This document shows, one piece after another, positions 1 to 64,000 of a stretch of 64,000 nt of DNA. The notes beneath the pieces are model-generated. The model was given only the letters and a program-made list of their open reading frames with translations, made no database searches and was not told the DNA's origin. Source of the stretch: Candidatus Hydrogenedentota bacterium. GTDB lineage: Bacteria; Hydrogenedentota; Hydrogenedentia; Hydrogenedentales; JAEUWI01. Each line of letters opens with the position of its first letter. Position 1 is the first letter of the stretch. The DNA lies in assembly GCA_016791475.1 (NCBI GenBank), contig JAEUWI010000022.1, positions 9,658 to 73,657 of the forward strand. Reading direction: 5' to 3'. The position numbers and the translations under genes were made by a program.

Positions 1-164
1 GCGCTCCCAAACTCGGCGGGAAACACGGGCCGGGTCGCCCCGCCCGCACGCGAGACCTGAGCAGAAGCGATCACCTTCCAGGTTCGTCGCGAACACCTTT
101 GCCCCACATGAACAGATATGCCTTAATGAACACTTTATGCTCAATCAGTGCGATGTGACCGGCT

Positions 165-1424
165 TCAGGACTTTCTCTGAAGTATTTCGCTCAAGTCCAG
201 CAGGTGCACCTGGCGCTTACCGTCCAGGTACATCGCGTCGATGGTTATCTTCCTGCCGTCGCGGCTCCAGCGGGGATGGAGGTCGCAGCGCCATTCGTCG
301 TCGGTGGGTTTGGGCCGATAGATCCGGGCCAGTTCAATCAGCCTCTTCTCCGCAATGTTGTAGAGCAGCAACTGGTGCATGTTGTAACTGTCGGGATAGG
401 TGTCGGTGAGGATCCACTTGCGATCCGGCGAGTAGGTGCAGTGGCCATCACGGGAGAACGCCTCCGCACCCACCACTTCCACCGCTTCACTCTGATCGGT
501 ATAGAGGTGATAGGCCTTGCCCGTCTCGGGCTCTTCCGACCAGGCCATCAGATGCTTCGGGTCGCGCCAGATAAAGTGACTGACAATGCCGCTGTCGGCC
601 ACGATGTGCGGGGCTCCGCCATCCGCGCTTGCGGTGAACATGCGCGTGGCCCAGGGCTTCTTCACGCCCGGTGCGACGTGGGCGCGGTTGAGGAATATGA
701 ATCGGGTGCCGTCGGTGTTAAACAGGAGGTGGTTAAACCAATACTTCCCCTGGGGCGCGGCGGGCCATGGAATCGCCTTCATGTCGGCGTAGGAAAAGAG
801 TAGGCTGGACTCGCCCGTGGCGATGTCCACACGCCAGATGCCGTCGCCGTCGGGGGCGATCTCCTCCGCGCCGGGGTCGGAGCCGCCCCGGTAACCGTAG
901 CCGGGACGACAGTCCTGAAGCCGCGCGAAGTTGATGCTCAACCCGGTCTTCCCGTCGGGGCTGAGGGTATAAATTGCGCGGGGCAGTTTTCGCTCTTCGC
1001 CGGTTACAACGTCTTTCAGCACGGCGATGTGCCGGCCCTCCTCGCGGATGTTATAAAGGATGGTGGCACTGGTCTCGGGCACCCATTGGAGCATGCATCC
1101 CTGCTGCCATCCCCACGCCGTGCTTTCGCCTAGAGGGATCCAGGTGTCGCCCTCCTGCGTGTCCACCATCCCGAGTCGGATGACGTCGTCCGCCGCAGGC
1201 GAGCGGTCTTCGAAGTCTACTTCCGCCGCCAGAACGAAGCGATCCGTGGGGTCGAAAGCTTCCTTGTCGTAGTAGCCGAACCAGTGGGCTTTTCCGCTGG
1301 TGATGGCGCGGATGGGCACAACGCACTTGATCTTCTCCCCGGTATCCGGGAGTTGGGCATCGGCGGCGGGGCCGAAGGCCAGAGAAGCGAGGATCGCAAC
1401 AACAAACAAGAAGCGCAAGATCAT
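165..1424 (-). CDS. secreted beta-propeller protein (TolB-like; possibly PL22 oligogalacturonide-lyase-like)
   Basis: ORF 165..1553 trimmed to in-frame ATG 1424, which opens a Sec-type signal peptide (MILRFLFVVAILASLAFGPAADA). Propeller-style repeats are present (TLSPDGK, YSPDRKW, HPRWSRDGRK). The function call is by eye only. Confidence 0.55.
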   Translation of the reverse strand: MILRFLFVVAILASLAFGPAADAQLPDTGEKIKCVVPIRAITSGKAHWFGYYDKEAFDPTDRFVLAAEVDFEDRSPAADDVIRLGMVDTQEGDTWIPLGESTAWGWQQGCMLQWVPETSATILYNIREEGRHIAVLKDVVTGEERKLPRAIYTLSPDGKTGLSINFARLQDCRPGYGYRGGSDPGAEEIAPDGDGIWRVDIATGESSLLFSYADMKAIPWPAAPQGKYWFNHLLFNTDGTRFIFLNRAHVAPGVKKPWATRMFTASADGGAPHIVADSGIVSHFIWRDPKHLMAWSEEPETGKAYHLYTDQSEAVEVVGAEAFSRDGHCTYSPDRKWILTDTYPDSYNMHQLLLYNIAEKRLIELARIYRPKPTDDEWRCDLHPRWSRDGRKITIDAMYLDGKRQVHLLDLSEILQRKS

Positions 1425-1545
1425 ACAAAAACCCTCCACATGGCGCATGCCCAACCGAGATCCCGTAAATCCTCTAATGTTGGATATATAGGACCATATT
1501 CCACAACCAGAACCGGCACCGTCCGGTGTTTTTTCATATTGCACA

Positions 1546-1575
1546 CTTGTCAATAAACGACAAGATGCTTACAAT
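1546..1575 (+). promoter_or_regulatory. sigma70-type promoter TTGTCA-17-TACAAT with palindrome CTTGTC-N7-GACAAG over the -35
   Basis: TTGTCA at 1547-1552, a 17-nt spacer, then TACAAT at 1570-1575. The inverted repeat is 1546-1551/1559-1564. It lies about 120 nt upstream of ATG 1694. Confidence 0.4.
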
Positions 1576-1693
1576 AGAATTTCCACGGCGCAACTTCAGC
1601 GGTTTGCGCCTGGTCCAACTACGCTATACAACTTTACGCGCGCATTGCCACTCGCTGACCAGCCGCGCCCCCGCCCCAAGAAAGGTTTCCCCT

Positions 1694-3475
1694 ATGTATC
1701 GCAGGCTCCACCTCTTTTTCTCCATGATGATTGCAGGCCTTGCCACGGCCCAGGTGGGTACCCACCCGACGGTTCACGATGTGGCCGCCGGGGTGACGCA
1801 GCGACTCCAGGAGTCGCTCCCGGCGGAGCAACTGCTCAAGGTCTCGGTGGAGCAGGTGATGCCTTTCATAACGGAAGAGGACTGGAAGGTACTGGGTGAG
1901 AAGCACCTGTCCTTCCGCATCAACGTGCCGGCGACGGTCTACGTCTTCCGCGATTCGGAAGACCCCAACGTGGTGCATTGGCTCCCGGCGCGCGGCTTCG
2001 TAAACTCGGGGCTTTCGGTGAACACCGACAGTCAGGCTTTTGACGGGTGGTCGAAAGATTTTGAAGCCGGTGTGGTGGGTCTGGGCGTACCCTCCATCGA
2101 CGGCGACGCCGAGCACTACTTTGTGGTCGTCGCTCCGAAACAGAAAGAAGACGCCCTGAAAGTTACCGAAGTTACACCGGCGACCCACACGGCGGGCACG
2201 CTCGTCGCAGGCGAGCGCATCGGCGTCAGTTGGAATGACACAAAGGTCACCGAGGCGCCCGAAGCGCTGCGGGGAGCGCTGCTGCTGCGGGGCGATCCGA
2301 ACAAGCGACGCTCGGCCCGGCTCACCCAGATCTTCCAGACCACGGAATACCCCGCCACGCCCACGCCCGACCACGTGGTGTTGACCTGGGGCGACGATCC
2401 CACATGTACCCAGTCGATCCAGTGGCGCACAAGCACGGCCACCGAGAAGGGCCTGGTCCGCTATCGCACACAGGGGACGGAGCCCTGGGCGGAGCAGCAG
2501 GCCAAGACCCTGCGCCTGGAGAACCACAACACGGTGAACGATCCCCTTTCCAACTGGCATACCGTGTGCCTCAGCGGGCTCAAACCGGGCACCAAGTATG
2601 AGTATCAGGTGGGCACGGGAACGGAAGACGGCTGGATTGCGCCGGCGATGTTTGAGACTGCACCGGACAAGGCGGAGCCTTTTTCCTTCATATATCTTGG
2701 CGACGCGCAGGCGGGCTTCGACGAATGGGGCGAGTTGCTGCACCAGTGTTACCGGGAAAACCCCGAAGCGGCCTTTTATGTGATGGCGGGCGACCTCGTA
2801 AATCGCGGCAACGAACGGGCGGACTGGGATCGCCTCTTCCATAACGCCGAGGGAGTTTTTGACCACCGCCCGCTCGTACCCAGCATCGGCAATCACGAGG
2901 TCCAGGGCGACAAGGGTCCCTGGATGTATCTGGAATTGCTCGACCTGCCGAAGAATGGCCCGAAGGGAGTTACACCCGAGCGCGCCTACAGCTTCACCTA
3001 CGGCAATGTGCTCGTGATTTCGCTGGACGCGAATGTGGAGCCCGCCGAGCAAACGGAATGGCTGGAGAGCGAACTGAAAAATACGAAGGCGACGTGGAAA
3101 TTCGTGACCTACCACCAGCCCGCCTATTCCTCCGGCGCCAACCGCGACAATCCCGAGGTGCGCGAGCTCTGGGGCGCGCTCTTTGACAAGTATCACGTAG
3201 ACCTGGCGCTCCAGGGCCACGACCACGCCTATCTCCGCACCTGGCCCATGTACAACCAGAAACGGGTGGCCACGGCGGCGGAAGGAACGATCTACATCGT
3301 ATCGACATCGGGCACGAAGTACTACGATCAGGGCCAGTTCGACTACACCGAGGTGGGCTTCACAAATACCAATACCTACCAGGTGCTGGACATTAAAATC
3401 GATGGCGATACGTTGACCTACAAGGCCCATGGGGCGGACGGCAAGGTACTGGACCAGTTTGTCATCGAAAAGTGA
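1694..3475 (+). CDS. secreted metallophosphoesterase, purple-acid-phosphatase-like (unknown N-domain + FN3-like + calcineurin-like phosphoesterase)
   Basis: ORF 1526..3475 trimmed to ATG 1694 (signal MYRRLHLFFSMMIAGLATAQV). Metallophos motifs seen: YLGDAQ, AGDLVNRGNE, GNHE, VTYHQPAYSS, GHDHAY. Confidence 0.8.
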   Translation: MYRRLHLFFSMMIAGLATAQVGTHPTVHDVAAGVTQRLQESLPAEQLLKVSVEQVMPFITEEDWKVLGEKHLSFRINVPATVYVFRDSEDPNVVHWLPARGFVNSGLSVNTDSQAFDGWSKDFEAGVVGLGVPSIDGDAEHYFVVVAPKQKEDALKVTEVTPATHTAGTLVAGERIGVSWNDTKVTEAPEALRGALLLRGDPNKRRSARLTQIFQTTEYPATPTPDHVVLTWGDDPTCTQSIQWRTSTATEKGLVRYRTQGTEPWAEQQAKTLRLENHNTVNDPLSNWHTVCLSGLKPGTKYEYQVGTGTEDGWIAPAMFETAPDKAEPFSFIYLGDAQAGFDEWGELLHQCYRENPEAAFYVMAGDLVNRGNERADWDRLFHNAEGVFDHRPLVPSIGNHEVQGDKGPWMYLELLDLPKNGPKGVTPERAYSFTYGNVLVISLDANVEPAEQTEWLESELKNTKATWKFVTYHQPAYSSGANRDNPEVRELWGALFDKYHVDLALQGHDHAYLRTWPMYNQKRVATAAEGTIYIVSTSGTKYYDQGQFDYTEVGFTNTNTYQVLDIKIDGDTLTYKAHGADGKVLDQFVIEK

Positions 3476-3516
3476 GCATGGGTAACGGTACCGGCCTCGG
3501 CTAATGTGGAAGCGAG

Positions 3517-3545
3517 TTGTAACGGGAAGTTGCGACGCTTACAAT
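3517..3545 (+). promoter_or_regulatory. sigma70-type promoter TTGTAA-17-TACAAT
   Basis: TTGTAA at 3517-3522, a 17-nt spacer, then TACAAT at 3540-3545. It shares GCTTACAATA with the promoter at 1568-1577. The -35 and -10 are inverted copies of each other. Confidence 0.4.
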
Positions 3546-3621
3546 AAACTAACACGCGGGAAGCATGCTTAACAACCTGCCCGCCCAGCGCTGTGTTCTT
3601 GATCATGAAAGGAATTCATTC

Positions 3622-5421
3622 ATGCGACGTTTAACGATCCTGGCCAGTCTACTTCTTGTGGCGGGCCTGGCCCAGGCCCACGTGGGCAATCATCCCTCGG
3701 TACACGATACCGTGGCCGCCATTATCGAGCGCTTCGCCCGGACCTTTCCCGCCGAGGAACTGAAAGGCTTCACGGTCGAGAAGGTGCTGGCCGCGCTCAC
3801 GGAGCAGGAGCGGGAGATTCTCGGTCAGGAGCACCTCATCTTTCGCGTCAACGTCCCCGTGACGGTATATGTACTCCGTGCGGAAGATATGAAGGAGGAG
3901 GTATTCTGGCTAGCGGAGCGCGGCTTCGAGAAGACCGCCTTGACCGTCGTCACCAACGAAGGTCCCTTTGTCGCCTGGAGCAAGGCCTTTCCTGCGGGCG
4001 AGGTCGGACTGGGGGTGAATTCCCTCAGCGGCGACGGCGACCACTACTTCGTGGCGATTGTGCCTCAGACACCCGGCGAGAAGGTCGAGCTGAGCGAGAT
4101 CTACCCCGGCCAGCATACGGTGGGCGCAATGAACGCCGGCGAGCGCATTTACTCAAGCTGGGACACGACGGTGCTCAAGGAAGTGCCCGAGGCGTTGGCG
4201 GGCCAGGTGATGCTGCGGGGCAATGAAAACGCCCGGCGCGCCGCACGACTCACCAGTGTCTACCAGGTTACAAAGTATCCCGCCACGGCGGCTCCCGATC
4301 AGGTGACCCTGACCTGGGCGAGCGATCCGAAGACGACCCAGGCCGTCCAGTGGCGCACGAGTACGGAAGTGGCGCAGGGCGCGGTGCGCTACCGCATCAA
4401 GAAGACAGCGGGCGCGGAACTGGCCGACAAGTGGATTACGGTGGCGGCCCAGACGAAGGCCCTGGTGAACCACAATACGATAAACGACCCTGCGGTGCAT
4501 CGCCACTCGGTCAATCTAATCGGCCTGGAGCCCGCGACGACCTATGAATACGAGGTGGGCGACGGAAGCATCACAGGCTGGACGACGCCCTTCGAGTTCA
4601 CCACCGCGCCCGAGAAGATCACGCCCTTCAAATTCATTTACATGGGCGACGCGCAGAACGGTCTGGACGCCTGGGGAAAACTGATTCACAATGCCTATTC
4701 AGAAGAGCCCGAAGCCGCCTTCTACATCATGGCGGGCGATCTGGTGAACCGGGGCAACGAACGGGACGACTGGGACGACTTCTTTCACAACGCCACGGGC
4801 GTCTTCGACCACCGCCAGTTGGTGCCCTGCATCGGCAATCATGAGAATCAGGGTGACCTCGGGCCGCGGATGTATCTGGAGCTCTTCGACCTCCCGAAGA
4901 ATGGCCCGGCAAACATTGCGCCCGAGCACGCCTACAGCTTCACCTACAGCAACGCCTTGTTCGTCGTGCTCGATTCCAACCTGCTTCCCGCCGATCAGGT
5001 GGAGTGGCTCGACGCGGAACTGGCGGCCTCCGACGCCACGTGGAAGTTTGTGGTGTATCACCACCCGGCCTATTCTTCCGGGGCGAGCCGGGACAATCCC
5101 GATGTGCGCAATATCTGGACGCCGATCTTCGACAAGTATCATGTCGATCTCGCCCTGCAGGGCCACGACCACGCCTATTTGCGCACCTGGCCCATGAAGG
5201 GCGATCAGAAAGTGGGGTCGGCAGCCGAGGGCACCATTTATATCGTTTCCGTGTCGGGCACCAAGTTCTACGAACAGGGCCAGTTCGACTACACCGAATT
5301 CGGCATGACCAATGTGGCCACGTACCAAGTGCTCGACCTTCGCATCGACGGCAACAAGCTGACCTACAAGTCCTATGACATCGAGGGCAAGGTACGGGAC
5401 GAGTTTGTGATCGAGAAGTAG
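3622..5421 (+). CDS. secreted metallophosphoesterase, tandem paralog of 1694..3475
   Basis: ORF 3565..5421 trimmed to ATG 3622 (signal MRRLTILASLLLVAGLAQA, AAGGA 9 nt upstream). Long identical runs with the upstream gene include FDKYHVDLALQGHDHAYLRTWPM, AAEGTIYIVS, QGQFDYTE and DLVNRGNER. Confidence 0.8.
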   Translation: MRRLTILASLLLVAGLAQAHVGNHPSVHDTVAAIIERFARTFPAEELKGFTVEKVLAALTEQEREILGQEHLIFRVNVPVTVYVLRAEDMKEEVFWLAERGFEKTALTVVTNEGPFVAWSKAFPAGEVGLGVNSLSGDGDHYFVAIVPQTPGEKVELSEIYPGQHTVGAMNAGERIYSSWDTTVLKEVPEALAGQVMLRGNENARRAARLTSVYQVTKYPATAAPDQVTLTWASDPKTTQAVQWRTSTEVAQGAVRYRIKKTAGAELADKWITVAAQTKALVNHNTINDPAVHRHSVNLIGLEPATTYEYEVGDGSITGWTTPFEFTTAPEKITPFKFIYMGDAQNGLDAWGKLIHNAYSEEPEAAFYIMAGDLVNRGNERDDWDDFFHNATGVFDHRQLVPCIGNHENQGDLGPRMYLELFDLPKNGPANIAPEHAYSFTYSNALFVVLDSNLLPADQVEWLDAELAASDATWKFVVYHHPAYSSGASRDNPDVRNIWTPIFDKYHVDLALQGHDHAYLRTWPMKGDQKVGSAAEGTIYIVSVSGTKFYEQGQFDYTEFGMTNVATYQVLDLRIDGNKLTYKSYDIEGKVRDEFVIEK

Positions 5422-5448
5422 AGCGAAGATGCAGAATTGGTGATTCAA

Positions 5449-5482
5449 GGGCGCAACCTGGCTGTTGCGCCCTTGTTGTTTT
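5449..5482 (+). terminator. rho-independent terminator
   Basis: Stem GGGCGCAAC (5449-5457), loop CTGGCT, stem GTTGCGCCC (5464-5472), then TTGTTGTTTT. It begins 28 nt after the stop at 5421. Confidence 0.7.
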
Positions 5483-5768
5483 ATGACACTCCTGCAGTTC
5501 GCCCCCATCAGCCCATGCCCCCCGCCACTCACTCTCCCGATGTGCGTGGGAATCCAAGTCGCTCCACGTCGAGTTTCAACATCCCCTGGAACACGCCGCC
5601 GCACCCACGGGTGCTTCTGTCTGTCGGAGTCGCTGAATGATCTCGCAGCAGCCTGCGTCTTTTGCGGGGCCCTTGCGGCGGTAGGTCCCCCAGCTTAACT
5701 CTACCCCTCGCCACGTGTTATGCTTGTGCCCGGTTGCGTATCGTGCGGAATACTTGGAGTTTGCCCCC

Positions 5769-7766
5769 ATGCCCCGAATTCTTTGCCTGTTGCTCGTTGC
5801 CTTTGCCTGCACTGCTGCGGTTCACGCCGCGCCCCTGGCCTTTCAGGTGCATCCCGCGGGCGCTGAAGGCGCCTTGAAAACTTTGGAGGAGGCGCGCGAC
5901 GCTATTCGCGCCGCGAAGGCCGCCGGCACCTTGACCGAGGGGGCGGAGGTTCACATCCAGGGCGGAGACTATGTGCGTCAGGCCCCCTTCACGCTCAGCG
6001 AAGAGGATTCCGGCACGGCAACCGCCCCCATTCGCTACATCGCCGATCCGAAGGCCCCTGCGCGGCTGCTGGCGGGCCGAATCATCCAGGGTTTTGTCCC
6101 CGTAACCGATCCCGCCATTCTGGGGCGCATCGACGAGGCCGTGCGCCCAAATGTGTTACAGCTTGACCTCAAGGCCCTCGGCGTGACGGACTTTGGCTCG
6201 CCCGCGAGCGGCGGTCTGGAGCTATTCTTCAATGGCAAGCGCATGATGCTCTCGCGCTGGCCCAACGAGGGCTTCACCCACATTGCCGATCTTGTCGTGC
6301 AGGACGGACACCAGATCCACGGCGCACCGGGCAGTCTGGTGGGCCAGTTCAAGTATGAGGGCGACCGGCCCGGCCGCTGGATCGGCGAGAAAGACGCCTG
6401 GCTCCACGGCTACTGGTTCTGGGATTGGGCCGAGCAGCGCCACCAGATTGCCTCGATCGACACCGCGACGACTACCATTACCGTGAAGGAGCCCTACCAC
6501 GGATACGGCTACCGCAAGGGTCAGTGGTTCTACGCCTTCAACGTGCTCTCCGAGCTGGATTCCCCCGGTGAGTGGTATCTCGATCGCGACACCGGCCTGC
6601 TGTATTTCTGGCCGCCTTCCGATCCCGCCAAAGCCGAGGTCATGGTTTCCGTACTTCCGAACCTCGTCGCGATGGACAAGGTTTCCCACGTTACGATGCA
6701 GGGTCTGGTGCTGGAAGGCGCGCGGGACACGGTCATCACCGTCCGCGATGGCGAGAGCGTGCGGCTGAACGCGCTGACCATTCGCAACAGCGGCGGCAAT
6801 GCCATCTCGGCGGGCGGCGGCAAGGACCACGGCATCCAGGCCTGCGAGATTTATGGCATGGGCGGCGCGGGCATCAGTATCGACGGCGGTGACCGGACGA
6901 CCCTCACCCCGGCGGGCCACTTCGCGGTGAATAACCACATCCACCACTACGCCGAGATAAACCGCGTCTACCATGCGGGCATTCACGTCCAGGGCGTGGG
7001 CAATCGCGTGGCGAACAACTACATCCACGACGCGCCCCACATGGCCATCGGCTTCGGCGGCAACGATCACATCATCGAGCTGAACGAGATTCACGACGTG
7101 TGCCTGGAGTCCAACGACGCGGGCGCGCTCTACACCGGCCGCAACTGGACCATGCGCGGCCATGTCATCCGGTACAATCACCTCTATGACATAACAGGTT
7201 ATCTGGGCAAGGGTTCGGTCGGCGTCTACCTCGACGACATGTTCTCTTCCGCCGACATTTATGGCAATCTTTTCCGCAACGTGACCCACGCGGCCTTCAT
7301 CGGCGGCGGGCGCGACTGCACCGTGGAGAACAACATCTTCATCGACTGCAAAATGGGTCTGCACATCGACTCCCGCGCGCTGGGCTGGGCCCACCAGCAC
7401 GCCGACGACTGGATCACGGAAGCCAACGAGAAAGGCACCATCCAGGGCATCGCCTGGAACAAGCCTCCGTACTCCGAGCGCTACCCGAAGCTGGTAAATA
7501 TTCTGGAGAACAATCCCAAGGCGCCGGTCGGCAATGTGGTCGCACGAAATATATTCGTGGGCGAAGGCTGGAAACATGTAGACGAGCAGGCCGAGCCCCT
7601 CGTGACCTACGTGGACAATTTGTCCGATACCGACCCGATGTTTGTGGACGCGGCCAAAGGCGACTATCGCCTGAAGCCGGAGTCGCCCGCGATTGCCCTG
7701 GGTTTCAAAGAGATCCCCTTCGATAAAATCGGACTCTACCTGGATGAACTTCGGACGGAGAAATGA
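5769..7766 (+). CDS. secreted right-handed parallel beta-helix repeat protein (pectate-lyase fold)
   Basis: ORF 5715..7766 trimmed to ATG 5769 (signal MPRILCLLLVAFACTAAVHAAP). PbH1-like repeats recur (NNHIHHY, ANNYIHD, ELNEIHD, RYNHLYD, ENNIFID). Confidence 0.7.
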   Translation: MPRILCLLLVAFACTAAVHAAPLAFQVHPAGAEGALKTLEEARDAIRAAKAAGTLTEGAEVHIQGGDYVRQAPFTLSEEDSGTATAPIRYIADPKAPARLLAGRIIQGFVPVTDPAILGRIDEAVRPNVLQLDLKALGVTDFGSPASGGLELFFNGKRMMLSRWPNEGFTHIADLVVQDGHQIHGAPGSLVGQFKYEGDRPGRWIGEKDAWLHGYWFWDWAEQRHQIASIDTATTTITVKEPYHGYGYRKGQWFYAFNVLSELDSPGEWYLDRDTGLLYFWPPSDPAKAEVMVSVLPNLVAMDKVSHVTMQGLVLEGARDTVITVRDGESVRLNALTIRNSGGNAISAGGGKDHGIQACEIYGMGGAGISIDGGDRTTLTPAGHFAVNNHIHHYAEINRVYHAGIHVQGVGNRVANNYIHDAPHMAIGFGGNDHIIELNEIHDVCLESNDAGALYTGRNWTMRGHVIRYNHLYDITGYLGKGSVGVYLDDMFSSADIYGNLFRNVTHAAFIGGGRDCTVENNIFIDCKMGLHIDSRALGWAHQHADDWITEANEKGTIQGIAWNKPPYSERYPKLVNILENNPKAPVGNVVARNIFVGEGWKHVDEQAEPLVTYVDNLSDTDPMFVDAAKGDYRLKPESPAIALGFKEIPFDKIGLYLDELRTEK

Positions 7767-7768
7767 TG

Positions 7769-8021
7769 GGACTGTCCCACGCTTTCACTGAGACTGTCCA
7801 ACAAAGTGAACTCGAAAACTGCGGCTGGTCTAAACCGATTGAATCCGTTGTTGGTTGCCACAGTGACTTCTGAATAGGACTGTCCCACGCTTTTGAATTG
7901 TCCCGGAGATCAGAAAAACCTGGGACGGTCCCGCACGCGTGGCGAACGTTGTCTTCTCAGCAATTTTCAATGAGTTGCGGTGTCACCCGCCGCGGAAGCA
8001 TCGTGACGTGCAGGACGGTCC
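7769..8021. repeat. array of GGACNGTCC palindromes including an exact 17-nt duplicate
   Basis: GGACTGTCC at 7769-7777 and 7877-7885. GGACGGTCC at 7923-7931 and 8013-8021. A degenerate AGACTGTCCA lies at 7791-7800. GGACTGTCCCACGCTTT is exactly duplicated at 7769-7785 and 7877-7893. Confidence 0.85.
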
Positions 8022-8061
8022 CATTCGGGCCGCCTCGCTTTAGCAAGGACAAACGAATCCC

Positions 8062-9819
8062 ATGAAGTACTTCATCTATTTGACGGTCCTCCCACTCGTG
8101 GCCCTCACTTCTATCGCCTCCGCACAGACCTTTGCGCCAAATCCGGGGGTACCCTGGCCGGCAACGGATGCGCTGGGTCGCAGGCTGCCCACGGCGGACG
8201 AAGTGGGCCCTTCGAAACCGGATCGCTTTGTGGGCATTTTCTACTTCCTTTGGAATGGGCAGCACGACGGCAGCACAGAGGGTCCCTTTGACGTTTCCAA
8301 GATCATGGCGGCCCACCCCGACGCGTTGCAGACACCCACGTCGCCGCCCTGGGGGCCCGCGGGCCACATGCACTTCTGGAACGAACCCCTCTTTGGCTAC
8401 TACAGGAATGCAGACCCGTGGGTGCTGCGTCGCCACGCCCATCTGCTGGCCGATGCGGGCGTAGACGTGCTTATCTTCGATACGACAAATCGCGTGACGT
8501 ACAAAGACGTCTACATGAAGCTTTGCGAAGTGTTCACCGAGGTGCGGGCTGCGGGCGGACACACACCGCAGATCACCTTTATGACCAATACCGAAGCGGG
8601 CGCCACGGCGGACGAACTCTACAAGGACTTGTACGAGCCCGGCCTTTACAAAGAGCTCTGGTTTCACTGGGAGGGCAAACCCCTGCTCATTGTGGATCCG
8701 GCGGCGGCGAGCGAGACGGTGAAGGGCTTCTTTACGCTCCGCAAAGCCCACTGGCCTTTTGAAATGGTCAATACCGAACGCGCCTGGCATTGGGAAGCCA
8801 CCTATCCCCAGCCCTACGGCTTCACCGACGACCCCAACAAGCCCGAACAGGTCAATGTGTCTGTTGCGCAGAACCTGCGCGCCAGCGACGGGAAAGTGAC
8901 GGACATGAGCCGGGGCGACGCGCGGGGACGGACCTTTCACAAGGGCGCCATCGACCGCAGTCCGGACGCGATTCTCCACGGCTACAATTTCGCCGAGCAA
9001 TGGACCCGCGCGTGGGAGCTGGATCCGCCGATAGTGATGGTTACGGGCTGGAACGAATGGATCGCGGGGAGTTTCGAGCGCGAGGGGCTTCCTGTGGCCT
9101 TCGTGGATCAGTTCGACGCGGCCAATAGCCGTGACATTGAAATGATGAAGGGCGGACACGGGGACAACTACTACTATCAACTCGTGGACGGCATCCGCCG
9201 ATACAAAGGCGCGCCGGCGCTGCCCGAAGCCAGCGCGCCGGTGACGATTCCGATCACCGAAGACTTCGCGCCTTGGAACGGCGTCGAGCCCCTCTATACC
9301 GATGCCCCCGACGATACCATTGCACGGGATTACCCGGGCGTTAACAAACTGCATTACACCAATACGACGGGACGCAACGAACTGCTGAACTTCAAGGTGG
9401 CGCGGGATATGGATAACCTGTACTTCTACGCAGCGACCGGGAAGGACCTCTCCCCCACCGAAGGGCCGAACTGGATGCACCTGTTGATTGACGCGGACCA
9501 GAACCCCGCCACGGGTTGGCTGGGCTATGATTTTCTGGTGAGTGGCAATACGCTGCACCGCCACCAGTCTCCGGCGGAGGGAGCGGAATCTGCCTTCACC
9601 TGGAGGAAAGTGCAGGACATCACAAAGCATGTGGACAAGCGCGAGTTGCACCTGGCCATTCCCCGAGCGGCCCTCGGGCTGATGGCGGGCGATTCGCCGG
9701 TGCGGTTCGATTTCAAATGGGCCGACAACCTGCAGAATCCAAACGACCCCATGGATTTTTATGTCAGTGGCGATGTGGCCCCGGACGGACGTTTCAACTA
9801 TCGGTATAGTGCGAATTAG
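8062..9819 (+). CDS. secreted putative glycoside hydrolase (TIM-barrel, GH99/WbsX-like clan by eye) with C-terminal beta-sandwich
   Basis: Signal MKYFIYLTVLPLVALTSIASAQ. Motifs FVGIFYFLWNG, HFWNEPLFGYYRNADPWVLRRHAHLLADAGVDVLIFDTTN and VTGWNEW. The family assignment is tentative. Confidence 0.5.
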   Translation: MKYFIYLTVLPLVALTSIASAQTFAPNPGVPWPATDALGRRLPTADEVGPSKPDRFVGIFYFLWNGQHDGSTEGPFDVSKIMAAHPDALQTPTSPPWGPAGHMHFWNEPLFGYYRNADPWVLRRHAHLLADAGVDVLIFDTTNRVTYKDVYMKLCEVFTEVRAAGGHTPQITFMTNTEAGATADELYKDLYEPGLYKELWFHWEGKPLLIVDPAAASETVKGFFTLRKAHWPFEMVNTERAWHWEATYPQPYGFTDDPNKPEQVNVSVAQNLRASDGKVTDMSRGDARGRTFHKGAIDRSPDAILHGYNFAEQWTRAWELDPPIVMVTGWNEWIAGSFEREGLPVAFVDQFDAANSRDIEMMKGGHGDNYYYQLVDGIRRYKGAPALPEASAPVTIPITEDFAPWNGVEPLYTDAPDDTIARDYPGVNKLHYTNTTGRNELLNFKVARDMDNLYFYAATGKDLSPTEGPNWMHLLIDADQNPATGWLGYDFLVSGNTLHRHQSPAEGAESAFTWRKVQDITKHVDKRELHLAIPRAALGLMAGDSPVRFDFKWADNLQNPNDPMDFYVSGDVAPDGRFNYRYSAN

Positions 9820-9881
9820 ACTGTAGCGACGTCTCGGACGGATCAGTCGGAGCGGACCGATCTGATCTCATGGGACTTACG

Positions 9882-9917
9882 AGACCCGTAAGACCCATAA
9901 GACCCATAAGACCCTAA
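9882..9917 (+). repeat. 4 x 9-bp tandem repeat AGACCCATA
   Basis: AGACCCGTA (9882-9890), AGACCCATA (9891-9899), AGACCCATA (9900-9908), AGACCCTAA (9909-9917). The array ends 4 nt before the yaiI ATG. Confidence 0.95.
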
Positions 9918-9921
9918 AATT

Positions 9922-10398
9922 ATGAACCCTCTCCCCCACATTTACATCGACGCCGACGGCTCGCCCGTTAAAGACGAGGTCTACAAGGTCGCCCAGCGCT
10001 ATGGGCTTCAGGTGACCCTCGTTGCGAACAAATGGATGCACACACCCGCCCACCCGTGGCTCCATCTTGAAGTCGTGGGCGACGGCTTTGACGAGGCGGA
10101 CGACTGGATCGTGGAACACTGCGGTCCGGAAGACATTGTCATCGCGATTGATATCCCTCTCGCGGATCGCTGCCTGAAGAAGGGCGCGCGGGTACTGGGG
10201 CATAAGGGCAAGCCTTTCACAGTCGAATCCATCGGCGGCGCGCTGGTCGGCCGCGAGATTTCCTCCAACCTGCGCGATGCCGGTATCATGACGGGCGGTC
10301 CCGCACCTTTTGGACCGCAGGATCGCTCGCGCTTTCTCCAGGCCCTGGACAAAGAAGTGAACGCCGCCATTCGAAAACTGAAAGGTACTCCGAGATGA
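9922..10398 (+). CDS. yaiI: YaiI/YqxD family protein (UPF0178/DUF188)
   Basis: Collinear with E. coli YaiI by eye: IYIDADGSPV, VANKWM, GFDEADDWIV, DIVIAIDIPLA, MTGGP and QDRSRF. No Shine-Dalgarno is seen; the repeat array occupies that position. Confidence 0.85.
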   Translation: MNPLPHIYIDADGSPVKDEVYKVAQRYGLQVTLVANKWMHTPAHPWLHLEVVGDGFDEADDWIVEHCGPEDIVIAIDIPLADRCLKKGARVLGHKGKPFTVESIGGALVGREISSNLRDAGIMTGGPAPFGPQDRSRFLQALDKEVNAAIRKLKGTPR

Positions 10399-11963
10399 TG
10401 TTGATTCGCGCCGCCGCCCTCTGTCTGACCATCCTGTCTGCCGTGATCGCCTCTGCGGAACCGGTTTACGACATCGTAATTTACGGGGGCACCTCCGGGG
10501 GCGTCGCGGCGGCGGTCCAGGCGTCGCGCATGGGCAAAACGGCGATCATCATCGAACCGGGCCAGCACCTGGGCGGTTTGAGTTCTGGCGGGCTGGGCGC
10601 GACGGACATCGGCAACAAAGCGGCGATCGGGGGCATTTCCCGTGAGTTCTACAAGCGTCTGGGCAAGCACTATGGAAACGAGGAGAACTGGACCTTTGAG
10701 CCCCACGTGGCGGAGGCGACTTTCGAGGCGATGATCGCCGAGGCGAAGGTGCCCGTAGTACGGGGCGAACGACTGGACCTGAAAAATGGCGTCAAGAAAA
10801 GGAAAGGCGCAATCAAGTCCATACGCATGGAAAGCGGCAAGACGTACCGGGGCAAGGTCTTCATCGATGCGACCTACGAAGGCGATTTGATGGCGAAGGC
10901 GGGCGTGCCTTATCACGTGGGCCGGGAGTCCAATGCGACCTACGGCGAGACCTTGAACGGCGTGCAGACGAAGCAGGCCATTTATCATCAGTTTGAAGTG
11001 CCTATCGACCCGTACATCGTTCCCGGCGATCCTTCCAGCGGACTCCTCCCCCATATTCAGGCCGAGGGCCCCGGCGAGGAAGGCAGCGGCGATCACCGGG
11101 TGCAGGCCTACTGCTTCCGCATGTGCCTTACGAACAACCCCGAGAACCGCATGCCCTTCCCGAAGCCCGCGAACTATCGTGGGGATGATTACGAGCTGCT
11201 GCTGCGCTATCTGAACGCCGGCCACTGGACCGTGATGAAATTGTCCAAGGATATGCCCAACGCGAAGACGGACACGAATAACAAGGGCGCTTTTGCGACG
11301 GATTTCATTGGCGGAAACTACGACTACCCCGACGGCGACTATGCCACGCGGGACCGTATCATCCAGGCGCACAAGGATTACCAGCAGGGCCTGATGTGGT
11401 TCCTCGCCAATGATCCGCGGGTGCCGAAGGCGGTTCACGATGAAATGCAGCAGTGGGGATTGCCAAAAGATGAGTTTACGGACAACGGCGGATGGCCCCA
11501 TCAACTCTATATCCGCGAAGCGCGCCGGATGATCTCGGACTATGTTATGACCGAACACAACTGCACCGGGGTGCGCACGGTGGACGACGCGGTAAGCCTG
11601 GCCGCCTACACCATGGACTCGCACCACATGCAACGCTATGTGAAAGACGGGCGCGTAGTCAACGAAGGAGACGTGGAAGTGGGCGGATTTGAGCCCTATC
11701 CAATTTCGTATCGTTCGATTGTGCCGCGCAAAAAGGACTGCGCCAATTTGCTTGTCCCCGTGTGCCTCGCTGCCTCGCACATCGCCTACGGTTCGATCCG
11801 CATGGAGCCCGTGTTCATGATCCTGGGCCAGTCCGCTACGACGGCGGCCGCCATGGCGATCGACGATGGCGTCGCACTTCAGGAAGTCGACGTGCACCGG
11901 CTTCAGGAGCGCATGCGGGCCGATGGGCAGGTGCTTGCGTGGAAAGGCGTGGCGGCTCCCTGA
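10395..11963 (+). CDS. secreted FAD-dependent oxidoreductase
   Basis: ATGA overlap with the yaiI stop. Signal MMLIRAAALCLTILSAVIASA, then a dinucleotide-binding YDIVIYGGTSGGVAAAVQASRMG and LGGLSSGGLGATD. Confidence 0.8.
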   Translation: MMLIRAAALCLTILSAVIASAEPVYDIVIYGGTSGGVAAAVQASRMGKTAIIIEPGQHLGGLSSGGLGATDIGNKAAIGGISREFYKRLGKHYGNEENWTFEPHVAEATFEAMIAEAKVPVVRGERLDLKNGVKKRKGAIKSIRMESGKTYRGKVFIDATYEGDLMAKAGVPYHVGRESNATYGETLNGVQTKQAIYHQFEVPIDPYIVPGDPSSGLLPHIQAEGPGEEGSGDHRVQAYCFRMCLTNNPENRMPFPKPANYRGDDYELLLRYLNAGHWTVMKLSKDMPNAKTDTNNKGAFATDFIGGNYDYPDGDYATRDRIIQAHKDYQQGLMWFLANDPRVPKAVHDEMQQWGLPKDEFTDNGGWPHQLYIREARRMISDYVMTEHNCTGVRTVDDAVSLAAYTMDSHHMQRYVKDGRVVNEGDVEVGGFEPYPISYRSIVPRKKDCANLLVPVCLAASHIAYGSIRMEPVFMILGQSATTAAAMAIDDGVALQEVDVHRLQERMRADGQVLAWKGVAAP

Positions 11964-12001
11964 ACCACGAGGGTGAGCGGGAAACCAGGGTGGTGTGTTG
12001 A

Positions 12002-12030
12002 TTGACTCTGGGGGCGTGTCGGCGTATGCT
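12002..12030 (+). promoter_or_regulatory. sigma70-type promoter TTGACT-17-TATGCT
   Basis: TTGACT at 12002-12007, a 17-nt spacer, then TATGCT at 12025-12030. It lies about 38 nt upstream of ATG 12068. Confidence 0.45.
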
Positions 12031-12067
12031 TTCGGGGACGCAACCAGCAATAATAGGAGAGAGCATT

Positions 12068-13396
12068 ATGAGCAGTATGCGCATTTGTAGATTATTCCTT
12101 GCGGCCCCCGTGCTTGTCATGACCTTGATGGCGCCCCTGGTCCGCGCCGACGGCCCCTACACGGACAGCGTAAGCGACAGCGCGCTGAACAGTTCCGATC
12201 CGCGATATCGCCGGGCGACCATCCACCCCACGCTGATTCATCTGGAGCCTGGCGCGCAACAAAAGTTCAAGGTGGTCATGAAGACCACGCGGCTTATGGC
12301 GGCGGAACCGGCCGAGGGCGTGACGTGGTCAGTAAATGACATTCCGGGTGGCGATGCCACGGTGGGCACCATCGATGCGGAAGGACTTTACACCGCGCCG
12401 GCGACGATGCCTTCGCCCCGCGAGATTAACGTTGTGGCCCATTCCCCCAACTCGGCCAACGACTATCTGTTCTCGACAGTGATCATTGGCGCGGCCCCCA
12501 TCGAGTATAAGTCGATTCACATCTGGTCGGAGAAGCATGGCGAAGCGGGCAGCCACCTGGTCCAGCCCCACGGTATCGGCATGGACAAGGACGGCAACGT
12601 GCTTATCGCCGATCAGAAGGCCAACCAGGTCCATCGCTATTCCCGCGAAGGCCAGCACCTGGGCTTTGTGAACCAGGGCTCGGGGCGCGAGCCCGGCCAG
12701 GTCAGCGAACCGCGTGAAGTGCAGAGCGATGTGGAAGGACGCATCTTCGTAACCGACAGCAAGGGCGATCGGCCGCGAATCCAGGTCTTCACCCACGAGG
12801 GGAAGTTTCTCCAGATCTTCGGCGAAAAGGGCCGCCTTCCCGGGATGCTCCTTCGCGCCCACGGCATGGGCTTTGATCGGGCGCGCAATCTCTTCGTGGT
12901 GGACGTGGACAATATGCGGGTCAACGTCTATGACCAGTTCGGCAAGTCGCTGCGCGACTGGGGCAAAGAGGGGATCCTTCCCGGAGAATTCAACGCGCCT
13001 CACGGTCTCTTTGTGGATCGCAGCGGCGACGTGTTCGTTACGGGCTACTATGGTCCCACCCAGAAGTTTAATGGCTACGGCGATTTTGTAACGGAGTTTG
13101 CCCACGGTGATCCGCCGGACGGCGCGGTTTACTTCCACAGCGTCGCGGGCGACCAGTGGGGCAACGCTTACCTGTCGGTGCGCAACAAGGGCGGGTATGA
13201 CGGTTCGATTCAGGCGGCGGGCGGGCATTACTACAGTATCAAGAAGTACAACAACAACGGCGACTTCATCTGCGGCTGGGCCTACTCCACGCCGGAGCAC
13301 TCCGAGGCGGAGGTTGTAGTGGATAAAGAAGGCAAAGTCTTCGCCCTGTTTAATGGCAGCGGCATCTCGGGCGTGGAGACCTTTGCGCAGAAGTAA
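12068..13396 (+). CDS. secreted Ig-like + NHL-repeat beta-propeller protein
   Basis: ORF 12002..13396 trimmed to ATG 12068 (AGGAGA upstream; signal MSSMRICRLFLAAPVLVMTLMAPLVRA). NHL-like blades recur (PHGIGMDKDGNVLIAD, VEGRIFVTDS, RARNLFVVDV, PHGLFVDRSGDVFVTG). Confidence 0.7.
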   Translation: MSSMRICRLFLAAPVLVMTLMAPLVRADGPYTDSVSDSALNSSDPRYRRATIHPTLIHLEPGAQQKFKVVMKTTRLMAAEPAEGVTWSVNDIPGGDATVGTIDAEGLYTAPATMPSPREINVVAHSPNSANDYLFSTVIIGAAPIEYKSIHIWSEKHGEAGSHLVQPHGIGMDKDGNVLIADQKANQVHRYSREGQHLGFVNQGSGREPGQVSEPREVQSDVEGRIFVTDSKGDRPRIQVFTHEGKFLQIFGEKGRLPGMLLRAHGMGFDRARNLFVVDVDNMRVNVYDQFGKSLRDWGKEGILPGEFNAPHGLFVDRSGDVFVTGYYGPTQKFNGYGDFVTEFAHGDPPDGAVYFHSVAGDQWGNAYLSVRNKGGYDGSIQAAGGHYYSIKKYNNNGDFICGWAYSTPEHSEAEVVVDKEGKVFALFNGSGISGVETFAQK

Positions 13397-13584
13397 TGAG
13401 AACCGAACGATACCTACGGGGACGTCAGTGACGACAGGGAAAGCAGCCAGCGGTATAATCACCGTGATATACTGTTGCCCCTGGCGTTTCTGCCGTCCCT
13501 GTACTTTGTCATGCGTCTCCAATCACGGCGCGAAAAGAATATCGGATCACGATCAAGGCCAAACCGACGTTGGAGGAATCCCTG

Positions 13585-14466
13585 ATGCGAGTCGTAACTG
13601 CCGTCCTCTTCCTCGTCCCCATTGTTGCGTTGGCCGCCGCAGGCGCGGAATCCAATTCTGCCGACTTCAAAGACAAGGTCGCAGTCGCGCAGATGCGCGG
13701 TGTTCCAGTGAAGTGGGATATCGACGCCAATCTGGCTACGTTTGTAACTCAGGCCACTGCGGCGGGCGCGGAGCGTCCCGATATATTCATTACGCCCGAG
13801 TGCTGGCTGGACGGCTATGCCGCGCCGGACAAGATTTCAACGCGTGAGAAGTTGATGAGCGTGGCCCAGCCCCTTCAGGGCAGTCCCTATCTCGACAAGG
13901 TGGCGGAACTGGCGAAACAGTACCAGATGTGGATTTGCTTCGGCTTCAGTTCGCTCGAAGACGGCAAGCTCTTCAACACCTCGGGGCTCTGGAACCGGGA
14001 TGGCGCGCTGGTGGGCGTTTATCACAAGACCCACATCCAGACCCACGACGTGCAGTACGACCTCGGCATGGGGCTGCCCGTGTGGGACAGCGAGTGGGGC
14101 AAACTCGGCATGATGATCTGTGCGGACCGCCGCTGGCCTGAGACGGTGCGTACCCTGCGGATCCAGGGGGCGCGACTGATATTGAATCCGACCTATGGCA
14201 TGCACGGCGAAATGAACCTGAAAGTCATGCAGGTGCGGGCCTGGGAGAACCAGTGCTTCATCGCCTTCACCCATCCGCAACAAAGCCTCCTGATCAACCC
14301 GAAAGGCGAGACCGTACTGCAGGTGGACAGCGAAGAGCCCGGCTACAGCATTACCACCATCGATCTTTCTGAGGCAAAAGACGACAACCATCTGCGCGAT
14401 CGCCGCCCGGAACTCTACGGGGAATTAAGTGCGGGCACCTATGCGCCCGGCACCCCGGCACCGTGA
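13585..14466 (+). CDS. carbon-nitrogen hydrolase (nitrilase superfamily) with N-terminal signal peptide
   Basis: ATG 13585 has GGAGGA 7 nt upstream. Signal MRVVTAVLFLVPIVALAAAGA. An E-K-C triad context is visible: FITPECW, YHKTH, MMICADRRWPE. Confidence 0.8.
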   Translation: MRVVTAVLFLVPIVALAAAGAESNSADFKDKVAVAQMRGVPVKWDIDANLATFVTQATAAGAERPDIFITPECWLDGYAAPDKISTREKLMSVAQPLQGSPYLDKVAELAKQYQMWICFGFSSLEDGKLFNTSGLWNRDGALVGVYHKTHIQTHDVQYDLGMGLPVWDSEWGKLGMMICADRRWPETVRTLRIQGARLILNPTYGMHGEMNLKVMQVRAWENQCFIAFTHPQQSLLINPKGETVLQVDSEEPGYSITTIDLSEAKDDNHLRDRRPELYGELSAGTYAPGTPAP

Positions 14467-14623
14467 CTTGAACGCACCCTCCATCTGAATACAGTGGAGT
14501 GCAGCCCAAAGTGAGTCTATTCTCTTCCGGAATAGGGGCGGGTTGCCCATTGTTTTGCCTGAAAGCTGCCGCCGGGGCATCGGCCTGCGCGGCACACGTC
14601 AACCCATCAAGGAGAATGACCCC

Positions 14624-15256
14624 ATGAAGCATGTTTCCTGTCTGGCGCTCGCGGCCTTAGCACTTGTGCCTCTGACCCTGACCGGCTGTGCCGACCCTTC
14701 GGAAAACACACCCGACGCCCAAGTGGCGGAAAGCACCACATCCGCGGCGGCGCCCGCCGCTCCCGCCGAAGGCACGGCGTACAACTTTACTCCGGCCACT
14801 AAGATCGAGTTTGAAGGGTCCAAAGTGACGGGCTCTCACAAGGGCGGCTTCACGACGTTCACAGGTTCGGTCACCGTGCCCGGTGAAGACCTCACCAAAG
14901 CCTCGATCACCGCGACCATCGACATGAAGTCCACCTTTTCCGACAGCGACGGCCTCACGAAACACCTGCTGAGCGCGGATTTCTTCGAGGTGGACAAGTT
15001 CCCCGAAGCGAAGTTCGTCTCGACGGCGATCGCGGCCAACGGGGACAAGTACAACGTCACGGGTGATTTCACGCTCCACGGCGTGACCAAATCCATCACC
15101 TTTCCCGCGATGCTGAGCCTGGCGGACGGCAAGGTGACGGCCCATGCGGAGTTCGATATCAACCGCATGGATTTTGGCATCAAATATCCCGGCAAGGTGG
15201 ATGACGCGATCCGCGAGAACGTGGTGATCCGACTGCACATCGAAGCCGCGGCCTGA
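14624..15256 (+). CDS. YceI family lipoprotein (polyisoprenoid-binding-like)
   Basis: ATG 14624 has AGGAGA upstream. Lipobox LTLTGC. YceI pattern: KIEFEGSKVTGSHKGGF, ADFFEVDKFPEAKF, GDFTLHGVTKSITFP. Confidence 0.85.
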   Translation: MKHVSCLALAALALVPLTLTGCADPSENTPDAQVAESTTSAAAPAAPAEGTAYNFTPATKIEFEGSKVTGSHKGGFTTFTGSVTVPGEDLTKASITATIDMKSTFSDSDGLTKHLLSADFFEVDKFPEAKFVSTAIAANGDKYNVTGDFTLHGVTKSITFPAMLSLADGKVTAHAEFDINRMDFGIKYPGKVDDAIRENVVIRLHIEAAA

Positions 15257-15279
15257 GAATCGTCGCGAGAATAGTAAAG

Positions 15280-15312
15280 ATGCCCGGACGGTGTTCGTCC
15301 GGGCATGTTTTA
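15280..15312. terminator. hairpin terminator between convergent yceI and flgL (probably bidirectional)
   Basis: Stem ATGCCCGGACG (15280-15290), loop GTGTT, stem CGTCCGGGCAT (15296-15306), then GTTTTA. An A-rich tract (AGTAAAG) precedes it, serving the opposite strand. Confidence 0.7.
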
Positions 15313-15333
15313 TGAATCGTCGCCTTGAGAGCG

Positions 15334-16257
15334 CTATGAAAGAAAATTGAGGAGGCTCGGCTGAATAACTCGGGCGCCGGCGTTGAGGGAGGCCTCCAAC
15401 GCATTGGACTGGGCATTCAGCTCCACGATGGTCTGGGCGTAGTCGGCGTCGATATTATCGGAGACCACGTCGAGCAACTGCAGGTTGATGTCCTGGAGAT
15501 TACTGTCTACCTGCTCGATGCGGTTCTGGATGGAACCGACGCGGGCCACAGAGATGAGCAGTTGGTCTTGCGCGCTGCTCAATTCACCGAGTCGTGTCTG
15601 AAGCGCCCCTGTGTTTCCCGCTTCGAGATTGTCCCGAATGTCCAGCAGCGTCTGGAAGATGTCGGCGCCACTGACCCCTGCGGCGGTAAAAACTCGGCTA
15701 CCGGGTTCGTTGGCATCTACTTGGATACCGTCCTGAATCTCCACCTTGAAGGTCTCATCGTTGCCGATGTAGGTCACCGACGTAACGCGCTGGTTGAGAT
15801 CGCGCGCGGCGGTAAAGGGTTCGGTCTGCGTGACGGTGCCGCCAAAAATGTAGCGGCCATTGTTCTCTTGATTGGCCTCGACCAGACTACCCTCCAGAAG
15901 TTGGTTGATTTCTATCGCAAGCTGGTCGAGTTGGAGTTGATCGTTCGTGCCATTGGCGCCCTGCAACGTGAGTTCCCGCGCCCGTTGTACAATATCGACC
16001 ATCGTTGTCAACGACGTCTCTGTCTCGCGGAGCCCCGGCCCGAGATTGCTGATGTTGGTGATATACTGCTCATTCTTCGTCACCTCCGTCCGCGCACTGA
16101 TGGCGCGTCGCGTGGCCAGCGTGTCATCACTCGGCCGGTTGACAATCTGGCCCGTGGCGAGCTGCTCCTGCAGGGCAAGAATTCTGCGTTGCTGAAGGTT
16201 GAGATTGCTCAGTACGCGGTCAATGAGCAACCGCTGTGTCGTTCGAACTGCACCCAT
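15334..16257 (-). CDS. flgL: flagellar hook-associated protein 3 FlgL
   Basis: Flagellin-type N-terminus (LSNLNLQQRRILALQEQLATGQIVNRPSDD) and C-terminus (ELNAQSNALEASLNAGARVIQPSLLNFL). About 300 aa, typical of FlgL and too short for FlgK. Confidence 0.8.
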   Translation of the reverse strand: MGAVRTTQRLLIDRVLSNLNLQQRRILALQEQLATGQIVNRPSDDTLATRRAISARTEVTKNEQYITNISNLGPGLRETETSLTTMVDIVQRARELTLQGANGTNDQLQLDQLAIEINQLLEGSLVEANQENNGRYIFGGTVTQTEPFTAARDLNQRVTSVTYIGNDETFKVEIQDGIQVDANEPGSRVFTAAGVSGADIFQTLLDIRDNLEAGNTGALQTRLGELSSAQDQLLISVARVGSIQNRIEQVDSNLQDINLQLLDVVSDNIDADYAQTIVELNAQSNALEASLNAGARVIQPSLLNFLS

Positions 16258-16267
16258 GATCGGGGCT

Positions 16268-16795
16268 TTATCCTCTCTGGTCTACCATCGCGGGCACGGA
16301 GTGCACGCGAACAATTTCACCGCCCGTACCGTCGTAGGCACCGCCCGCACCGGGTTCGCACAGGGCCATGGCGGCCAGGGTCTGGTTCACCACATAGAGC
16401 GAGCGGCGCAACACCCGGTTGTTCTCGCGAACCAGGCGGCGCGTGGTTTCCAGGGTGGCGCGCATCAGCACCTGAAATTCCTGCATCCGCTGGCGCCAGG
16501 GCTCCGGAACCGCCGCGATGAGGCCACTCAACGTCTGGGCGTCGGCGGGCAGGGCGTAGTGGTCGACGACCGCACGAACGAGGGCCAGCCGCACCTGCTC
16601 GGCGGCGATGGCCTGGCGAAGCAACACGTGGAGCGCGGCGGTCTTGGCCTCCAGATACTCGTGATCCTGCGCCCGGGCACCCTGGCCCATGGCGCGGCAG
16701 ACCGCCAGCACGTTCTGCTGGCGCTCCAGTTCGTCGTCGAAATGTTCGCAGAGATGATCAAGAAGATCTTCTATCGACATGTCCCGGGTATTCAT
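16268..16795 (-). CDS. flgN: FlgN-like flagellar export chaperone
   Basis: All-helical 175-aa protein with a FlgN-like pattern (LLDHLCEHFDDELERQQNVLAVCR ... RENNRVLRRSLYVVNQTL). It sits directly upstream of flgL. ATG 16795 or GTG 16798 overlaps the stop of the preceding ORF. Confidence 0.55.
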   Translation of the reverse strand: MNTRDMSIEDLLDHLCEHFDDELERQQNVLAVCRAMGQGARAQDHEYLEAKTAALHVLLRQAIAAEQVRLALVRAVVDHYALPADAQTLSGLIAAVPEPWRQRMQEFQVLMRATLETTRRLVRENNRVLRRSLYVVNQTLAAMALCEPGAGGAYDGTGGEIVRVHSVPAMVDQRG

Positions 16796-17139
16796 CACGA
16801 CGCCGCTCCCGTCTGCCCGAGCAGGGCCTTCTTGTATTCTTCGCTGGTGAGCATCCCGTCGCGATTGGCGTCGAGACGTTCAAAGACGCTCCGCTCCATG
16901 CCGCTCTCCGAGAGTCGGAGGCTGCCGTCCCCGTCTACATCGCGCTGGTGCATGAAGCGCGCCGTTTCTTCTTCCGCACGGGCCTTTCGGGCTTCCGGAC
17001 TGGATGAAGCCTCGATCTGGGCCTTCAGAATCTCCGAAAAGGCCTCGTCGGTCACTCTGGGCTGCTTGACGGCCTGAACCAGGTCCGACGCATTCTTGAT
17101 CAACGCGCTGGCCGCGCCAATACCGCTTAACAGGTTCAT
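16795..17139 (-). CDS. small EF-hand pair protein (114 aa) in the flgM position
   Basis: ORF 16795..17250 trimmed to ATG 17139 (GGAGG with a 5-nt spacer). There are two canonical 12-residue loops, DVDGDGSLRLSE and DANRDGMLTSEE. The stop overlaps the flgN start. Confidence 0.7.
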   Translation of the reverse strand: MNLLSGIGAASALIKNASDLVQAVKQPRVTDEAFSEILKAQIEASSSPEARKARAEEETARFMHQRDVDGDGSLRLSESGMERSVFERLDANRDGMLTSEEYKKALLGQTGAAS

Positions 17140-17185
17140 GGCAACCTCCAAAATCCTTCCAGACGCTCCGGCCTGGATATCTGTT

Positions 17186-17212
17186 TTATCGGCAGCATCG
17201 CCGAAAGCTTCA
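17186..17212 (-). promoter_or_regulatory. sigma28 (FliA)-type promoter TGAA-N15-GCCGATAA
   Basis: The minus strand reads cagTGAAGCTTtcggcgatgctGCCGATAAaacag. The -10 is an exact GCCGATAA (17186-17193). The -35 octamer matches TAAAGTTT at 6/8. It lies in the 112-nt flgJ/EF-hand gap, about 45 nt before ATG 17139. Confidence 0.6.
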
Positions 17213-17251
17213 CTGGTCACTGCCGCCGCCCCCCAGAGGGGCCGGCGCACT

Positions 17252-17734
17252 TTATTGATTGCTTCGATAACTTTCGTGGGCGCGCGCGAGGGAAATCCCC
17301 GCGGGGTGCGTCGGATTAAGCTTCACCCCGCCTCCGACCTGGGGCACCGGCAGGCCCGTCGCCTCGTCGGGCACGGCAATGCCCTTGCGTTCCCGAACCA
17401 GGGAAATGCCCCAGGCGTCCAGGGCTCTGTCGGGCTTCGTCAAATCGCCCGCCGACGCGTGCAACTGCTTCGCCATCTGCTCGGCAACGCCAAGTTGCCC
17501 GGACGCGGCCATTTCCCCCGCCACGAAGTCATCCATCATTTCTTCGAAGTAGGCCTTCTGCGCACCGCTGTCAAAGAAACCATAGTCGGGGACGGTCTTA
17601 CGCATCTCCTTGAGCATCTGAAAGAGGAAGAGTTGTTCGTACTGCTTGAGGGCTTCCGCCTCGCGGCCTTTGGCACCGGGCGTCAGCTCCATGGCCTTGA
17701 AACCCGACTGACTCTGGGGATTGACGTACAACAT
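17252..17734 (-). CDS. flgJ: flagellar rod-binding protein (FlgJ N-terminal domain only, no muramidase domain)
   Basis: Rod-binding pattern EALKQYEQLFLFQMLKEMRKT ... YFEEMMDDFVAGEMA ... GVAEQMAKQL. Only 160 aa. The start overlaps the flgI stop by 1 nt. Confidence 0.75.
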   Translation of the reverse strand: MLYVNPQSQSGFKAMELTPGAKGREAEALKQYEQLFLFQMLKEMRKTVPDYGFFDSGAQKAYFEEMMDDFVAGEMAASGQLGVAEQMAKQLHASAGDLTKPDRALDAWGISLVRERKGIAVPDEATGLPVPQVGGGVKLNPTHPAGISLARAHESYRSNQ

Positions 17735-18828
17735 CAGCGGATTTCCAGCGCGGCTTCGAGAGCGCCCGCCTTGTGGATGGCATCGAAGATGGCGATCATG
17801 TCCCTCGGCGTGAGACGCAACGCGTTGAGGGCCTGGGCCACTTCGGCGGCCGAAGTGCCTTGAACTGGTGCGAGGTAAACTTCCGGTTCCTCGACTTCCA
17901 CGTCCGCATTCTCCACCACAATCGGCTCCGCATCCGTAAAGGGCAGTGCGGGCACGGGTGTCGCGGTCGTGGCAATCTTTACTGTCAAGCTGCCGTGGGC
18001 GACCTGACAGGGCTTGATCATGACATCGCCGCCAACGACGATGGTGCCGGTCCGCTCATTGATGATAACCACGGCGGGCTGCTCAACGTCCACCTTCAGT
18101 TTGTTGAGCTCGGCAATGAAGGCGATGAGGTCGCCCTGCTTCTCCAGGGGAATCTTGACCCGCACCGCGCCGCCGGACAGGGCATCGGCCGTGCCCTCGC
18201 CGTAGAGTAGATTAATCTGTTCGCGGATCCCGTCCGCCGCTTCAAAGCTGGGGTTCTTCACCAGGAGCGTAAGGCGCTCGCCGTCCGTGATGGATGCGGG
18301 CACTTCCGTTTCCACCAGGCCCCCGCCCGGAATGCGCCCGACGGTGCCGTGGTTCTTGCGTACCGAGGTGCCCGAGGAAACGTCCGAGTCAAACCCGCCC
18401 ACCGAAACCGGGCCGCTGGCCACGGCGTACACCGTGTCGCCGGAAGGTCCGCGCAGATAGGTTTCGAGTAGCTGGCCGCCTTCGATCGTCTTGGCGTCAT
18501 AGATCGACTGTACGGTTACGTCGATGGTGGTGCCCTCCTTGGAAAAGGGCGGCAGGGTGGCGGTAACCGTGCAGATGGCCACGTTCTTCGAACTCAGCGT
18601 GTCCAGATCCTGAATATCGAGACCGAGTCGGTCGAGGACGTTCTTCTGGGCGAGCGTAGCCGCTTCCGCGCTGTCGCCCGTACCGCGCAGGCCCACAACG
18701 ATGCCGACGCCGCTGAGCGTGTTGTCACGCGCGCCCTGAACGTCGCAAAGGTCGCGAATGGCCATGGCGGCGTGGGTGTTGGCGCCAATGACGAGTGTCA
18801 GGAGGGCTGTATAGATTCTCAGTTTCAT
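17734..18828 (-). CDS. flgI: flagellar P-ring protein FlgI
   Basis: ORF 17734..18975 trimmed. ATG 18828 (MKLRIYTALLTLVIGANTHAAMA) has GGGAG about 10 nt upstream; ATG 18837 is an alternative. Hallmark IRDLCDVQGARDNTLSGVGIVVGLRGTGD. Confidence 0.9.
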   Translation of the reverse strand: MKLRIYTALLTLVIGANTHAAMAIRDLCDVQGARDNTLSGVGIVVGLRGTGDSAEAATLAQKNVLDRLGLDIQDLDTLSSKNVAICTVTATLPPFSKEGTTIDVTVQSIYDAKTIEGGQLLETYLRGPSGDTVYAVASGPVSVGGFDSDVSSGTSVRKNHGTVGRIPGGGLVETEVPASITDGERLTLLVKNPSFEAADGIREQINLLYGEGTADALSGGAVRVKIPLEKQGDLIAFIAELNKLKVDVEQPAVVIINERTGTIVVGGDVMIKPCQVAHGSLTVKIATTATPVPALPFTDAEPIVVENADVEVEEPEVYLAPVQGTSAAEVAQALNALRLTPRDMIAIFDAIHKAGALEAALEIR

Positions 18829-18914
18829 TCTCTGCATGCTCCCACATCCGCGACAGGTCTTCCCCTGGGGACTTCGACGGGGACAATCCTTCCGCATACC
18901 CAATCTAACCGGCA

Positions 18915-19556
18915 TTAGAACGGCGAGAACCAGTCGAGCACCCGTGTTACCAACCCACGGCGCTGGTTGTTCCACAGGGGCCCTTTGCCTTTGACGAGCA
19001 CGCTGGCATCGGCGACCTGGGTCGACTGGATCGTATTCTGCGCCGTGATATCCTTGGATCGGATAATGCCGCTGACCGTGACGATGGAGTCGTCGCGATT
19101 CACCGTAACTTGCTTATCACCCGATATCTTCAGGTTGCCATTGGGAAATACTTCCACGACCGTACACGTGATGGAGGTTGTCAGTGTGTTGCGGCGTCGG
19201 GTATCGCCCGTGTTCTTGGTTTCATTTTCCGACTGAATGTCCCAGTTGGGAAGTTCGCCCGGATTGAGAATGTTGTTGCCGTCGGGCTGCTCGGCCACGA
19301 GGAAGGGGTTCGCGGCGGCGGCGGCATCCGCCTTGACGTCGCTTTCTTTCTTCGTGTTGGTGCCGGCGCTGGTCGTGGCATTCAGGGTTTCGCGGACGAT
19401 CACGGTGACGATGTCGCCCACTTCAAAGCGATCCAGCTTCTCGGACACCGTGGTGGCGTCCTTGGCGGTTTGCTGGGAGAAAAGGGAATCCGCCGGCGCG
19501 CCGGAGGCCAACGCCGCGAGCACCACGGCCGTCAAGAATTTGTTTGTGTGCTTCAT
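18915..19556 (-). CDS. flgH: flagellar L-ring protein FlgH
   Basis: ORF 18915..20126 trimmed to ATG 19556 (ATGA overlap with the flgA stop). Signal MKHTNKFLTAVVLAALASGA. FlgH pattern VGDIVTVIVRE ... ITCTVVEVFPNGNLKISGDKQVTVN ... VSGIIRSKDI. Confidence 0.9.
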   Translation of the reverse strand: MKHTNKFLTAVVLAALASGAPADSLFSQQTAKDATTVSEKLDRFEVGDIVTVIVRETLNATTSAGTNTKKESDVKADAAAAANPFLVAEQPDGNNILNPGELPNWDIQSENETKNTGDTRRRNTLTTSITCTVVEVFPNGNLKISGDKQVTVNRDDSIVTVSGIIRSKDITAQNTIQSTQVADASVLVKGKGPLWNNQRRGLVTRVLDWFSPF

Positions 19557-20521
19557 CGTACCTCCACTACCCCATCCGCGCGCACCACGCCCTGGAATTC
19601 TTCCTTGGTTACGGGATTGGCGCACACGATGACATCGCCTTCTTTCCCGTCCATCATGGCTTTCGCCTGATGCTGAATCTTGATGACCGAGGTGCTCAGT
19701 TCCACCGGCACCATCTGATTGCGCTTGATCAGGCGGCGCAACTCCACCACGCGGGTGGTCACCGGCTGCCCGGGAAAAATGGTCTTGCGCGCAACGAGGC
19801 CTTCCACCTCCGACATGTCCGTCACTGCCCCATCCGGCGCCGTGGCGAGAGAGACGGTCTGCATGACAAGCTGGCTTGCCGATACGGGACGCCCCCGGGG
19901 AATGTCGGCCGCGGCCACGACGATTTCCTGGTAGGTATCGATCGATGCGCGCAGGACAACGGTCCTGTAGAGCGCCCCATCGATCAGAACGTTTCCGCGA
20001 AAGTTGGCCGGACCCACGAATTTGTACTGGGGACTGGCGCGCCACTCGATGGTCATTTCCCCTTCCGGCGTCATGAGGTTCTGACGGGGCAGAGGCACGT
20101 CGATCTCGGTGACCTCCGGGTCCCACGGCATTTCCAGTTCAATGTACTCCCGCAGGGAGGCCGCCATGGCCTCCGGCGTCAGTTCGATCGACAGGGTCGT
20201 AGCGCGAATTTGTGAAGGACGATCAGGGTCCAGTTCGCCCAAATCGACGCCCGCATGCTCCAGGCGCGCTTCAACAAGGCTGGCGGTCAACTGCTTGGAC
20301 GCGCCGGGCACCGCGGCGCCCGAAACCTCGATGGTCGCCAGACGCTCCATGAGTTCCGGCTCCTTCACCTCCACTAGATCGCTCAGGTAGACCTTGGGGC
20401 CTTTCACGAGAACTTCGTCCTTTATCTTTACGGTGCTCGCTTCATCCGCGGGCGCGATCACGGCGAAGAGCAGGCACAACGCCGCGCCGAGGGCTCTTCT
20501 CAAGTTGCTTCGCTGGTTCAT
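19553..20521 (-). CDS. flgA: flagellar basal-body P-ring formation chaperone FlgA
   Basis: Signal peptide. The C-terminal SAF/FlgA pattern is present (VVAAADIPRGRPVSASQL ... GLVARKTIFPGQPVT ... LIKRNQMV). It sits between flgG and flgH. Confidence 0.8.
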   Translation of the reverse strand: MNQRSNLRRALGAALCLLFAVIAPADEASTVKIKDEVLVKGPKVYLSDLVEVKEPELMERLATIEVSGAAVPGASKQLTASLVEARLEHAGVDLGELDPDRPSQIRATTLSIELTPEAMAASLREYIELEMPWDPEVTEIDVPLPRQNLMTPEGEMTIEWRASPQYKFVGPANFRGNVLIDGALYRTVVLRASIDTYQEIVVAAADIPRGRPVSASQLVMQTVSLATAPDGAVTDMSEVEGLVARKTIFPGQPVTTRVVELRRLIKRNQMVPVELSTSVIKIQHQAKAMMDGKEGDVIVCANPVTKEEFQGVVRADGVVEVR

Positions 20522-20543
20522 GGTGGCTCACCCGTGGTTACGG

Positions 20544-21332
20544 TTAACGCCGTACGTTGTTGGCGGTCTGAAGCATTTCGTCGGCGGTCTGGATTACCTT
20601 GGAATTGGCTTCATAGGCCCGCTGCGCAATGATCATCTGAAGGATTTCTTCCACCACCTGCACATTGGAGTTTTCGAGGAAGCCCTGAGTGAGTGTGCCC
20701 AGACCTTCAAGACCGGGCGTGGCCGGTGTGGGCGGGCCGGAAGCATCGTTTTCCATGAGCAGGTTGCGGCCCAATCGGGCATCGAGGCCCGCGGGATTCG
20801 GGAAGCGAACGAGTTCGATGTTGCCCACCTGGGTGGTTACGTTGCCGGGTTGGATGACGGAAACGGTGCCATCGGGGCCGATGTTTACCACTTCGGCGTC
20901 GTCGGGAATAACGATGTTGTCCGCAAGCAGATAACCGTCCGCGGTGAGCACCTGACCTTCGGCGTTTACCTTGAAGGCGCCGTCACGGGTGTAGCCCGTT
21001 GTGCCGTCGGGCAGGGTAATCTGGAAAAATCCTTCACCCTCGATGGCAAGGTCAAAGGGATTGCCGGTCTGAATGGAGCCGCCCTGGGTGTGGAGCTTGG
21101 CGATGGACGAAGGCCGCACGCCATGGCCAATCTGGATGCCCTCGGGGATGGTGGTGCCGTTGGCGGTCTGGGTTCCGGCGGGCTTGATGGTCTCGTAGAG
21201 AAGGTCCTGGAAGTTCACGCGGCTCTTCTTGAAACCGGTGGTGTTCACGTTCGCCAGGTTGTGGGCGATGGTGTCGATGTTCATCTGCTGGGCAATCATG
21301 CCGGTGGATGCGGTGAACAGTGAACGTATCAT
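20544..21332 (-). CDS. flgG: flagellar distal rod protein FlgG
   Basis: MIRSLFTASTGMIAQQMNIDTIAHNLANVNTTGFKKSR at the N-terminus. The C-terminus reads FLENSNVQVVEEILQMIIAQRAYEANSKVIQTADEM. GAGGAG lies 6 nt upstream. Confidence 0.9.
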   Translation of the reverse strand: MIRSLFTASTGMIAQQMNIDTIAHNLANVNTTGFKKSRVNFQDLLYETIKPAGTQTANGTTIPEGIQIGHGVRPSSIAKLHTQGGSIQTGNPFDLAIEGEGFFQITLPDGTTGYTRDGAFKVNAEGQVLTADGYLLADNIVIPDDAEVVNIGPDGTVSVIQPGNVTTQVGNIELVRFPNPAGLDARLGRNLLMENDASGPPTPATPGLEGLGTLTQGFLENSNVQVVEEILQMIIAQRAYEANSKVIQTADEMLQTANNVRR

Positions 21333-21365
21333 GGTCTTCTCCTCAAAGGCCCCGGGGGCGCGCGA

Positions 21366-22121
21366 TTACTGCGCGGCCACCTGATCGATCAGACGGCTGG
21401 TCGCGCCGTCTATGGCTTGAATAACTTTCTGATTGGCCTCATAGGCGCGGAGACCCAGCATCATGCTCGTCATTTCAACGGGAAGCTGGACGTTGGACAT
21501 CTCAAGGGCCCCTTGAACCAGAGCCGTTTCCGTGGCCGCGCCGCTCTGCTGGAGAACTTCGTCGCTGGCCCGATACAGATTGTCGCCCTCCCGCTCCAGT
21601 CGGGTGGGGTCCTGGAATTCAACGATTTGAATCTGTCCAGAGTCCGCCCCGTCCACCCGGACGGTACCGTCCTGGTCAATGGTGATCTTGGCGCCGGACA
21701 CGGCGATGGGGGCGCCGGTTGCGCCGAGGACCTTGTAGCCCTCGGCGGTGGCGAGTTCGCCCTGGGCGTCCATGGTGAAGTGTCCGTCCCGTGTATAGCG
21801 CTCGCCCTGGGGGGTGTTGACCACCACATAGCCGGGCCCGGTGACCGCCAGGCTGAGCGGATCCTCCGTGATCCGCAGGGAGCCCGGGGCAAGATTGGTG
21901 AAGGTCTCCACGCCTTTCACGCCGCCGGCCGGTGCGGCTTCGCGGTTGAAGTGAAAGGGGCTAATCATTTTTGGCGAGAGTACTTCGTAGAAGCCGAGCT
22001 GCACGGGCTGCAATCGTTTGTACCCGGGGGTCGCCGCGTTGGCCAGATTGTTGGCCACGATATCCTGCCGCTGCTCGACGGCGATCATGCCGCTTGCCGC
22101 TGTATACAGGCCGGAAATCAT
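21366..22121 (-). CDS. flgF: flagellar proximal rod protein FlgF
   Basis: MISGLYTAASGMIAVEQRQDIVANNLANAATPGYKR at the N-terminus. The C-terminus reads ALEMSNVQLPVEMTSMMLGLRAYEANQKVI. 251 aa. AGGAGA lies 8 nt upstream. Confidence 0.8.
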   Translation of the reverse strand: MISGLYTAASGMIAVEQRQDIVANNLANAATPGYKRLQPVQLGFYEVLSPKMISPFHFNREAAPAGGVKGVETFTNLAPGSLRITEDPLSLAVTGPGYVVVNTPQGERYTRDGHFTMDAQGELATAEGYKVLGATGAPIAVSGAKITIDQDGTVRVDGADSGQIQIVEFQDPTRLEREGDNLYRASDEVLQQSGAATETALVQGALEMSNVQLPVEMTSMMLGLRAYEANQKVIQAIDGATSRLIDQVAAQ

Positions 22122-22296
22122 TGCCTCGCTCTCCTGTTCGTGCTATCGAAACACCCCGTGGGGGGTGATGCGTTCGAGTTGGCCTGGGCACATATCCCGC
22201 GACGGATCCGGCTGCCAATGGGTAACAGACCGTAAGGCGCCAGGCCAACCACTCTTGGAATCGATTCAATGGGACTCAAACCGATGCCTGTACAAG

Positions 22297-22311
22297 GCAA
22301 GACTTGTGCCA
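22297..22311 (-). promoter_or_regulatory. sigma54 (-24/-12) promoter upstream of flgF
   Basis: The minus strand reads TTGGCACAAGTCTTGCC. TGGCAC is at 22311-22306, followed by N5, and TTGC is at 22300-22297. It lies about 175 nt upstream of the flgF ATG, in the divergent intergenic region. Confidence 0.65.
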
Positions 22312-22474
22312 AGGAGAAAGAAGGCGAAAACAAAGGAAAATCGAGAGAAGGAACGCGGGCGAACGGCACATCTTGCCGCGCCTGGGGAAGTTTTTGCACC
22401 CGTACCGTGCCGGACCCTGGCCCTGCGGCCATTCGGTCTTGCAATCCCCGCGCGGCGCAAAAGACAATGGGACG

Positions 22475-23053
22475 ATGCATCCACCAACCTTTCAGAACAA
22501 AGCCGAAGCCCGCGTCTGGGCCTTGCGCCGCCGCGCCGCGATCCCCGAGTCCGATCGGGACGCAATTGCTTCCAAGTCCATCGCGCGGCTGTTGACCTCC
22601 CCACTCCTTTCGCAGGCCGACGCAATATTGACGTATGTGGGGAGCAAAGGCGGTGAACTGGATACACGTCCGCTCATCGGCGAAGCCATCGCGATGGGAA
22701 AGTCCGTTCTGGTGCCGGTCACGCGGCCCGGCGGCGTGATGCGCTGGTCGCAATTGGAGCGTCTGGCGGACCTGGAAATGACCCCGCTCGGCATCCTGGA
22801 ACCGCGATCGGCTGCGCTCTCGTGGGTGGAACCCGCTGACGGACTATGCGTGGTGCCCGGCGTCTGCTTTCGGCGGGATGGGCACCGGATCGGCTTCGGC
22901 GGCGGCTATTACGACCGCTTCCTGGAAACCTTTGCGGGCAAGGCGGTTGCCCTGGCGCCGGAGGCGTTGTTTGGCGTGGACTTTCCCGTGGAAGCGCATG
23001 ATCGCCCCGTGTCGGTCGTTTTCACCGAGGCCGGCGCCCACGCTGCTGGCTAA
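22475..23053 (+). CDS. 5-formyltetrahydrofolate cyclo-ligase
   Basis: ORF 22304..23053 trimmed to ATG 22475. Hallmark VVPGVCFRRDGHRIGFGGGYYDRFL, plus LVPV and ILTYVGSKGGELDT. Confidence 0.8.
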   Translation: MHPPTFQNKAEARVWALRRRAAIPESDRDAIASKSIARLLTSPLLSQADAILTYVGSKGGELDTRPLIGEAIAMGKSVLVPVTRPGGVMRWSQLERLADLEMTPLGILEPRSAALSWVEPADGLCVVPGVCFRRDGHRIGFGGGYYDRFLETFAGKAVALAPEALFGVDFPVEAHDRPVSVVFTEAGAHAAG

Positions 23054-23108
23054 TCGTGGCGAGATGAGTACCCCGCAACGTCCAGGCGATTCAACTCATC
23101 CACGCCCC

Positions 23109-23897
23109 CTACTTTCGGATGAGGCGCAGCATTTCCTTGTGGATTGCTCCATTGGTGATGAGAACGCCCAGCTTACCATCAAAAAGGTGCAGGGGCTTGC
23201 CATCGAGCCGGGAGGCCATGCCGCCCGCTTCTTCCACAATGAGTTGGGCGGCGGCGTAGTCCCACGGGTTGAGCGTCATGTGAAGAAAGGCATCGAGATC
23301 GGCCGAGGCAATCTGGCTGATGGCGGAGACGGCGGACCCGTAGCCGCGCAACTGGCCCGAGTGGCGGATAATTTCCTGGCCCCGTTCGAGCCAGGCGTCG
23401 CGATCTTCCATACCGCCAAAATCCAGATCCACTTTGGCGTCGGCGAGCGTCTGGACTTCGGAGACGACGAGGCGCCGCTTGCCGTGGTAGGCGCCGGCCC
23501 CCTGCTCCGCCGTAAAGATCGTATTCAGTCCGGGCAGCGCAATGCCCGCCGCCACGGCGCGCCCGTGGATGGCGAAGGCAATGGAGATGGCGTAGACGGG
23601 AAAGAGTCCCCGAACGAAGTTGTTGGTGCCGTCGATCGGATCCATAACCCAGCAACGGGCCTCGGGATCTTCCGGGCCCCGGGCATACTCTCCCTCTTCC
23701 GCCACGATCTCATCGCCAGGGAAGATGCGCCGAATCTGGTCGATGGCGCGCTTCTGCAGGGTCAGATCCACTTCGGTGAGCAGGTCATTGGCATCTTTTT
23801 TTGAGGTAACGGTGATGGCGTCCCGTGCGGCAAACTTGTCGCGCGCATAGGCCATGTTATCTTCAAGGAACTTCTTGATGAAACCCAATTCCGTCAT
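23109..23897 (-). CDS. inositol monophosphatase family protein (SuhB-like)
   Basis: Motifs WVMDPIDGTNNF, VAEEG and YGSAVSAISQIASADLDAFL...WDYAA. Confidence 0.85.
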   Translation of the reverse strand: MTELGFIKKFLEDNMAYARDKFAARDAITVTSKKDANDLLTEVDLTLQKRAIDQIRRIFPGDEIVAEEGEYARGPEDPEARCWVMDPIDGTNNFVRGLFPVYAISIAFAIHGRAVAAGIALPGLNTIFTAEQGAGAYHGKRRLVVSEVQTLADAKVDLDFGGMEDRDAWLERGQEIIRHSGQLRGYGSAVSAISQIASADLDAFLHMTLNPWDYAAAQLIVEEAGGMASRLDGKPLHLFDGKLGVLITNGAIHKEMLRLIRK

Positions 23898-24215
23898 GAG
23901 CTACTCCGAATCGGCGGGGCGCGCCATCGGGATAAGGCGACGACGCGGGGACTAAAACACACTTTTAAAAATTTTGTAACATATTAACATGTGCGGACGC
24001 CTGAGGGCACGCTGCGAATGGACCAGGAGACGAGGGGGCGCGTTGTTTTGGGTGAGTACAGTCAAAATTTCGTTACTCCAGGGACGCAAATTGTAACGAG
24101 ATGCCGCTCCTGAGTCTTCGCCGCAGAAAGAGCTCCGCCCGGCTCCGAAACCAAAACATCCGCAACCCCATTTACAACAACAACTTAACTCAATCGAAAG
24201 CCTGAGTTCGTCCGC

Positions 24216-24230
24216 TGGCACGCCAATTGC
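24216..24230 (+). promoter_or_regulatory. sigma54 (-24/-12) promoter upstream of the pilin gene
   Basis: CTGGCACGCCAATTGCC. TGGCAC is at 24216-24221, followed by N5, and TTGC is at 24227-24230. It lies about 100 nt upstream of ATG 24333. Confidence 0.65.
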
Positions 24231-24332
24231 CTTTGTTAAAGCGTCAGTTGAAAGTAAATTGATGATGGCCCGAGCGGACCACCATAGTACGGCTAACGTC
24301 GAATACACCCCCACAACAGAGGAGAGTACGCC

Positions 24333-24764
24333 ATGAAAAAACTGAACCAGGGTTTCACATTGATTGAATTGATGATCGTTGTCGCCATTATTGCCATCAT
24401 CGCGGCCATCGCGATTCCGAACCTGCTCCGTTCACGGATGCAGTCGAATGAATCCAGCGCGATCGGCAACCTGCGCACCATCGTGGGCTCGGAAGTGGCC
24501 TATCATGCGGCGAACTATGAATACACCGCGGACTTTGCCGACCTGACGGGCGCCACCCCGGCCTTCCTGGACGGGAACTGGGGCGCGACGAAGAGCGGCT
24601 ACAACTTTGTCCTTGGCGGCGACGCGAACAATTTCACGGCGAACGCGAATGCGGCCGTGTACGGCACCACGGGCGGCAAGGGCTTCTTTACCGACTCCAG
24701 TGGCGTGATTCGTTACGCCGACGGCGCCGATGCCGACGCGTCCAGCGATCCGATCGGCGAATAA
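24333..24764 (+). CDS. type IV pilin-like protein (prepilin-type N-terminal cleavage/methylation domain)
   Basis: Class III signal MKKLNQG/FTLIELMIVVAIIAIIAAIAIPNLL with Glu at +5. 143 aa. GGAGAG RBS. No other pilus genes are nearby. Confidence 0.85.
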   Translation: MKKLNQGFTLIELMIVVAIIAIIAAIAIPNLLRSRMQSNESSAIGNLRTIVGSEVAYHAANYEYTADFADLTGATPAFLDGNWGATKSGYNFVLGGDANNFTANANAAVYGTTGGKGFFTDSSGVIRYADGADADASSDPIGE

Positions 24765-24788
24765 GCCCCCACGCCGTAGTCACCCATT

Positions 24789-24821
24789 GCGCCGGGCCTT
24801 CGGGCCCGGCGCTCTTTTTTT
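24789..24821 (+). terminator. rho-independent terminator
   Basis: Stem GCGCCGGGCC (24789-24798), loop TTCG, stem GGCCCGGCGC (24803-24812), then TCTTTTTTT. Confidence 0.85.
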
Positions 24822-24856
24822 GTCCAACGAGGGGTGTTTCCGATCAGGAGGGCGGT

Positions 24857-25636
24857 TCAGAAGTCGAAATCGTCATCATCCTGATGGGCGGCGGCGACGG
24901 CGCGGTACTCGGCGCAGGTGCTCCACATGATGGCGACGCCGAGGCATTCGAGATAAATGATGGGGATGTTGACCGGCGCTATTATCCAGGGCAGGCCCCG
25001 CATGGCTTCGGGCACGCTGCTCAGGATCAATTCGAACAAAATAAGCTGTAGAAAACCCAGTCCCGCGACGAGGAGCGTGCGGGGCAGAAAATGGAGCATG
25101 GGCATGAGCGCCTCGGCAAGGCGCAATTCTTTGAGCCCGCCGTGATGCATGAGGCATACGCCTATGGGAACGTAAATCAGATTCCAGGCGAGGGCGAAGA
25201 AGCTGAGCAAGGTGGCCATGGCGACCTGTCCCTGATCGAACATGCTGCTTTGAAGCTGCATCAGGGTGAAGTAGAACAGATTGAGCATGATCCAGATCAC
25301 GGCATAACGGGCGATGGCCTCTCGGTCGCTGAGGCACTTCCAGAGGGGCCGGTCGATGTCGGCGCCGAGTCGGGCGTAGGCGCAGGCCTGCAAGAGCGAT
25401 ATCAGGCAGGCCAGCGCGATGTCCGCGACCAGATGGGACGCGATGTACCAGGCGGGCTTGGGCTTGATTTCGGCGAGCTGATCCGGGGTGAGAAGGGCCC
25501 CGCCGGTGAGGAGGCGATCGAATTCGTTGCTGGCGAAGCGGTACAGGGCCACCACGGCCACACACAACAGGATATAGAGAAAAATGGCGCGCCAGTTCCG
25601 GACCAGGGCGCGCTCCGCATTGGTGATTAACGTCAT
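24857..25636 (-). CDS. multi-pass membrane protein, unknown function
   Basis: 259-aa ORF with about 6 hydrophobic segments. It is the last gene of the co-directional trio with the PilZ gene. No family recognised. Confidence 0.5.
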   Translation of the reverse strand: MTLITNAERALVRNWRAIFLYILLCVAVVALYRFASNEFDRLLTGGALLTPDQLAEIKPKPAWYIASHLVADIALACLISLLQACAYARLGADIDRPLWKCLSDREAIARYAVIWIMLNLFYFTLMQLQSSMFDQGQVAMATLLSFFALAWNLIYVPIGVCLMHHGGLKELRLAEALMPMLHFLPRTLLVAGLGFLQLILFELILSSVPEAMRGLPWIIAPVNIPIIYLECLGVAIMWSTCAEYRAVAAAHQDDDDFDF

Positions 25637-25659
25637 GAATAAGAACCCTGCACACCGCG

Positions 25660-26757
25660 CTACAGCGAATAGGAATCTTCGCTGGCGCTCTGTTTCTGTT
25701 TGAGAAAAATATAGCGGGTGATGGCGTCGCGCGTCTCATCATCCATGGCGACGAATCGACCGCGCACGATGGAGCGTCCGCCGCCCACATTCTGAGCACC
25801 GGTCGGCCGTACGAAGGCCACAATGGGACGAGCGGAATCGGGGAGCTCAAAGGGTACCCGCATCAGGACTTGTTTGGGTACGGGCTGTTGGAAATGCACG
25901 GCCATGCCGCCGCCGCTGAGACTGGTAATACGACCATAGATCTGGGTCACGGCCTCGTTGGCTTCGAGGCTGACCGGTTGCTCGTCGGGAGTGCCATTGA
26001 GAATGCCGACCCGCACGGTCGCGTCGAATCGGATCCGGTAGTGCGCGCGGGCCTGGTTTCTGGTCAGGGTGTCGGCATGATTGACGCGCCAGACCCGTGG
26101 CTCTTGCTCCACCTGATACACGCTTGTTTCAAAGAGATAGCGCGCATCGTCTTCGCGCCACATCCGAAACTTGATGGCCTCTCCCGGCCCGAACTCGGGC
26201 GTTCCGTCTTTTCCGATAGCCGCGAGATAGAAAAAGGCTTCGTCGACCTTGACCGTCTTGAAGTGGAACCAGCGGGGCTCCAGACCGGAGGCGGGCGACC
26301 CCCACAGGATCTGGCCGTCGTAGAGTTCCCGGGTCGAGTGGATTCGCCGCCCGATCGGCACGTAGTCGAGGCCGAGGCGGCTCCGCACGTCCCTCAACTG
26401 GGCACCCCGCTGGGCGATGGTCTCGGCGCCCTCGGTGGCGCGCAGGGCCTGAAAATAGCGCGCCATGCATTGGTCAAAGACGAGCCGTCGCGAGACAACG
26501 CGCGCGGGATGTTCCGGCTCATACTGGTTGATGATGGCCAGAAGGAGACTCCGGTCATCGCCGCGCACTTCACGCTCGTCAAAGAGATCGCGAATCTGAC
26601 GCAATTCCGCTTCGCGCATCAACTTGCGCTCATGCCGGCGGCGGCGCACTTCGATGAGCACGGCGAGCGCCAGGATGGCCAGACCAACGCCGATGGCGAT
26701 GGCCATGATGCGCCCGTCGGCCAGGGGCCATACTATGAACTGGGAAGGGTCGGACAA
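25660..26757 (-). CDS. PilZ domain protein (YcgR-like) with N-terminal transmembrane helix
   Basis: PilZ motifs RAHYR (RxxxR) followed by ITSLSGGGMAV (D/NxSxxG-like). N-terminal TM IMAIAIGVGLAILALAVLIEV. The start is TTG 26757 (AGAGGA 9 nt upstream) or ATG 26706. Confidence 0.7.
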   Translation of the reverse strand: MSDPSQFIVWPLADGRIMAIAIGVGLAILALAVLIEVRRRRHERKLMREAELRQIRDLFDEREVRGDDRSLLLAIINQYEPEHPARVVSRRLVFDQCMARYFQALRATEGAETIAQRGAQLRDVRSRLGLDYVPIGRRIHSTRELYDGQILWGSPASGLEPRWFHFKTVKVDEAFFYLAAIGKDGTPEFGPGEAIKFRMWREDDARYLFETSVYQVEQEPRVWRVNHADTLTRNQARAHYRIRFDATVRVGILNGTPDEQPVSLEANEAVTQIYGRITSLSGGGMAVHFQQPVPKQVLMRVPFELPDSARPIVAFVRPTGAQNVGGGRSIVRGRFVAMDDETRDAITRYIFLKQKQSASEDSYSL

Positions 26758-26856
26758 GGACCAGAATCCTCTTACTCGGGTGGCTGCACGCCGGAGACAA
26801 GGGCTGATTGTGTCAAAGAGACCGGCGACAAAACAAGGCGATGCGGGGCTCGGAGC

Positions 26857-28692
26857 CTACTCGACGATGAAGCCCTCTTTTTCGAGGGCGCGGGCCATTT
26901 CATCTCGGGAGAGCTCCGCGAATCGCACGACCTGGCGCGCATCGATGGGGGTGATGTACTTCTGAAATTTTCGACGGTGCATGAGGTCGGCCATGACCAG
27001 CGGATCATCGGACTCGATTATCTCGACGGTGCGCAGGCGCACCTTCTTCATTGCGCCTCGCCAGTCCTCGAGGGTGGTCATGACATTGGCCGGGAGGCTT
27101 CCTCCGCGATTGTGGGCGAGAAGGAAATCCACAAATGCCGCCGCGTCGTGCCCATCCTGAACGGCCTGGGTGAAGGATTCCCGGCTGACATTGTAGACGG
27201 TGGCCTGTCCGGTGCTGGCGCGCTCGGAGAATTGGTCGAGGGGTACGGTGAGCAGCGGGTCCATTTCTTCGGAGGGCACCACGATATCGAAATTGGGCTG
27301 AACAACAAATTCGCCTTTGCGCCTGGGATAGCGGGCGACCAGCGCGGGCGGAATCTCGCGCCGGAGGATTGCCTCGCCGATCTCGGACACGCGAAAGTAC
27401 TCTTCTCCGTCGCGCAGGCCTTTTTCCACCATCCCGAGCCAGAAGAAGGTCTCTTCGAGCGCCCGGGTAAGGCGTCCCTGGGCCTGGTCGGTCACGTTGG
27501 GATTGACATACCGCCACTGACCGTTTTTCTGTCGAAGGACGAGCTGCTCTTCTTCTTCGTTCCACTGCATGACCGCACGAACAAAATCGCGGAGCGGATA
27601 CCAGGCACCGGGCTTCATCTCGTCGAGATAGTCGCGCATCAAGACCCGGGCCGTCACGTCGTCGCCCTGATCGAGCACCCAGGTGCAGAGCAACTGGTGG
27701 CGGCCGACGCGATCGAGGTTGATGAGGTTCTCAAAGTTTCCGGGGCGGAGCACATTGTCGGCCCGACCAAGCCATGCGGCGCCCTCGGCAACCCAGAGGC
27801 AGGTATTGAGGGAAGGCTCGCCGTCTTCCGAGCAGATCGCGGCGAGACGCCGGCGATCTTCGCGAAACAACTCACCATCGCCCCGCAGCCGAACCGGTCG
27901 GGCCGCGATGGCCGCCACGAGCCTGCAAATAACGTCGGAGAATTGGAGTTCCCGGGCTTCGACGAGGTCGGGTTTGCCCTTGAGGGCCTTCAAGCGCGCC
28001 CGGTTCTGGCCATTGTCGCTTGCTACTTTGCGGTGGGCGCGCACTTCATTCAGGAGCCCCACGACGCGGACGAGGCGTTCTTCCGCGTCGAATCGAAACA
28101 TTTCAAAGAGGGCGAAACCCTGAAACAATTCGACGAGGGCCTGCTCCATCTCGTACTCGGTGCCGCCGTGACTGGCCTGCAACTGGGAGACCGGCATGAC
28201 GCCGTCTTTGGATTGCCATACGATATCGAAGATCTCGCGGGCGGATTCGGAAAAGTCCCGTGTGGCCACATAGGTGAGCACGGCCTCCGGGGTTTCGTAG
28301 TATCGCTGGATGATTTCCTCGGCGGCCATGCGCTTGGTACAGGGCTCTTCAAGGCCGATCTGCTCTTCCAGACGTCGAAATTCGTGGGGCGAAAAGCTTT
28401 TGATGCGCTCGATGAGCGAAGGGATATCGCCACGGCACTCCAAACCTTCACTGATACGACGAATGGCGTTGTGCCCCTCCGCCACAATCTTCACCTTGGT
28501 CAGATCGGTGAAAAACAGGCGATCATGGACATCGAGTAGATACTCGACCTCTTCCGGCGGCAGTTCGAGCTTTTTTGCAAGGAACCGCACGGTAAGTCCA
28601 GAGCGGCTGTTCCCCGCCAGTTCCGTCGCAATGCGATAGGCCGGTCGGCTCATCCCCTCCAACGAAGCCATCAGGCTCGCGCCGTGTCGCAT
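26857..28692 (-). CDS. hypothetical protein with XPB-N-terminal/Helicase_C_3-like C-terminal domain (no helicase core)
   Basis: ORF 26857..28734 trimmed to ATG 28692, downstream of the predicted promoter. The C-terminal segment ATVYNVSRESFTQAVQDGHDAAAFVDFLLAHNRGGSLPANVMTTLEDW resembles helicase-associated domains. No Walker motifs were seen. Confidence 0.5.
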   Translation of the reverse strand: MRHGASLMASLEGMSRPAYRIATELAGNSRSGLTVRFLAKKLELPPEEVEYLLDVHDRLFFTDLTKVKIVAEGHNAIRRISEGLECRGDIPSLIERIKSFSPHEFRRLEEQIGLEEPCTKRMAAEEIIQRYYETPEAVLTYVATRDFSESAREIFDIVWQSKDGVMPVSQLQASHGGTEYEMEQALVELFQGFALFEMFRFDAEERLVRVVGLLNEVRAHRKVASDNGQNRARLKALKGKPDLVEARELQFSDVICRLVAAIAARPVRLRGDGELFREDRRRLAAICSEDGEPSLNTCLWVAEGAAWLGRADNVLRPGNFENLINLDRVGRHQLLCTWVLDQGDDVTARVLMRDYLDEMKPGAWYPLRDFVRAVMQWNEEEEQLVLRQKNGQWRYVNPNVTDQAQGRLTRALEETFFWLGMVEKGLRDGEEYFRVSEIGEAILRREIPPALVARYPRRKGEFVVQPNFDIVVPSEEMDPLLTVPLDQFSERASTGQATVYNVSRESFTQAVQDGHDAAAFVDFLLAHNRGGSLPANVMTTLEDWRGAMKKVRLRTVEIIESDDPLVMADLMHRRKFQKYITPIDARQVVRFAELSRDEMARALEKEGFIVE

Positions 28693-28742
28693 ACGATCCG
28701 CTTCTCCTTCATCCCACTGCGAAACCCCCGCCAAAGATTGCC

Positions 28743-28771
28743 ATTATAGCCCATGGATACCGGACTGACAA
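28743..28771 (-). promoter_or_regulatory. sigma70-type promoter TTGTCA-17-TATAAT
   Basis: The minus strand has TTGTCA (28771-28766), a 17-nt spacer, then a consensus TATAAT (28748-28743). It lies about 50 nt upstream of ATG 28692. Confidence 0.55.
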
Positions 28772-28877
28772 GGCCCGCACGCAAATTTTTGACGGAACCG
28801 GGACACGCCGCTGTGCGGGGGCGTGTACGCCCGTCGGGTGTTTTGCTATACTGCGCGCACACCCGGCAGACTGGTCC

Positions 28878-29801
28878 ATGAACTACTCCACACGCATCAA
28901 GATAGCGGCGGTCTTCTCCTTGCTGATCCATGCAGCGGGGGTTGGACTGCTGCGTCAAACCTACACTCCCCGAGAGTATATCCCCGCCGCCGCGCCAGAA
29001 CCAATCGTCCTGGATCTGCAACCCGAGGCGCAGCCGTCTCCCCCGCCACAGCAGTTTGTCGATGTGGCGACGCCGGCGGAAGCGCCGCCCCAGGTCACGG
29101 AACATATCGCCGTGGAAAACGCCGAAGCGATGGATCTGGCCCTGCGGGAAGCCGAGCGACCCGCGCCCGCGCTGGAGGAAGACGAATTCGACGCGCTGCC
29201 CCAGCCGGTTGCGCCGCCCGCGCCGCCGGAGCCGGATACGACATCGCCCGCCCAGGAGTCGAAGGAGGAGACAGAGAAGAAGGAAGAGACCAGGACGAAG
29301 GAGCCGGTACGCGAGGTCGAAACGCCCGCGAAAGAGGAACTTCCCGAAGCCGAGGAGACGCCGCCCGCTCCGAAAGCGCCGGAGGGCCCCATCAAGATCG
29401 CGCAGGCACAGCCGATGCCGGCCCAGCGCCCGGAAAAGGGCAAGACCCGCGAGCGTGGCGGCGTCAGCAAACAGGGCCAGACGAATTTTGACGCGATCCA
29501 GAGCGAGATCGCGCCGTATTTGAAGCATGTGCGGGAACGGGTCGAGCAACAGTGGAACCAGATGCTCTATACCCGCTATTCGGGCACATCGCCGGTGAAA
29601 GCCGTCATCGATTGCGCCATCAACGCGGAAGGCGAGTTGGTATCGGTCAATGTGGTGGGCACGGACAATGACAAACTTTACAGCGCGTTGTGTCGGGACG
29701 CGGTGCAGCGCGCGGGCCCCTTCGGGCCGTTCCCTTTTGAAGTGCCCGACATTTACCGGGGCAAGAATCTTGAGATTCGATGGACCTTCAGCTTCCTGTA
29801 G
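28878..29801 (+). CDS. TonB/TolA-like protein (N-terminal anchor, Pro/Glu/Lys-rich linker, C-terminal TonB-like domain)
   Basis: TM IKIAAVFSLLIHAAGVGLL. A Pro-rich spacer (PEPIVLDLQPEAQPSPPPQQ ... PVAPPAPPEPD). A C-terminal globular domain. An extended -10 (TGcTATACT, 28844-28852) lies upstream. Confidence 0.55.
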   Translation: MNYSTRIKIAAVFSLLIHAAGVGLLRQTYTPREYIPAAAPEPIVLDLQPEAQPSPPPQQFVDVATPAEAPPQVTEHIAVENAEAMDLALREAERPAPALEEDEFDALPQPVAPPAPPEPDTTSPAQESKEETEKKEETRTKEPVREVETPAKEELPEAEETPPAPKAPEGPIKIAQAQPMPAQRPEKGKTRERGGVSKQGQTNFDAIQSEIAPYLKHVRERVEQQWNQMLYTRYSGTSPVKAVIDCAINAEGELVSVNVVGTDNDKLYSALCRDAVQRAGPFGPFPFEVPDIYRGKNLEIRWTFSFL

Positions 29802-29873
29802 CCGTCGAAATCCATAGTGAAAGAAACCCGCCGGCGGAATACCGGCTTGCCGATGACAACACAAGGATTGAGC

Positions 29874-30497
29874 ATGTCTGACTTTCTCGAAATGATCCGC
29901 CAGGGCGGTTGGCCGATGATCCCGCTGGGCCTGGGCTCGCTGGCGGCCCTGACGGTGGTCCTCGAACGCGCCTTTGCGCTGCGCCGCGACAAGGTCATCT
30001 CGCCGGAGATCGTCCGGATTCTCCATGAGTTTGGCAACCCGGACGGGAGTTCGCCCTCCCACTCGCTTGCGGTGTGCCAGCGTACGCCGGGCGCCTTTGC
30101 GCGTATCGCGGAGGAGTTGATCCAGTTGCGCCACTTGAGCCACGCCCAGTTGCTGGAGACAATGCACGCCGTGGGACGCACCCACGTGGCGCGCCTCGAA
30201 CGGGGCTTGACCATGCTGGAAATCATCGCGAATGTGAGCCCCCTGATCGGTCTCCTGGGTACGGTGCTCGGGATGGTGACGGTATTCGACGCCGTAACGG
30301 CTCAGGGCCTGGGCAATCCCCAGATTCTGGCGGCGGGCATATCTCAGGCGCTGGTCACCACCATCGCGGGTCTGTGCGTGGCGATTCCCGCACTGGCCTT
30401 TCACGGGTTCTACAGCAAGCGCGTGGACGAGCTTGCGATCGAGATGCAGGAGCGCGCTACGGCCTTCCTGGCCAAGCTCCATACGCCCGACGCGTGA
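29874..30497 (+). CDS. MotA/TolQ/ExbB proton-channel family protein
   Basis: ORF 29817..30497 trimmed to ATG 29874 (AAGGA 7 nt upstream). Pattern GGWPMIPLGLGSLAALTVVLER ... LIGLLGTVLGMV ... GISQALVTTIAGLCVAIPA. Confidence 0.85.
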   Translation: MSDFLEMIRQGGWPMIPLGLGSLAALTVVLERAFALRRDKVISPEIVRILHEFGNPDGSSPSHSLAVCQRTPGAFARIAEELIQLRHLSHAQLLETMHAVGRTHVARLERGLTMLEIIANVSPLIGLLGTVLGMVTVFDAVTAQGLGNPQILAAGISQALVTTIAGLCVAIPALAFHGFYSKRVDELAIEMQERATAFLAKLHTPDA

Positions 30498-30506
30498 CCC
30501 GCGGGC

Positions 30507-32804
30507 TCAGCTCCGTGCGACGGGATCGAGCAGATCGCGCATGACCGCCTGGATATTGAAGAGCTCGAAGGGCTTTGGAAGAAACGCCGCAACACGACCG
30601 GGCTCGAACTCGTGCTCGATGGATTGGCGCATGTAGCCGCTGGCGATGATGATGGGCACTTCGGGAAAGCGGCGTTTGAATTCCGCGCAGGTGGCGTCAC
30701 CGCTCATCCCGGGCATGGAGTGATCGAGGATAATGCATTGAAGGCGGTCGCCGTGCTGGTCGGCGCGCGTGAGGGCCTCCTCCCCATCGTCCGCCGTGAC
30801 GACATCGAGGCCGACGTGCTTCAGCATCATGGCGCCAACGGAGCGCACGGTCTCCTCGTCGTCGGCCAGGAGCACGGTGCCTTGGCCGTGCCAGTCGCCA
30901 AGCACTTCCCCCTGCGCGAAATGGCTCTTGGCCGACGTGGCCTGAACGGGAAAATAGAGGCTGACGCGCGTTCCCCGGCCGGGCGCGGTGTCCAGCCGAA
31001 GCGCGCCCTTGTGACTGCGGACGATGCCGAGTACGGCGGGGAGCCCCAGCCCCCGACCGGCGAATCGGGTGGTGTAGAACGGATCGAAAATCTTTTCCAC
31101 GATCTCCGCCTCCATGCCGCACCCGGTATCGCTGACCTCAAGCACGACGTAGTCGCCCGCCGGCAGGGGTTCGGGCAGATAGGTGCCCTGCAGGAACTCC
31201 TCGCTGCAATGCTCCATTCCGGTGCGGACTCGCACGGCGCCCTGCGCTTCGTCGAGCGATTCGGAGGCATTGGTGACCAGATTCACAAGGATCTGGCGGA
31301 ACTGGGCCATGTCGCCCTCGAGCTCGGGCAGGTTGGGGGTGAGTTCGCACTCGAAGCTTGCCGTGCGCGTGACCGAAGCCCGCAGGAGGGGCATCATTTC
31401 CGACACGAGTTCATTCAGTCTGAAAGGTTCGGAGAAAAATTTCCCACGCCCGGAGTACGCCAGCATCTGGCGGCACAACTCGGCCGCGCGGCGGGCCGAC
31501 TGGGTGATGCCCTCCATGTAGCGATGGAGCTCGCCGCCCTCGGGAAGCCCGAGCTGGGCCAACTCGGCATTGCCCATGATGCCGGTCAGAATATTGTTGA
31601 AATCGTGGGCGATTCCGCCGGCCATGACGCCCAGGCTCTCCATTTTCTGGGCCTGCTGCACTTGCGCCTCCAGAATGGCGCGCTGTTGCATGACACAGCG
31701 CCGGTCCCAGGCCGAAAGAAGGATTTCACCGATCATGCGGAGGAGCGGTATCGTCTCTTCGGGCCATTCCGCAGCCCTGTCTTCGCTGTCGAGGCCGATA
31801 TAGCCGCGTAGCCGACTGCTGGAAAGTATGGGCACCCGGACCAGCGATAAAATCTTGTTTTGTTCCACCCACCGCCTTTCGAACTCCGCCTCCGGCGGCA
31901 ACCCACCCGCGGAGGGAATGACGATACACTCGCCGCGGTCCAGCGCGTCCAGGGACCACTTGAAATCATCTTCGGTGACGCCCTGAAGGGCTCCGGCCAG
32001 CGACCGAACCCCGTCGCGGCACCATTCGAATCGCTCATTTTTTCCGGCCAGGGAGACGCGGGAGACGACAAAGTAGACGCGATCAACCCTGGTAAAGGAG
32101 CCGACCAGTTCCAGGGAGTGCCGAATCTCTCCATCGACCTCGTCCTGACCCAGATTGATAAAGCGGGTCGAGATGCCGGTGGCGAGATTCTCGAAGGCCA
32201 CGCGCCTCGCGAGGACTTCGGCGGTGCGGTTGCTCAGGGCAAGGGCTTCTTCCTTTTCCCGCCCTTCGAGAATCAGTTGGAGGCGCATGCGGGTTGCGTG
32301 GAGGATGGATAGATAAAAACCGCACAGCATGAGTACGAAGCCGGGATAGAGGAGCATATCGTCGAGGTGGGCGAAGTAGCTCCAACCCTCGGGCCCCACG
32401 ACGGGTACGTGACGCAGCGATGGGAGAACTTCGAGAAAGCCGACGAGTTGGGAGAGGCCTATCATCAAGGCGCCGGACACGACAAGATGGGAGATTCCGG
32501 GGATGTAGTGGCGCACGAAAATGCCGTAAACCACCATGCCACACAGGATGACCGACCCGGCGAGGAACACGCCGCGAAACATGACATCGGTGTGGCGACC
32601 GGTCGACTCGCACCAGTAACTGACGATGAACACCACCACGGTCAGCAGGGTTGCGACCACCTCGGGAAAGCCCGTGCCCTCACGAAGGCTTCGCAACACA
32701 GGCTTCACGCTTGAGGGAATCAAAAACCGTATCTCCCGATCATCAAAGACGTCACTACACAGGACTTGGAATTTGCAGCGCCACGCCCAATCGGAGGACT
32801 GCAA
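30507..32804 (-). CDS. hybrid sensor histidine kinase/response regulator (4 TM - GAF-like - HisKA - HATPase_c - REC)
   Basis: H-box GGIAHDFNNILTGI. N/G boxes LVNLVTNASES, DTGCGM, GRGLGL. REC has VLLADDEE and IILDHSMPGMSG. The only start upstream of TM1 is TTG 32804 (GGAG 9 nt upstream). Confidence 0.85.
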   Translation of the reverse strand: MQSSDWAWRCKFQVLCSDVFDDREIRFLIPSSVKPVLRSLREGTGFPEVVATLLTVVVFIVSYWCESTGRHTDVMFRGVFLAGSVILCGMVVYGIFVRHYIPGISHLVVSGALMIGLSQLVGFLEVLPSLRHVPVVGPEGWSYFAHLDDMLLYPGFVLMLCGFYLSILHATRMRLQLILEGREKEEALALSNRTAEVLARRVAFENLATGISTRFINLGQDEVDGEIRHSLELVGSFTRVDRVYFVVSRVSLAGKNERFEWCRDGVRSLAGALQGVTEDDFKWSLDALDRGECIVIPSAGGLPPEAEFERRWVEQNKILSLVRVPILSSSRLRGYIGLDSEDRAAEWPEETIPLLRMIGEILLSAWDRRCVMQQRAILEAQVQQAQKMESLGVMAGGIAHDFNNILTGIMGNAELAQLGLPEGGELHRYMEGITQSARRAAELCRQMLAYSGRGKFFSEPFRLNELVSEMMPLLRASVTRTASFECELTPNLPELEGDMAQFRQILVNLVTNASESLDEAQGAVRVRTGMEHCSEEFLQGTYLPEPLPAGDYVVLEVSDTGCGMEAEIVEKIFDPFYTTRFAGRGLGLPAVLGIVRSHKGALRLDTAPGRGTRVSLYFPVQATSAKSHFAQGEVLGDWHGQGTVLLADDEETVRSVGAMMLKHVGLDVVTADDGEEALTRADQHGDRLQCIILDHSMPGMSGDATCAEFKRRFPEVPIIIASGYMRQSIEHEFEPGRVAAFLPKPFELFNIQAVMRDLLDPVARS

Positions 32805-32926
32805 GAGACACGCTCCACCGGTTCAATGCCGCCAACACGCAAAACCAATTCCTTCCCGGATCCTATCATATTTCCAGAGGATTCGCACGCCGTTTTCGAC
32901 GCGAGGGCGAGACCTGGGTTGCCGGG

Positions 32927-33967
32927 TCAACCCACGGGGCGTTCGCAAAAGTGAAGGCCGCCGTTCCGGATGCGGTAGCCGTAGCGGGGCAGGGGCCACT
33001 GGCGAACAAGCAGATCCAGGGCGGTCTCCGTGGGAATGCCATGAAATGACGTGATATTGACGGGAAGCCGGCCCATGGCGTCGTCGGCCGTCACGGGGAT
33101 ACCGAGCGCGCGGGCGAGATCGGGCAATACCCGAGCCAGGGTGGTCGGTTCCGCCTGAAAGGTGAAGGCCGCCCCGGTATCGGGCAAGCGCAGCGTCAGG
33201 GGAGTCTGGAGGATAGCCAGTTGATCGGCGCTAAGCTCCTCGCGATTGAGGCAGCTCGGGGGCCTGCTTTGATTGGCAGTGGAACGAAGGAAGAGATAGT
33301 CTTGATTGCTCTCGATTTCGATCATGTCCGGGGCAATCCGGGAGGATTTCAGGAGGGCCTCGATGATCGCGTAAACCGGGGCGTCCTCCAGGAAGACTTC
33401 GCCGCACCAGGCATCGGCCACGCTATTGTCGGCGACGATGGTTAACTTGAGGCTCTCACCAAGCAGGGCCAGGGCATTGAAGAGATCCGTTCCCGACCCG
33501 ATAGCGAAGGAGGCGCGCGTTGTTACGAACCGTGGATCGACGCGTCCCTCCAGCGAGAGGTCGGCGAGCGCCTCATAGCCCCGAGGGTAGAAAAACACGT
33601 AATAAGGTGTGACCTGGAGCTTGCAGTCGTAGGGTTTTGCCAGCCGTTCAAGTCCGGGAACAAACCCGGTGTGCGCCAGGCCCGATGGAGGCGCGGGACG
33701 CTCTTCGAGTCCGGCCGTGAGGGCCGCGCCGCCGCCAAAGGTCTCTCCGATGTGCCTGAAGGCCTCCCCCAGGGTCACCTGAGCGCCGGCATCCAGATAA
33801 ATCTGCGGAAAACCCGTTCGGGCGGGGCCATGGTCTGCCGCCGGGGTGAGGTCGTCCGCTCTGGCCGGCTTCTTGTTTTCCGTATGCCCGGTGGATGCGC
33901 AACCGACGAGCGCCGCGAACGTAGCGGCCATGGCAAGGGGAAAAACCAATCGAACTTTTCGAGTCAT
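32927..33967 (-). CDS. lipoprotein with secretin-N/STN-like repeats (by eye), no secretin core
   Basis: ATG 33967. Lipobox ALVGC. Two segments resemble secretin-N/STN modules: FNALALLGESLKLTIVADNSV..VFLEDAPVYAIIEALL and LARVLPDLARALGIPVTADDA..FHGIPTETALDLLV. Confidence 0.45.
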   Translation of the reverse strand: MTRKVRLVFPLAMAATFAALVGCASTGHTENKKPARADDLTPAADHGPARTGFPQIYLDAGAQVTLGEAFRHIGETFGGGAALTAGLEERPAPPSGLAHTGFVPGLERLAKPYDCKLQVTPYYVFFYPRGYEALADLSLEGRVDPRFVTTRASFAIGSGTDLFNALALLGESLKLTIVADNSVADAWCGEVFLEDAPVYAIIEALLKSSRIAPDMIEIESNQDYLFLRSTANQSRPPSCLNREELSADQLAILQTPLTLRLPDTGAAFTFQAEPTTLARVLPDLARALGIPVTADDAMGRLPVNITSFHGIPTETALDLLVRQWPLPRYGYRIRNGGLHFCERPVG

Positions 33968-34053
33968 AACTACCAATTCTCCTTGGGCTTACCAAGGCCG
34001 GTTTACCCGGCGTTTGTTCACGGCTTCATTGTGTGCGGGAAGCGCTACGGTAA

Positions 34054-34752
34054 TCAATGTGCGTGGTTACGTCCTGGTTCCATCGCCGTTCCCGAAGCCT
34101 GGTGGCAGAATTGATCATTGGGTCCCCGAAAGCAGCGCGGACACAGCAAGGTACCATCGGCCGTACGATTCCGGGTTGCGTCTCTGCAACAGGGGACACA
34201 GCAAATCGCCCCACAGAATTTGCAGACCAGACCGAGTGCCGACGTGTCTCCCGGCGCCGCTTCCACGTCGCCGTCGAAGGCGCCTTTTCGCCAGGGCGGT
34301 GTGAGAATGATGCGCCGACATTCCTTGCAATTGGCTTGAAAATGTTGTCCCTGATATAGATTGACGCCGACAAAGGTCATGGTCTGGCGATGGACGCTGT
34401 AGCAGTGCGAGGCATCGCAGGCGGGGCAGGGAAACTCGACGAGGCGCTGTCCGACGACGCCTGGCCGCTCTCGAACGACGAGGGCTTTCTCCGCGGAGCT
34501 CAGGAGGGCCAGCGCGCTGGCGGGCACCTCGGCGGACTCGCCGCAACAGGCGCAGACCATGGCAAAGGATCCATCCCGGTTCAGCGAGATTTCACCGCTT
34601 CGCGCGGGTTCCCGGAGGGCAAGCCAGCCCAGCCGCAAAACAATGCCGGTCAGCACGATCATGGACGTGGCCAGGATGGCTATCTCAAAATGGGGCATTC
34701 GGGGGATACCTCGATGGTGATGCGGGCGTGACGGCGACATACCGGAGGCCAT
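34054..34752 (-). CDS. membrane-anchored cysteine-rich protein (three zinc-ribbon-like CxxC pairs)
   Basis: ATG 34752 has AGGAGG 5 nt upstream; ATG 34698 (GAGGT 9 nt upstream) is an alternative. One TM (FEIAILATSMIVLTGIVL). Cys motifs follow: CACC..CPAC, CKEC..CKFC, CCVPCC..CPRC. Confidence 0.5.
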   Translation of the reverse strand: MASGMSPSRPHHHRGIPRMPHFEIAILATSMIVLTGIVLRLGWLALREPARSGEISLNRDGSFAMVCACCGESAEVPASALALLSSAEKALVVRERPGVVGQRLVEFPCPACDASHCYSVHRQTMTFVGVNLYQGQHFQANCKECRRIILTPPWRKGAFDGDVEAAPGDTSALGLVCKFCGAICCVPCCRDATRNRTADGTLLCPRCFRGPNDQFCHQASGTAMEPGRNHAH

Positions 34753-34780
34753 GGGTGCCTCCTTGCCTGGGAAGGCCCAA

Positions 34781-35371
34781 ATGCCTATACTTAGGGGTAT
34801 GAACACTTCACTCATCCTATTATGGCTGGTTTCACTGGCGCAGATCACTTCGGGCACGGCCATCCCCGACGGCACGCAGATTTTCACCGTTACGTTGAAG
34901 GACGGTCAGTCGGAGCGGGTGGTAAGCGCGGCGGTGAAGGTGGACGACAAGTTCGTGTCTGAGTTTGATATGGCGAAGCGGCCCTCCCAGGTGGAACTTT
35001 ACCCCGACACGCCCTGGACTCCAACAGCTTCGGAGCGCGTGCTGTCTCAGAGGATTAAGGAAATTGAGCCCGAGTCGTCCATCAAACGAAGCCAGCGCTA
35101 TAAGGATTCGGGATACGAGCAGGTCAAAACACCCGAGGGCGGCATGGTCTGGGTGTCCAGCGAAACGGTGAAGCGGGACGCGCGGGCGCGAGAACTCCAG
35201 GCCGCCTACCAGTCGGATTTGGAATCGCGTGTGGCCGCGCACGCGACCCAGGTCGACGCCCAGTCCGGCAGCCCGAACCGCCCCGGATTCGTCCGGCTAT
35301 GGGGCCGTCACATCGTTGTTCTGGTGAGTGCGCTGGTGGTGGTCGTCGTCGCGGTGAAAACGTGCTTCTGA
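34781..35371 (+). CDS. hypothetical protein with signal peptide and C-terminal TM anchor
   Basis: ORF 34751..35371. ATG 34781 (GGGAAGG 5 nt upstream) gives MPILRGMNTSLILLWLVSLAQITSG. C-terminal IVVLVSALVVVVVAV. The start is uncertain (34751 and 34799 are alternatives). Confidence 0.45.
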   Translation: MPILRGMNTSLILLWLVSLAQITSGTAIPDGTQIFTVTLKDGQSERVVSAAVKVDDKFVSEFDMAKRPSQVELYPDTPWTPTASERVLSQRIKEIEPESSIKRSQRYKDSGYEQVKTPEGGMVWVSSETVKRDARARELQAAYQSDLESRVAAHATQVDAQSGSPNRPGFVRLWGRHIVVLVSALVVVVVAVKTCF

Positions 35372-35390
35372 TCGGCGCGTCGCTCCGGCG

Positions 35391-37031
35391 TCAGCGTATG
35401 GCGAGCACTTCGTAGGCGTTTACTTCCAGTTCCTTGCCTTTGAGTCGCACTTTCCCCATCACGCGCCCTTCGACTTTTCCTTCAATGGATCGCCAGGTCT
35501 CTTCTCCGACGATCACCTGACCCGCCTCGGCCAACCCGCAGAAGCGACTCGCCGTATTGACCCGGTCCCCCATCACGGTGTACTCCATTCGCATGGGGGA
35601 TCCGAAATAGCCGGCGGTGACTTCGCCGGAGTCGATGCCGATACCCAATTGAATGACGGTCCTCCCCTGCTTCTGGCGGACGACGTTCAGCTCGGCGTTG
35701 AGCGCCTGGATGGCGACGGCGGCGGAGACGGCGGCGAGGGCGTCATTTTCGATGGACACGGGCGCACCGAAAATCGCCATGATCTCGTCGCCCACGTACT
35801 TGTCGAGAGTGCCCTGGTACTGGAAAATGATCTCGGTCATGGCGGTGAAATACTCATTGAGCAGGGCGACCAGTTCCACGGGAGATATGCGTTCCGCGGT
35901 GTTGGTGAAGCCCCGGATGTCACAGAAGAGCGTACTGACCCGGGCGCGCTGTCCGCCGAGCTCCACCGCTTTCTCTTCGGCCATGATCTTGTCCACGATG
36001 GCGGGGCTCAGGAATCGCCCGAATTCCTGGCGCTTCATTTCAGCCGCGACGACCTTGTCGTGAAGCCGCACGTTGTCGATGGCCAGGGCCGACTGGGAGG
36101 CCAGCGAAGCGAAAAGTTCCAAATCTTCTTCGCTGAAGGTGACGTGGGGCTTTCGCGTGTCGAGGTAGATGGACCCCATAATTCGGGATTCTATCTTCAG
36201 GGGAACGCACATCGCGCTCATGATCTCTGAGCGAATGATGCTTTCGCGCATGCCGAACTTGCTGTCGTTCTGGCTGTCGACCATGAGAACGGCCTCGCCG
36301 TCGATGGCGGCGCGTCCGGCGATGCCCATGCTGGGCGAACTGGCTTCGAGTTCGCGGCCCATTTCCCGGGCGACTTTGACGTTGAGGTTGTTGGTGCCCT
36401 CTTCCCGGAGCATGACGAAGCCGCGATCAGCCTCCATCGTCTCCATGACCATGTCAAGCACCTGGGCGAGGCGCTCCCGCAGATCGAAGCCCGACGCCAT
36501 GATCTGGCTGGCCTTGTGCAGCGCGGCCAGTCGGCGATAGGCCCGGCTCATCTTGACGATGGCTTCCGGGCTGGCCTCCAGTTCTTTCGACTTCACCTCT
36601 TCGGCATAGGGCGGGGTGGGGCGCCCGATCAGGGTCATACTGTTGCCGACCCGGTCCATCTCGGCGCGAATCTTATCGAGATTCTTCACCAAATCCGGGT
36701 TATTGGCGGGTGTTTCGTCGGCGTGCTCCTTACCGTACTGGGTATCATCGCGAAAAACGAGTTTACAGAGGCTCCCGAACCAGATTTCGTCCATGTGGGA
36801 GAGTACCCGCTCCACCACGCGCTGGCGGTTGACGTAGGTGCCGTTGAGGCTCTGGAGGTCGAAGAGGATGGATTTGGTCCCAACGCGGCAAATCTTGGCG
36901 TGGTTCCGGGACACTTCGTTCGCCACAAGAACGACGTCGCTGTCTTCGGATCGCCCGAATCGAATTTCCTTGCCCGACAGGGGCACTGTCATGGGGGGCA
37001 CACCCGGCTGTTCAATGATTACCTGCGGCAT
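35391..37031 (-). CDS. FHA - GAF - class III adenylate cyclase
   Basis: FHA: IRFGRSEDSDVVLVANEVSRNHAKI..LNGTYVN. GAF: ADRGFVMLREEG. Cyclase: VSTLFCDIRGFT, DKYVGDEIMAIFGAP, YTVMGDRVNTASR. A Lys before GDE suggests ATP specificity. Confidence 0.85.
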   Translation of the reverse strand: MPQVIIEQPGVPPMTVPLSGKEIRFGRSEDSDVVLVANEVSRNHAKICRVGTKSILFDLQSLNGTYVNRQRVVERVLSHMDEIWFGSLCKLVFRDDTQYGKEHADETPANNPDLVKNLDKIRAEMDRVGNSMTLIGRPTPPYAEEVKSKELEASPEAIVKMSRAYRRLAALHKASQIMASGFDLRERLAQVLDMVMETMEADRGFVMLREEGTNNLNVKVAREMGRELEASSPSMGIAGRAAIDGEAVLMVDSQNDSKFGMRESIIRSEIMSAMCVPLKIESRIMGSIYLDTRKPHVTFSEEDLELFASLASQSALAIDNVRLHDKVVAAEMKRQEFGRFLSPAIVDKIMAEEKAVELGGQRARVSTLFCDIRGFTNTAERISPVELVALLNEYFTAMTEIIFQYQGTLDKYVGDEIMAIFGAPVSIENDALAAVSAAVAIQALNAELNVVRQKQGRTVIQLGIGIDSGEVTAGYFGSPMRMEYTVMGDRVNTASRFCGLAEAGQVIVGEETWRSIEGKVEGRVMGKVRLKGKELEVNAYEVLAIR

Positions 37032-37056
37032 TTCGAAAGACCTCTATCCCGCGCAG

Positions 37057-37085
37057 ATGATAGCAAGACCCGCTGGGCGGGTCAA
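37057..37085 (-). promoter_or_regulatory. sigma70-type promoter TTGACC-17-TGcTATCAT (extended -10)
   Basis: The minus strand has TTGACC (37085-37080), a 17-nt spacer ending in TGC, then TATCAT (37062-37057). It lies about 25 nt upstream of ATG 37031. Confidence 0.55.
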
Positions 37086-37414
37086 TGCCAGGCTGTGGAC
37101 TTCAGCCTTCGGACTTGACCCCGGTGAAGAGTACTTGGAGCAATCGATTTGTGGAGGGCGTCTCCACGACCATCTCAGGGTACGCCTAATCCCGACCGGC
37201 TGGACACGGCGGCGGAGCACGCGATACTATAGGAACTGATAAATTTCACTGGCAATGGGCCCAGTGTGTGAATTTTGCTGTGATTCGCGCGCTGGAGTTC
37301 GGACTGCGCCCCGATTGCCAAACGTACCGATTGAGGAGCTATTTTTGACCCGTCCCCACCGCCATACCCCCGTCTTTCACTATTCCGTGACCGGCCCGAA
37401 GCAAGGTTCCGCCC

Positions 37415-38290
37415 ATGGAAACTGAGAACCATTCGGTCGAGATGACCTTGCGCGACATGTGCAAGCGCTACGGAATCTCGTTCAAGAAGTCCCTGGGCCA
37501 GAACCTGTTGCTGGACGACAATATAAACCGGATCATGATCGACGCGGCAGCCCTGACAAAGGACGACTACGTGGTGGAGGTCGGTGCGGGCCTCGGCGCG
37601 CTTACGCGGCGAATCCACCCCAAGGCGGGGCAGTTGCTCTCGGTGGAAATCGACAATTCGTTCATCCCCTGCCTCACGGACCAATTCGGGCACTTGGACA
37701 ACGTGCACATCTTTCGGGGCGATATTCTGAACCACCCGGTAGAGAAGCTAGTCAACGAATTTATTCCCGGGGGTAAGAGCCACAAGTTTCTCTCGAATCT
37801 CCCCTACTACATCACCACGCCGATCCTGTTTCACTTCCTCGAATCGCCCCTGTTCTTCTCGCGGCTGGTCGTGATGATGCAGGATGAGGTGGGACAGCGG
37901 CTGGTGGCGCCGGTGGGTGCGGACAACTATGGGGTCCTGTCGATCGCGGCCCTTTGCTACGCCGACGTGGATATTGTCCATCGCGTACCCGCTTCATGCT
38001 TCGTGCCAAGGCCCAAGGTGGACAGTTGCATTGTACGCTTTCGCTGCGACAAGAAGAACACCATGCCGCGGGAGGAAAAGCTGTTTCTCATGAAGGTGGT
38101 GCGGGCGGCCTTCGCCCAGCGGCGCAAAACCCTCCGGAACTCCCTGACGAAGTCGGGCGGCTTTGGCGCGCCACAGGAAGCGGTGCTGGACGCCATGGAT
38201 GCGGCGGGTATCGATCCCGGCCGCCGGCCCCAGACGCTGGGCATGGAGGAATTTGCCTTGCTCACCCGCGAGATTCGCAGCAGGATTTAG
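37415..38290 (+). CDS. rsmA: 16S rRNA (adenine1518/1519-N6)-dimethyltransferase RsmA/KsgA
   Basis: Motifs KKSLGQNLLLD, VVEVGAGLGALT, SNLPYYITTPI and AFAQRRKTLRNSL. Confidence 0.9.
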   Translation: METENHSVEMTLRDMCKRYGISFKKSLGQNLLLDDNINRIMIDAAALTKDDYVVEVGAGLGALTRRIHPKAGQLLSVEIDNSFIPCLTDQFGHLDNVHIFRGDILNHPVEKLVNEFIPGGKSHKFLSNLPYYITTPILFHFLESPLFFSRLVVMMQDEVGQRLVAPVGADNYGVLSIAALCYADVDIVHRVPASCFVPRPKVDSCIVRFRCDKKNTMPREEKLFLMKVVRAAFAQRRKTLRNSLTKSGGFGAPQEAVLDAMDAAGIDPGRRPQTLGMEEFALLTREIRSRI

Positions 38291-38322
38291 CAGGTATCGG
38301 CCCTATCGGGAGGACGGTGACT

Positions 38323-39387
38323 ATGAGTGAAGCATCCAGCCACCCCGCAATTTTTGAGCAGATCGTGTCGAGCCTGTCGAGCGGCGTGCTGGCGGTGGAC
38401 GCGCAGGGCCTGGTAATAACCGCAAACAAGGCGGCCGCCGTGCATCTGAACGTCGCCGCGGAGTTTCTCGCGCCCGGTCAGCGCCTTGATGCGATTCCGG
38501 ATGCCTCCCTTCCCCTGATGCGCCTGATGGACGAACTGCGGGATCACCTTGAGACGGTCTCGCGCCGCGAAGTCACGGTGACAACCGCCGAAGGCACTAC
38601 CGTGCTCGGTATTACGGCGTCGCCTCTGCAGGGAGCGCAGGAATTCAACGGTGTCATCTTCCTTTTCCTCGATATCACGGAATTGCGGCGTCTGGAAAAG
38701 ATGGCGGAGCTGAACCGCCAGCTTGCGCAGATTGGTGAGCTTACGGCGGGAGTGGTGCATGAACTGCGCAACCCCCTCAGTGTCATCAGCGGGATGGCTG
38801 AATTGCTGATACGCAAGAGCGTCGCGGACGACCCGGTTCACAGCAAGGCCAGGACCATCCTGACGGAGGCCGGGCAGATGGAACAGTTGGTGAGCCAGTT
38901 CCTGAGTTTTGCGAAGCCTTTTTCGCTGAAACCGGAAGCTTGCCTACCCCAGACGATCATCGAGCGCTCCATAGCCCTGGCGTCGCCAGTCGCCGAACAG
39001 TACCGTATCGCGCTGGATTGCGTGACCCAGGACGATCTACCGGAAATACTGGCGGACGCCTCCAAACTGGCCCAGGCCCTGAGCAATATCCTTCGCAATG
39101 CGGTGGAGGTGAGCCCCGCGGGAAAGCGGGTGACCTTCCGCACATCGCTGGCGGGGGATTTCATTCTGTTCCGGGTAGAGGATGAAGGTCCGGGCATTCA
39201 TCTGGAAGAGGGCGACGATTTGTTTTCCGCCTTCTTTACGAAAAAAGCCGGTGGAACGGGGCTCGGCCTATCGATCGTGCACCGGATTATCACGACCCAC
39301 GGCGGCACGATCAGCTACGGCAATCTGCCTGAATCCGGCGCGTTCTTCGAGGTGCTCGTACCCCGCGATCTGACCGCCTCAGTTTAG
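38323..39387 (+). CDS. PAS sensor histidine kinase (NtrB/AtoS-like), orphan
   Basis: ORF 37954..39387 trimmed to ATG 38323 (GGGAGG upstream). H-box AGVVHELRNPLSVI. N box LSNILRNAVE. G boxes EDEGPGI and GTGLGLSIV. No adjacent response regulator. Confidence 0.85.
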   Translation: MSEASSHPAIFEQIVSSLSSGVLAVDAQGLVITANKAAAVHLNVAAEFLAPGQRLDAIPDASLPLMRLMDELRDHLETVSRREVTVTTAEGTTVLGITASPLQGAQEFNGVIFLFLDITELRRLEKMAELNRQLAQIGELTAGVVHELRNPLSVISGMAELLIRKSVADDPVHSKARTILTEAGQMEQLVSQFLSFAKPFSLKPEACLPQTIIERSIALASPVAEQYRIALDCVTQDDLPEILADASKLAQALSNILRNAVEVSPAGKRVTFRTSLAGDFILFRVEDEGPGIHLEEGDDLFSAFFTKKAGGTGLGLSIVHRIITTHGGTISYGNLPESGAFFEVLVPRDLTASV

Positions 39388-39912
39388 TCCCGAATCGCGC
39401 GGGGGCGGATTACCCTCGATGGCGGGTACCGCATGGGAAAGCATCGCCAGGATGCAGGCGCCGGCGCAGCGCATGGTGACCGCGAGGAAAAGCAGTTGCC
39501 CGATGACGGGTACGAGAAAGGTCAATTCCGCGACCAGCGCCCCGCGCAGCATGGACCCCGTGTTCGGCAGGGCGCCAATATCATCGCTGAGTCGCTCCGC
39601 AAGCACCCGATAGTGGGCGGTCCTGCCCGCGAGATGAATGGCGCAGAGCGCGGTGGCCATGCCAATGCCCACAAGTGCGAGCGCCTGCATGTTGAGCAGG
39701 ATGAGGATGAAGAACAGGGCGACGAGGCTGTTGGCCAGTCCAACAATGCCGGAGCGCCAGGGGCGATCGGTGTAGTTCTGATGGATGCGCCGACAAAACT
39801 GCGACCTTCCCCGATAAAACGAGAGGCTCAACGCGATCACCGACGCTTTCAGGGTCAGGACAAGGAATACGATGGCGACGGTGGCAAGGGCTAGGGCAAT
39901 AACGCGTTCCAT
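39379..39912 (-). CDS. 4-TM membrane protein, paralog-like of 43836..44360
   Basis: Follows the anti-sigma gene. It shares a pattern with the operon-first membrane protein (RPxR.., LRG..V......PV.G..L.L). The 3' end overlaps the convergent kinase gene by 9 nt. Confidence 0.5.
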   Translation of the reverse strand: MERVIALALATVAIVFLVLTLKASVIALSLSFYRGRSQFCRRIHQNYTDRPWRSGIVGLANSLVALFFILILLNMQALALVGIGMATALCAIHLAGRTAHYRVLAERLSDDIGALPNTGSMLRGALVAELTFLVPVIGQLLFLAVTMRCAGACILAMLSHAVPAIEGNPPPRDSGLN

Positions 39913-39960
39913 GATGATTTCCCGGTTCTCCGGCCCTCCGGGCCGTGAACAATTATTTTT

Positions 39961-40560
39961 TCAGTGACCCGGCCCTTTGAAGCGCCTGGACATCCATTCC
40001 ATTCCGTCTAGGGCAAAGGCCGTGGCTGCGCACGCGCCAAACAGAACCCACACCCAGGGGTTGTCGCCGCCAAGGGGCCCCATTTCCCACAAGTTTACCG
40101 AACGCCACAGCTCCCCCGCCCACTCGCTGAAGACGGCCATGTCACCCGCAACGGCGACGGGAATGCCCAGCAGCTCCTCCTTGAGAAAAGCCCAATCCGG
40201 GAGGAGGGGTTCCTGGGGCAGCCATGCCTGGCGGACCCATCCGGTGGTTGGGAACATGGAATGCGCGATACGCCCGAGCGCCGCCAGCACGAGCACCGAC
40301 GCCGCCGTTGCCAGGGGGTACAACCAGGGGCGAGGTTGCCGGACCGGTTCCGCGGCAATACAATCCTGAATCCGGGCCACGAGCGCGGGTGCGGGCTGAA
40401 CGGGCGGCGCCGCCCGAAGTGCGCCGTCGAGGTTGCCCAGGGCACGCAGATGGGCGCCGCAATCGGGGCACATGCGGGCGTGTTCCGCCGCAGTCGCGTC
40501 CAGGGTGACGCCGGCGTCGAAAGCGGCGTCCATTTCACGTTGTATTCGTTTGCAGTTCAT
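39961..40560 (-). CDS. anti-sigma factor (zf-HC2, one TM)
   Basis: N-terminal HARMCPDC (H-x3-C-x2-C). A central TM (WLYPLATAASVLVLAAL). It lies immediately downstream of the ECF sigma gene. Confidence 0.7.
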   Translation of the reverse strand: MNCKRIQREMDAAFDAGVTLDATAAEHARMCPDCGAHLRALGNLDGALRAAPPVQPAPALVARIQDCIAAEPVRQPRPWLYPLATAASVLVLAALGRIAHSMFPTTGWVRQAWLPQEPLLPDWAFLKEELLGIPVAVAGDMAVFSEWAGELWRSVNLWEMGPLGGDNPWVWVLFGACAATAFALDGMEWMSRRFKGPGH

Positions 40561-40581
40561 GTTGTTGCTCGCTTCCGGAAG

Positions 40582-41229
40582 TCACTCTCGGACTTCATTC
40601 AACATCGTTGTTCGCAATTCCTGCCGCGCGCGGCACAGTGCGGCCTTGGCGGCGCCCTCGCTCATACCCAGCACCTGGCCGGCTTCCAGCAGGGAAAATC
40701 CCTCATGGTAGTGAAGGGTAATCAACTGTGCCGCGCGGGGCGACAGGGCGGCCATGGCGGACTCCAATTTTTCCCGTGACTCGCCGCCGCACCGGTGGCC
40801 CGCTTCCGCATGCGCGGGGAGCTCGGGATCGAGGGCGACCTGAGTGCCCCTTCGCTTCTGCCCGCGCAGGGCGTTCAGCCCCGTGTTTGTGGCGATGGTG
40901 TAGAGCCAGCTCTTGAAGGGGCGCTCGGCGTCGAAACGGTGAATCGCTCGAAAGGCCTTTATGAAGGTCTCCTGGGTCAAGTCTTCAGCCTCTTCACGAT
41001 TCCGAAGCATCCGGTGCAGGTACGCTCGAATACGGGGTGCGTATCGGGCGACGAGCGGATTGAACGCGTCGGGGTGGCCCCCCTGGGTTCTGCGGATGCA
41101 CTCGGTCTCCCATGCCGGTTCATCGGCATCGGAAACCGGCGCCGTGGGCTCATGGGGGGACACGCGACGCGGATCCGCAACGCTCGCGGGCGTCCAGTGG
41201 CAAATCCGTGACAGGGTCGAAGCAATCAT
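40582..41229 (-). CDS. ECF-type RNA polymerase sigma-70 factor
   Basis: Region 2: AFNPLVARYAPRIRAYLHRMLRNREEAEDLTQETFIKAF. Region 4: LSPRAAQLITLHYHEGFSLLEAGQVLGMSEGAAKAALCRARQEL. The start is uncertain (ATG 41229, 41265 or 41319). Confidence 0.8.
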   Translation of the reverse strand: MIASTLSRICHWTPASVADPRRVSPHEPTAPVSDADEPAWETECIRRTQGGHPDAFNPLVARYAPRIRAYLHRMLRNREEAEDLTQETFIKAFRAIHRFDAERPFKSWLYTIATNTGLNALRGQKRRGTQVALDPELPAHAEAGHRCGGESREKLESAMAALSPRAAQLITLHYHEGFSLLEAGQVLGMSEGAAKAALCRARQELRTTMLNEVRE

Positions 41230-41308
41230 GGGCGGCTCAAACTTGGAAAATCGAAACAGGTCCATCCGGACCAATGCGGAAAACTGTACCGTGACCTCTT
41301 GTGCACCA

Positions 41309-42439
41309 TTAGACCACATCGAGCGGGGTCAGCGCATACCCCGGAAACACCTGGTTCAATTCGATTCCGGGCATCTTCTTCTCGAAAATCGGGGCGAGGA
41401 CGTCTCGGAAATTGTAACGCACGGGCAGGTCGCCGGGCCCTTCAAGATGAGCCTCTTCGAGCCCTGGCCAGTCCGCCAGGACCCTGCCGCCGCGCACGCC
41501 GCCGCCGAGAAGCATCATGATACTGCCCCGACCGTGATCGGTGCCCAGGGATGCGTTTTCATAGACGCGCCGACCGAATTCGGTCATGACGACGACGGTG
41601 GTTCGGTCGCGATAGGGCCCGATATCGTCGTAGAAAGCCATGAGCCCCTGGGCGAGCTGGTTCATGAGGGGCGTCATCAGGGTTGACGTGGCGATGTGGC
41701 TGTCCCATCCGCCGAGGTCAACCGTGGCCGCTTCCACGCCGACTTCGGCCTTGATCAGTTGGGCGACCTGCTGAAGGTGGCGGGCAAAGGGATGCTCCGA
41801 GTAGACGGCCCCGCCGGACGGGGAATAGGATTTCGACTGGAGTTCCACGATCCGCCCGATGGCGCTGAGCAGGTCACTTCCCGACTTGGCCCAGGGCAAT
41901 CCGGATTTCCCATAGGCGCGATTGAGGCCGTCGACGAAGGGCATGGCCTCTTCGCTCAGCGCGATATCGCCCAGGGAATCCATGACCACGGTGGCGGGCG
42001 AAGAGCGAAGGGATTCGGGACAGGTCTTTCCGAAGGCGACCGAAGCCAGAGGATTGCTTGTGGCGCGGACATTCTGTCGGAGGTAGCGGCCCAGCCAGCC
42101 GCCGGCCCCCACCCCGCCATGTTCCATGAAATCCTGGGCCTCAAAGTGGGAGCGGCTGGATTCTTCCGAGCCCGCGCCGTGAACGATGAGGAGTTCGCCC
42201 TCACCGTAGGCGCGGTGCAGGGGCGACAGCGAGTCATGAAGCCCAAAGAGATCGTCCAGCGCGACGGTATTGTCGCGCGAAATGCCGATGAGAGGCCGGG
42301 CTCGGTAGTACGCGTCGTCTCCGGTGGGCACCACCATGTTGAGCCCGTCGGCGCCGCCTCGGAGAAAGACGACGACGAGGGTATGGTGCTGCTCCGGATT
42401 GAGCTTCAGAACGGTGTTTCCCTGTTGCATGGCTAGCAT
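41309..42439 (-). CDS. DUF1501 domain protein (sulfatase-like fold)
   Basis: Motifs LVVVFLRGGADGLNMVVP, DLGGWDSH, MTEFGRR and GTDHGRG. The start is ATG 42439 or 42430, abutting the DUF1800 stop. Confidence 0.8.
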   Translation of the reverse strand: MLAMQQGNTVLKLNPEQHHTLVVVFLRGGADGLNMVVPTGDDAYYRARPLIGISRDNTVALDDLFGLHDSLSPLHRAYGEGELLIVHGAGSEESSRSHFEAQDFMEHGGVGAGGWLGRYLRQNVRATSNPLASVAFGKTCPESLRSSPATVVMDSLGDIALSEEAMPFVDGLNRAYGKSGLPWAKSGSDLLSAIGRIVELQSKSYSPSGGAVYSEHPFARHLQQVAQLIKAEVGVEAATVDLGGWDSHIATSTLMTPLMNQLAQGLMAFYDDIGPYRDRTTVVVMTEFGRRVYENASLGTDHGRGSIMMLLGGGVRGGRVLADWPGLEEAHLEGPGDLPVRYNFRDVLAPIFEKKMPGIELNQVFPGYALTPLDVV

Positions 42440-43839
42440 CCTTGAAATGCCGGGCTGGCGAGCACCAGTCCCGGGCGGTCGCCTCTCTGGGCCAGTTCGA
42501 GTTCATCGCCATCCGGCTGTCGCCCAATCAGCCGCGCGATCAGGGCCTCGCCTCCACCGGCCTCCCGTTGGAGCGCGGGCCAGTCCACGGTGACGCCTGG
42601 CACTTCGTTACGGGAGAGAGCGTAGACGAAGTGCCAGCGCCACATCATGCTCCCATACCACGGTTCGGCCTCTTCGGGATAGCCATCCGGGGTGGGGTAT
42701 TGAAAGGGACTGTGCCCCATGCGCGCCAGGTAATCGAGAAGCGCATCGGGCTGATGGACGTCGGCGGCGGTGGCGCGCAGGGCGGACACGAGGAAATTGA
42801 AGGGGCGCTTGAACTTGGGGGCCACAGGATGCTGAAAGGCCTCGCTCCGAAACAGGGCCACCAGGGTGGTGCGGATATCGCCACGACTGGTGGCGAAGGC
42901 CTGCGCCACCCGTTCCACCACGTCGTCCGGCGCTTCGAGCCCGATAAAGCGATTGCAGAGTTTCCGGGCGAGATAGCGGGCCGTTCCGGACTGCTCCGCG
43001 ACGATTTCGAGGAGTCGGTCCACCGATTTTTCGCCGAGGCCGGGCTGAATGGGCTTTCCGAGCACTGTCTTTTCACCGTCATCGTGTAGACCGGCGTTAA
43101 ATTCGACGCGTCCCTTTCCAAACCAGGTGTCCGTGCGAACGGTCCAGCCGGTGAGGCACCGGGCGGCCTCCATCACGTCGCGCTGTGTATAGCCGCCTTT
43201 GACACCGAGGGTGTGGAGTTCAAGGAGCTCACGCGCATAGTTCTCATTCGGCGCTTCCTCAGGGGTGCGCCGCCGGTTGGTCCGACCATCGAGGTACCAC
43301 AGCATGGCCGGGCCGGTTGCGGAGGCCCGCAGGAGCTCAGGGAAGGAACCGAGGGCGTGCTTACGGATGACCTCGCGATCATCCGCCGTCTTGAGCCAGG
43401 GGCAGTCCCCTTTTGAAATATCGATATTGAAATGGTCGGTCCAGAAATCGACCATGACTTCAAAGAGTTGACGCTCGCTGTAGCGGGCATGGAGCAGTTT
43501 GCCGGTGGCGAGCTCTTTCCACAGAAATTCTTCCTTGTACTCGAAGAGTTCGCCCACGGGACACTGAAGCGTTTCAAGTCGGCGCACCCGCTTGTGACAG
43601 GCGCTGTCCTCAATGTTCTCGGGGTAGAGCTGCGCTTCGACCCAGGTCTCCACCCCCACCGAGAGGACCTGCTGAAGGTCACCGGGACGAATGCCGAAAG
43701 TGCAGCGATTCAGCACGTGCCGCGCAAGGGCAATGTCGCCCACCGGGAGAGGGCCGCTTGCCCGAGCGGCGCCGCCAAGGGTCCACGCGGCCCCGCAACA
43801 CCCCACCGCGCTCAGGAATTTTCGGCGGGAAAGGCTCAT
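42433..43839 (-). CDS. DUF1800 domain protein with TAT-like signal
   Basis: ORF 42433..44619 trimmed to ATG 43839 (ATGA overlap with the upstream gene stop). MSLSRRKFLSAVGCCGAAW. Pattern LNRCTFG ... ARELLELHTLGVKGGYTQRDV. Confidence 0.8.
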   Translation of the reverse strand: MSLSRRKFLSAVGCCGAAWTLGGAARASGPLPVGDIALARHVLNRCTFGIRPGDLQQVLSVGVETWVEAQLYPENIEDSACHKRVRRLETLQCPVGELFEYKEEFLWKELATGKLLHARYSERQLFEVMVDFWTDHFNIDISKGDCPWLKTADDREVIRKHALGSFPELLRASATGPAMLWYLDGRTNRRRTPEEAPNENYARELLELHTLGVKGGYTQRDVMEAARCLTGWTVRTDTWFGKGRVEFNAGLHDDGEKTVLGKPIQPGLGEKSVDRLLEIVAEQSGTARYLARKLCNRFIGLEAPDDVVERVAQAFATSRGDIRTTLVALFRSEAFQHPVAPKFKRPFNFLVSALRATAADVHQPDALLDYLARMGHSPFQYPTPDGYPEEAEPWYGSMMWRWHFVYALSRNEVPGVTVDWPALQREAGGGEALIARLIGRQPDGDELELAQRGDRPGLVLASPAFQGC

Positions 43840-44360
43840 GCCTGGACCGCTCCGGTGGGCGCCTGGACGGAAGCGACGACGGGACTCTGCCGAAAAATCC
43901 CCTGGAGCATGGCGCCAAAGCCCGCGAGCAGTACGACGGGCAGGAGCAGAAACCAGCCCACCACGGGGAACACGCAGGCAATCGCCACCACGGCGCCACC
44001 GCGCAGCACAACGCCCCCGTTGCTCCGGGCGGTCTGGGGGTTGCCGAGGCCGAGGCCCACCATGCGGACCAGGCCCGTCGAACCGAAGAGGGCGGCGGTT
44101 GTGAGCAGGATCAGGAGGGTGACCCCCAGCAGCTTGATGGGGCCTGCGCCGTTGGCCGCCATGGCCAGGCCCAGGAGCACGAAGGGAACGCCAACCAGGG
44201 CTCCCATGAGCAAAACGCGCATGGGGCGGGTGGCGAGGGCCTGTTGCGCGCGGCTGACGGCGGGCGAGAAGAGGGCCGAGAACATGAGCCAGTAGCTGAC
44301 CGTACAGATAAGCATACCGAGTATCAGAAACAGAATTTTGAACACATCCGCCATTATCAT
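43836..44360 (-). CDS. 4-TM membrane protein, first gene of the DUF1800/DUF1501/ECF operon
   Basis: ORF 43836..44438 trimmed to ATG 44360 (GGAGG 8 nt upstream). Hydrophobic throughout. No family recognised. Confidence 0.5.
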   Translation of the reverse strand: MIMADVFKILFLILGMLICTVSYWLMFSALFSPAVSRAQQALATRPMRVLLMGALVGVPFVLLGLAMAANGAGPIKLLGVTLLILLTTAALFGSTGLVRMVGLGLGNPQTARSNGGVVLRGGAVVAIACVFPVVGWFLLLPVVLLAGFGAMLQGIFRQSPVVASVQAPTGAVQA

Positions 44361-44718
44361 GGAATTTTCCTCCGAGTTCGGGGCGCGAGGCCCGTCCACA
44401 GTCGATTTCTGTGCTCTCATACCCCCCCAGAGCGCCAAAGGTTACATCGGGTTTGTGGAATCCTCTTCCGCCGACCCGAACGCGCCGGAGGATCATCCAC
44501 AAGCCTCTGTTGCAAATTGACTTACGCTCGTCGTGGCTCGTTGACTTCTTTCCGGTGCCTCGCCACGCCCGCACCCGGTTTTCCGTAGAATTGCAGGCCT
44601 CCCGGCCCCTGACGCACACGTCTTCGGAGTCTGGTGCGCGGGTCGACCTATCCTGTTTGAATAGAACAATACCGGCGGCGTCTGGATGTTCAGGCGTATC
44701 AACACAGGAGGTTTCGCC

Positions 44719-45402
44719 ATGAAGACGAGATGGATTCTCATACCGGTTACGTGTTTATCAATGGTCTTTTGTGGTTTTGCAGATGCTCAGGGCAATGCGC
44801 GAACGGGATCGCCCGGAAAAAGCATGCGACTGGATTCGGTGAAGCGGCCCGTGGCGCGTTCCGCTGCCCAACGGGTTTCCCCGAGTCGTGCCGGCGGTGA
44901 ATCTCGTCGGCCCGGCGCGGGTGCCCCCCTGAACCTGAACCGGAACCGCGGCAACGGCGCGGGCCTGGGTCGGGGCGTGAATCACGACTACGCCGGACTG
45001 GGCAACGCGCCCCTCGGCGGGCTGCTTGAGGAGTACCTGTACAACGAGTTTGGTGGTCGTGGCTTCGACCCCTATGAAGGAGAGAAGGCCCACGCGAAGG
45101 CCTACCGCGATGCGGCCATCGCGAACGCGATTGTAAACGTGGTCGGGATTCTGGCCACGGCAAACCAGCCTCAGTTACCCGCGGTTGCATGCCCGGCACC
45201 GGCACCGGTCGCGCCGAGCGGCCATATCGAGCGCCAACGCGTACTGGTGCAGGAAGGCCGCACGGAGGAGTATCAGGTCTGGATTCCGGAGTACACCATC
45301 CGCGAGACGGGAGAAGTGGTGGTCGGCCACCACGAAACGCGTCGGCGTGAGATCGCCCCGGTATTCGAGGAGCGCGAGATCTGGGTGCCTTCTCCGTACT
45401 AG
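44719..45402 (+). CDS. secreted hypothetical protein
   Basis: ATG 44719 (CAGGAGG upstream). Signal MKTRWILIPVTCLSMVFCGFADA. A Gly/Arg-rich low-complexity N-half. No family recognised. Confidence 0.5.
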   Translation: MKTRWILIPVTCLSMVFCGFADAQGNARTGSPGKSMRLDSVKRPVARSAAQRVSPSRAGGESRRPGAGAPLNLNRNRGNGAGLGRGVNHDYAGLGNAPLGGLLEEYLYNEFGGRGFDPYEGEKAHAKAYRDAAIANAIVNVVGILATANQPQLPAVACPAPAPVAPSGHIERQRVLVQEGRTEEYQVWIPEYTIRETGEVVVGHHETRRREIAPVFEEREIWVPSPY

Positions 45403-45427
45403 AAAATGCGGGACTTGGACATGGAGG

Positions 45428-45457
45428 CCGCACCGGACTGATCCGGTGCGGTCTTTG
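45428..45457 (+). terminator. rho-independent terminator
   Basis: Stem CCGCACCGGA (45428-45437), loop CTGA, stem TCCGGTGCGG (45442-45451), then TCTTTG. A second 7-bp hairpin lies at 45470-45488. Confidence 0.6.
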
Positions 45458-45803
45458 CTCAATTAGAAACCACCGGTAGAACCGGTGGCATAAAGTCAGG
45501 TTGGATTAAATCCCGCAGGGTCGGCATATCGTCACAAAGATTGACGGCGGAACGGCGGAGCCTGATGAATTCTCGTCGGCTGAGCCGGTGGATTAGCTCG
45601 AGTTAAGTGGCAATCTCCGGACTTGCGGTCCCGGCCCGAAGGGTTTACAATAGGAAAACGGTTAAAATTAATGGGCGGAGAGGCGGTAGAAAAAGGGGTT
45701 TACTTATGGGTATTGGAGAAGTGATTTGCGCCTCCAGTCCCGTTTGGAGTGAATGGCGCTCTGGGAAAGACCTCCGGACACACTCCAGGACGGGAGCGAC
45801 GCG

Positions 45804-47633
45804 ATGACGTGGCTGTTGACGGCCAAGTCCGGGTCGAGCCGTGGAGAAAGCTGGACGATCGGCCCCCGACCGATTGTCATGGGCCGAAGCCTGAGTTGCG
45901 ATATAACGATTGGCGATCCGACGGTTTCCCGCAAGCACTGCGAAGTGAGACTGGAAGGCGATGGCGTCGTGTTTCGCGATCTCGGCAGCCGGAATGTATC
46001 GCTCGTCAATGGCCGGGCGGTGGAAGAATGCCGCCTGCTGGTGGGCGATGAACTTTCCCTCGGCACGGAATCCTTCATCCTCACGAGAACATCGCTTTCG
46101 GGCCCCCCTTCCCCACCGGAATCCGATCCGCGCGGTTCGACGACCGTGTCTCTGGATGAGGCCCTTTACCTCAACGATGGCGGTGAGAGCGCGCCTCTGG
46201 AGCAGCACTACCCGGCGACGGTTCAGGATCTGGCCCGGCTGCATAATTTCGCACGGAAGCTTGGTAAGGCCCACCGCGAGGACGAGTTTGCCGCGCTCTG
46301 CCTTCAGGAACTTGAAGAATCTTTCCCCGCGCGGGTGAAAGCGGCGCTGTGCTGTGTAAACGCCGGCGGCCTCACCTGGTATCCACCGGGGTTTGCGCCA
46401 AGTGACGATCTCTGCGAACAGGTGGAGGAGGCAATGACTCGGGGGGATGCGTGCATGAGCAGCCACCGCGCGAAACGGCTCTTCTTCAAGGAAGTAACTA
46501 TTTCATGCGTTGCGCCCATGCTTGCAAGCGGGCGATCGCTGGGCGCGCTGGTGCTCCAGTCCCTCGCGCGGGATTTCATACCGGAACCCGATTCCCTCGC
46601 GCAATTGAACGCGATAGCCCAGACGGCGAGTCCCTATCTGGGCTCGCTGGAGTTCCGGGGCGAAATCGCGCCGGAACCGGGCCAGGCGCCGGGAAGTGAT
46701 ACCACCCGCTTTCTGGGGGAAAGCCGCGCCGTGGAGGAACTTCGCGCTGAGATAGAGCGCGTCGCCCGCACGGGGCAGAATACCCTGATAACGGGTGAAG
46801 CGGGCACGGGCAAGGAATTGGCCGCCCACCTGATACATGCGTCGGGCAACCGGTCGCAGGGCCCGATCATTTCGGCCAACTGTATGACCCTTTCCGGCGC
46901 GAACTTTGCCGCCGCACTCACAGGCTCCGTGAAGCGGGACGGCGAGGATCCGGTGGTCATTCACCGGGGGCTGCTGGAGCAGGCGAACGGCGGGACGCTG
47001 GTTCTCCGGGAGTTGGATTCGCTCCTTCCAGAGAACCAACTGACATTGCTCCATCTGCTGGAGCGCGGCGCCTATCCTCGAAACGGAGGAACCCAGGTGG
47101 TATCGTTCAGCGTGCGGGTTGTGGGGACGTCCAGCAAAGATCTGGAGCAGTTGGCCCGACAGGGCGTCTTCCGCAGAGACCTGCTGAACTGGATCGGGCG
47201 GCAGCGGATTCACATCAAGCCGCTGCGGCGTCGCCCTTCGGATATTCGCGCGCTCGCGGAGTTCTTCGTGGACTCCGGCATGCGCCAGGGGGTGCATCAG
47301 GTGAAGGGACTGACGGAAGACGCCCTGGCGTATCTTCAGGAGCTGCCCCTCCATGGCAACGCTTTGGAACTGCGCAACACGATCACCCTGGCGGCCCTTC
47401 AGAGCCGGAGCGAGTTGCTCGGCACGGATGATTTGCGCGACGCTTCGACCCCCAGGAGCGAACGGGAGTCCGTGATGGAACCCTTGGAAAATGCGGAGCG
47501 GACGCTGATCAGCGCCGTGCTTGCCCAGTGCAACGGCAACCTCCAGGTGGCGGCCGAAATTCTGGGGCTTCCCGCGACAACCCTCGAAAAGATGACCGCC
47601 AATATGGCCGGGCTCAGGATCGGCAAGCGCTAG
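45804..47633 (+). CDS. FHA - GAF-like - AAA+ (sigma54-activator family) - Fis-type HTH regulator, with degenerate sigma54-contact and Walker B motifs
   Basis: ORF 45753..47633 trimmed to ATG 45804 (GGGAG 7 nt upstream). FHA: IVMGRSLSCDITIGDPTVSRKHCEV..NVSLVNG. Walker A: GEAGTGKE. The C-terminal HTH is NGNLQVAAEILGLPATTL. GAFTGA is absent, and GGTLVLREL replaces GGTLFLDEI. Confidence 0.8.
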   Translation: MTWLLTAKSGSSRGESWTIGPRPIVMGRSLSCDITIGDPTVSRKHCEVRLEGDGVVFRDLGSRNVSLVNGRAVEECRLLVGDELSLGTESFILTRTSLSGPPSPPESDPRGSTTVSLDEALYLNDGGESAPLEQHYPATVQDLARLHNFARKLGKAHREDEFAALCLQELEESFPARVKAALCCVNAGGLTWYPPGFAPSDDLCEQVEEAMTRGDACMSSHRAKRLFFKEVTISCVAPMLASGRSLGALVLQSLARDFIPEPDSLAQLNAIAQTASPYLGSLEFRGEIAPEPGQAPGSDTTRFLGESRAVEELRAEIERVARTGQNTLITGEAGTGKELAAHLIHASGNRSQGPIISANCMTLSGANFAAALTGSVKRDGEDPVVIHRGLLEQANGGTLVLRELDSLLPENQLTLLHLLERGAYPRNGGTQVVSFSVRVVGTSSKDLEQLARQGVFRRDLLNWIGRQRIHIKPLRRRPSDIRALAEFFVDSGMRQGVHQVKGLTEDALAYLQELPLHGNALELRNTITLAALQSRSELLGTDDLRDASTPRSERESVMEPLENAERTLISAVLAQCNGNLQVAAEILGLPATTLEKMTANMAGLRIGKR

Positions 47634-47683
47634 CAGCCCCTTGCAGAGCCCGAACACGGGCTCCCTCTGGTGAGGCCTTCCGC

Positions 47684-48892
47684 CTACTCGGGCGCGCCCG
47701 GGCCAAATACCGCGCGCACGGCCTCCAGGTATTTCGTTCCATGGGCGGTATCGGGTTCGAGGTAACTTCCTTCGGTCCATTCGTTCCAGCAATTGATGTT
47801 GAGAATCCTGGGGGAATCCGGCCGACGCTCCATCCGCTGTTTCGTGCGCTCCAGCGCCTCGCGAAACTGTTCGGGCGTATTCCCGGCGATGGTGTTCGTG
47901 AAGGGATAGCCGAAATCACCGAATGGGTCTTCCTGAAAGCACCGAGGACTCGGGTCCCACCCCATGGACACGTTTGGATAGTAGGGAACGTCGAACATGG
48001 CTTCGGCGCGATCCCAGTAGGCAAAGTACTGGTCGCGGACGTAGGCATAGTCGGTTTTCTGATCGGGGAGAAGCACATGGTGGACCCATACATACGAGGT
48101 CACCGAATCGAAGCCCAGCTCGGCAACGAGGGCCTTCGGGTCGGCCGGGGCCTTTTCTCCGGGTAGAATCGGCTGGCCCCAGACAACAGCATTGAGGTGA
48201 AGACCCGGGAGGCCCGCGTCAACGGCCCTGGCGCGGAAAGCGTCCAGCGCGGCACGCGTGGCTTCGACCGATCCAAAGTTTTCCATCAACGCACTCAGAT
48301 CGTAGAAGGAGAAGTAGGGCTTCCCGTCGATGCGCCAGTAGGAGGGTTGGAGGAAATAATCCTTGATCACATGGGCGGAGAGCCGTTCGAAGGTCTCTGC
48401 GCTGATCCGCGCCGGATAGAGCAACTCTCGGGGCGCATCGCGCTTGCAGGGCATGATGTCGAACCAGTCATGATTCGCCCACATCAGGGAGAATTTCACG
48501 CGATCACGGTTGGGCGCGGCCAGGTAGCCCCGATCGAGGCAGCGGTTCAGAAAGGGGCCGTCCTCGTAGTAGTACCAGTCGAATATGAACGCGCTTATGC
48601 CGTGGTCCGCCGCGGCGTCGATCTTCTTCGCCATGACCGCCGGGTCCGACTCATCTTCATAGCCCCACAGCGGCACCTTCGGCTGAGGGTGTCCGGGAAA
48701 GCGGGGCCGGGCGTCTTTCACCAGTTCCCACTCGGACCAACCCTCTCCCTTTTCGGCCACATTGCGCGGGTCTCCGGGATGGTAGTTGGGGAAGTAGTAG
48801 CTTGCCACGGTAATGGCCTCCCCCGCCTGCGCGGTGGAATGGCCGATGAGGGTTGCCAGGGCAAGAGCGGACAGCACCATAGGCAGTCGCAT
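47684..48892 (-). CDS. secreted WbsX-like glycoside hydrolase family protein (GH99-like clan)
   Basis: Signal MRLPMVLSALALATLIGHSTAQA. Pattern YYFPNYHPGDPRN...GWSEWELV...LWGYEDESDP...HGISAFIFDWYYY. GGAGG lies 8 nt upstream. Confidence 0.7.
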   Translation of the reverse strand: MRLPMVLSALALATLIGHSTAQAGEAITVASYYFPNYHPGDPRNVAEKGEGWSEWELVKDARPRFPGHPQPKVPLWGYEDESDPAVMAKKIDAAADHGISAFIFDWYYYEDGPFLNRCLDRGYLAAPNRDRVKFSLMWANHDWFDIMPCKRDAPRELLYPARISAETFERLSAHVIKDYFLQPSYWRIDGKPYFSFYDLSALMENFGSVEATRAALDAFRARAVDAGLPGLHLNAVVWGQPILPGEKAPADPKALVAELGFDSVTSYVWVHHVLLPDQKTDYAYVRDQYFAYWDRAEAMFDVPYYPNVSMGWDPSPRCFQEDPFGDFGYPFTNTIAGNTPEQFREALERTKQRMERRPDSPRILNINCWNEWTEGSYLEPDTAHGTKYLEAVRAVFGPGAPE

Positions 48893-49185
48893 GAGATAAT
48901 CCTCCGCTTACACCGAAACCCGCTCAGAACGACGGCGCAAGGAAGCCCCAGCAGAAGCGGGCTTTGTCGATTGGCCACGTTCACCCCGAGCCGAATGAGA
49001 CGAATCGAGGCAGAGGGAAGACGATCAGTAAGCGATCAGATCGTAGCAGAGAAACGAAAGTCAATTCCATGGGTACTGCGTTGGAAAATAAAGTAAGAAA
49101 AAGCTGTCGACGAATACGAAGGAGGTTTTGCATCCTGATCTTGAACTACTGAGGCAGGACGCTATGAGACACAGGATGACCAGCG

Positions 49186-50661
49186 TCAGACTTGGGTGTC
49201 GAGCGGATAGAGCGGGTGGGGCCGTTTGTGGTACTGGAAGGCCTCCGGACCGGCGCGGGTGACGCCGGGGGTATCCACACAGATGGTTTTCGTGGCTATC
49301 GGATCGTAGGCGGCACGGGGGGCGGTTACGCCCTTCACGATGATGCTTCCCAGGGCGCGGGGATCGATGCCCAGGCTCAGGAGTTGCTCCAGACTGGTGG
49401 GCATCACGCGGAGACTGTTCACCACGACCGTGTGGCCGTCGATGGTTAGAATGACGGCGGTTTTCCCCTGATCGTAGTCCCGTGTGCCGCCGTGGCGGGG
49501 GCTCTCCTCGATATAATGCCCGTCATGAAGGCGGATCACGGTGCCCTCGATCGCCACGGGCTGGCCGTGCTCGTGATCGGTCTTCGCACCCACCACGAGC
49601 GACACCTCTCCCCCCTCCCCCGCCCGCGTGCATTCTATCACGGCTTCGGGGTCATAGAGCACGGCGCAGATGTGCCGCGCCCCGGCTTCGCGCAGGGCGG
49701 CGAAGAGAATCGTGGAATCGCCGGGACCGCCCCCGCCGATGTTGTCGCCGCTATCCATGAGGCAGACGGTGCCCCGAGTCGCGACCGCCTCGGCCACGGC
49801 CTCTTCCACCGAGGGCAGGCCCGCGTTGAGGGCATCACGCTTCTCATAGATTGTGGCGGCAAAGTGACGCGCAGAATGGTCCGCCATGCCCTGATCCCGG
49901 TCTGAAATGACGATCACGGACACGCCCATGAAAGGGACGTCCGCGTAAATGTAGCCGGGCAGCAGAGAAACACTTGCAATACCCGGTTGCTCCTCAATCC
50001 GTTCGAGTTCCGCGTAGAGCTCCGCCATGGGTCCGCTGCCCGTGAACTGCTGTACGATGTGAATGAGCAGGGGGAGCTTCACGTGGGCCATGCGCGGCGA
50101 CAGACTCCCGTCGAGGATTCCGGCCATGATCCGCGCGCAGTCCACCCCACGCTGGCGCTGGTCGATGTGGGGATAGGTACGGTAGGCCACAATGGCATCG
50201 GGTAACTCCGCCATGCGCGGGGAGATGTTGCCGTGCATGTCGAGGGACATTACGATGGGTACATTGGGACCAACCAACGCGCGCAGGCGCTCCAGGGTCT
50301 CGCCGTCGGCGTCGTCGATGTTTTCGCAGACCATGGCGCCGTGTAGGGCGAGGAGGATGCCATCGAGCGGCAGGGCGGCTTCGACCGCGTTCAATAGATC
50401 GCGCAAAACGCTTTCGTAGGCCTCGCGTGTGACGGGCCCGGAGGGCGTGGCCCAGGCGGCCGCAAGGGGAACCATTTCGAGACTGTGGGTGGTGCAACCT
50501 TCGATGAAGCCGCCGAGTTCATGGTGGGCGTCTTTCCAGGCGGTGACCAGATCCGGCCCGAAGTGAAGGAAGGCTTCTTCGAACTGGGCGCGGGTGGTCA
50601 CCGTGTTGGCAAAGGTGTTGGACTCGTGCATGAAGCCGAGAATACCGACGCGCTTGCTCAT
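49186..50661 (-). CDS. M81 family metallopeptidase (MlrC-like)
   Basis: N-terminal MSKRVGILGFMHESNTF (DUF1485-type) with a C-terminal MlrC-like region. ATGA overlap with the upstream aminotransferase stop. Confidence 0.75.
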   Translation of the reverse strand: MSKRVGILGFMHESNTFANTVTTRAQFEEAFLHFGPDLVTAWKDAHHELGGFIEGCTTHSLEMVPLAAAWATPSGPVTREAYESVLRDLLNAVEAALPLDGILLALHGAMVCENIDDADGETLERLRALVGPNVPIVMSLDMHGNISPRMAELPDAIVAYRTYPHIDQRQRGVDCARIMAGILDGSLSPRMAHVKLPLLIHIVQQFTGSGPMAELYAELERIEEQPGIASVSLLPGYIYADVPFMGVSVIVISDRDQGMADHSARHFAATIYEKRDALNAGLPSVEEAVAEAVATRGTVCLMDSGDNIGGGGPGDSTILFAALREAGARHICAVLYDPEAVIECTRAGEGGEVSLVVGAKTDHEHGQPVAIEGTVIRLHDGHYIEESPRHGGTRDYDQGKTAVILTIDGHTVVVNSLRVMPTSLEQLLSLGIDPRALGSIIVKGVTAPRAAYDPIATKTICVDTPGVTRAGPEAFQYHKRPHPLYPLDTQV

Positions 50662-51974
50662 CGGGTGCGTCCCGCGAGTTGGGAAAGGGCGTTGCGGGCG
50701 GCTTCCAGCGTCTCATCGATATCACGTTCGCTGTGGACGGTGGAGACGAACCAGATCCCGAAGGAGGTAATCTGCACGCCCTGCTCCTGCATGGCGATGC
50801 GGAAAGTGCGGAGCATATCACTGTCGGCCTGGCGCGCGGAGCGCATGTCGGTGATGGGATCGGCCGTGGAAGGAACAAAAGACGTGCTGAAGACGGTGTT
50901 AACGCCGCGAAGCTGGAGGGAGAGTCCATAACCCTCGGCGAGGGCTTCCAGCTCTTCCGAGAGACGTCGCCCCGCGTCGTGTGCGCGCGTGAGCACGGCA
51001 CCGTGGTCCGCGTAGAGATGTTCCAGGGCCGCACGGGTGCCCGCCATGACGAGCGCGCTGGCGTTGTAGGTACCCGAATGTACCGTGCCCTTCGTGATTT
51101 CCATCATAAGATCAGTGCGCCCCACCAGAGCCGCGATGGGCAATCCGCCCCCAAGTGCTTTCGCGAAAATGGCGAGATCCGGTGTAATTTCGTAGTAGGC
51201 CTGGGCACCGCCGGGGTGCACGCGGAAGCCCGTGATTACTTCGTCGAATATCAGGACAACGCCGTGCTTCGTGCAAAGCTCCCGCATGCGTTCCAGGAAT
51301 TTCTTGTGTCCGGGGATGAGCCCGGAAGCCGAGGCGAAGGGATCGCAGATAACCGCGGCGAGCTGGTCCCCGTGCTGGGCGAAGGCTGCTTCGAGCAGGG
51401 GTAGATCGTTCCACGGGCGAATGAGGAGGCTGTCGGCGTACATACCCAATTGCCCCCTGGTCGTGGGGCGCACGTCGGGATGCTCGCGCGGACCGATGTC
51501 CGTATCCGTTGTCGGGCCGTTCCAGGCGATGGTGTCGAGCCAGCCGTGGTAGTGCCCTTCGAAACGCAGGACTTTGTCGCGTCCCGTGGCGCTTCGGGCA
51601 AGGCGAATCGCCGCGTGAACCGACTCCGACCCGGTGGAGTTGAAACGCACCATCTCCGCACAGGGGATGTGCTCGACGAGGAGTTCGGCCGCAATAACTT
51701 CATCCTCGCCCTGTCCCGCGAAGAGGATGCCTTTCTCGGCCTGCCGCGTGATGGCCTCGATCACGCACTCGGGCGTGTGGCCAAAGAGCATGGGCCCCTG
51801 GCCGAGGATGTAGTCGATGTATTCATTGCCGTCCACATCCCAGAGCCGGGCGTCCTTGGCGTGGGTGTAGTGGTGCGGCACGGGAAAGGCGGTAGAACGC
51901 ACGGCGCTGTTTACGCCGCCGGGAATAACCCTGCTGGCGCGCTCATGCCACGCGATGGTGTTCTTGAAATCCAA
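50658..51974 (-). CDS. class III (PLP) aminotransferase, glutamate-1-semialdehyde aminomutase-like
   Basis: Motifs VIPGGVNSAVRS, FDEVITGFR and AIFAKALGGGLPI. I prefer TTG 51974 (GGAAAGGA 6 nt upstream), which gives a typical N-terminus. ATG 52076 is the ORF-track alternative. Confidence 0.8.
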   Translation of the reverse strand: MDFKNTIAWHERASRVIPGGVNSAVRSTAFPVPHHYTHAKDARLWDVDGNEYIDYILGQGPMLFGHTPECVIEAITRQAEKGILFAGQGEDEVIAAELLVEHIPCAEMVRFNSTGSESVHAAIRLARSATGRDKVLRFEGHYHGWLDTIAWNGPTTDTDIGPREHPDVRPTTRGQLGMYADSLLIRPWNDLPLLEAAFAQHGDQLAAVICDPFASASGLIPGHKKFLERMRELCTKHGVVLIFDEVITGFRVHPGGAQAYYEITPDLAIFAKALGGGLPIAALVGRTDLMMEITKGTVHSGTYNASALVMAGTRAALEHLYADHGAVLTRAHDAGRRLSEELEALAEGYGLSLQLRGVNTVFSTSFVPSTADPITDMRSARQADSDMLRTFRIAMQEQGVQITSFGIWFVSTVHSERDIDETLEAARNALSQLAGRTR

Positions 51975-52085
51975 CTTCGGTCCTTTCCGATGGCTTAGTT
52001 GTATGCGACCACGCAGACAGTATACAGAGGCGGCGGGGACAGCAGCGACTGCAGGGACCAATGAGCGATGCCCCACAGTCTCACT

Positions 52086-53801
52086 TTAGCCCTCGTCGCG
52101 GGGCCGACTCATGTGCCACTTCGCGCGGAGCGCCGACGCCCCTCCGCCGAGGACGAACACCCCACCAACGGCAATCGACAGCCAGCCCTCGCGCAAGGGC
52201 GCGGTGAGCATCACGGCGGCCGCCATTACGACGCCGAGTGCGATAGTCGTCATGCCGATAATGTAGAGGGCGTACTGGCCATCCACACTTCGATCCCGCG
52301 TGCCGCCCTTCGGCGCGCGGTCGATGAGTCCGTTGAGGAAGGCATCTACCTGCGCGCGTTTCGCGGTGGAATCGGGCCAGATTCCGCTACCCGCTACGAG
52401 TCCGAGGGCCGTGGGCAGGATGGAGATCCATGTGAGCCACGGCACGGAGCGCAGCCAGGCCAGCCCCTCTCCCCCACCGACAACATAGGCCGTGATGCCG
52501 CAGACCGAACCCAGCGCGAAGGCCGACAGCGCGCCGCGCTCGGAGACTCTATTGCTGAGCAGTCCCGCAGCCATCGGCAGGGCCACCGGCGGCAACAAGA
52601 CGGCGAAGAGCTTGGCCATATAGTCCACCAGGTTCTCCAGGCTCTCCTGGTAGACCAACACCACCGCGAGGGCCATGGCCACGCCGCCTACGGCGAAGGT
52701 GCTCGCTCGCGCCAGAAACACCAGCTCGCGATCCGTAGCGTGGGGCCGGAATAGACGCTTGATGATGTCGTTGGTGATTACGGAGGAGAGGGCGTTGTAG
52801 TCGCTGGAAAGCATGGACATGGTGGCGGAGAACATGGCGGCGATGACGACGCCCATGAGCCCCGCGGGCAAGAGGAGGCGGCAGATCATCGGGTAGATGT
52901 CGTTGGCGTTTTCCACACCGGGGAGAAACTGGGTGGCGGAGATGGCGGGCCAGAAGAGAATGGGCGGGCCGATGAGGGTGAAAAATGCCACGGTGTACCC
53001 CACCCAGCGGGCATCCTGGTCACTGTTGGCGGCGTAGTAACGCTGGACATAGGGCCACTTCGTGGCGAAGGTCAGGGCAAGGATCACCGCGAAGGAAAGC
53101 AGCCAGGGCCAGGTGTAGGTGGCGTTGGTGATATTCCCATAACCCTCGGGCAGCTTCGCCAGCACGGGGAACACGCCCCCCGCCTTAACGGCGGCCAGGG
53201 GCGCGAGCACGAGCACCGCCGCCGCCATCACAATGAACTGAACGAAGTCGGTGATCAACACGGCCCAGAGCCCGCCCATGAGCGTATAGAGCAGCATGAT
53301 GGTGCCGCACCCCACGATGGCGATGGCCCGCTGCTCCGTGCCTTCGATGCCCACACTGGCCGTGATCATGGTGCCAATGACGAAGAGCTTCAGCGCGTCG
53401 TCCAGTACGATCAGCGGCACGCCGAACCAACTGAAGACCTGGCGTACGGTGGAGCTATAGCGCGTCTCCAAGTACTCCACCGGACTCGTGGTCGCCGCGC
53501 GACGCCACCGTCCAGCCAGATACCAGGCACTCAAAAGACAGCCGGGAATGGAGAACCACCAGATGCTGACCGCCACAAAGCCGTACTGATAGGCCAGCGC
53601 CGAGTAGGACACAAAGGTGAAGGCGCTGAAGGTCGTCATGTAGAGCGAAATGCCCGAAAGCCACCACGGCACCTGTCCCCCGCCGCTGAAAAAGTCGCTG
53701 AGATTCTTCATGCGCCGGGCATAAATGATCCCGATGGCCAGCATGACGGCGAAAAAGCCGGCCAGGATGATGTAGTCGGCGGCGGCGAGTCCTTTATCCA
53801 T
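52086..53801 (-). CDS. sodium:solute symporter family transporter
   Basis: ORF 52086..53954 trimmed to ATG 53801. Pattern DFFSGGGQVPWWLSGISLYMTTFSAFTFV and about 13 hydrophobic segments. Confidence 0.85.
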   Translation of the reverse strand: MDKGLAAADYIILAGFFAVMLAIGIIYARRMKNLSDFFSGGGQVPWWLSGISLYMTTFSAFTFVSYSALAYQYGFVAVSIWWFSIPGCLLSAWYLAGRWRRAATTSPVEYLETRYSSTVRQVFSWFGVPLIVLDDALKLFVIGTMITASVGIEGTEQRAIAIVGCGTIMLLYTLMGGLWAVLITDFVQFIVMAAAVLVLAPLAAVKAGGVFPVLAKLPEGYGNITNATYTWPWLLSFAVILALTFATKWPYVQRYYAANSDQDARWVGYTVAFFTLIGPPILFWPAISATQFLPGVENANDIYPMICRLLLPAGLMGVVIAAMFSATMSMLSSDYNALSSVITNDIIKRLFRPHATDRELVFLARASTFAVGGVAMALAVVLVYQESLENLVDYMAKLFAVLLPPVALPMAAGLLSNRVSERGALSAFALGSVCGITAYVVGGGEGLAWLRSVPWLTWISILPTALGLVAGSGIWPDSTAKRAQVDAFLNGLIDRAPKGGTRDRSVDGQYALYIIGMTTIALGVVMAAAVMLTAPLREGWLSIAVGGVFVLGGGASALRAKWHMSRPRDEG

Positions 53802-53946
53802 GGACGGGGCGATCTCCGGTGGTTGGGGGTACGACAAGGGGGCCGGTCGGGCCGTGGGGATTACCTTAGTGGATTTTGAAGTGGCATACAAGTTACAAGG
53901 GGATTGTGGACCGGGTGAGGCGGAAAGAACCGACAGAACGTACTCA

Positions 53947-53973
53947 GTCCACACTTTCCACTTTGTCCACCTG
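53947..53973 (+). repeat. 3 x 9-bp phased repeat GTCCACnnn
   Basis: GTCCACACT (53947-53955), TTCCACTTT (53956-53964), GTCCACCTG (53965-53973). It shares the exact 14-mer TCCACTTTGTCCAC (53957-53970) with 57798-57811. Confidence 0.9.
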
Positions 53974-54078
53974 GGACATCGACCAATCAGGCCACTCAGA
54001 AATTTCTTCGTGCCCTTCGTTTCGTCGTGGTGGTACTATTTTCCTCCCTGGTGTTCTCCAAGGTGAAAGGAAATCACA

Positions 54079-56784
54079 TTGAAAACGTGTAGCACCGTTC
54101 TCTTGCTCTTGCTCGTCACCGCCGTCGCCCCGGCGCAGGAACTCTTGAAACAGTCCAGCGCACTCTATCCCCCGGAGGTGGTGTCCCGGGTTCGGGCAAA
54201 CGTGGTGGAGGGCCAATGGGCATCCAAGGTTCGGGAGCAAGTGGTCGCCGCAGCCGCGCCGTGGCACGCCATGAGCGACGAGGCACTCTGGGAGCTCATG
54301 TTCGGCGCGACACTTCCCCGGGCGTGGATGGTGTGGTCGAATGGTTACTCCCCCATCACCAACGAGCCGGTGCCCATGTACACGTGGAAAATGGACGCCA
54401 TGAATCACCCGTGGAAGACCCAGGACCCCACGAGCGGCGAATGGTTCCCAAAGAACGATTTCAAGGCCTACTACGATTCCGGGCTGGACGCGCACGGCGT
54501 ATTTGACGAGACCAAAGCGGATCGCGCGTTGCTTTTCAACACGGAACACCCCGATCCTGCCGATCCCTTGCACACATTCGGTGTGGACGATGGGCACGGC
54601 TATGTGAACGAGAAAGGCGACCGCTGGCGATTTATTGCGGCCTACCTCATCTATGGCCAATGGAAGCAAGTCGTCCTCGGCGGCATAAACAACCTCAGCG
54701 CAGCCTATGTGCTCACGGGCGACCCGAGCTATGCGCACAAAGCCCTGGTCATGCTGGATCGTGTTGCGGACCTCTACCCCACCTTCGACTTCAAGCCCCA
54801 GGGCATCATGTATGAGGGGCCCGGCACGGCCGGCTACGTTTCCACCTGGCACGACACCTGTGAAGAGACCCGGGAGCTGGCCCTGGCCTATGACATGGTA
54901 TTTCCCGCGCTGAAGGACGATGGGGAGATCATCGCCTTTCTGGCTAAGCAGGCGGCGACGTACCAACTGGAGAATCCCAAGACAACCGAAGCGGATATCC
55001 GTCGCAATATCGAGTCGCGCATCCTCCGCGACGCGCTGGCCCATCCGGAGAAGATTTACTCCAACTATCCCCGCGCGGAAATCTGCAAGGCGGTGATCAC
55101 CAAGGCGCTGCAGGAGCCCGACGAGGCGCTGTGGGCGATTCTCGATCCCATGCTGGAGCAGGCGACCGCCGTGGACGGCGTCACGGGCGAGAAAGGACTC
55201 TCGGGCTACGCCAGTTTCACGGTTTCGTCCCTGGCGCAGTTCCTGGCGGAGTTTTCCAAGGCCGACCCGGCCTTTCTGCCCGCCGTTCTGAAGCGTCAGC
55301 CGCGCATTCATGACACGTATCGTTTTCATATCGACACGCTTTGCCTGGACCGCTATTATCCCCTTTCGGGCGACACGGGCTCCTATGCCATGCCCATGGG
55401 CGGCTACCTGGGCATGCAGTTCATCAAGCCCGGCGCGGGCGGCTGGCCCTTGATGCCATCGACCTTTCAATTCCTCTGGGACCTCTATGCCGCCACGGGC
55501 GATGTGGCCTTTGCGCAGACCTTGTACCACGTAAACAACAAATCCCTCGACGGTCTGCCCCACGACATATTCGGCGAGAATCCCGAGGCCTTTCAGGCGG
55601 CCTTGGGTTCGGTCATTGAGAAAGAGGGCGAGGAAATCGCCCTCGGCAGCGTGAATAAGGAGGCGTGGCACCTTGCGATACTGCGCTCGGGCACAGGCGC
55701 GAATCGACGCGCGGTGTGGCTGGACTACGACGCGGGCGGCGGCCACGGCCATCAGGACGGCATGAATCTGGGCCTTTTCGCCCACGGGCTGGACCTGATG
55801 CCGGAGATGGGCTATCCGCCGGTACAGTTCGGCGGCTGGCAATCGCCCCGGGGGCGGTGGTACACCATGACCGCCGCGCATAACACCGTGGTGGTGGATG
55901 GCAAGAACCAGCCGGGCAAAGCGGGCGAGACGACGCTCTATGTGGACGAGCCGCCCTTTCAGATGATTCGCGCATCCGCGCCGGAGTTGAACGACGGCAA
56001 CCGCTACGAGCGTACGGTTGCGCTGGTCGACGTGGACGACGAAACCTTCTATGTGATCGATGTCTTTCGCGTGTCCGGCGGCACAAACCATACGAAGTTT
56101 ACCCAGAGCCACTTCGGACCGCTGGCGACCTACGGACTAAACCTCTCCCCCGCCCCGGACTACGGTCACGAGACGCAGACGCGCAATTTCCAGATGGACG
56201 CTGGTGCAAAGCCTGGCTGGCTCGGACTCTGGACGGTGGAAGACCAGAACAAACTCCTCCCCGAGCCGGCAGCGCTGGGCCTGGCCTATACAAGCTTTAC
56301 GCGGGAGGCCTCCGCAGGAACATCGGAGGCGTGGATCGCCACGGGGGGCTACGACGCAACAACGGAACAATGGGTGCCCCGGCTGGTGGAGCAGCGCGTC
56401 GCGGCTGACGGGACGCTGGAATCGACCTTTGTGGCGGTGTACGAGCCTTACGCCGGTAAAGGTCCAAAGGTTAAGGCCACCCGCGAACCCGTCGCCGACG
56501 AATCGCACGAGAACCTGCCCGAGAACCATGTGGGATTGCGAATTGAGCATCCCGATGGCGGCTATGATATGGTATGGCTTCGCGATCCCGCACACCCGGG
56601 CGTCAGTCTCGCGAAACGCGGTGTCGAACCCGTACAGACCGACGGCGAAGTGGCCTGGCTTCGCACCAGCGCCGAAGGCCGCTTGATTCGGGCGGGCCTC
56701 GCGCAGGGAAGTTACCTGAAATCGGGTGCATTTACCCTCGAGAATCCCAACAAGTTACCGTACATCACCACGGCCACAAACTAA
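54079..56784 (+). CDS. secreted heparinase II/III-family polysaccharide lyase-like protein
   Basis: TTG start 54079 (AAGGA 7 nt upstream). Signal MKTCSTVLLLLLVTAVAPAQ. Motifs GGGHGHQDGMNLGLFAHG and TAAHNTVVVDGKNQ. An extended -10 (TGgTACTAT) lies at 54031-54039. Confidence 0.75.
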   Translation: MKTCSTVLLLLLVTAVAPAQELLKQSSALYPPEVVSRVRANVVEGQWASKVREQVVAAAAPWHAMSDEALWELMFGATLPRAWMVWSNGYSPITNEPVPMYTWKMDAMNHPWKTQDPTSGEWFPKNDFKAYYDSGLDAHGVFDETKADRALLFNTEHPDPADPLHTFGVDDGHGYVNEKGDRWRFIAAYLIYGQWKQVVLGGINNLSAAYVLTGDPSYAHKALVMLDRVADLYPTFDFKPQGIMYEGPGTAGYVSTWHDTCEETRELALAYDMVFPALKDDGEIIAFLAKQAATYQLENPKTTEADIRRNIESRILRDALAHPEKIYSNYPRAEICKAVITKALQEPDEALWAILDPMLEQATAVDGVTGEKGLSGYASFTVSSLAQFLAEFSKADPAFLPAVLKRQPRIHDTYRFHIDTLCLDRYYPLSGDTGSYAMPMGGYLGMQFIKPGAGGWPLMPSTFQFLWDLYAATGDVAFAQTLYHVNNKSLDGLPHDIFGENPEAFQAALGSVIEKEGEEIALGSVNKEAWHLAILRSGTGANRRAVWLDYDAGGGHGHQDGMNLGLFAHGLDLMPEMGYPPVQFGGWQSPRGRWYTMTAAHNTVVVDGKNQPGKAGETTLYVDEPPFQMIRASAPELNDGNRYERTVALVDVDDETFYVIDVFRVSGGTNHTKFTQSHFGPLATYGLNLSPAPDYGHETQTRNFQMDAGAKPGWLGLWTVEDQNKLLPEPAALGLAYTSFTREASAGTSEAWIATGGYDATTEQWVPRLVEQRVAADGTLESTFVAVYEPYAGKGPKVKATREPVADESHENLPENHVGLRIEHPDGGYDMVWLRDPAHPGVSLAKRGVEPVQTDGEVAWLRTSAEGRLIRAGLAQGSYLKSGAFTLENPNKLPYITTATN

Positions 56785-56794
56785 GGAGTTACCC

Positions 56795-57742
56795 GTGCGT
56801 ATTTGCCGATTCCAACGCAGCGACAAAATCGAGTTGGGCTTTTACCACGACGAGGCCATCGTCGCAATCCAGGATGCCGTCGACGTCCACAACCATGGCA
56901 CGCACCAGTCGATATCGCTCCCCCATGAAGACATTCTCGCGCTCCTGCCCCATGGCAGCCACGCCCAGGAGGCCGAGTCTCTGGCGAAGTGGATCGCCGA
57001 GGCGGGCGATTCTCTCGCGCAGTTGGAGCTGGACCCGGCATCGGTGACGCTCCTGAATCCCCTTCCTCCGAATCCGAAGATTTTCCTGCTGGCGGGCAAC
57101 TACGCGCTGCATATCCAGGAAAGCGGCGAGATCGCGGTGGAACGTCAGGAGACTTTCCCATACCTCTTTTCCAAGCCGCGAACGGCCCTGAATCACCCGA
57201 ACGGCGAGATCGTCATTCCCAAGGTGAGCCCCGACTTCATCGATTACGAGTGCGAGTTGGGCGTGATCATCGGCAAGAAAGCCAAGGGGGTCAGCGAGGC
57301 CGAAGCCCTGGGCTATGTGGCCGGCTATACCGTGGTGAACGATATTTCGGATCGCAAGTACAGGCCCAACCCCGAGCGCAAGGAAAGGCCTAAGGACACC
57401 TTTTTCGACTGGATGCACGGCAAGTGGCACGACGGGTTCTTTCCCGTGGGTCCGGCGGTGGCATCGGCCAAGGCGATTCCCGATCCCCAGGTGCTCGATC
57501 TGCGCCTGACGGTGGATGGCGAAGAGCGGCAGCACAGCAGCACGGGCCGCATGATCTTCCCCGTCGCGGCGGTGATCGAGTTCGTGTCGCGGCTGGTAAC
57601 GCTGGAGCCGGGCGACATCATCGCCACCGGCACCTGCGAGGGCATCGGCCTCAGTAGCGGCAAGCTCCTGAAACCCGGCCAGGTAGTGGAGGCGACGATT
57701 GAGAAGATCGGCACGCTGAAGAATACGATGGTGGCGGAATAG
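56795..57742 (+). CDS. fumarylacetoacetate hydrolase family protein
   Basis: GTG start 56795, with AAGGAG 6 nt upstream overlapping the preceding stop. Motifs ECELGVIIGKK, GYTVVNDISDR and PGDIIATGT. Confidence 0.85.
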   Translation: MRICRFQRSDKIELGFYHDEAIVAIQDAVDVHNHGTHQSISLPHEDILALLPHGSHAQEAESLAKWIAEAGDSLAQLELDPASVTLLNPLPPNPKIFLLAGNYALHIQESGEIAVERQETFPYLFSKPRTALNHPNGEIVIPKVSPDFIDYECELGVIIGKKAKGVSEAEALGYVAGYTVVNDISDRKYRPNPERKERPKDTFFDWMHGKWHDGFFPVGPAVASAKAIPDPQVLDLRLTVDGEERQHSSTGRMIFPVAAVIEFVSRLVTLEPGDIIATGTCEGIGLSSGKLLKPGQVVEATIEKIGTLKNTMVAE

Positions 57743-57745
57743 CAA

Positions 57746-57766
57746 TTGACAGTTGACAGTTGACAA
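57746..57766 (+). repeat. 3 x 7-bp tandem repeat TTGACAG/TTGACAG/TTGACAA
   Basis: Copies at 57746-57752, 57753-57759 and 57760-57766. The array starts 4 nt after the FAH stop codon. Each unit contains the -35 consensus TTGACA. Confidence 0.95.
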
Positions 57767-57796
57767 CGAAAAACGAGCTCCTCGAATTGTTCTTGA

Positions 57797-57832
57797 GTCC
57801 ACTTTGTCCACGGCGTCCACCTCGTCCTCTCG
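57797..57832 (+). repeat. 4 x 9-bp tandem repeat GTCCACnnn
   Basis: GTCCACTTT (57797-57805), GTCCACGGC (57806-57814), GTCCACCTC (57815-57823), GTCCTCTCG (57824-57832). The array ends 50 nt before ATG 57882. Confidence 0.95.
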
Positions 57833-57881
57833 ATGTAAATCTTCGGGCCCCGGCCCTGACCATACCAAGGAGAAACCACCC

Positions 57882-58637
57882 ATGTCCCAGTCCCCCACCC
57901 TCAGCCGTCGCGGCTTGTTTCAGGGCGCGGCCATAGCTGCGGTCGCGACCGCGCTTACCACTGCACCCAGCCATGCGGCGGGCAAGAAGGCCAAGCTCAA
58001 GATGAACGATGTTATCCTTTTCCAGGGCGATTCCATCACCGATGCGGGGCGCGCGAAGGACAATCTCGCGCCGAACCAACTCGCCGCCTTTGGTGACGGA
58101 TACGCGGCCATGATCGCTTCCCAGTTACTGGGCGCCCATTCGGCCAAAACGCTGCAGTGCTACAATCGCGGCATCAGCGGCCACAAGGTGCCCGATCTTG
58201 ATGCGCGCTGGCAGACCGATACGATTGACCTGAAGCCCGCACTGCTGAGTATTCTCATCGGCGTGAATGACATGTGGCATGCGCGCGCGGGCAAGTACGA
58301 TGGCACTGTGGCTATCTACGAAACGGGCCTCAATGCGCTGCTTGCACGGACGCGGGAGGCCCTGCCCGAGACAACCCTGGTGATTTGCGAGCCTTTCGTG
58401 CTGCGTTGCGGCGCCATCGACGACACCTGGTTCCCGGAGTTCGACGAACGGCGCGCGGTGGCGAAGGCGGCGGCGAAAACGGCCGGGGCGCTTTTTGTGC
58501 CGTTTCAGTCCATGTTTGACGAAGCCCTGAGCGCTTCGACCCCACCGGAGTACTGGGCGAAAGACGGGGTCCACCCCACCATGGCGGGCCATGCCCTCAT
58601 GGCGAAGACGTGGCTGGATGTGACGAAGCTTGGTTGA
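57882..58637 (+). CDS. TAT-signal SGNH/GDSL hydrolase
   Basis: ORF 57753..58637 trimmed to ATG 57882 (AAGGAG 9 nt upstream). TAT signal SRRGLFQGAAIAAV. SGNH blocks FQGDSITD, GISGHK, GVNDMW and DGVHPT. Confidence 0.8.
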   Translation: MSQSPTLSRRGLFQGAAIAAVATALTTAPSHAAGKKAKLKMNDVILFQGDSITDAGRAKDNLAPNQLAAFGDGYAAMIASQLLGAHSAKTLQCYNRGISGHKVPDLDARWQTDTIDLKPALLSILIGVNDMWHARAGKYDGTVAIYETGLNALLARTREALPETTLVICEPFVLRCGAIDDTWFPEFDERRAVAKAAAKTAGALFVPFQSMFDEALSASTPPEYWAKDGVHPTMAGHALMAKTWLDVTKLG

Positions 58638-58639
58638 TT

Positions 58640-58757
58640 TCCGTGACCACGGATGGCACCGGCATCACGGATAAATCATTCTGTTCTACAATCGATTTCC
58701 GTGTAATTCCGTGCCATTCCGTGGTCAGTTCTTTTTTTGACTACGGAAATGCACGGA
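58640..58757. repeat. cluster of 8 TCCGTG/CACGGA hexamers (4 direct, 4 inverted)
   Basis: TCCGTG at 58640, 58698, 58708 and 58718; the last three are 10-bp phased. CACGGA at 58648, 58666 and 58752. TACGGA at 58742. A T7 run lies at 58732-58738. Confidence 0.9.
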
Positions 58758-58792
58758 CCTTGCTTCACTGCCCCATTCGAGGAATTTCAATC

Positions 58793-59629
58793 TTGGGTTA
58801 CCGATACACGCCACGTACGACTGCACTGTTGCTGATCTGCCTCGCAACATTCGTCTCCGCAGCCGAAGCGGGCGGCCCGAAAGACAAGACCGTGACCCTC
58901 TACGTCATCGGCGACAGCACGGCTGCGGCCTATCCGCCTGAACGGTACCCCCTCCATGGCTGGGCCCAGGTGCTGCAGGAGCACTTCGACCCCGCGCGCG
59001 TCCATGTCGATGATCGCGCCAAAGGCGGCCGGAGTTCGAAGAGTTTTTACGAGGAGGGCTCCTGGACACCGATTCGCGAGGTGCTGAAACCCGGGGACTG
59101 GGTGTTCATCCAGTTTGCCCACAACGACCAGAAGAAGGACGAGCGGAATCGCTTCACCGATCCGGCCACGACCTTCCCGGAACATTTGCGGCGCTATGTG
59201 GAAGAGACACGCGCGGCGGGCGCGCGGCCGGTCCTGTTGACGCCCATCAATCGCAACCGCTGGATTTCGCCGACGCGCATGGGCGACACCCACGGCGATT
59301 ACCCGGATGCGACGCGACGGCTGGCGCGCGAGATGAGGGTTCCATTGATCGACCTGCACAAGCTGACGCGAAAACGCTTTACCCGCCTGGGACCGGAGAA
59401 AACCACGAAGCTCTTCCTCAATCTTGCGCCGGGCGAACACCCGAACTACCCGGAGGGCAAGGAGGACAACACCCACCTGCAAGAGTCAGGCGCGCGCGAA
59501 GTAAGCGCCCTCGCGGTGAAAGGGATCAAACGCCTGCCCCTGCGAACCTGTCTGAAAGACTACCGCGAAGCCCGCTATGCCAGGGGCTTCACAAAGTCCG
59601 CCAGAGTCTTCCAGGCCTCTTCCAACTGA
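58793..59629 (+). CDS. rhamnogalacturonan acetylesterase-like SGNH hydrolase (CE12-like)
   Basis: ORF 58610..59629. There is no ATG before the signal peptide (TTALLLICLATFVSAAEA), so TTG 58793 is proposed (GAGGA 9 nt upstream). Blocks YVIGDSTAA, KGGRSSKSF, FAHNDQ and DNTHL. Confidence 0.7.
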   Translation: MGYRYTPRTTALLLICLATFVSAAEAGGPKDKTVTLYVIGDSTAAAYPPERYPLHGWAQVLQEHFDPARVHVDDRAKGGRSSKSFYEEGSWTPIREVLKPGDWVFIQFAHNDQKKDERNRFTDPATTFPEHLRRYVEETRAAGARPVLLTPINRNRWISPTRMGDTHGDYPDATRRLAREMRVPLIDLHKLTRKRFTRLGPEKTTKLFLNLAPGEHPNYPEGKEDNTHLQESGAREVSALAVKGIKRLPLRTCLKDYREARYARGFTKSARVFQASSN

Positions 59630-60045
59630 GGGCGGCTCATGTTGGTGCTGTGGTAGACCCCGCCGGTGGTTTCCAGGTCGATGCGCCACGCATGAGTCTT
59701 GTCCATCGTCATGGCCTTCCGCATGCCGGTAATCGACTCCAGGGGAAGCACCGGTGTCCTTGCGGGCATGTAGTAGTGTAGGCGGACGGCGCCTTCGCGA
59801 ATTTCAATGCGGTAGAATTCGCCAAAGGCCGTGTTCCAGGCGATGTAGGTAAGAAACAGCGCCACGCCCAGCCCGCAGACCGCGCCCGTGCGGGGCATGG
59901 CGTCAAAATTGCGATAGGGGGGTCGTCGCGCGCCGGGCAAGGCGGCAACCGCGAAGATCACCCCGCCAAGCACGACACCTATCGTCGTCATAAACGCGAG
60001 AAAGAAATACCCGCCCCCTGGATCGGCGAGGGTTAAATCAACCAT
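59575..60045 (-). CDS. 2-TM membrane protein, unknown function
   Basis: ORF 59575..60120 trimmed to ATG 60045 (GAAGGA 9 nt upstream). The 3' end overlaps the convergent esterase gene by 55 nt. Confidence 0.45.
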   Translation of the reverse strand: MVDLTLADPGGGYFFLAFMTTIGVVLGGVIFAVAALPGARRPPYRNFDAMPRTGAVCGLGVALFLTYIAWNTAFGEFYRIEIREGAVRLHYYMPARTPVLPLESITGMRKAMTMDKTHAWRIDLETTGGVYHSTNMSRPQLEEAWKTLADFVKPLA

Positions 60046-60256
60046 TGCTTGTCGTCCTTCCGGAGCCATGCTCCCGGCGAATGAATGCCCACCCGCCTCT
60101 CTCCCAGCCGATGCTACCACAGCGGAGGGAGGCCGGCAAGCCCGTTGCCGGTTTGAATTGACCGGTTCGAAGGGGTAGCATGGCGCGGCCTGCGGGCTAC
60201 ATTACCGCAAGTACTATTGACGGGCGTGAAATATTCATGTTCCGGGGAGTTTCACA

Positions 60257-61384
60257 ATGTACGATACCATTATCATTGGCCTTGGGGGCATGGGGGCCGC
60301 CACGGCGTGGCACCTGGCGCGGCGCGGCCAGCGGGTGCTGGGGCTGGAGCAGTTTGACCTCGTCCATGTTAGGGGCAGCTCCCACGGCGCGTCCCGCATC
60401 ATCCGCCAGGCCTATTTCGAGCACCCCGACTATGTGCCGCTGTTGAAGCGGGCCTACGCATACTGGTACGAGCTGGGCGACGAGTCGGAGGCGGAGACGA
60501 TGAATCTGTGCGGGATGTTCGTGGCGGGCCGGCCGGGTGATGAGGTTGTGTCGGGCACGCGCCGCGCGGCGGCGACCCATGGCCTTCCCCTGGAGAGCGT
60601 CGCGGCGGGGGATGCCGTTGCGAGATTCCCGGGGCTGAAGGCCGATCCGGATATGGATATTCTCTTCGACCCCCTTGGCGGCTACCTCTGTGTGGAGAAC
60701 TGCGTTGCGTCTCATCTTGCCGGGGCGCGTAGCCGGGGCGCGGAGTTGCGTCCGTACGAAGGGGCGTTGTCCTGGCGGAAGGATGGCGACGGTATCCGGG
60801 TGACGACCGCCGGGGGCGAGTACACCGCCGCGAACCTCGTGATCAGCGCGGGCCCCTGGGCGGGCTCGCTCTTGCGCGAGCTGGCGCTCCCACTCTCGCC
60901 CCACCGCGTGGTTCTGGCCTGGTTTCAGCCGACCACCACGGTCCACGATGTCGATCATGGTGCGCCGGTATTCGGGATCCAGACTGACGACGGCTTTTTC
61001 TATGGTTTTCCCCGCATCGATGGCGATGGCGTCAAAGTCGCGCTTCACCAACCCGGCGCATTTCTTGCCGACCCTTCCGTGGTGGACCGTGCGGTGTCGC
61101 ATGAAGACGTGGCCCCCGTTCAGAACTTCGCCGGGCGTCACCTCCTGGACTTGGAACTGGGTTCGTGGACGGGTAAGACCTGCATCTACACGATGACACC
61201 CGACGAGCACTTTATCGTAGATCGCCACCCCCTTCATGAGAACGTTTTCATCGCGGCCGGTTTCAGCGGGCATGGGTTCAAGTTTACGCCCGTGATTGGC
61301 GCAATCATGGCGGATTTCTGTACCGGAGGAAAGACCGACGAGCCCGCGGCATTTCTGGGATTGGGGCGCTTTGGCAACAAATAG
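60257..61384 (+). CDS. FAD-dependent sarcosine/N-methyltryptophan oxidase-like protein
   Basis: Motifs MYDTIIIGLGGMGAATAWHLARRG, GSSHGASRIIRQAY and AAGFSGHGFKFTPVIG. GGGGAG lies 7 nt upstream. Confidence 0.8.
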   Translation: MYDTIIIGLGGMGAATAWHLARRGQRVLGLEQFDLVHVRGSSHGASRIIRQAYFEHPDYVPLLKRAYAYWYELGDESEAETMNLCGMFVAGRPGDEVVSGTRRAAATHGLPLESVAAGDAVARFPGLKADPDMDILFDPLGGYLCVENCVASHLAGARSRGAELRPYEGALSWRKDGDGIRVTTAGGEYTAANLVISAGPWAGSLLRELALPLSPHRVVLAWFQPTTTVHDVDHGAPVFGIQTDDGFFYGFPRIDGDGVKVALHQPGAFLADPSVVDRAVSHEDVAPVQNFAGRHLLDLELGSWTGKTCIYTMTPDEHFIVDRHPLHENVFIAAGFSGHGFKFTPVIGAIMADFCTGGKTDEPAAFLGLGRFGNK

Positions 61385-61514
61385 ACCGCCCGGACCGGCG
61401 ACGGGACCTTCATGAAACTACGCGCGCCGGGCGGATGCGGTCCCCTCGCGTGTCAACGCGCGAATATGGTATCGTGCCCGCATCAAGCGTCACCGTCGAA
61501 AAGCGAGAGAAACC

Positions 61515-61973
61515 ATGCTGAAACGATTTGCAAGCCTCTTTGGCGGAGGCCCCGCCGAGCCCCTCACCGCAGCCCCGGATACGGTCCATATGGCGACATG
61601 CGTATTGATGCTGGAGGCCGCGCGGGCGGACAATGATTTTTCCGACGACGAGCGGCGGCACATTCTGTCCGTCTTGCGCCAGCGTTTTGAGTTGACGCCC
61701 GAAGAGGCCGAAGAACTGCTCGAACAGGCCATGACGGTGCATGACGAGAGCACGAGCCTTCACCAGTTTACCCGCGAGATTAACACGGCCTTTTCCGTGG
61801 CGGAAAAAGTGCGGATCGTGGAAGAGATCTGGCGGATATTCTACGCGGACAAGTATCTCGACGGACACGAGGATCACCTCGCGGCCAAGCTCCGCAATCT
61901 GCTGAACTTGAGCCACCCGGTGATGATCGATGCGAAGATGCGGGTCCTGGCGGAGATCCGCGGCGGGAATTAA
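61515..61973 (+). CDS. TerB-family (tellurite-resistance-like) protein
   Basis: Pattern ATCVLMLEAARADNDFSDDERRHI ... EKVRIVEEIWRIFYADKYLDGHEDHL. Confidence 0.7.
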   Translation: MLKRFASLFGGGPAEPLTAAPDTVHMATCVLMLEAARADNDFSDDERRHILSVLRQRFELTPEEAEELLEQAMTVHDESTSLHQFTREINTAFSVAEKVRIVEEIWRIFYADKYLDGHEDHLAAKLRNLLNLSHPVMIDAKMRVLAEIRGGN

Positions 61974-61982
61974 AGCGCCCGC

Positions 61983-62498
61983 TTATTTCTCCTGCGTGCG
62001 CTCGCCCTTGCCGCCGTCCCACGTGCCACCGGCGTTAAAGCGGTAACGGTAGGTTTCGCGACCCTCCTCACCGGTGTCCACCGTGGCGGACTCGGCCTGG
62101 GCCTCGGTTCGGTTGGCCTTGCGGGGCCCCTGGAGCACGCGGTAGCGGTATTCGAGATAGGCCACGTAGCCCCGATCCCGATCGGCCGCTTTGGAGGAGG
62201 CCTGCGCATCCAGCGGATAGTAGGAGACGTATTCCTTCACTTCTTTGTAATAGTTCACTCTCAGGCCGTCCTCCTCCGCCTTCACCACGCCCAGCCGCTC
62301 GGCCTGATTCATGCGCTTCATTTCCTGCTCGCCCACGGCGTTGAGGCCCTCATAGACCTTGTCCGCGCCGGAGACATAGCCTTCGGGCTTTTCGGCCAGT
62401 CCAAAGTCGGACATGACGGTTTCCACTACGCCCTGGCCACCCTGGCCCTGGCAACCGACGATACATAAAGCGGCGATGAATATCGCGAGTTTTTTCAC
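61983..62498 (-). CDS. lipoprotein, unknown function
   Basis: GTG start 62498 (AGGAGA 6 nt upstream). Lipobox CIVGC in MKKLAIFIAALCIVGCQG. Confidence 0.5.
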   Translation of the reverse strand: MKKLAIFIAALCIVGCQGQGGQGVVETVMSDFGLAEKPEGYVSGADKVYEGLNAVGEQEMKRMNQAERLGVVKAEEDGLRVNYYKEVKEYVSYYPLDAQASSKAADRDRGYVAYLEYRYRVLQGPRKANRTEAQAESATVDTGEEGRETYRYRFNAGGTWDGGKGERTQEK

Positions 62499-62698
62499 TG
62501 GATTCTCCTAAGTAATCGACAAACGAAATCGGTCAGGTGAGAGTCCGAGTATAGCATTTTGCTGTCGCCGGATGCAGTGGTTTTAATCCCCGAGTGCGGC
62601 CCCGCAGTGCATGTGGACATCAGAGACTTCGGGAACCGCAGGCACCTTCAAAGACTTGCCGTTGTTGTCGCTGCCGTCCCTGTAAAACGATCCGAATT

Positions 62699-62737
62699 CC
62701 AACACAAAGGAGCCTGCGGCGTTTGGCCGCAGGCTCC
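62699..62737 (-). terminator. rho-independent terminator of the glutamine synthetase gene
   Basis: 12-bp stem GGAGCCTGCGGC (62709-62720) / GCCGCAGGCTCC (62726-62737) with loop GTTTG. On the minus strand it is followed by TTTGTGTT. Confidence 0.65.
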
Positions 62738-62766
62738 CGAATTGGTGTCTGTCTAACTCCCGGCCC

Positions 62767-64000
62767 TTAGCGGACGAAGAGCATTTCCTGGTAGGTCGGC
62801 AGGGGCCAGTGATCATCGGCTACGATGGTCTCCAGTTCGTCCACCACCGAGCGCAGGGCCACCATCGCGGGGATGATGACGTCGCGGCAGTAGTTGCAGC
62901 CCGCTTCCGGATCGTGGGGCTCGCCCGCTTTGGCCGTGCCGAGGGTCTTGAGGGCGCCCTGGAGGTCGGCGATGAGCTTGGTGATGTACTTGAGGGTGTC
63001 GGCATCGGTCTCGATGCCCACGGCCTTCAGGTTCGCGAGGCTGGTGGCCAGCTCTCCCTGGTAGCGGATGGCCGCCGGGAAGATCATCGTCTGGGCAATC
63101 TCGAGCATCAGGTTCGATTCGACGTTGATGCTCTTGATGTACTGCTCGGCATAGACCTCATAGCGGCTTTCCGTTTCGCGGGGCGTAAGCACTTCGTATT
63201 TCTCGAAGAGGTCGTACACCGCCTTGTCCTTCAGCGCGGGCAGCGCGTCCGGCGTGGTCTTCAGATTGGGCAGGCCGCGCTTGGCCGCTTCCTGATGCCA
63301 CGCTTCGGAATAGCCGTCGCCGTTGAACACAATGGTCTGGCATTCAAGGTAGACCTCTTTCACCAGCTCTTCCACCGCGGCGCCGAGCTTCTTCGGGCTG
63401 CTGGTATCGGCCGCTTCAAGCTTCGTGGCGCAATAGTCGAGTGCTTCGGCCATGATCGTATTCAGGGCGACCAGGGGACCGGCGATGGACTGGCCGGAAC
63501 CCACGGCACGGAACTCGAAACGGTTGCCGGTAAAGGCCATGGGGCTGGTGCGGTTGCGATCGCCGGAGTGCCGGGGAATTTCCGGCAGCACATCGGCGCC
63601 CACGTGCATCACCTTCTCGCGCGACTTCATGGGCTTGCCCGTGGCGATGGACTCGATCACTTCCGTGAGCTCGTCGCCCAGGAAGATGGAGAGAATCGCG
63701 GGGGGCGCTTCGTTGGCGCCGAGACGGTGGTCATTGGAGGCACTGGCCACCACGGCGCGAAGCAGGGGCGACCACTTGTAGACGGCCCGAATCATCGCTG
63801 CGCAGAACACGAGGAACTGGGCGTTTTCCGCCGGGGTGTCACCGGGATCGAAGAGGTTGCCGGCGTCGGCCGAACCCATGGAGAAGTTCAGGTGCTTGCC
63901 GGAGCCGTTCACGCCCTTGAAAGGCTTCTCGTGAAGGAGGCAAACCATGCCATACTTCTCGGCAACCTTTTTCAAGGTTACCATGATGAGCTGCTGGTGG
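62767..64000 (-). CDS. glnN: type III glutamine synthetase (GlnN), C-terminal part; the gene continues beyond the window edge
   Basis: Motifs [20 protein letters not shown] and [20 protein letters not shown]. The reading frame stays open to position 64000 (..[11 protein letters not shown]..). Confidence 0.85.

Follow-up and report, generated by a model that had tools for sequence, protein, structure and literature searches.

In Escherichia coli, the small (~100 aa) anti-sigma-28 factor FlgM is encoded directly upstream of flgN behind a sigma-28 promoter in the gene order flgA-flgM-flgN. Its N-terminal part is low in predicted order and not highly conserved, while its C-terminal half contains the sigma-28-binding helices. 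The consensus of sigma-28 promoters is TAAAGTTT-N11-GCCGATAA. Compact EF-hand repeat proteins of bacteria, in which 12-residue DxDxDG...E loops are spaced ~23 residues apart, are mostly extracytoplasmic, and NCBIfam family NF041410 represents XopAW, a Xanthomonas EF-hand effector that binds Ca2+ and is secreted by a type III system. The N-terminal signals of type III substrates are usually poorly conserved. To our knowledge, no EF-hand protein belongs to a bacterial flagellar regulon; in the literature searched, EF-hand, flgN, and flagellar were not found together, and co-mentions of EF-hand and FlgM were unrelated. In lanmodulin, which is also a compact EF-hand protein, folding depends on metal: the metal-free protein is unfolded, and binding induces folding (PMC9907080). 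For early flagellar subunits, two export signals have been defined, and Salmonella FlgD has the sequence FLTLL at residues 36 to 40 (PMC8983047).

The window analyzed here is a 64-kb stretch of DNA from a member of the Hydrogenedentota and contains, on the minus strand, a gene for a 114-aa EF-hand protein that we refer to as X. As described previously, the ORF lies between flgJ and flgN; it extends from an ATG at 17139 to a TGA at 16797 to 16795 (16795 to 17139, stop codon included). The strong ribosome-binding site proposed for X was confirmed by reading the sequence (GGAGG at 17149 to 17145, followed by the 5-nt spacer TTGCC), and its GGAG is conserved in an alignment of seven loci. A 151-aa ORF starting at a GTG at 17250 was rejected as X, since this ORF would extend across the promoter and the homologues all start at the M of MNLL. 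The TGA of X overlaps the flgN start, as had also been suggested, and lies inside cGTGATGaat, giving two possible flgN starts, i.e., the GTG at 16798 with a 4-nt overlap and the ATG at 16795 with a 1-nt overlap. Overlaps of 1 or 4 nt occur in the window and in L001 to L003, L005, L006, L008, and L010, while X and flgN are separated by 2 to 12 nt in deeper lineages. Translation of X is, thus, predicted to be coupled to that of flgN in the window's clade.

The downstream gene flgN (16268 to 16798, minus strand) encodes a member of the chaperone family (PF05130, 34.7 bits) and is followed by flgL for hook-associated protein 3 (15334 to 16257, minus strand; TIGR02550, 238.7 bits), which is the last gene of X-flgN-flgL. 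On the other side of X, flgJ (17252 to 17734, minus strand; PF10135, 49.3 bits) encodes the rod-binding domain only, with no muramidase domain detected in the profile search of the window protein, and ends an upstream flgF-G-A-H-I-J block, the gene order of which is the same in all related loci.

Upstream of X, we identified a predicted sigma-28 (FliA/SigD-type) promoter, TGAAGCTT-N11-GCCGATAA, at 17186 to 17212 on the minus strand. Compared to the consensus, the −10 element is perfect and the −35 element matches at six of eight positions; TGAAGCTT-N11-GCCGATAA is the sole match in the window, where 0.08 would be expected by chance. The pattern T.AAG-N14/15-TGCCGATA[AT] is kept over deep divergence in 24 of 25 Hydrogenedentota loci, in which it precedes X or, in the loci lacking X, flgN; L009 ends at X. 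Variants of the promoter elements among these loci are GCCGATAT and GCCGATAG, the latter being the variant in L023, and the intergenic DNA around the promoter has little conservation apart from these elements. The TGCCGATAA element is a putative transcription start element for X. X is, therefore, the promoter-proximal first gene of X-flgN-flgL and predicted to be driven by a conserved sigma-28 promoter. Together, the promoter match and the stop/start overlap support the preliminary description, in which X was the promoter-proximal gene of a sigma-28-type operon and coupled to flgN. A GC-rich hairpin (17219 to 17251, minus strand; −22.1 kcal/mol by RNAfold) is located between the flgJ stop codon and the promoter. 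Hairpins of other sequence are present at the same site in L002, L006, and L008 (−14 to −18 kcal/mol) and absent from the deeper lineages among the related loci compared; possibly, this hairpin is a terminator or insulator for the flgFGAHIJ unit.

X consists of a conserved N-terminal module (residues 1 to 45), a variable linker, and a compact EF-hand pair (residues ~48 to 106). Loop 1, DVDGDGSLRLSE (residues 67 to 78; 16906 to 16941, minus strand), is directly followed by the near-invariant S79-G80, and loop 2, DANRDGMLTSEE (residues 90 to 101; 16837 to 16872, minus strand), lies in the stretch with the best Pfam match (residues 84 to 106). X passes the Pfam gathering scores of EF-hand_5 (PF13202; 29.2 bits versus 25.9) and EF-hand_1 (PF00036; 26.0 versus 25.4), and four EF-hand models match all 27 family members tested. 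Column counts over 55 members gave D1 and E12 in both loops in 55/55, D/N at position 3 in 53/55 (loop 1) and 55/55 (loop 2), D/N/S at position 5 in 55/55, G6 in 49/55 (loop 1) and 55/55 (loop 2), and L/V/I at position 8 in all 55; D90, G95, and E101 are each found in 55/55. The AlphaFold model built from 55 sequences has a pLDDT of ~90 over residues 51 to 100 and a beta-bridge between the loops (strands 73 to 75 and 96 to 98), and its top Foldseek matches are all EF-hand lobes (probability 0.99 to 1.0, E ~0.1). A model from 24 sequences had a pLDDT of 65 and gave no usable fold matches. PDB profile and fold matches of X are to EF-hands only. These data support that X carries a canonical EF-hand pair forming a paired helix-loop-helix lobe, for which Ca2+ binding is predicted. 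The two textbook loops noted earlier, with starts 23 residues apart, are, thus, borne out by Pfam scores above cutoff and by conservation in 55 members.

The loops and their spacing resemble those of compact EF-hand repeat proteins; however, X has only two loops, lacks a signal peptide, and differs from these proteins, including lanmodulin, in its unique N-terminal module and flagellar operon context. Lanmodulin was the top, not significant, fold match of the 24-sequence model, but X has V68 and A91 rather than proline at loop position 2, and lanmodulin (NCBIfam NF053806) was rejected as the identity of X at 17 bits versus a cutoff of 135. The best NCBIfam match of X is XopAW (NF041410), which was likewise rejected (23 bits versus a cutoff of 120, EF-hand region only). 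XopAW is similar to X in being an EF-hand protein linked to a type III system, but this system is an injectisome and not a flagellum, and there is no homology to X outside the loops. At E ≤ 1e-10, 1,751 proteins match the X profile, many of them multi-repeat proteins with both loops in register; in this search of 1.84 billion representatives, multi-EF-hand proteins dominated, and 18 short full-length relatives were recovered.

The X family has >55 members with 31 to 97% identity and was found only in Hydrogenedentota. At every X locus read, including members down to 31 to 40% identity, the order flgJ-X-flgN-flgL is constant, and no family member was found outside the flgJ-flgN context. dN/dS of X is 0.04 to 0.10 in close pairs, and X is under strong purifying selection. 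We conclude that X is a real gene for an undescribed flagellum-linked protein. The earlier suggestion that a Ca2+-binding protein cotranslated with the FlgK/FlgL chaperone is undescribed agrees with the literature searched, in which we found no counterpart.

Using FlgI as an unbiased anchor, we gathered loci with or without X. In four Hydrogenedentota loci (L017, L018, L019, and L021), flgJ, the same sigma-28 promoter, and flgN-flgL are present without X, and flgJ and flgN are spaced by ~50 nt. X is missing from the MAGs JADLGB01, JADLCA01, JAFGTL01, and JAWXCN01, while the complete chromosome OW818658.1 is among the X-bearing genomes. In the Pirellulales locus L020, the order is flgJ-flgN-flgK-flgL with nothing between flgJ and flgN. 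The X-less Hydrogenedentota clade is monophyletic in 500/500 bootstraps; 229/500 replicates have the topology of an X gain, and in ~238/500 the X-less clade is nested among X-bearing lineages. Therefore, a sigma-28 flgN-flgL operon either gained X or lost it. Because the X-less loci keep promoter-flgN-flgL, the ancestral unit would be a sigma-28 promoter followed by flgN-flgL, with X as a lineage-specific first gene. The synteny of flgJ-X-flgN-flgL proposed for a survey in the preliminary description is, thus, constant at X loci, but X is missing from a sister clade with the same operon. The same description had named loss of the ORF, or of its loop residues, from relatives sharing the operon as evidence against its reading; loss of the ORF was found in L017, L018, L019, and L021 and counts in part against that reading.

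The N-terminal module (17005 to 17139, minus strand) has the pattern M-x-[LI]-L-x-G-[IV]-G-A ... L-V-[RQ]-x-[LVI]-K-x-P-[KR]. In a profile search, it was unique to proteins at the flgJ-flgN position, and residues 1 to 45 had no Pfam, PDB, or fold match. Predicted order is low, with a pLDDT of 36 to 46 over blocks of residues 1 to 30 in the 24-sequence model and 51 to 55 in the 55-sequence model. A Sec or Tat signal peptide was rejected because a basic n-region is lacking and many members have D/E at positions 2 to 5. The family has no cysteine in 3,215 residues. Among the window proteins, the type III-exported FlgF, FlgG, FlgJ, and FlgL have no cysteine each, while cytoplasmic FlgN has three and Sec-exported FlgA and FlgI have two and three, respectively.

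As in early export substrates (FlgD, FlgE, and rod proteins), non-polar residues are present near the N terminus of X, where positions 2 to 10 include five to eight small non-polar residues across the family, and an FxxxΦ motif is present ~34 to 40 residues in. In X, this is F34-S-E-I-L38 (17026 to 17040, minus strand), an FxxΦΦ motif similar to the gate-recognition motif of these substrates. F34 is found in 54/55 members, and, of 27 members, 25 have the FxxΦΦ motif at residue 34 and two have it at 33 or 36. The X family, thus, matches both signals defined for early substrates (PMC8983047), at the level of short motifs only. Similar motifs are present in the rod proteins of the window (F41QDLL in FlgG and F44YEVL in FlgF). 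In the hhalign comparison to E. coli FlgD, which contains FLTLLVAQL, the best segment pairs X 34 to 45 with FlgD 35 to 46 at a non-significant E of 0.14. Homology of X to FlgD or rod proteins was, therefore, rejected, the resemblance being one of motif; also, unlike these substrates, X lacks axial-protein domains and has a late promoter.

X is best explained as a late flagellar accessory protein that is specific to one lineage of Hydrogenedentota. Given the absence of a Sec signal and of cysteine, the non-polar N terminus, and the fixed FxxΦΦ motif ~34 residues in, we tentatively propose that X could be a cargo or cofactor of flagellar type III export that is made with FlgN, binds Ca2+, and folds after export. 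Under this proposal, the flagellar type III export apparatus would accept X as a substrate, with X and FlgN produced 1:1 and FlgN perhaps delivering X. In the low-Ca2+ cytoplasm, X would be metal-free and loosely folded; Ca2+ binding and folding would follow after export, either in the periplasm or extracellularly, where X would target the hook-filament junction or the filament or serve as a secreted factor. In favor of export, cysteine-free X resembles the type III-exported proteins of the window, and its compact EF-hand repeat type is mostly extracytoplasmic in bacteria. The proposal is also in line with lanmodulin as a precedent for metal-driven folding (PMC9907080). On the other hand, it rests on short, weak motifs, including the FlgD match at an E of 0.14, and an early (rod/hook) type of motif is combined with a late (sigma-28) promoter, so that X might not be exported after the specificity switch. 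The strong conservation of residues 1 to 45 also looks more like that of a specific binding surface. Because one clade keeps the operon without X, X is dispensable for flagellum assembly in that clade.

A specific binding surface would fit a second reading, which we regard as possible but doubtful, namely, that X remains in the cytoplasm as a Ca2+ sensor or adaptor, with the EF-hand pair reading cytoplasmic Ca2+. The N-terminal module would bind a late component such as FlgN or the export gate, and late flagellar export or assembly would be tuned to Ca2+ in this way. Residues 1 to 45 show stronger conservation than is usual for export signals, suggesting folding upon partner binding; the coupling to flgN suggests a 1:1 complex; and the EF-hand lobe is similar to sensor lobes of the calmodulin type, the ligands of which are helical peptides. 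The lack of a Sec signal is as expected for a cytoplasmic protein, but the absence of cysteine matches the exported flagellar proteins of the operon and not FlgN, and the mostly extracytoplasmic occurrence of compact EF-hand repeats in bacteria also argues against a cytoplasmic sensor.

The position of X raises the question of whether it stands in for FlgM. The geometry reported as that of enterobacterial flgMN matches E. coli flgA-flgM-flgN, and X is in the size class of FlgM, its gene is placed between a sigma-28 promoter and flgN as flgM is in E. coli, and its own promoter is of the sigma-28 type, as is that of class 3 flgM. In both proteins, the N-terminal part is low in predicted order, but that of X is highly conserved and that of FlgM is not. 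Moreover, no canonical flgM was detected in the window or in the 8 kb on either side of the related loci, and neither fliA nor flgM is among ~40 further ORFs in the window, in which the sigma factor at 40582 to 41319 is of the ECF type. X could, therefore, be an exported anti-sigma-28 analogue of FlgM of unrelated sequence that retains FliA up to completion of the hook-basal body, a reading close to that of the preliminary description, but we consider this unlikely. In the profile comparison suggested earlier, EF-hand_5 and EF-hand_1 scored above cutoff, while FlgM had no match to X at E ≤ 1 in Pfam; none of 27 family members matched PF04316 at E ≤ 10, the hhalign probability against E. coli FlgM was 0.1%, and the PDB profile search gave no FlgM chain. 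The lack of a FlgM-like pattern noted in the preliminary description, thus, held in Pfam, hhalign, PDB, and fold searches, and, as judged from its sequence, X is not a FlgM homologue. Its C-terminal half is an EF-hand lobe, whereas in FlgM this half binds sigma-28. The X-less sister clade, monophyletic in every bootstrap, retains the sigma-28 promoter before flgN, implying that sigma-28 is controlled otherwise in those genomes, and the Pirellulales outgroup has nothing between flgJ and flgN. Finally, because the window covers 64 kb of a genome of possibly ~8 Mb, a normal flgM is likely located elsewhere.

Because X-less relatives keep the same sigma-28 operon, a plain replacement of FlgM by X is unlikely; X may nevertheless have a regulatory role. 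The "flgM slot" of the preliminary description applies in that X lies upstream of flgN behind a sigma-28 promoter, but this slot is not conserved in the X-less clade and L020, and X is not the tenant of a conserved flgM slot. A related and equally improbable reading is that X is a Ca2+-responsive late-flagellar checkpoint, i.e., an exported, non-homologous FlgM analogue or a FlgN partner in which the EF-hand pair would link sigma-28 activity or the export of junction proteins to calcium. The lack of a canonical FlgM in the regions searched, the promoter and position of X, and its export-like features fit such a checkpoint, while the sister clade without X counts against an essential one.

It is highly improbable that X is a passenger gene for a generic small Ca2+-binding protein without a flagellar role, as its absence from one clade with an otherwise identical operon and the abundance of EF-hand proteins in Hydrogenedentota and elsewhere would allow, given that the promoter-X-flgN position is kept in every locus read down to 31 to 40% identity, no family member was found in another context, selection on X is strongly purifying, and the N-terminal module is unique to proteins at this position.

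X ties an EF-hand protein to a sigma-28 promoter and the gene for the FlgK/FlgL chaperone throughout a deep lineage within an uncultured phylum, although its value is limited by the confinement of the family to uncultured bacteria and by the clade without X. If exported, X would define a new class of cargo for flagellar type III export, folding of which would possibly be driven by extracellular Ca2+, by the same logic as for RTX proteins but with another secretion system. If regulatory, X would couple late flagellar gene expression or export to Ca2+, and, were it a checkpoint, it would be the first example of an EF-hand protein in a bacterial flagellar regulon. At the other end of the operon, a terminator-like hairpin (15280 to 15306, minus strand) of 11 to 12 base pairs follows flgL; it has a T-rich tail on both strands and is common to flgL and a convergent yceI-like gene.

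The 114-aa EF-hand protein X (17139-16795 (−)) is encoded in a flagellar gene block on the minus strand that reads flgF (21366-22121), flgG (20544-21332), flgA (19553-20521), flgH (about 18915-19556), flgI (17734-18828), flgJ (17252-17734; rod-binding domain only, muramidase absent), X, flgN (16798-16268), and flgL (16257-15334). A terminator-like hairpin follows flgL at 15306-15280, and a convergent yceI-like gene comes next. X starts 112 nt after flgJ, its ATG is preceded by a GGAGG ribosome-binding site with a 5-nt spacer, and its TGA stop codon lies within the GTGATG of the flgN start. Across loci, FlgJ varies from 106 to 185 aa (window; L015, 9092-9649; L017-L019 and L021), and in the window's clade it has a C-terminal extension of ~50 aa that is missing in the clade without X (L017, L018, L019, and L021).

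Within the flgJ-X gap, we identified a sigma-28-type promoter, TGAAGCTT-N11-GCCGATAA, at 17212-17186 (−). The classical sigma-28 consensus is TAAAGTTT-N11-GCCGATAA, and the −10 element is a perfect match. This is the only sigma-28-type site in the 64-kb window (chance expectation, 0.08). When seven related loci are aligned, the TGAAG and TGCCGATAAA blocks prove invariant despite a mean identity of the intergenic DNA of only 52%. The element T.AAG-N14/15-TGCCGATA[AT] is present at the equivalent place in every other Hydrogenedentota locus read upstream of X/flgN, with the variant GCCGATAG in one of them, and lies inside flgJ or overlaps its end in some lineages. The unique near-consensus site and its conservation across loci support well, at the sequence level, the suggestion in the preliminary description that X lies behind a FliA promoter. 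In L010, as in the window's clade, the X stop codon overlaps the flgN start by 1 or 4 nt, and the deeper lineages have a gap of 2-12 nt between the two genes. At the level of sequence, X sits behind a conserved, predicted sigma-28-type promoter and is coupled to flgN. Between the flgJ stop codon and the promoter, a GC-rich hairpin (17219-17251 (−); −22 kcal/mol) may serve as a terminator or insulator for the upstream flgFGAHIJ transcript; hairpins of other sequences occupy the equivalent position in L002, L006, and L008 and are absent from deeper lineages.

A word-indexed search for X returned 25 proteins of 86-116 aa with 53-97% identity. Profile searching of 1.84 billion representatives contributed another 18 relatives, short and full-length, with 32-42% identity, and a second profile search enlarged the family again. 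All members with an organism label are "Candidatus Hydrogenedentes" MAG proteins, and the records of the loci come from Hydrogenedentales or Hydrogenedentota MAGs. X is lineage-specific. In the 55-member alignment, M1, D67, E78, F86, D90, G95, and E101 are invariant, and L4, A17, V21, P27, F34, D71, L74, S79, and G80 are nearly so.

X carries a canonical EF-hand pair. Both loops quoted in the preliminary description are present, at residues 67-78 and 90-101, and X passes the Pfam gathering cutoffs for EF-hand_5 (29.2 bits; cutoff, 25.9) and EF-hand_1 (26.0 bits; cutoff, 25.4). The 23-residue loop spacing is common among bacterial EF-hand repeat proteins, and 1751 library proteins match at E≤1e-10, many in register over both loops. 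An AlphaFold model from 24 sequences was poor (pLDDT 65 overall; below 50 for residues 1-28). The model from 55 sequences reached a mean pLDDT of 73 and about 84-90 over residues 51-100, with helices at 48-66, 83-89, and 99-106 and a beta-bridge linking the loops via strands 73-75 and 96-98. Using this model, Foldseek returned only EF-hand lobes (probabilities 0.99-1.0; E-values near 0.1), including those of sarcoplasmic Ca-binding protein, calmodulin, troponin C, and lanmodulin.

The first 45 residues match the loops in conservation and follow the pattern M-x-[LI]-L-x-G-[IV]-G-A ... L-V-[RQ]-x-[LVI]-K-x-P-[KR]-[VLI] ... F-x-x-[ILVM]-L-x-x-Q-[LMI]; the subsequent linker is variable in sequence and length. 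This N-terminal module had no match in Pfam, PDB, or the fold library and was predicted with low confidence in the AlphaFold models; a Sec signal was rejected on the N-terminal sequences of family members. X combines an EF-hand pair with an N-terminal module that is new, and was recruited into a late flagellar operon. Two signals mark early flagellar export substrates: the N-terminal region contains small non-polar residues, and a gate-recognition motif follows 30 or more residues into the protein; in Salmonella FlgD, this motif is 36-FLTLL-40 (PMC8983047). X fits both features: F34 is present in 54/55 family members, and FxxΦΦ begins at residue 34 in 25/27. The sole segment aligned by hhalign between the X family and E. 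coli FlgD pairs X 34-45 with FlgD 35-46 (FLTLLVAQLKNQ), which is not significant (E = 0.14). Similar motifs occur in FlgG (F41QDLL) and FlgF (F44YEVL) of the window. Moreover, cysteine is absent from all 3215 residues of the X family. In an internal control within the window, FlgF, FlgG, FlgJ, and FlgL, all type III-exported, likewise lack it, FlgN has three, and the Sec-exported FlgA and FlgI have two and three, respectively. The absence of cysteine together with export-type motifs hints that X may be exported.

We tentatively favor that X is a substrate or cofactor of flagellar type III export that would be produced together with FlgN, the FlgK/FlgL chaperone. In the cytoplasm, it would be loosely folded and carry no metal; Ca2+ binding and folding would follow export. 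For a compact EF-hand protein that folds upon metal binding, lanmodulin provides a precedent (PMC9907080). The chief problem with this reading is the pairing of an early-type motif with a late promoter. The strongly conserved N-terminus also resembles a binding interface more than an export signal. A somewhat less probable explanation is that X stays in the cytoplasm as a Ca2+ sensor and acts on FlgN or on late export.

The preliminary description had placed X in the slot of the anti-sigma-28 factor FlgM, while noting no FlgM-like C-terminal pattern. Indeed, X did not match the Pfam FlgM profile at E≤1, none of 27 family members matched PF04316 at E≤10, and hhalign gave a probability of 0.1% against E. 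coli FlgM (annotated K-12 record). A PDB-sequence profile search found only EF-hand proteins (residues 83-112), and X has an EF-hand lobe in the half corresponding to the sigma-binding region of FlgM. By sequence, X is not FlgM. The order flgJ-X-flgN-flgL, usually after flgF-G-A-H-I, was found in every family member with readable surroundings, including those that share only 31-40% identity with the window protein, and in no readable locus did X have another gene context. To avoid bias toward X, we surveyed relatives using FlgI as the anchor (flanks of related loci covered to about 8 kb; the window's own genome to 64 kb), yielding nine Hydrogenedentota loci and one Pirellulales locus. Among the nine, X was found in five (L012-L016) and was missing from L017, L018, L019, and L021, where flgJ leads into the same sigma-28 promoter and then directly into flgN-flgL, with a flgJ-flgN spacing of ~50 nt. 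The Pirellulales locus (L020) reads flgJ-flgN-flgK-flgL. Hence, the slot is not conserved. In a neighbor-joining tree of FlgI+FlgL, the loci without X are monophyletic (500/500 bootstraps) and either sister to the X-bearing lineages (single gain, 229/500) or nested (single loss, ~238/500). Under gain or loss alike, P(sigma28)-flgN-flgL is what is conserved, and X is an optional first gene. This weakens the positional argument for FlgM replacement. A sigma-28 promoter still has to be controlled in the clade that lacks X, so the phylum probably encodes an anti-sigma factor elsewhere. A non-homologous FlgM analog is an unlikely role for X.

A mere passenger gene, as its loss or absence in one clade might suggest, is the least probable explanation, given that X is a genuine gene on which strong purifying selection acts (dN/dS 0.04-0.10 in close pairs). 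Databases name the family only "hypothetical" or "EF-hand", we found no literature linking EF-hand proteins to flgN or FlgM in bacteria, and the papers examined on Hydrogenedentes/Hydrogenedentota motility do not address X. The association of X with the flagellum is robust and undescribed; its value is limited by the organisms being uncultured and by one clade dispensing with the gene.

In every Hydrogenedentota locus, flgK is absent from the flgN-flgL unit (window 15334-16798 (−); L001-L019, L021, and L023-L025), and flgL (303-307 aa) directly follows flgN; flgK must be located elsewhere in these genomes. The L020 unit is flgN-flgK(675 aa)-flgL(395 aa). In deeper lineages, a conserved lipoprotein-like ORF of ~170 aa (...VEKVKYDFGIGEKPEGYE...) lies directly after flgL or within ~1.5 kb (L015, 11648-12163; L017, 5439-5993; L018, 5705-6217; L019, 12408-12920; L021, 11061-11630), where the window's clade has the convergent yceI-like gene. 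Elsewhere in the window, two tandem paralogs (1526-3475 (+) and 3565-5421 (+)) encode purple-acid-phosphatase-like metallophosphoesterases (Pur_ac_phosph_N + Metallophos). An ECF-type sigma factor, not FliA, at 40582-41319 (−) is followed by two ORFs without a Pfam match (39961-40560 and 39379-39912 (−)) that could be its anti-sigma partners. Two FHA-domain signaling proteins are an FHA-GAF-adenylate/guanylate cyclase and an FHA-sigma-54 activator (AAA+ with HTH_8), encoded at 35391-37031 (−) and 45753-47633 (+). Finally, a TonB_2-like gene and a MotA/ExbB-family gene adjoin a hybrid histidine kinase with a receiver domain (28878-30497 (+), 30507-32804 (−)), and the MotA/ExbB-family protein looks ExbB/TolQ-like rather than like a flagellar stator.
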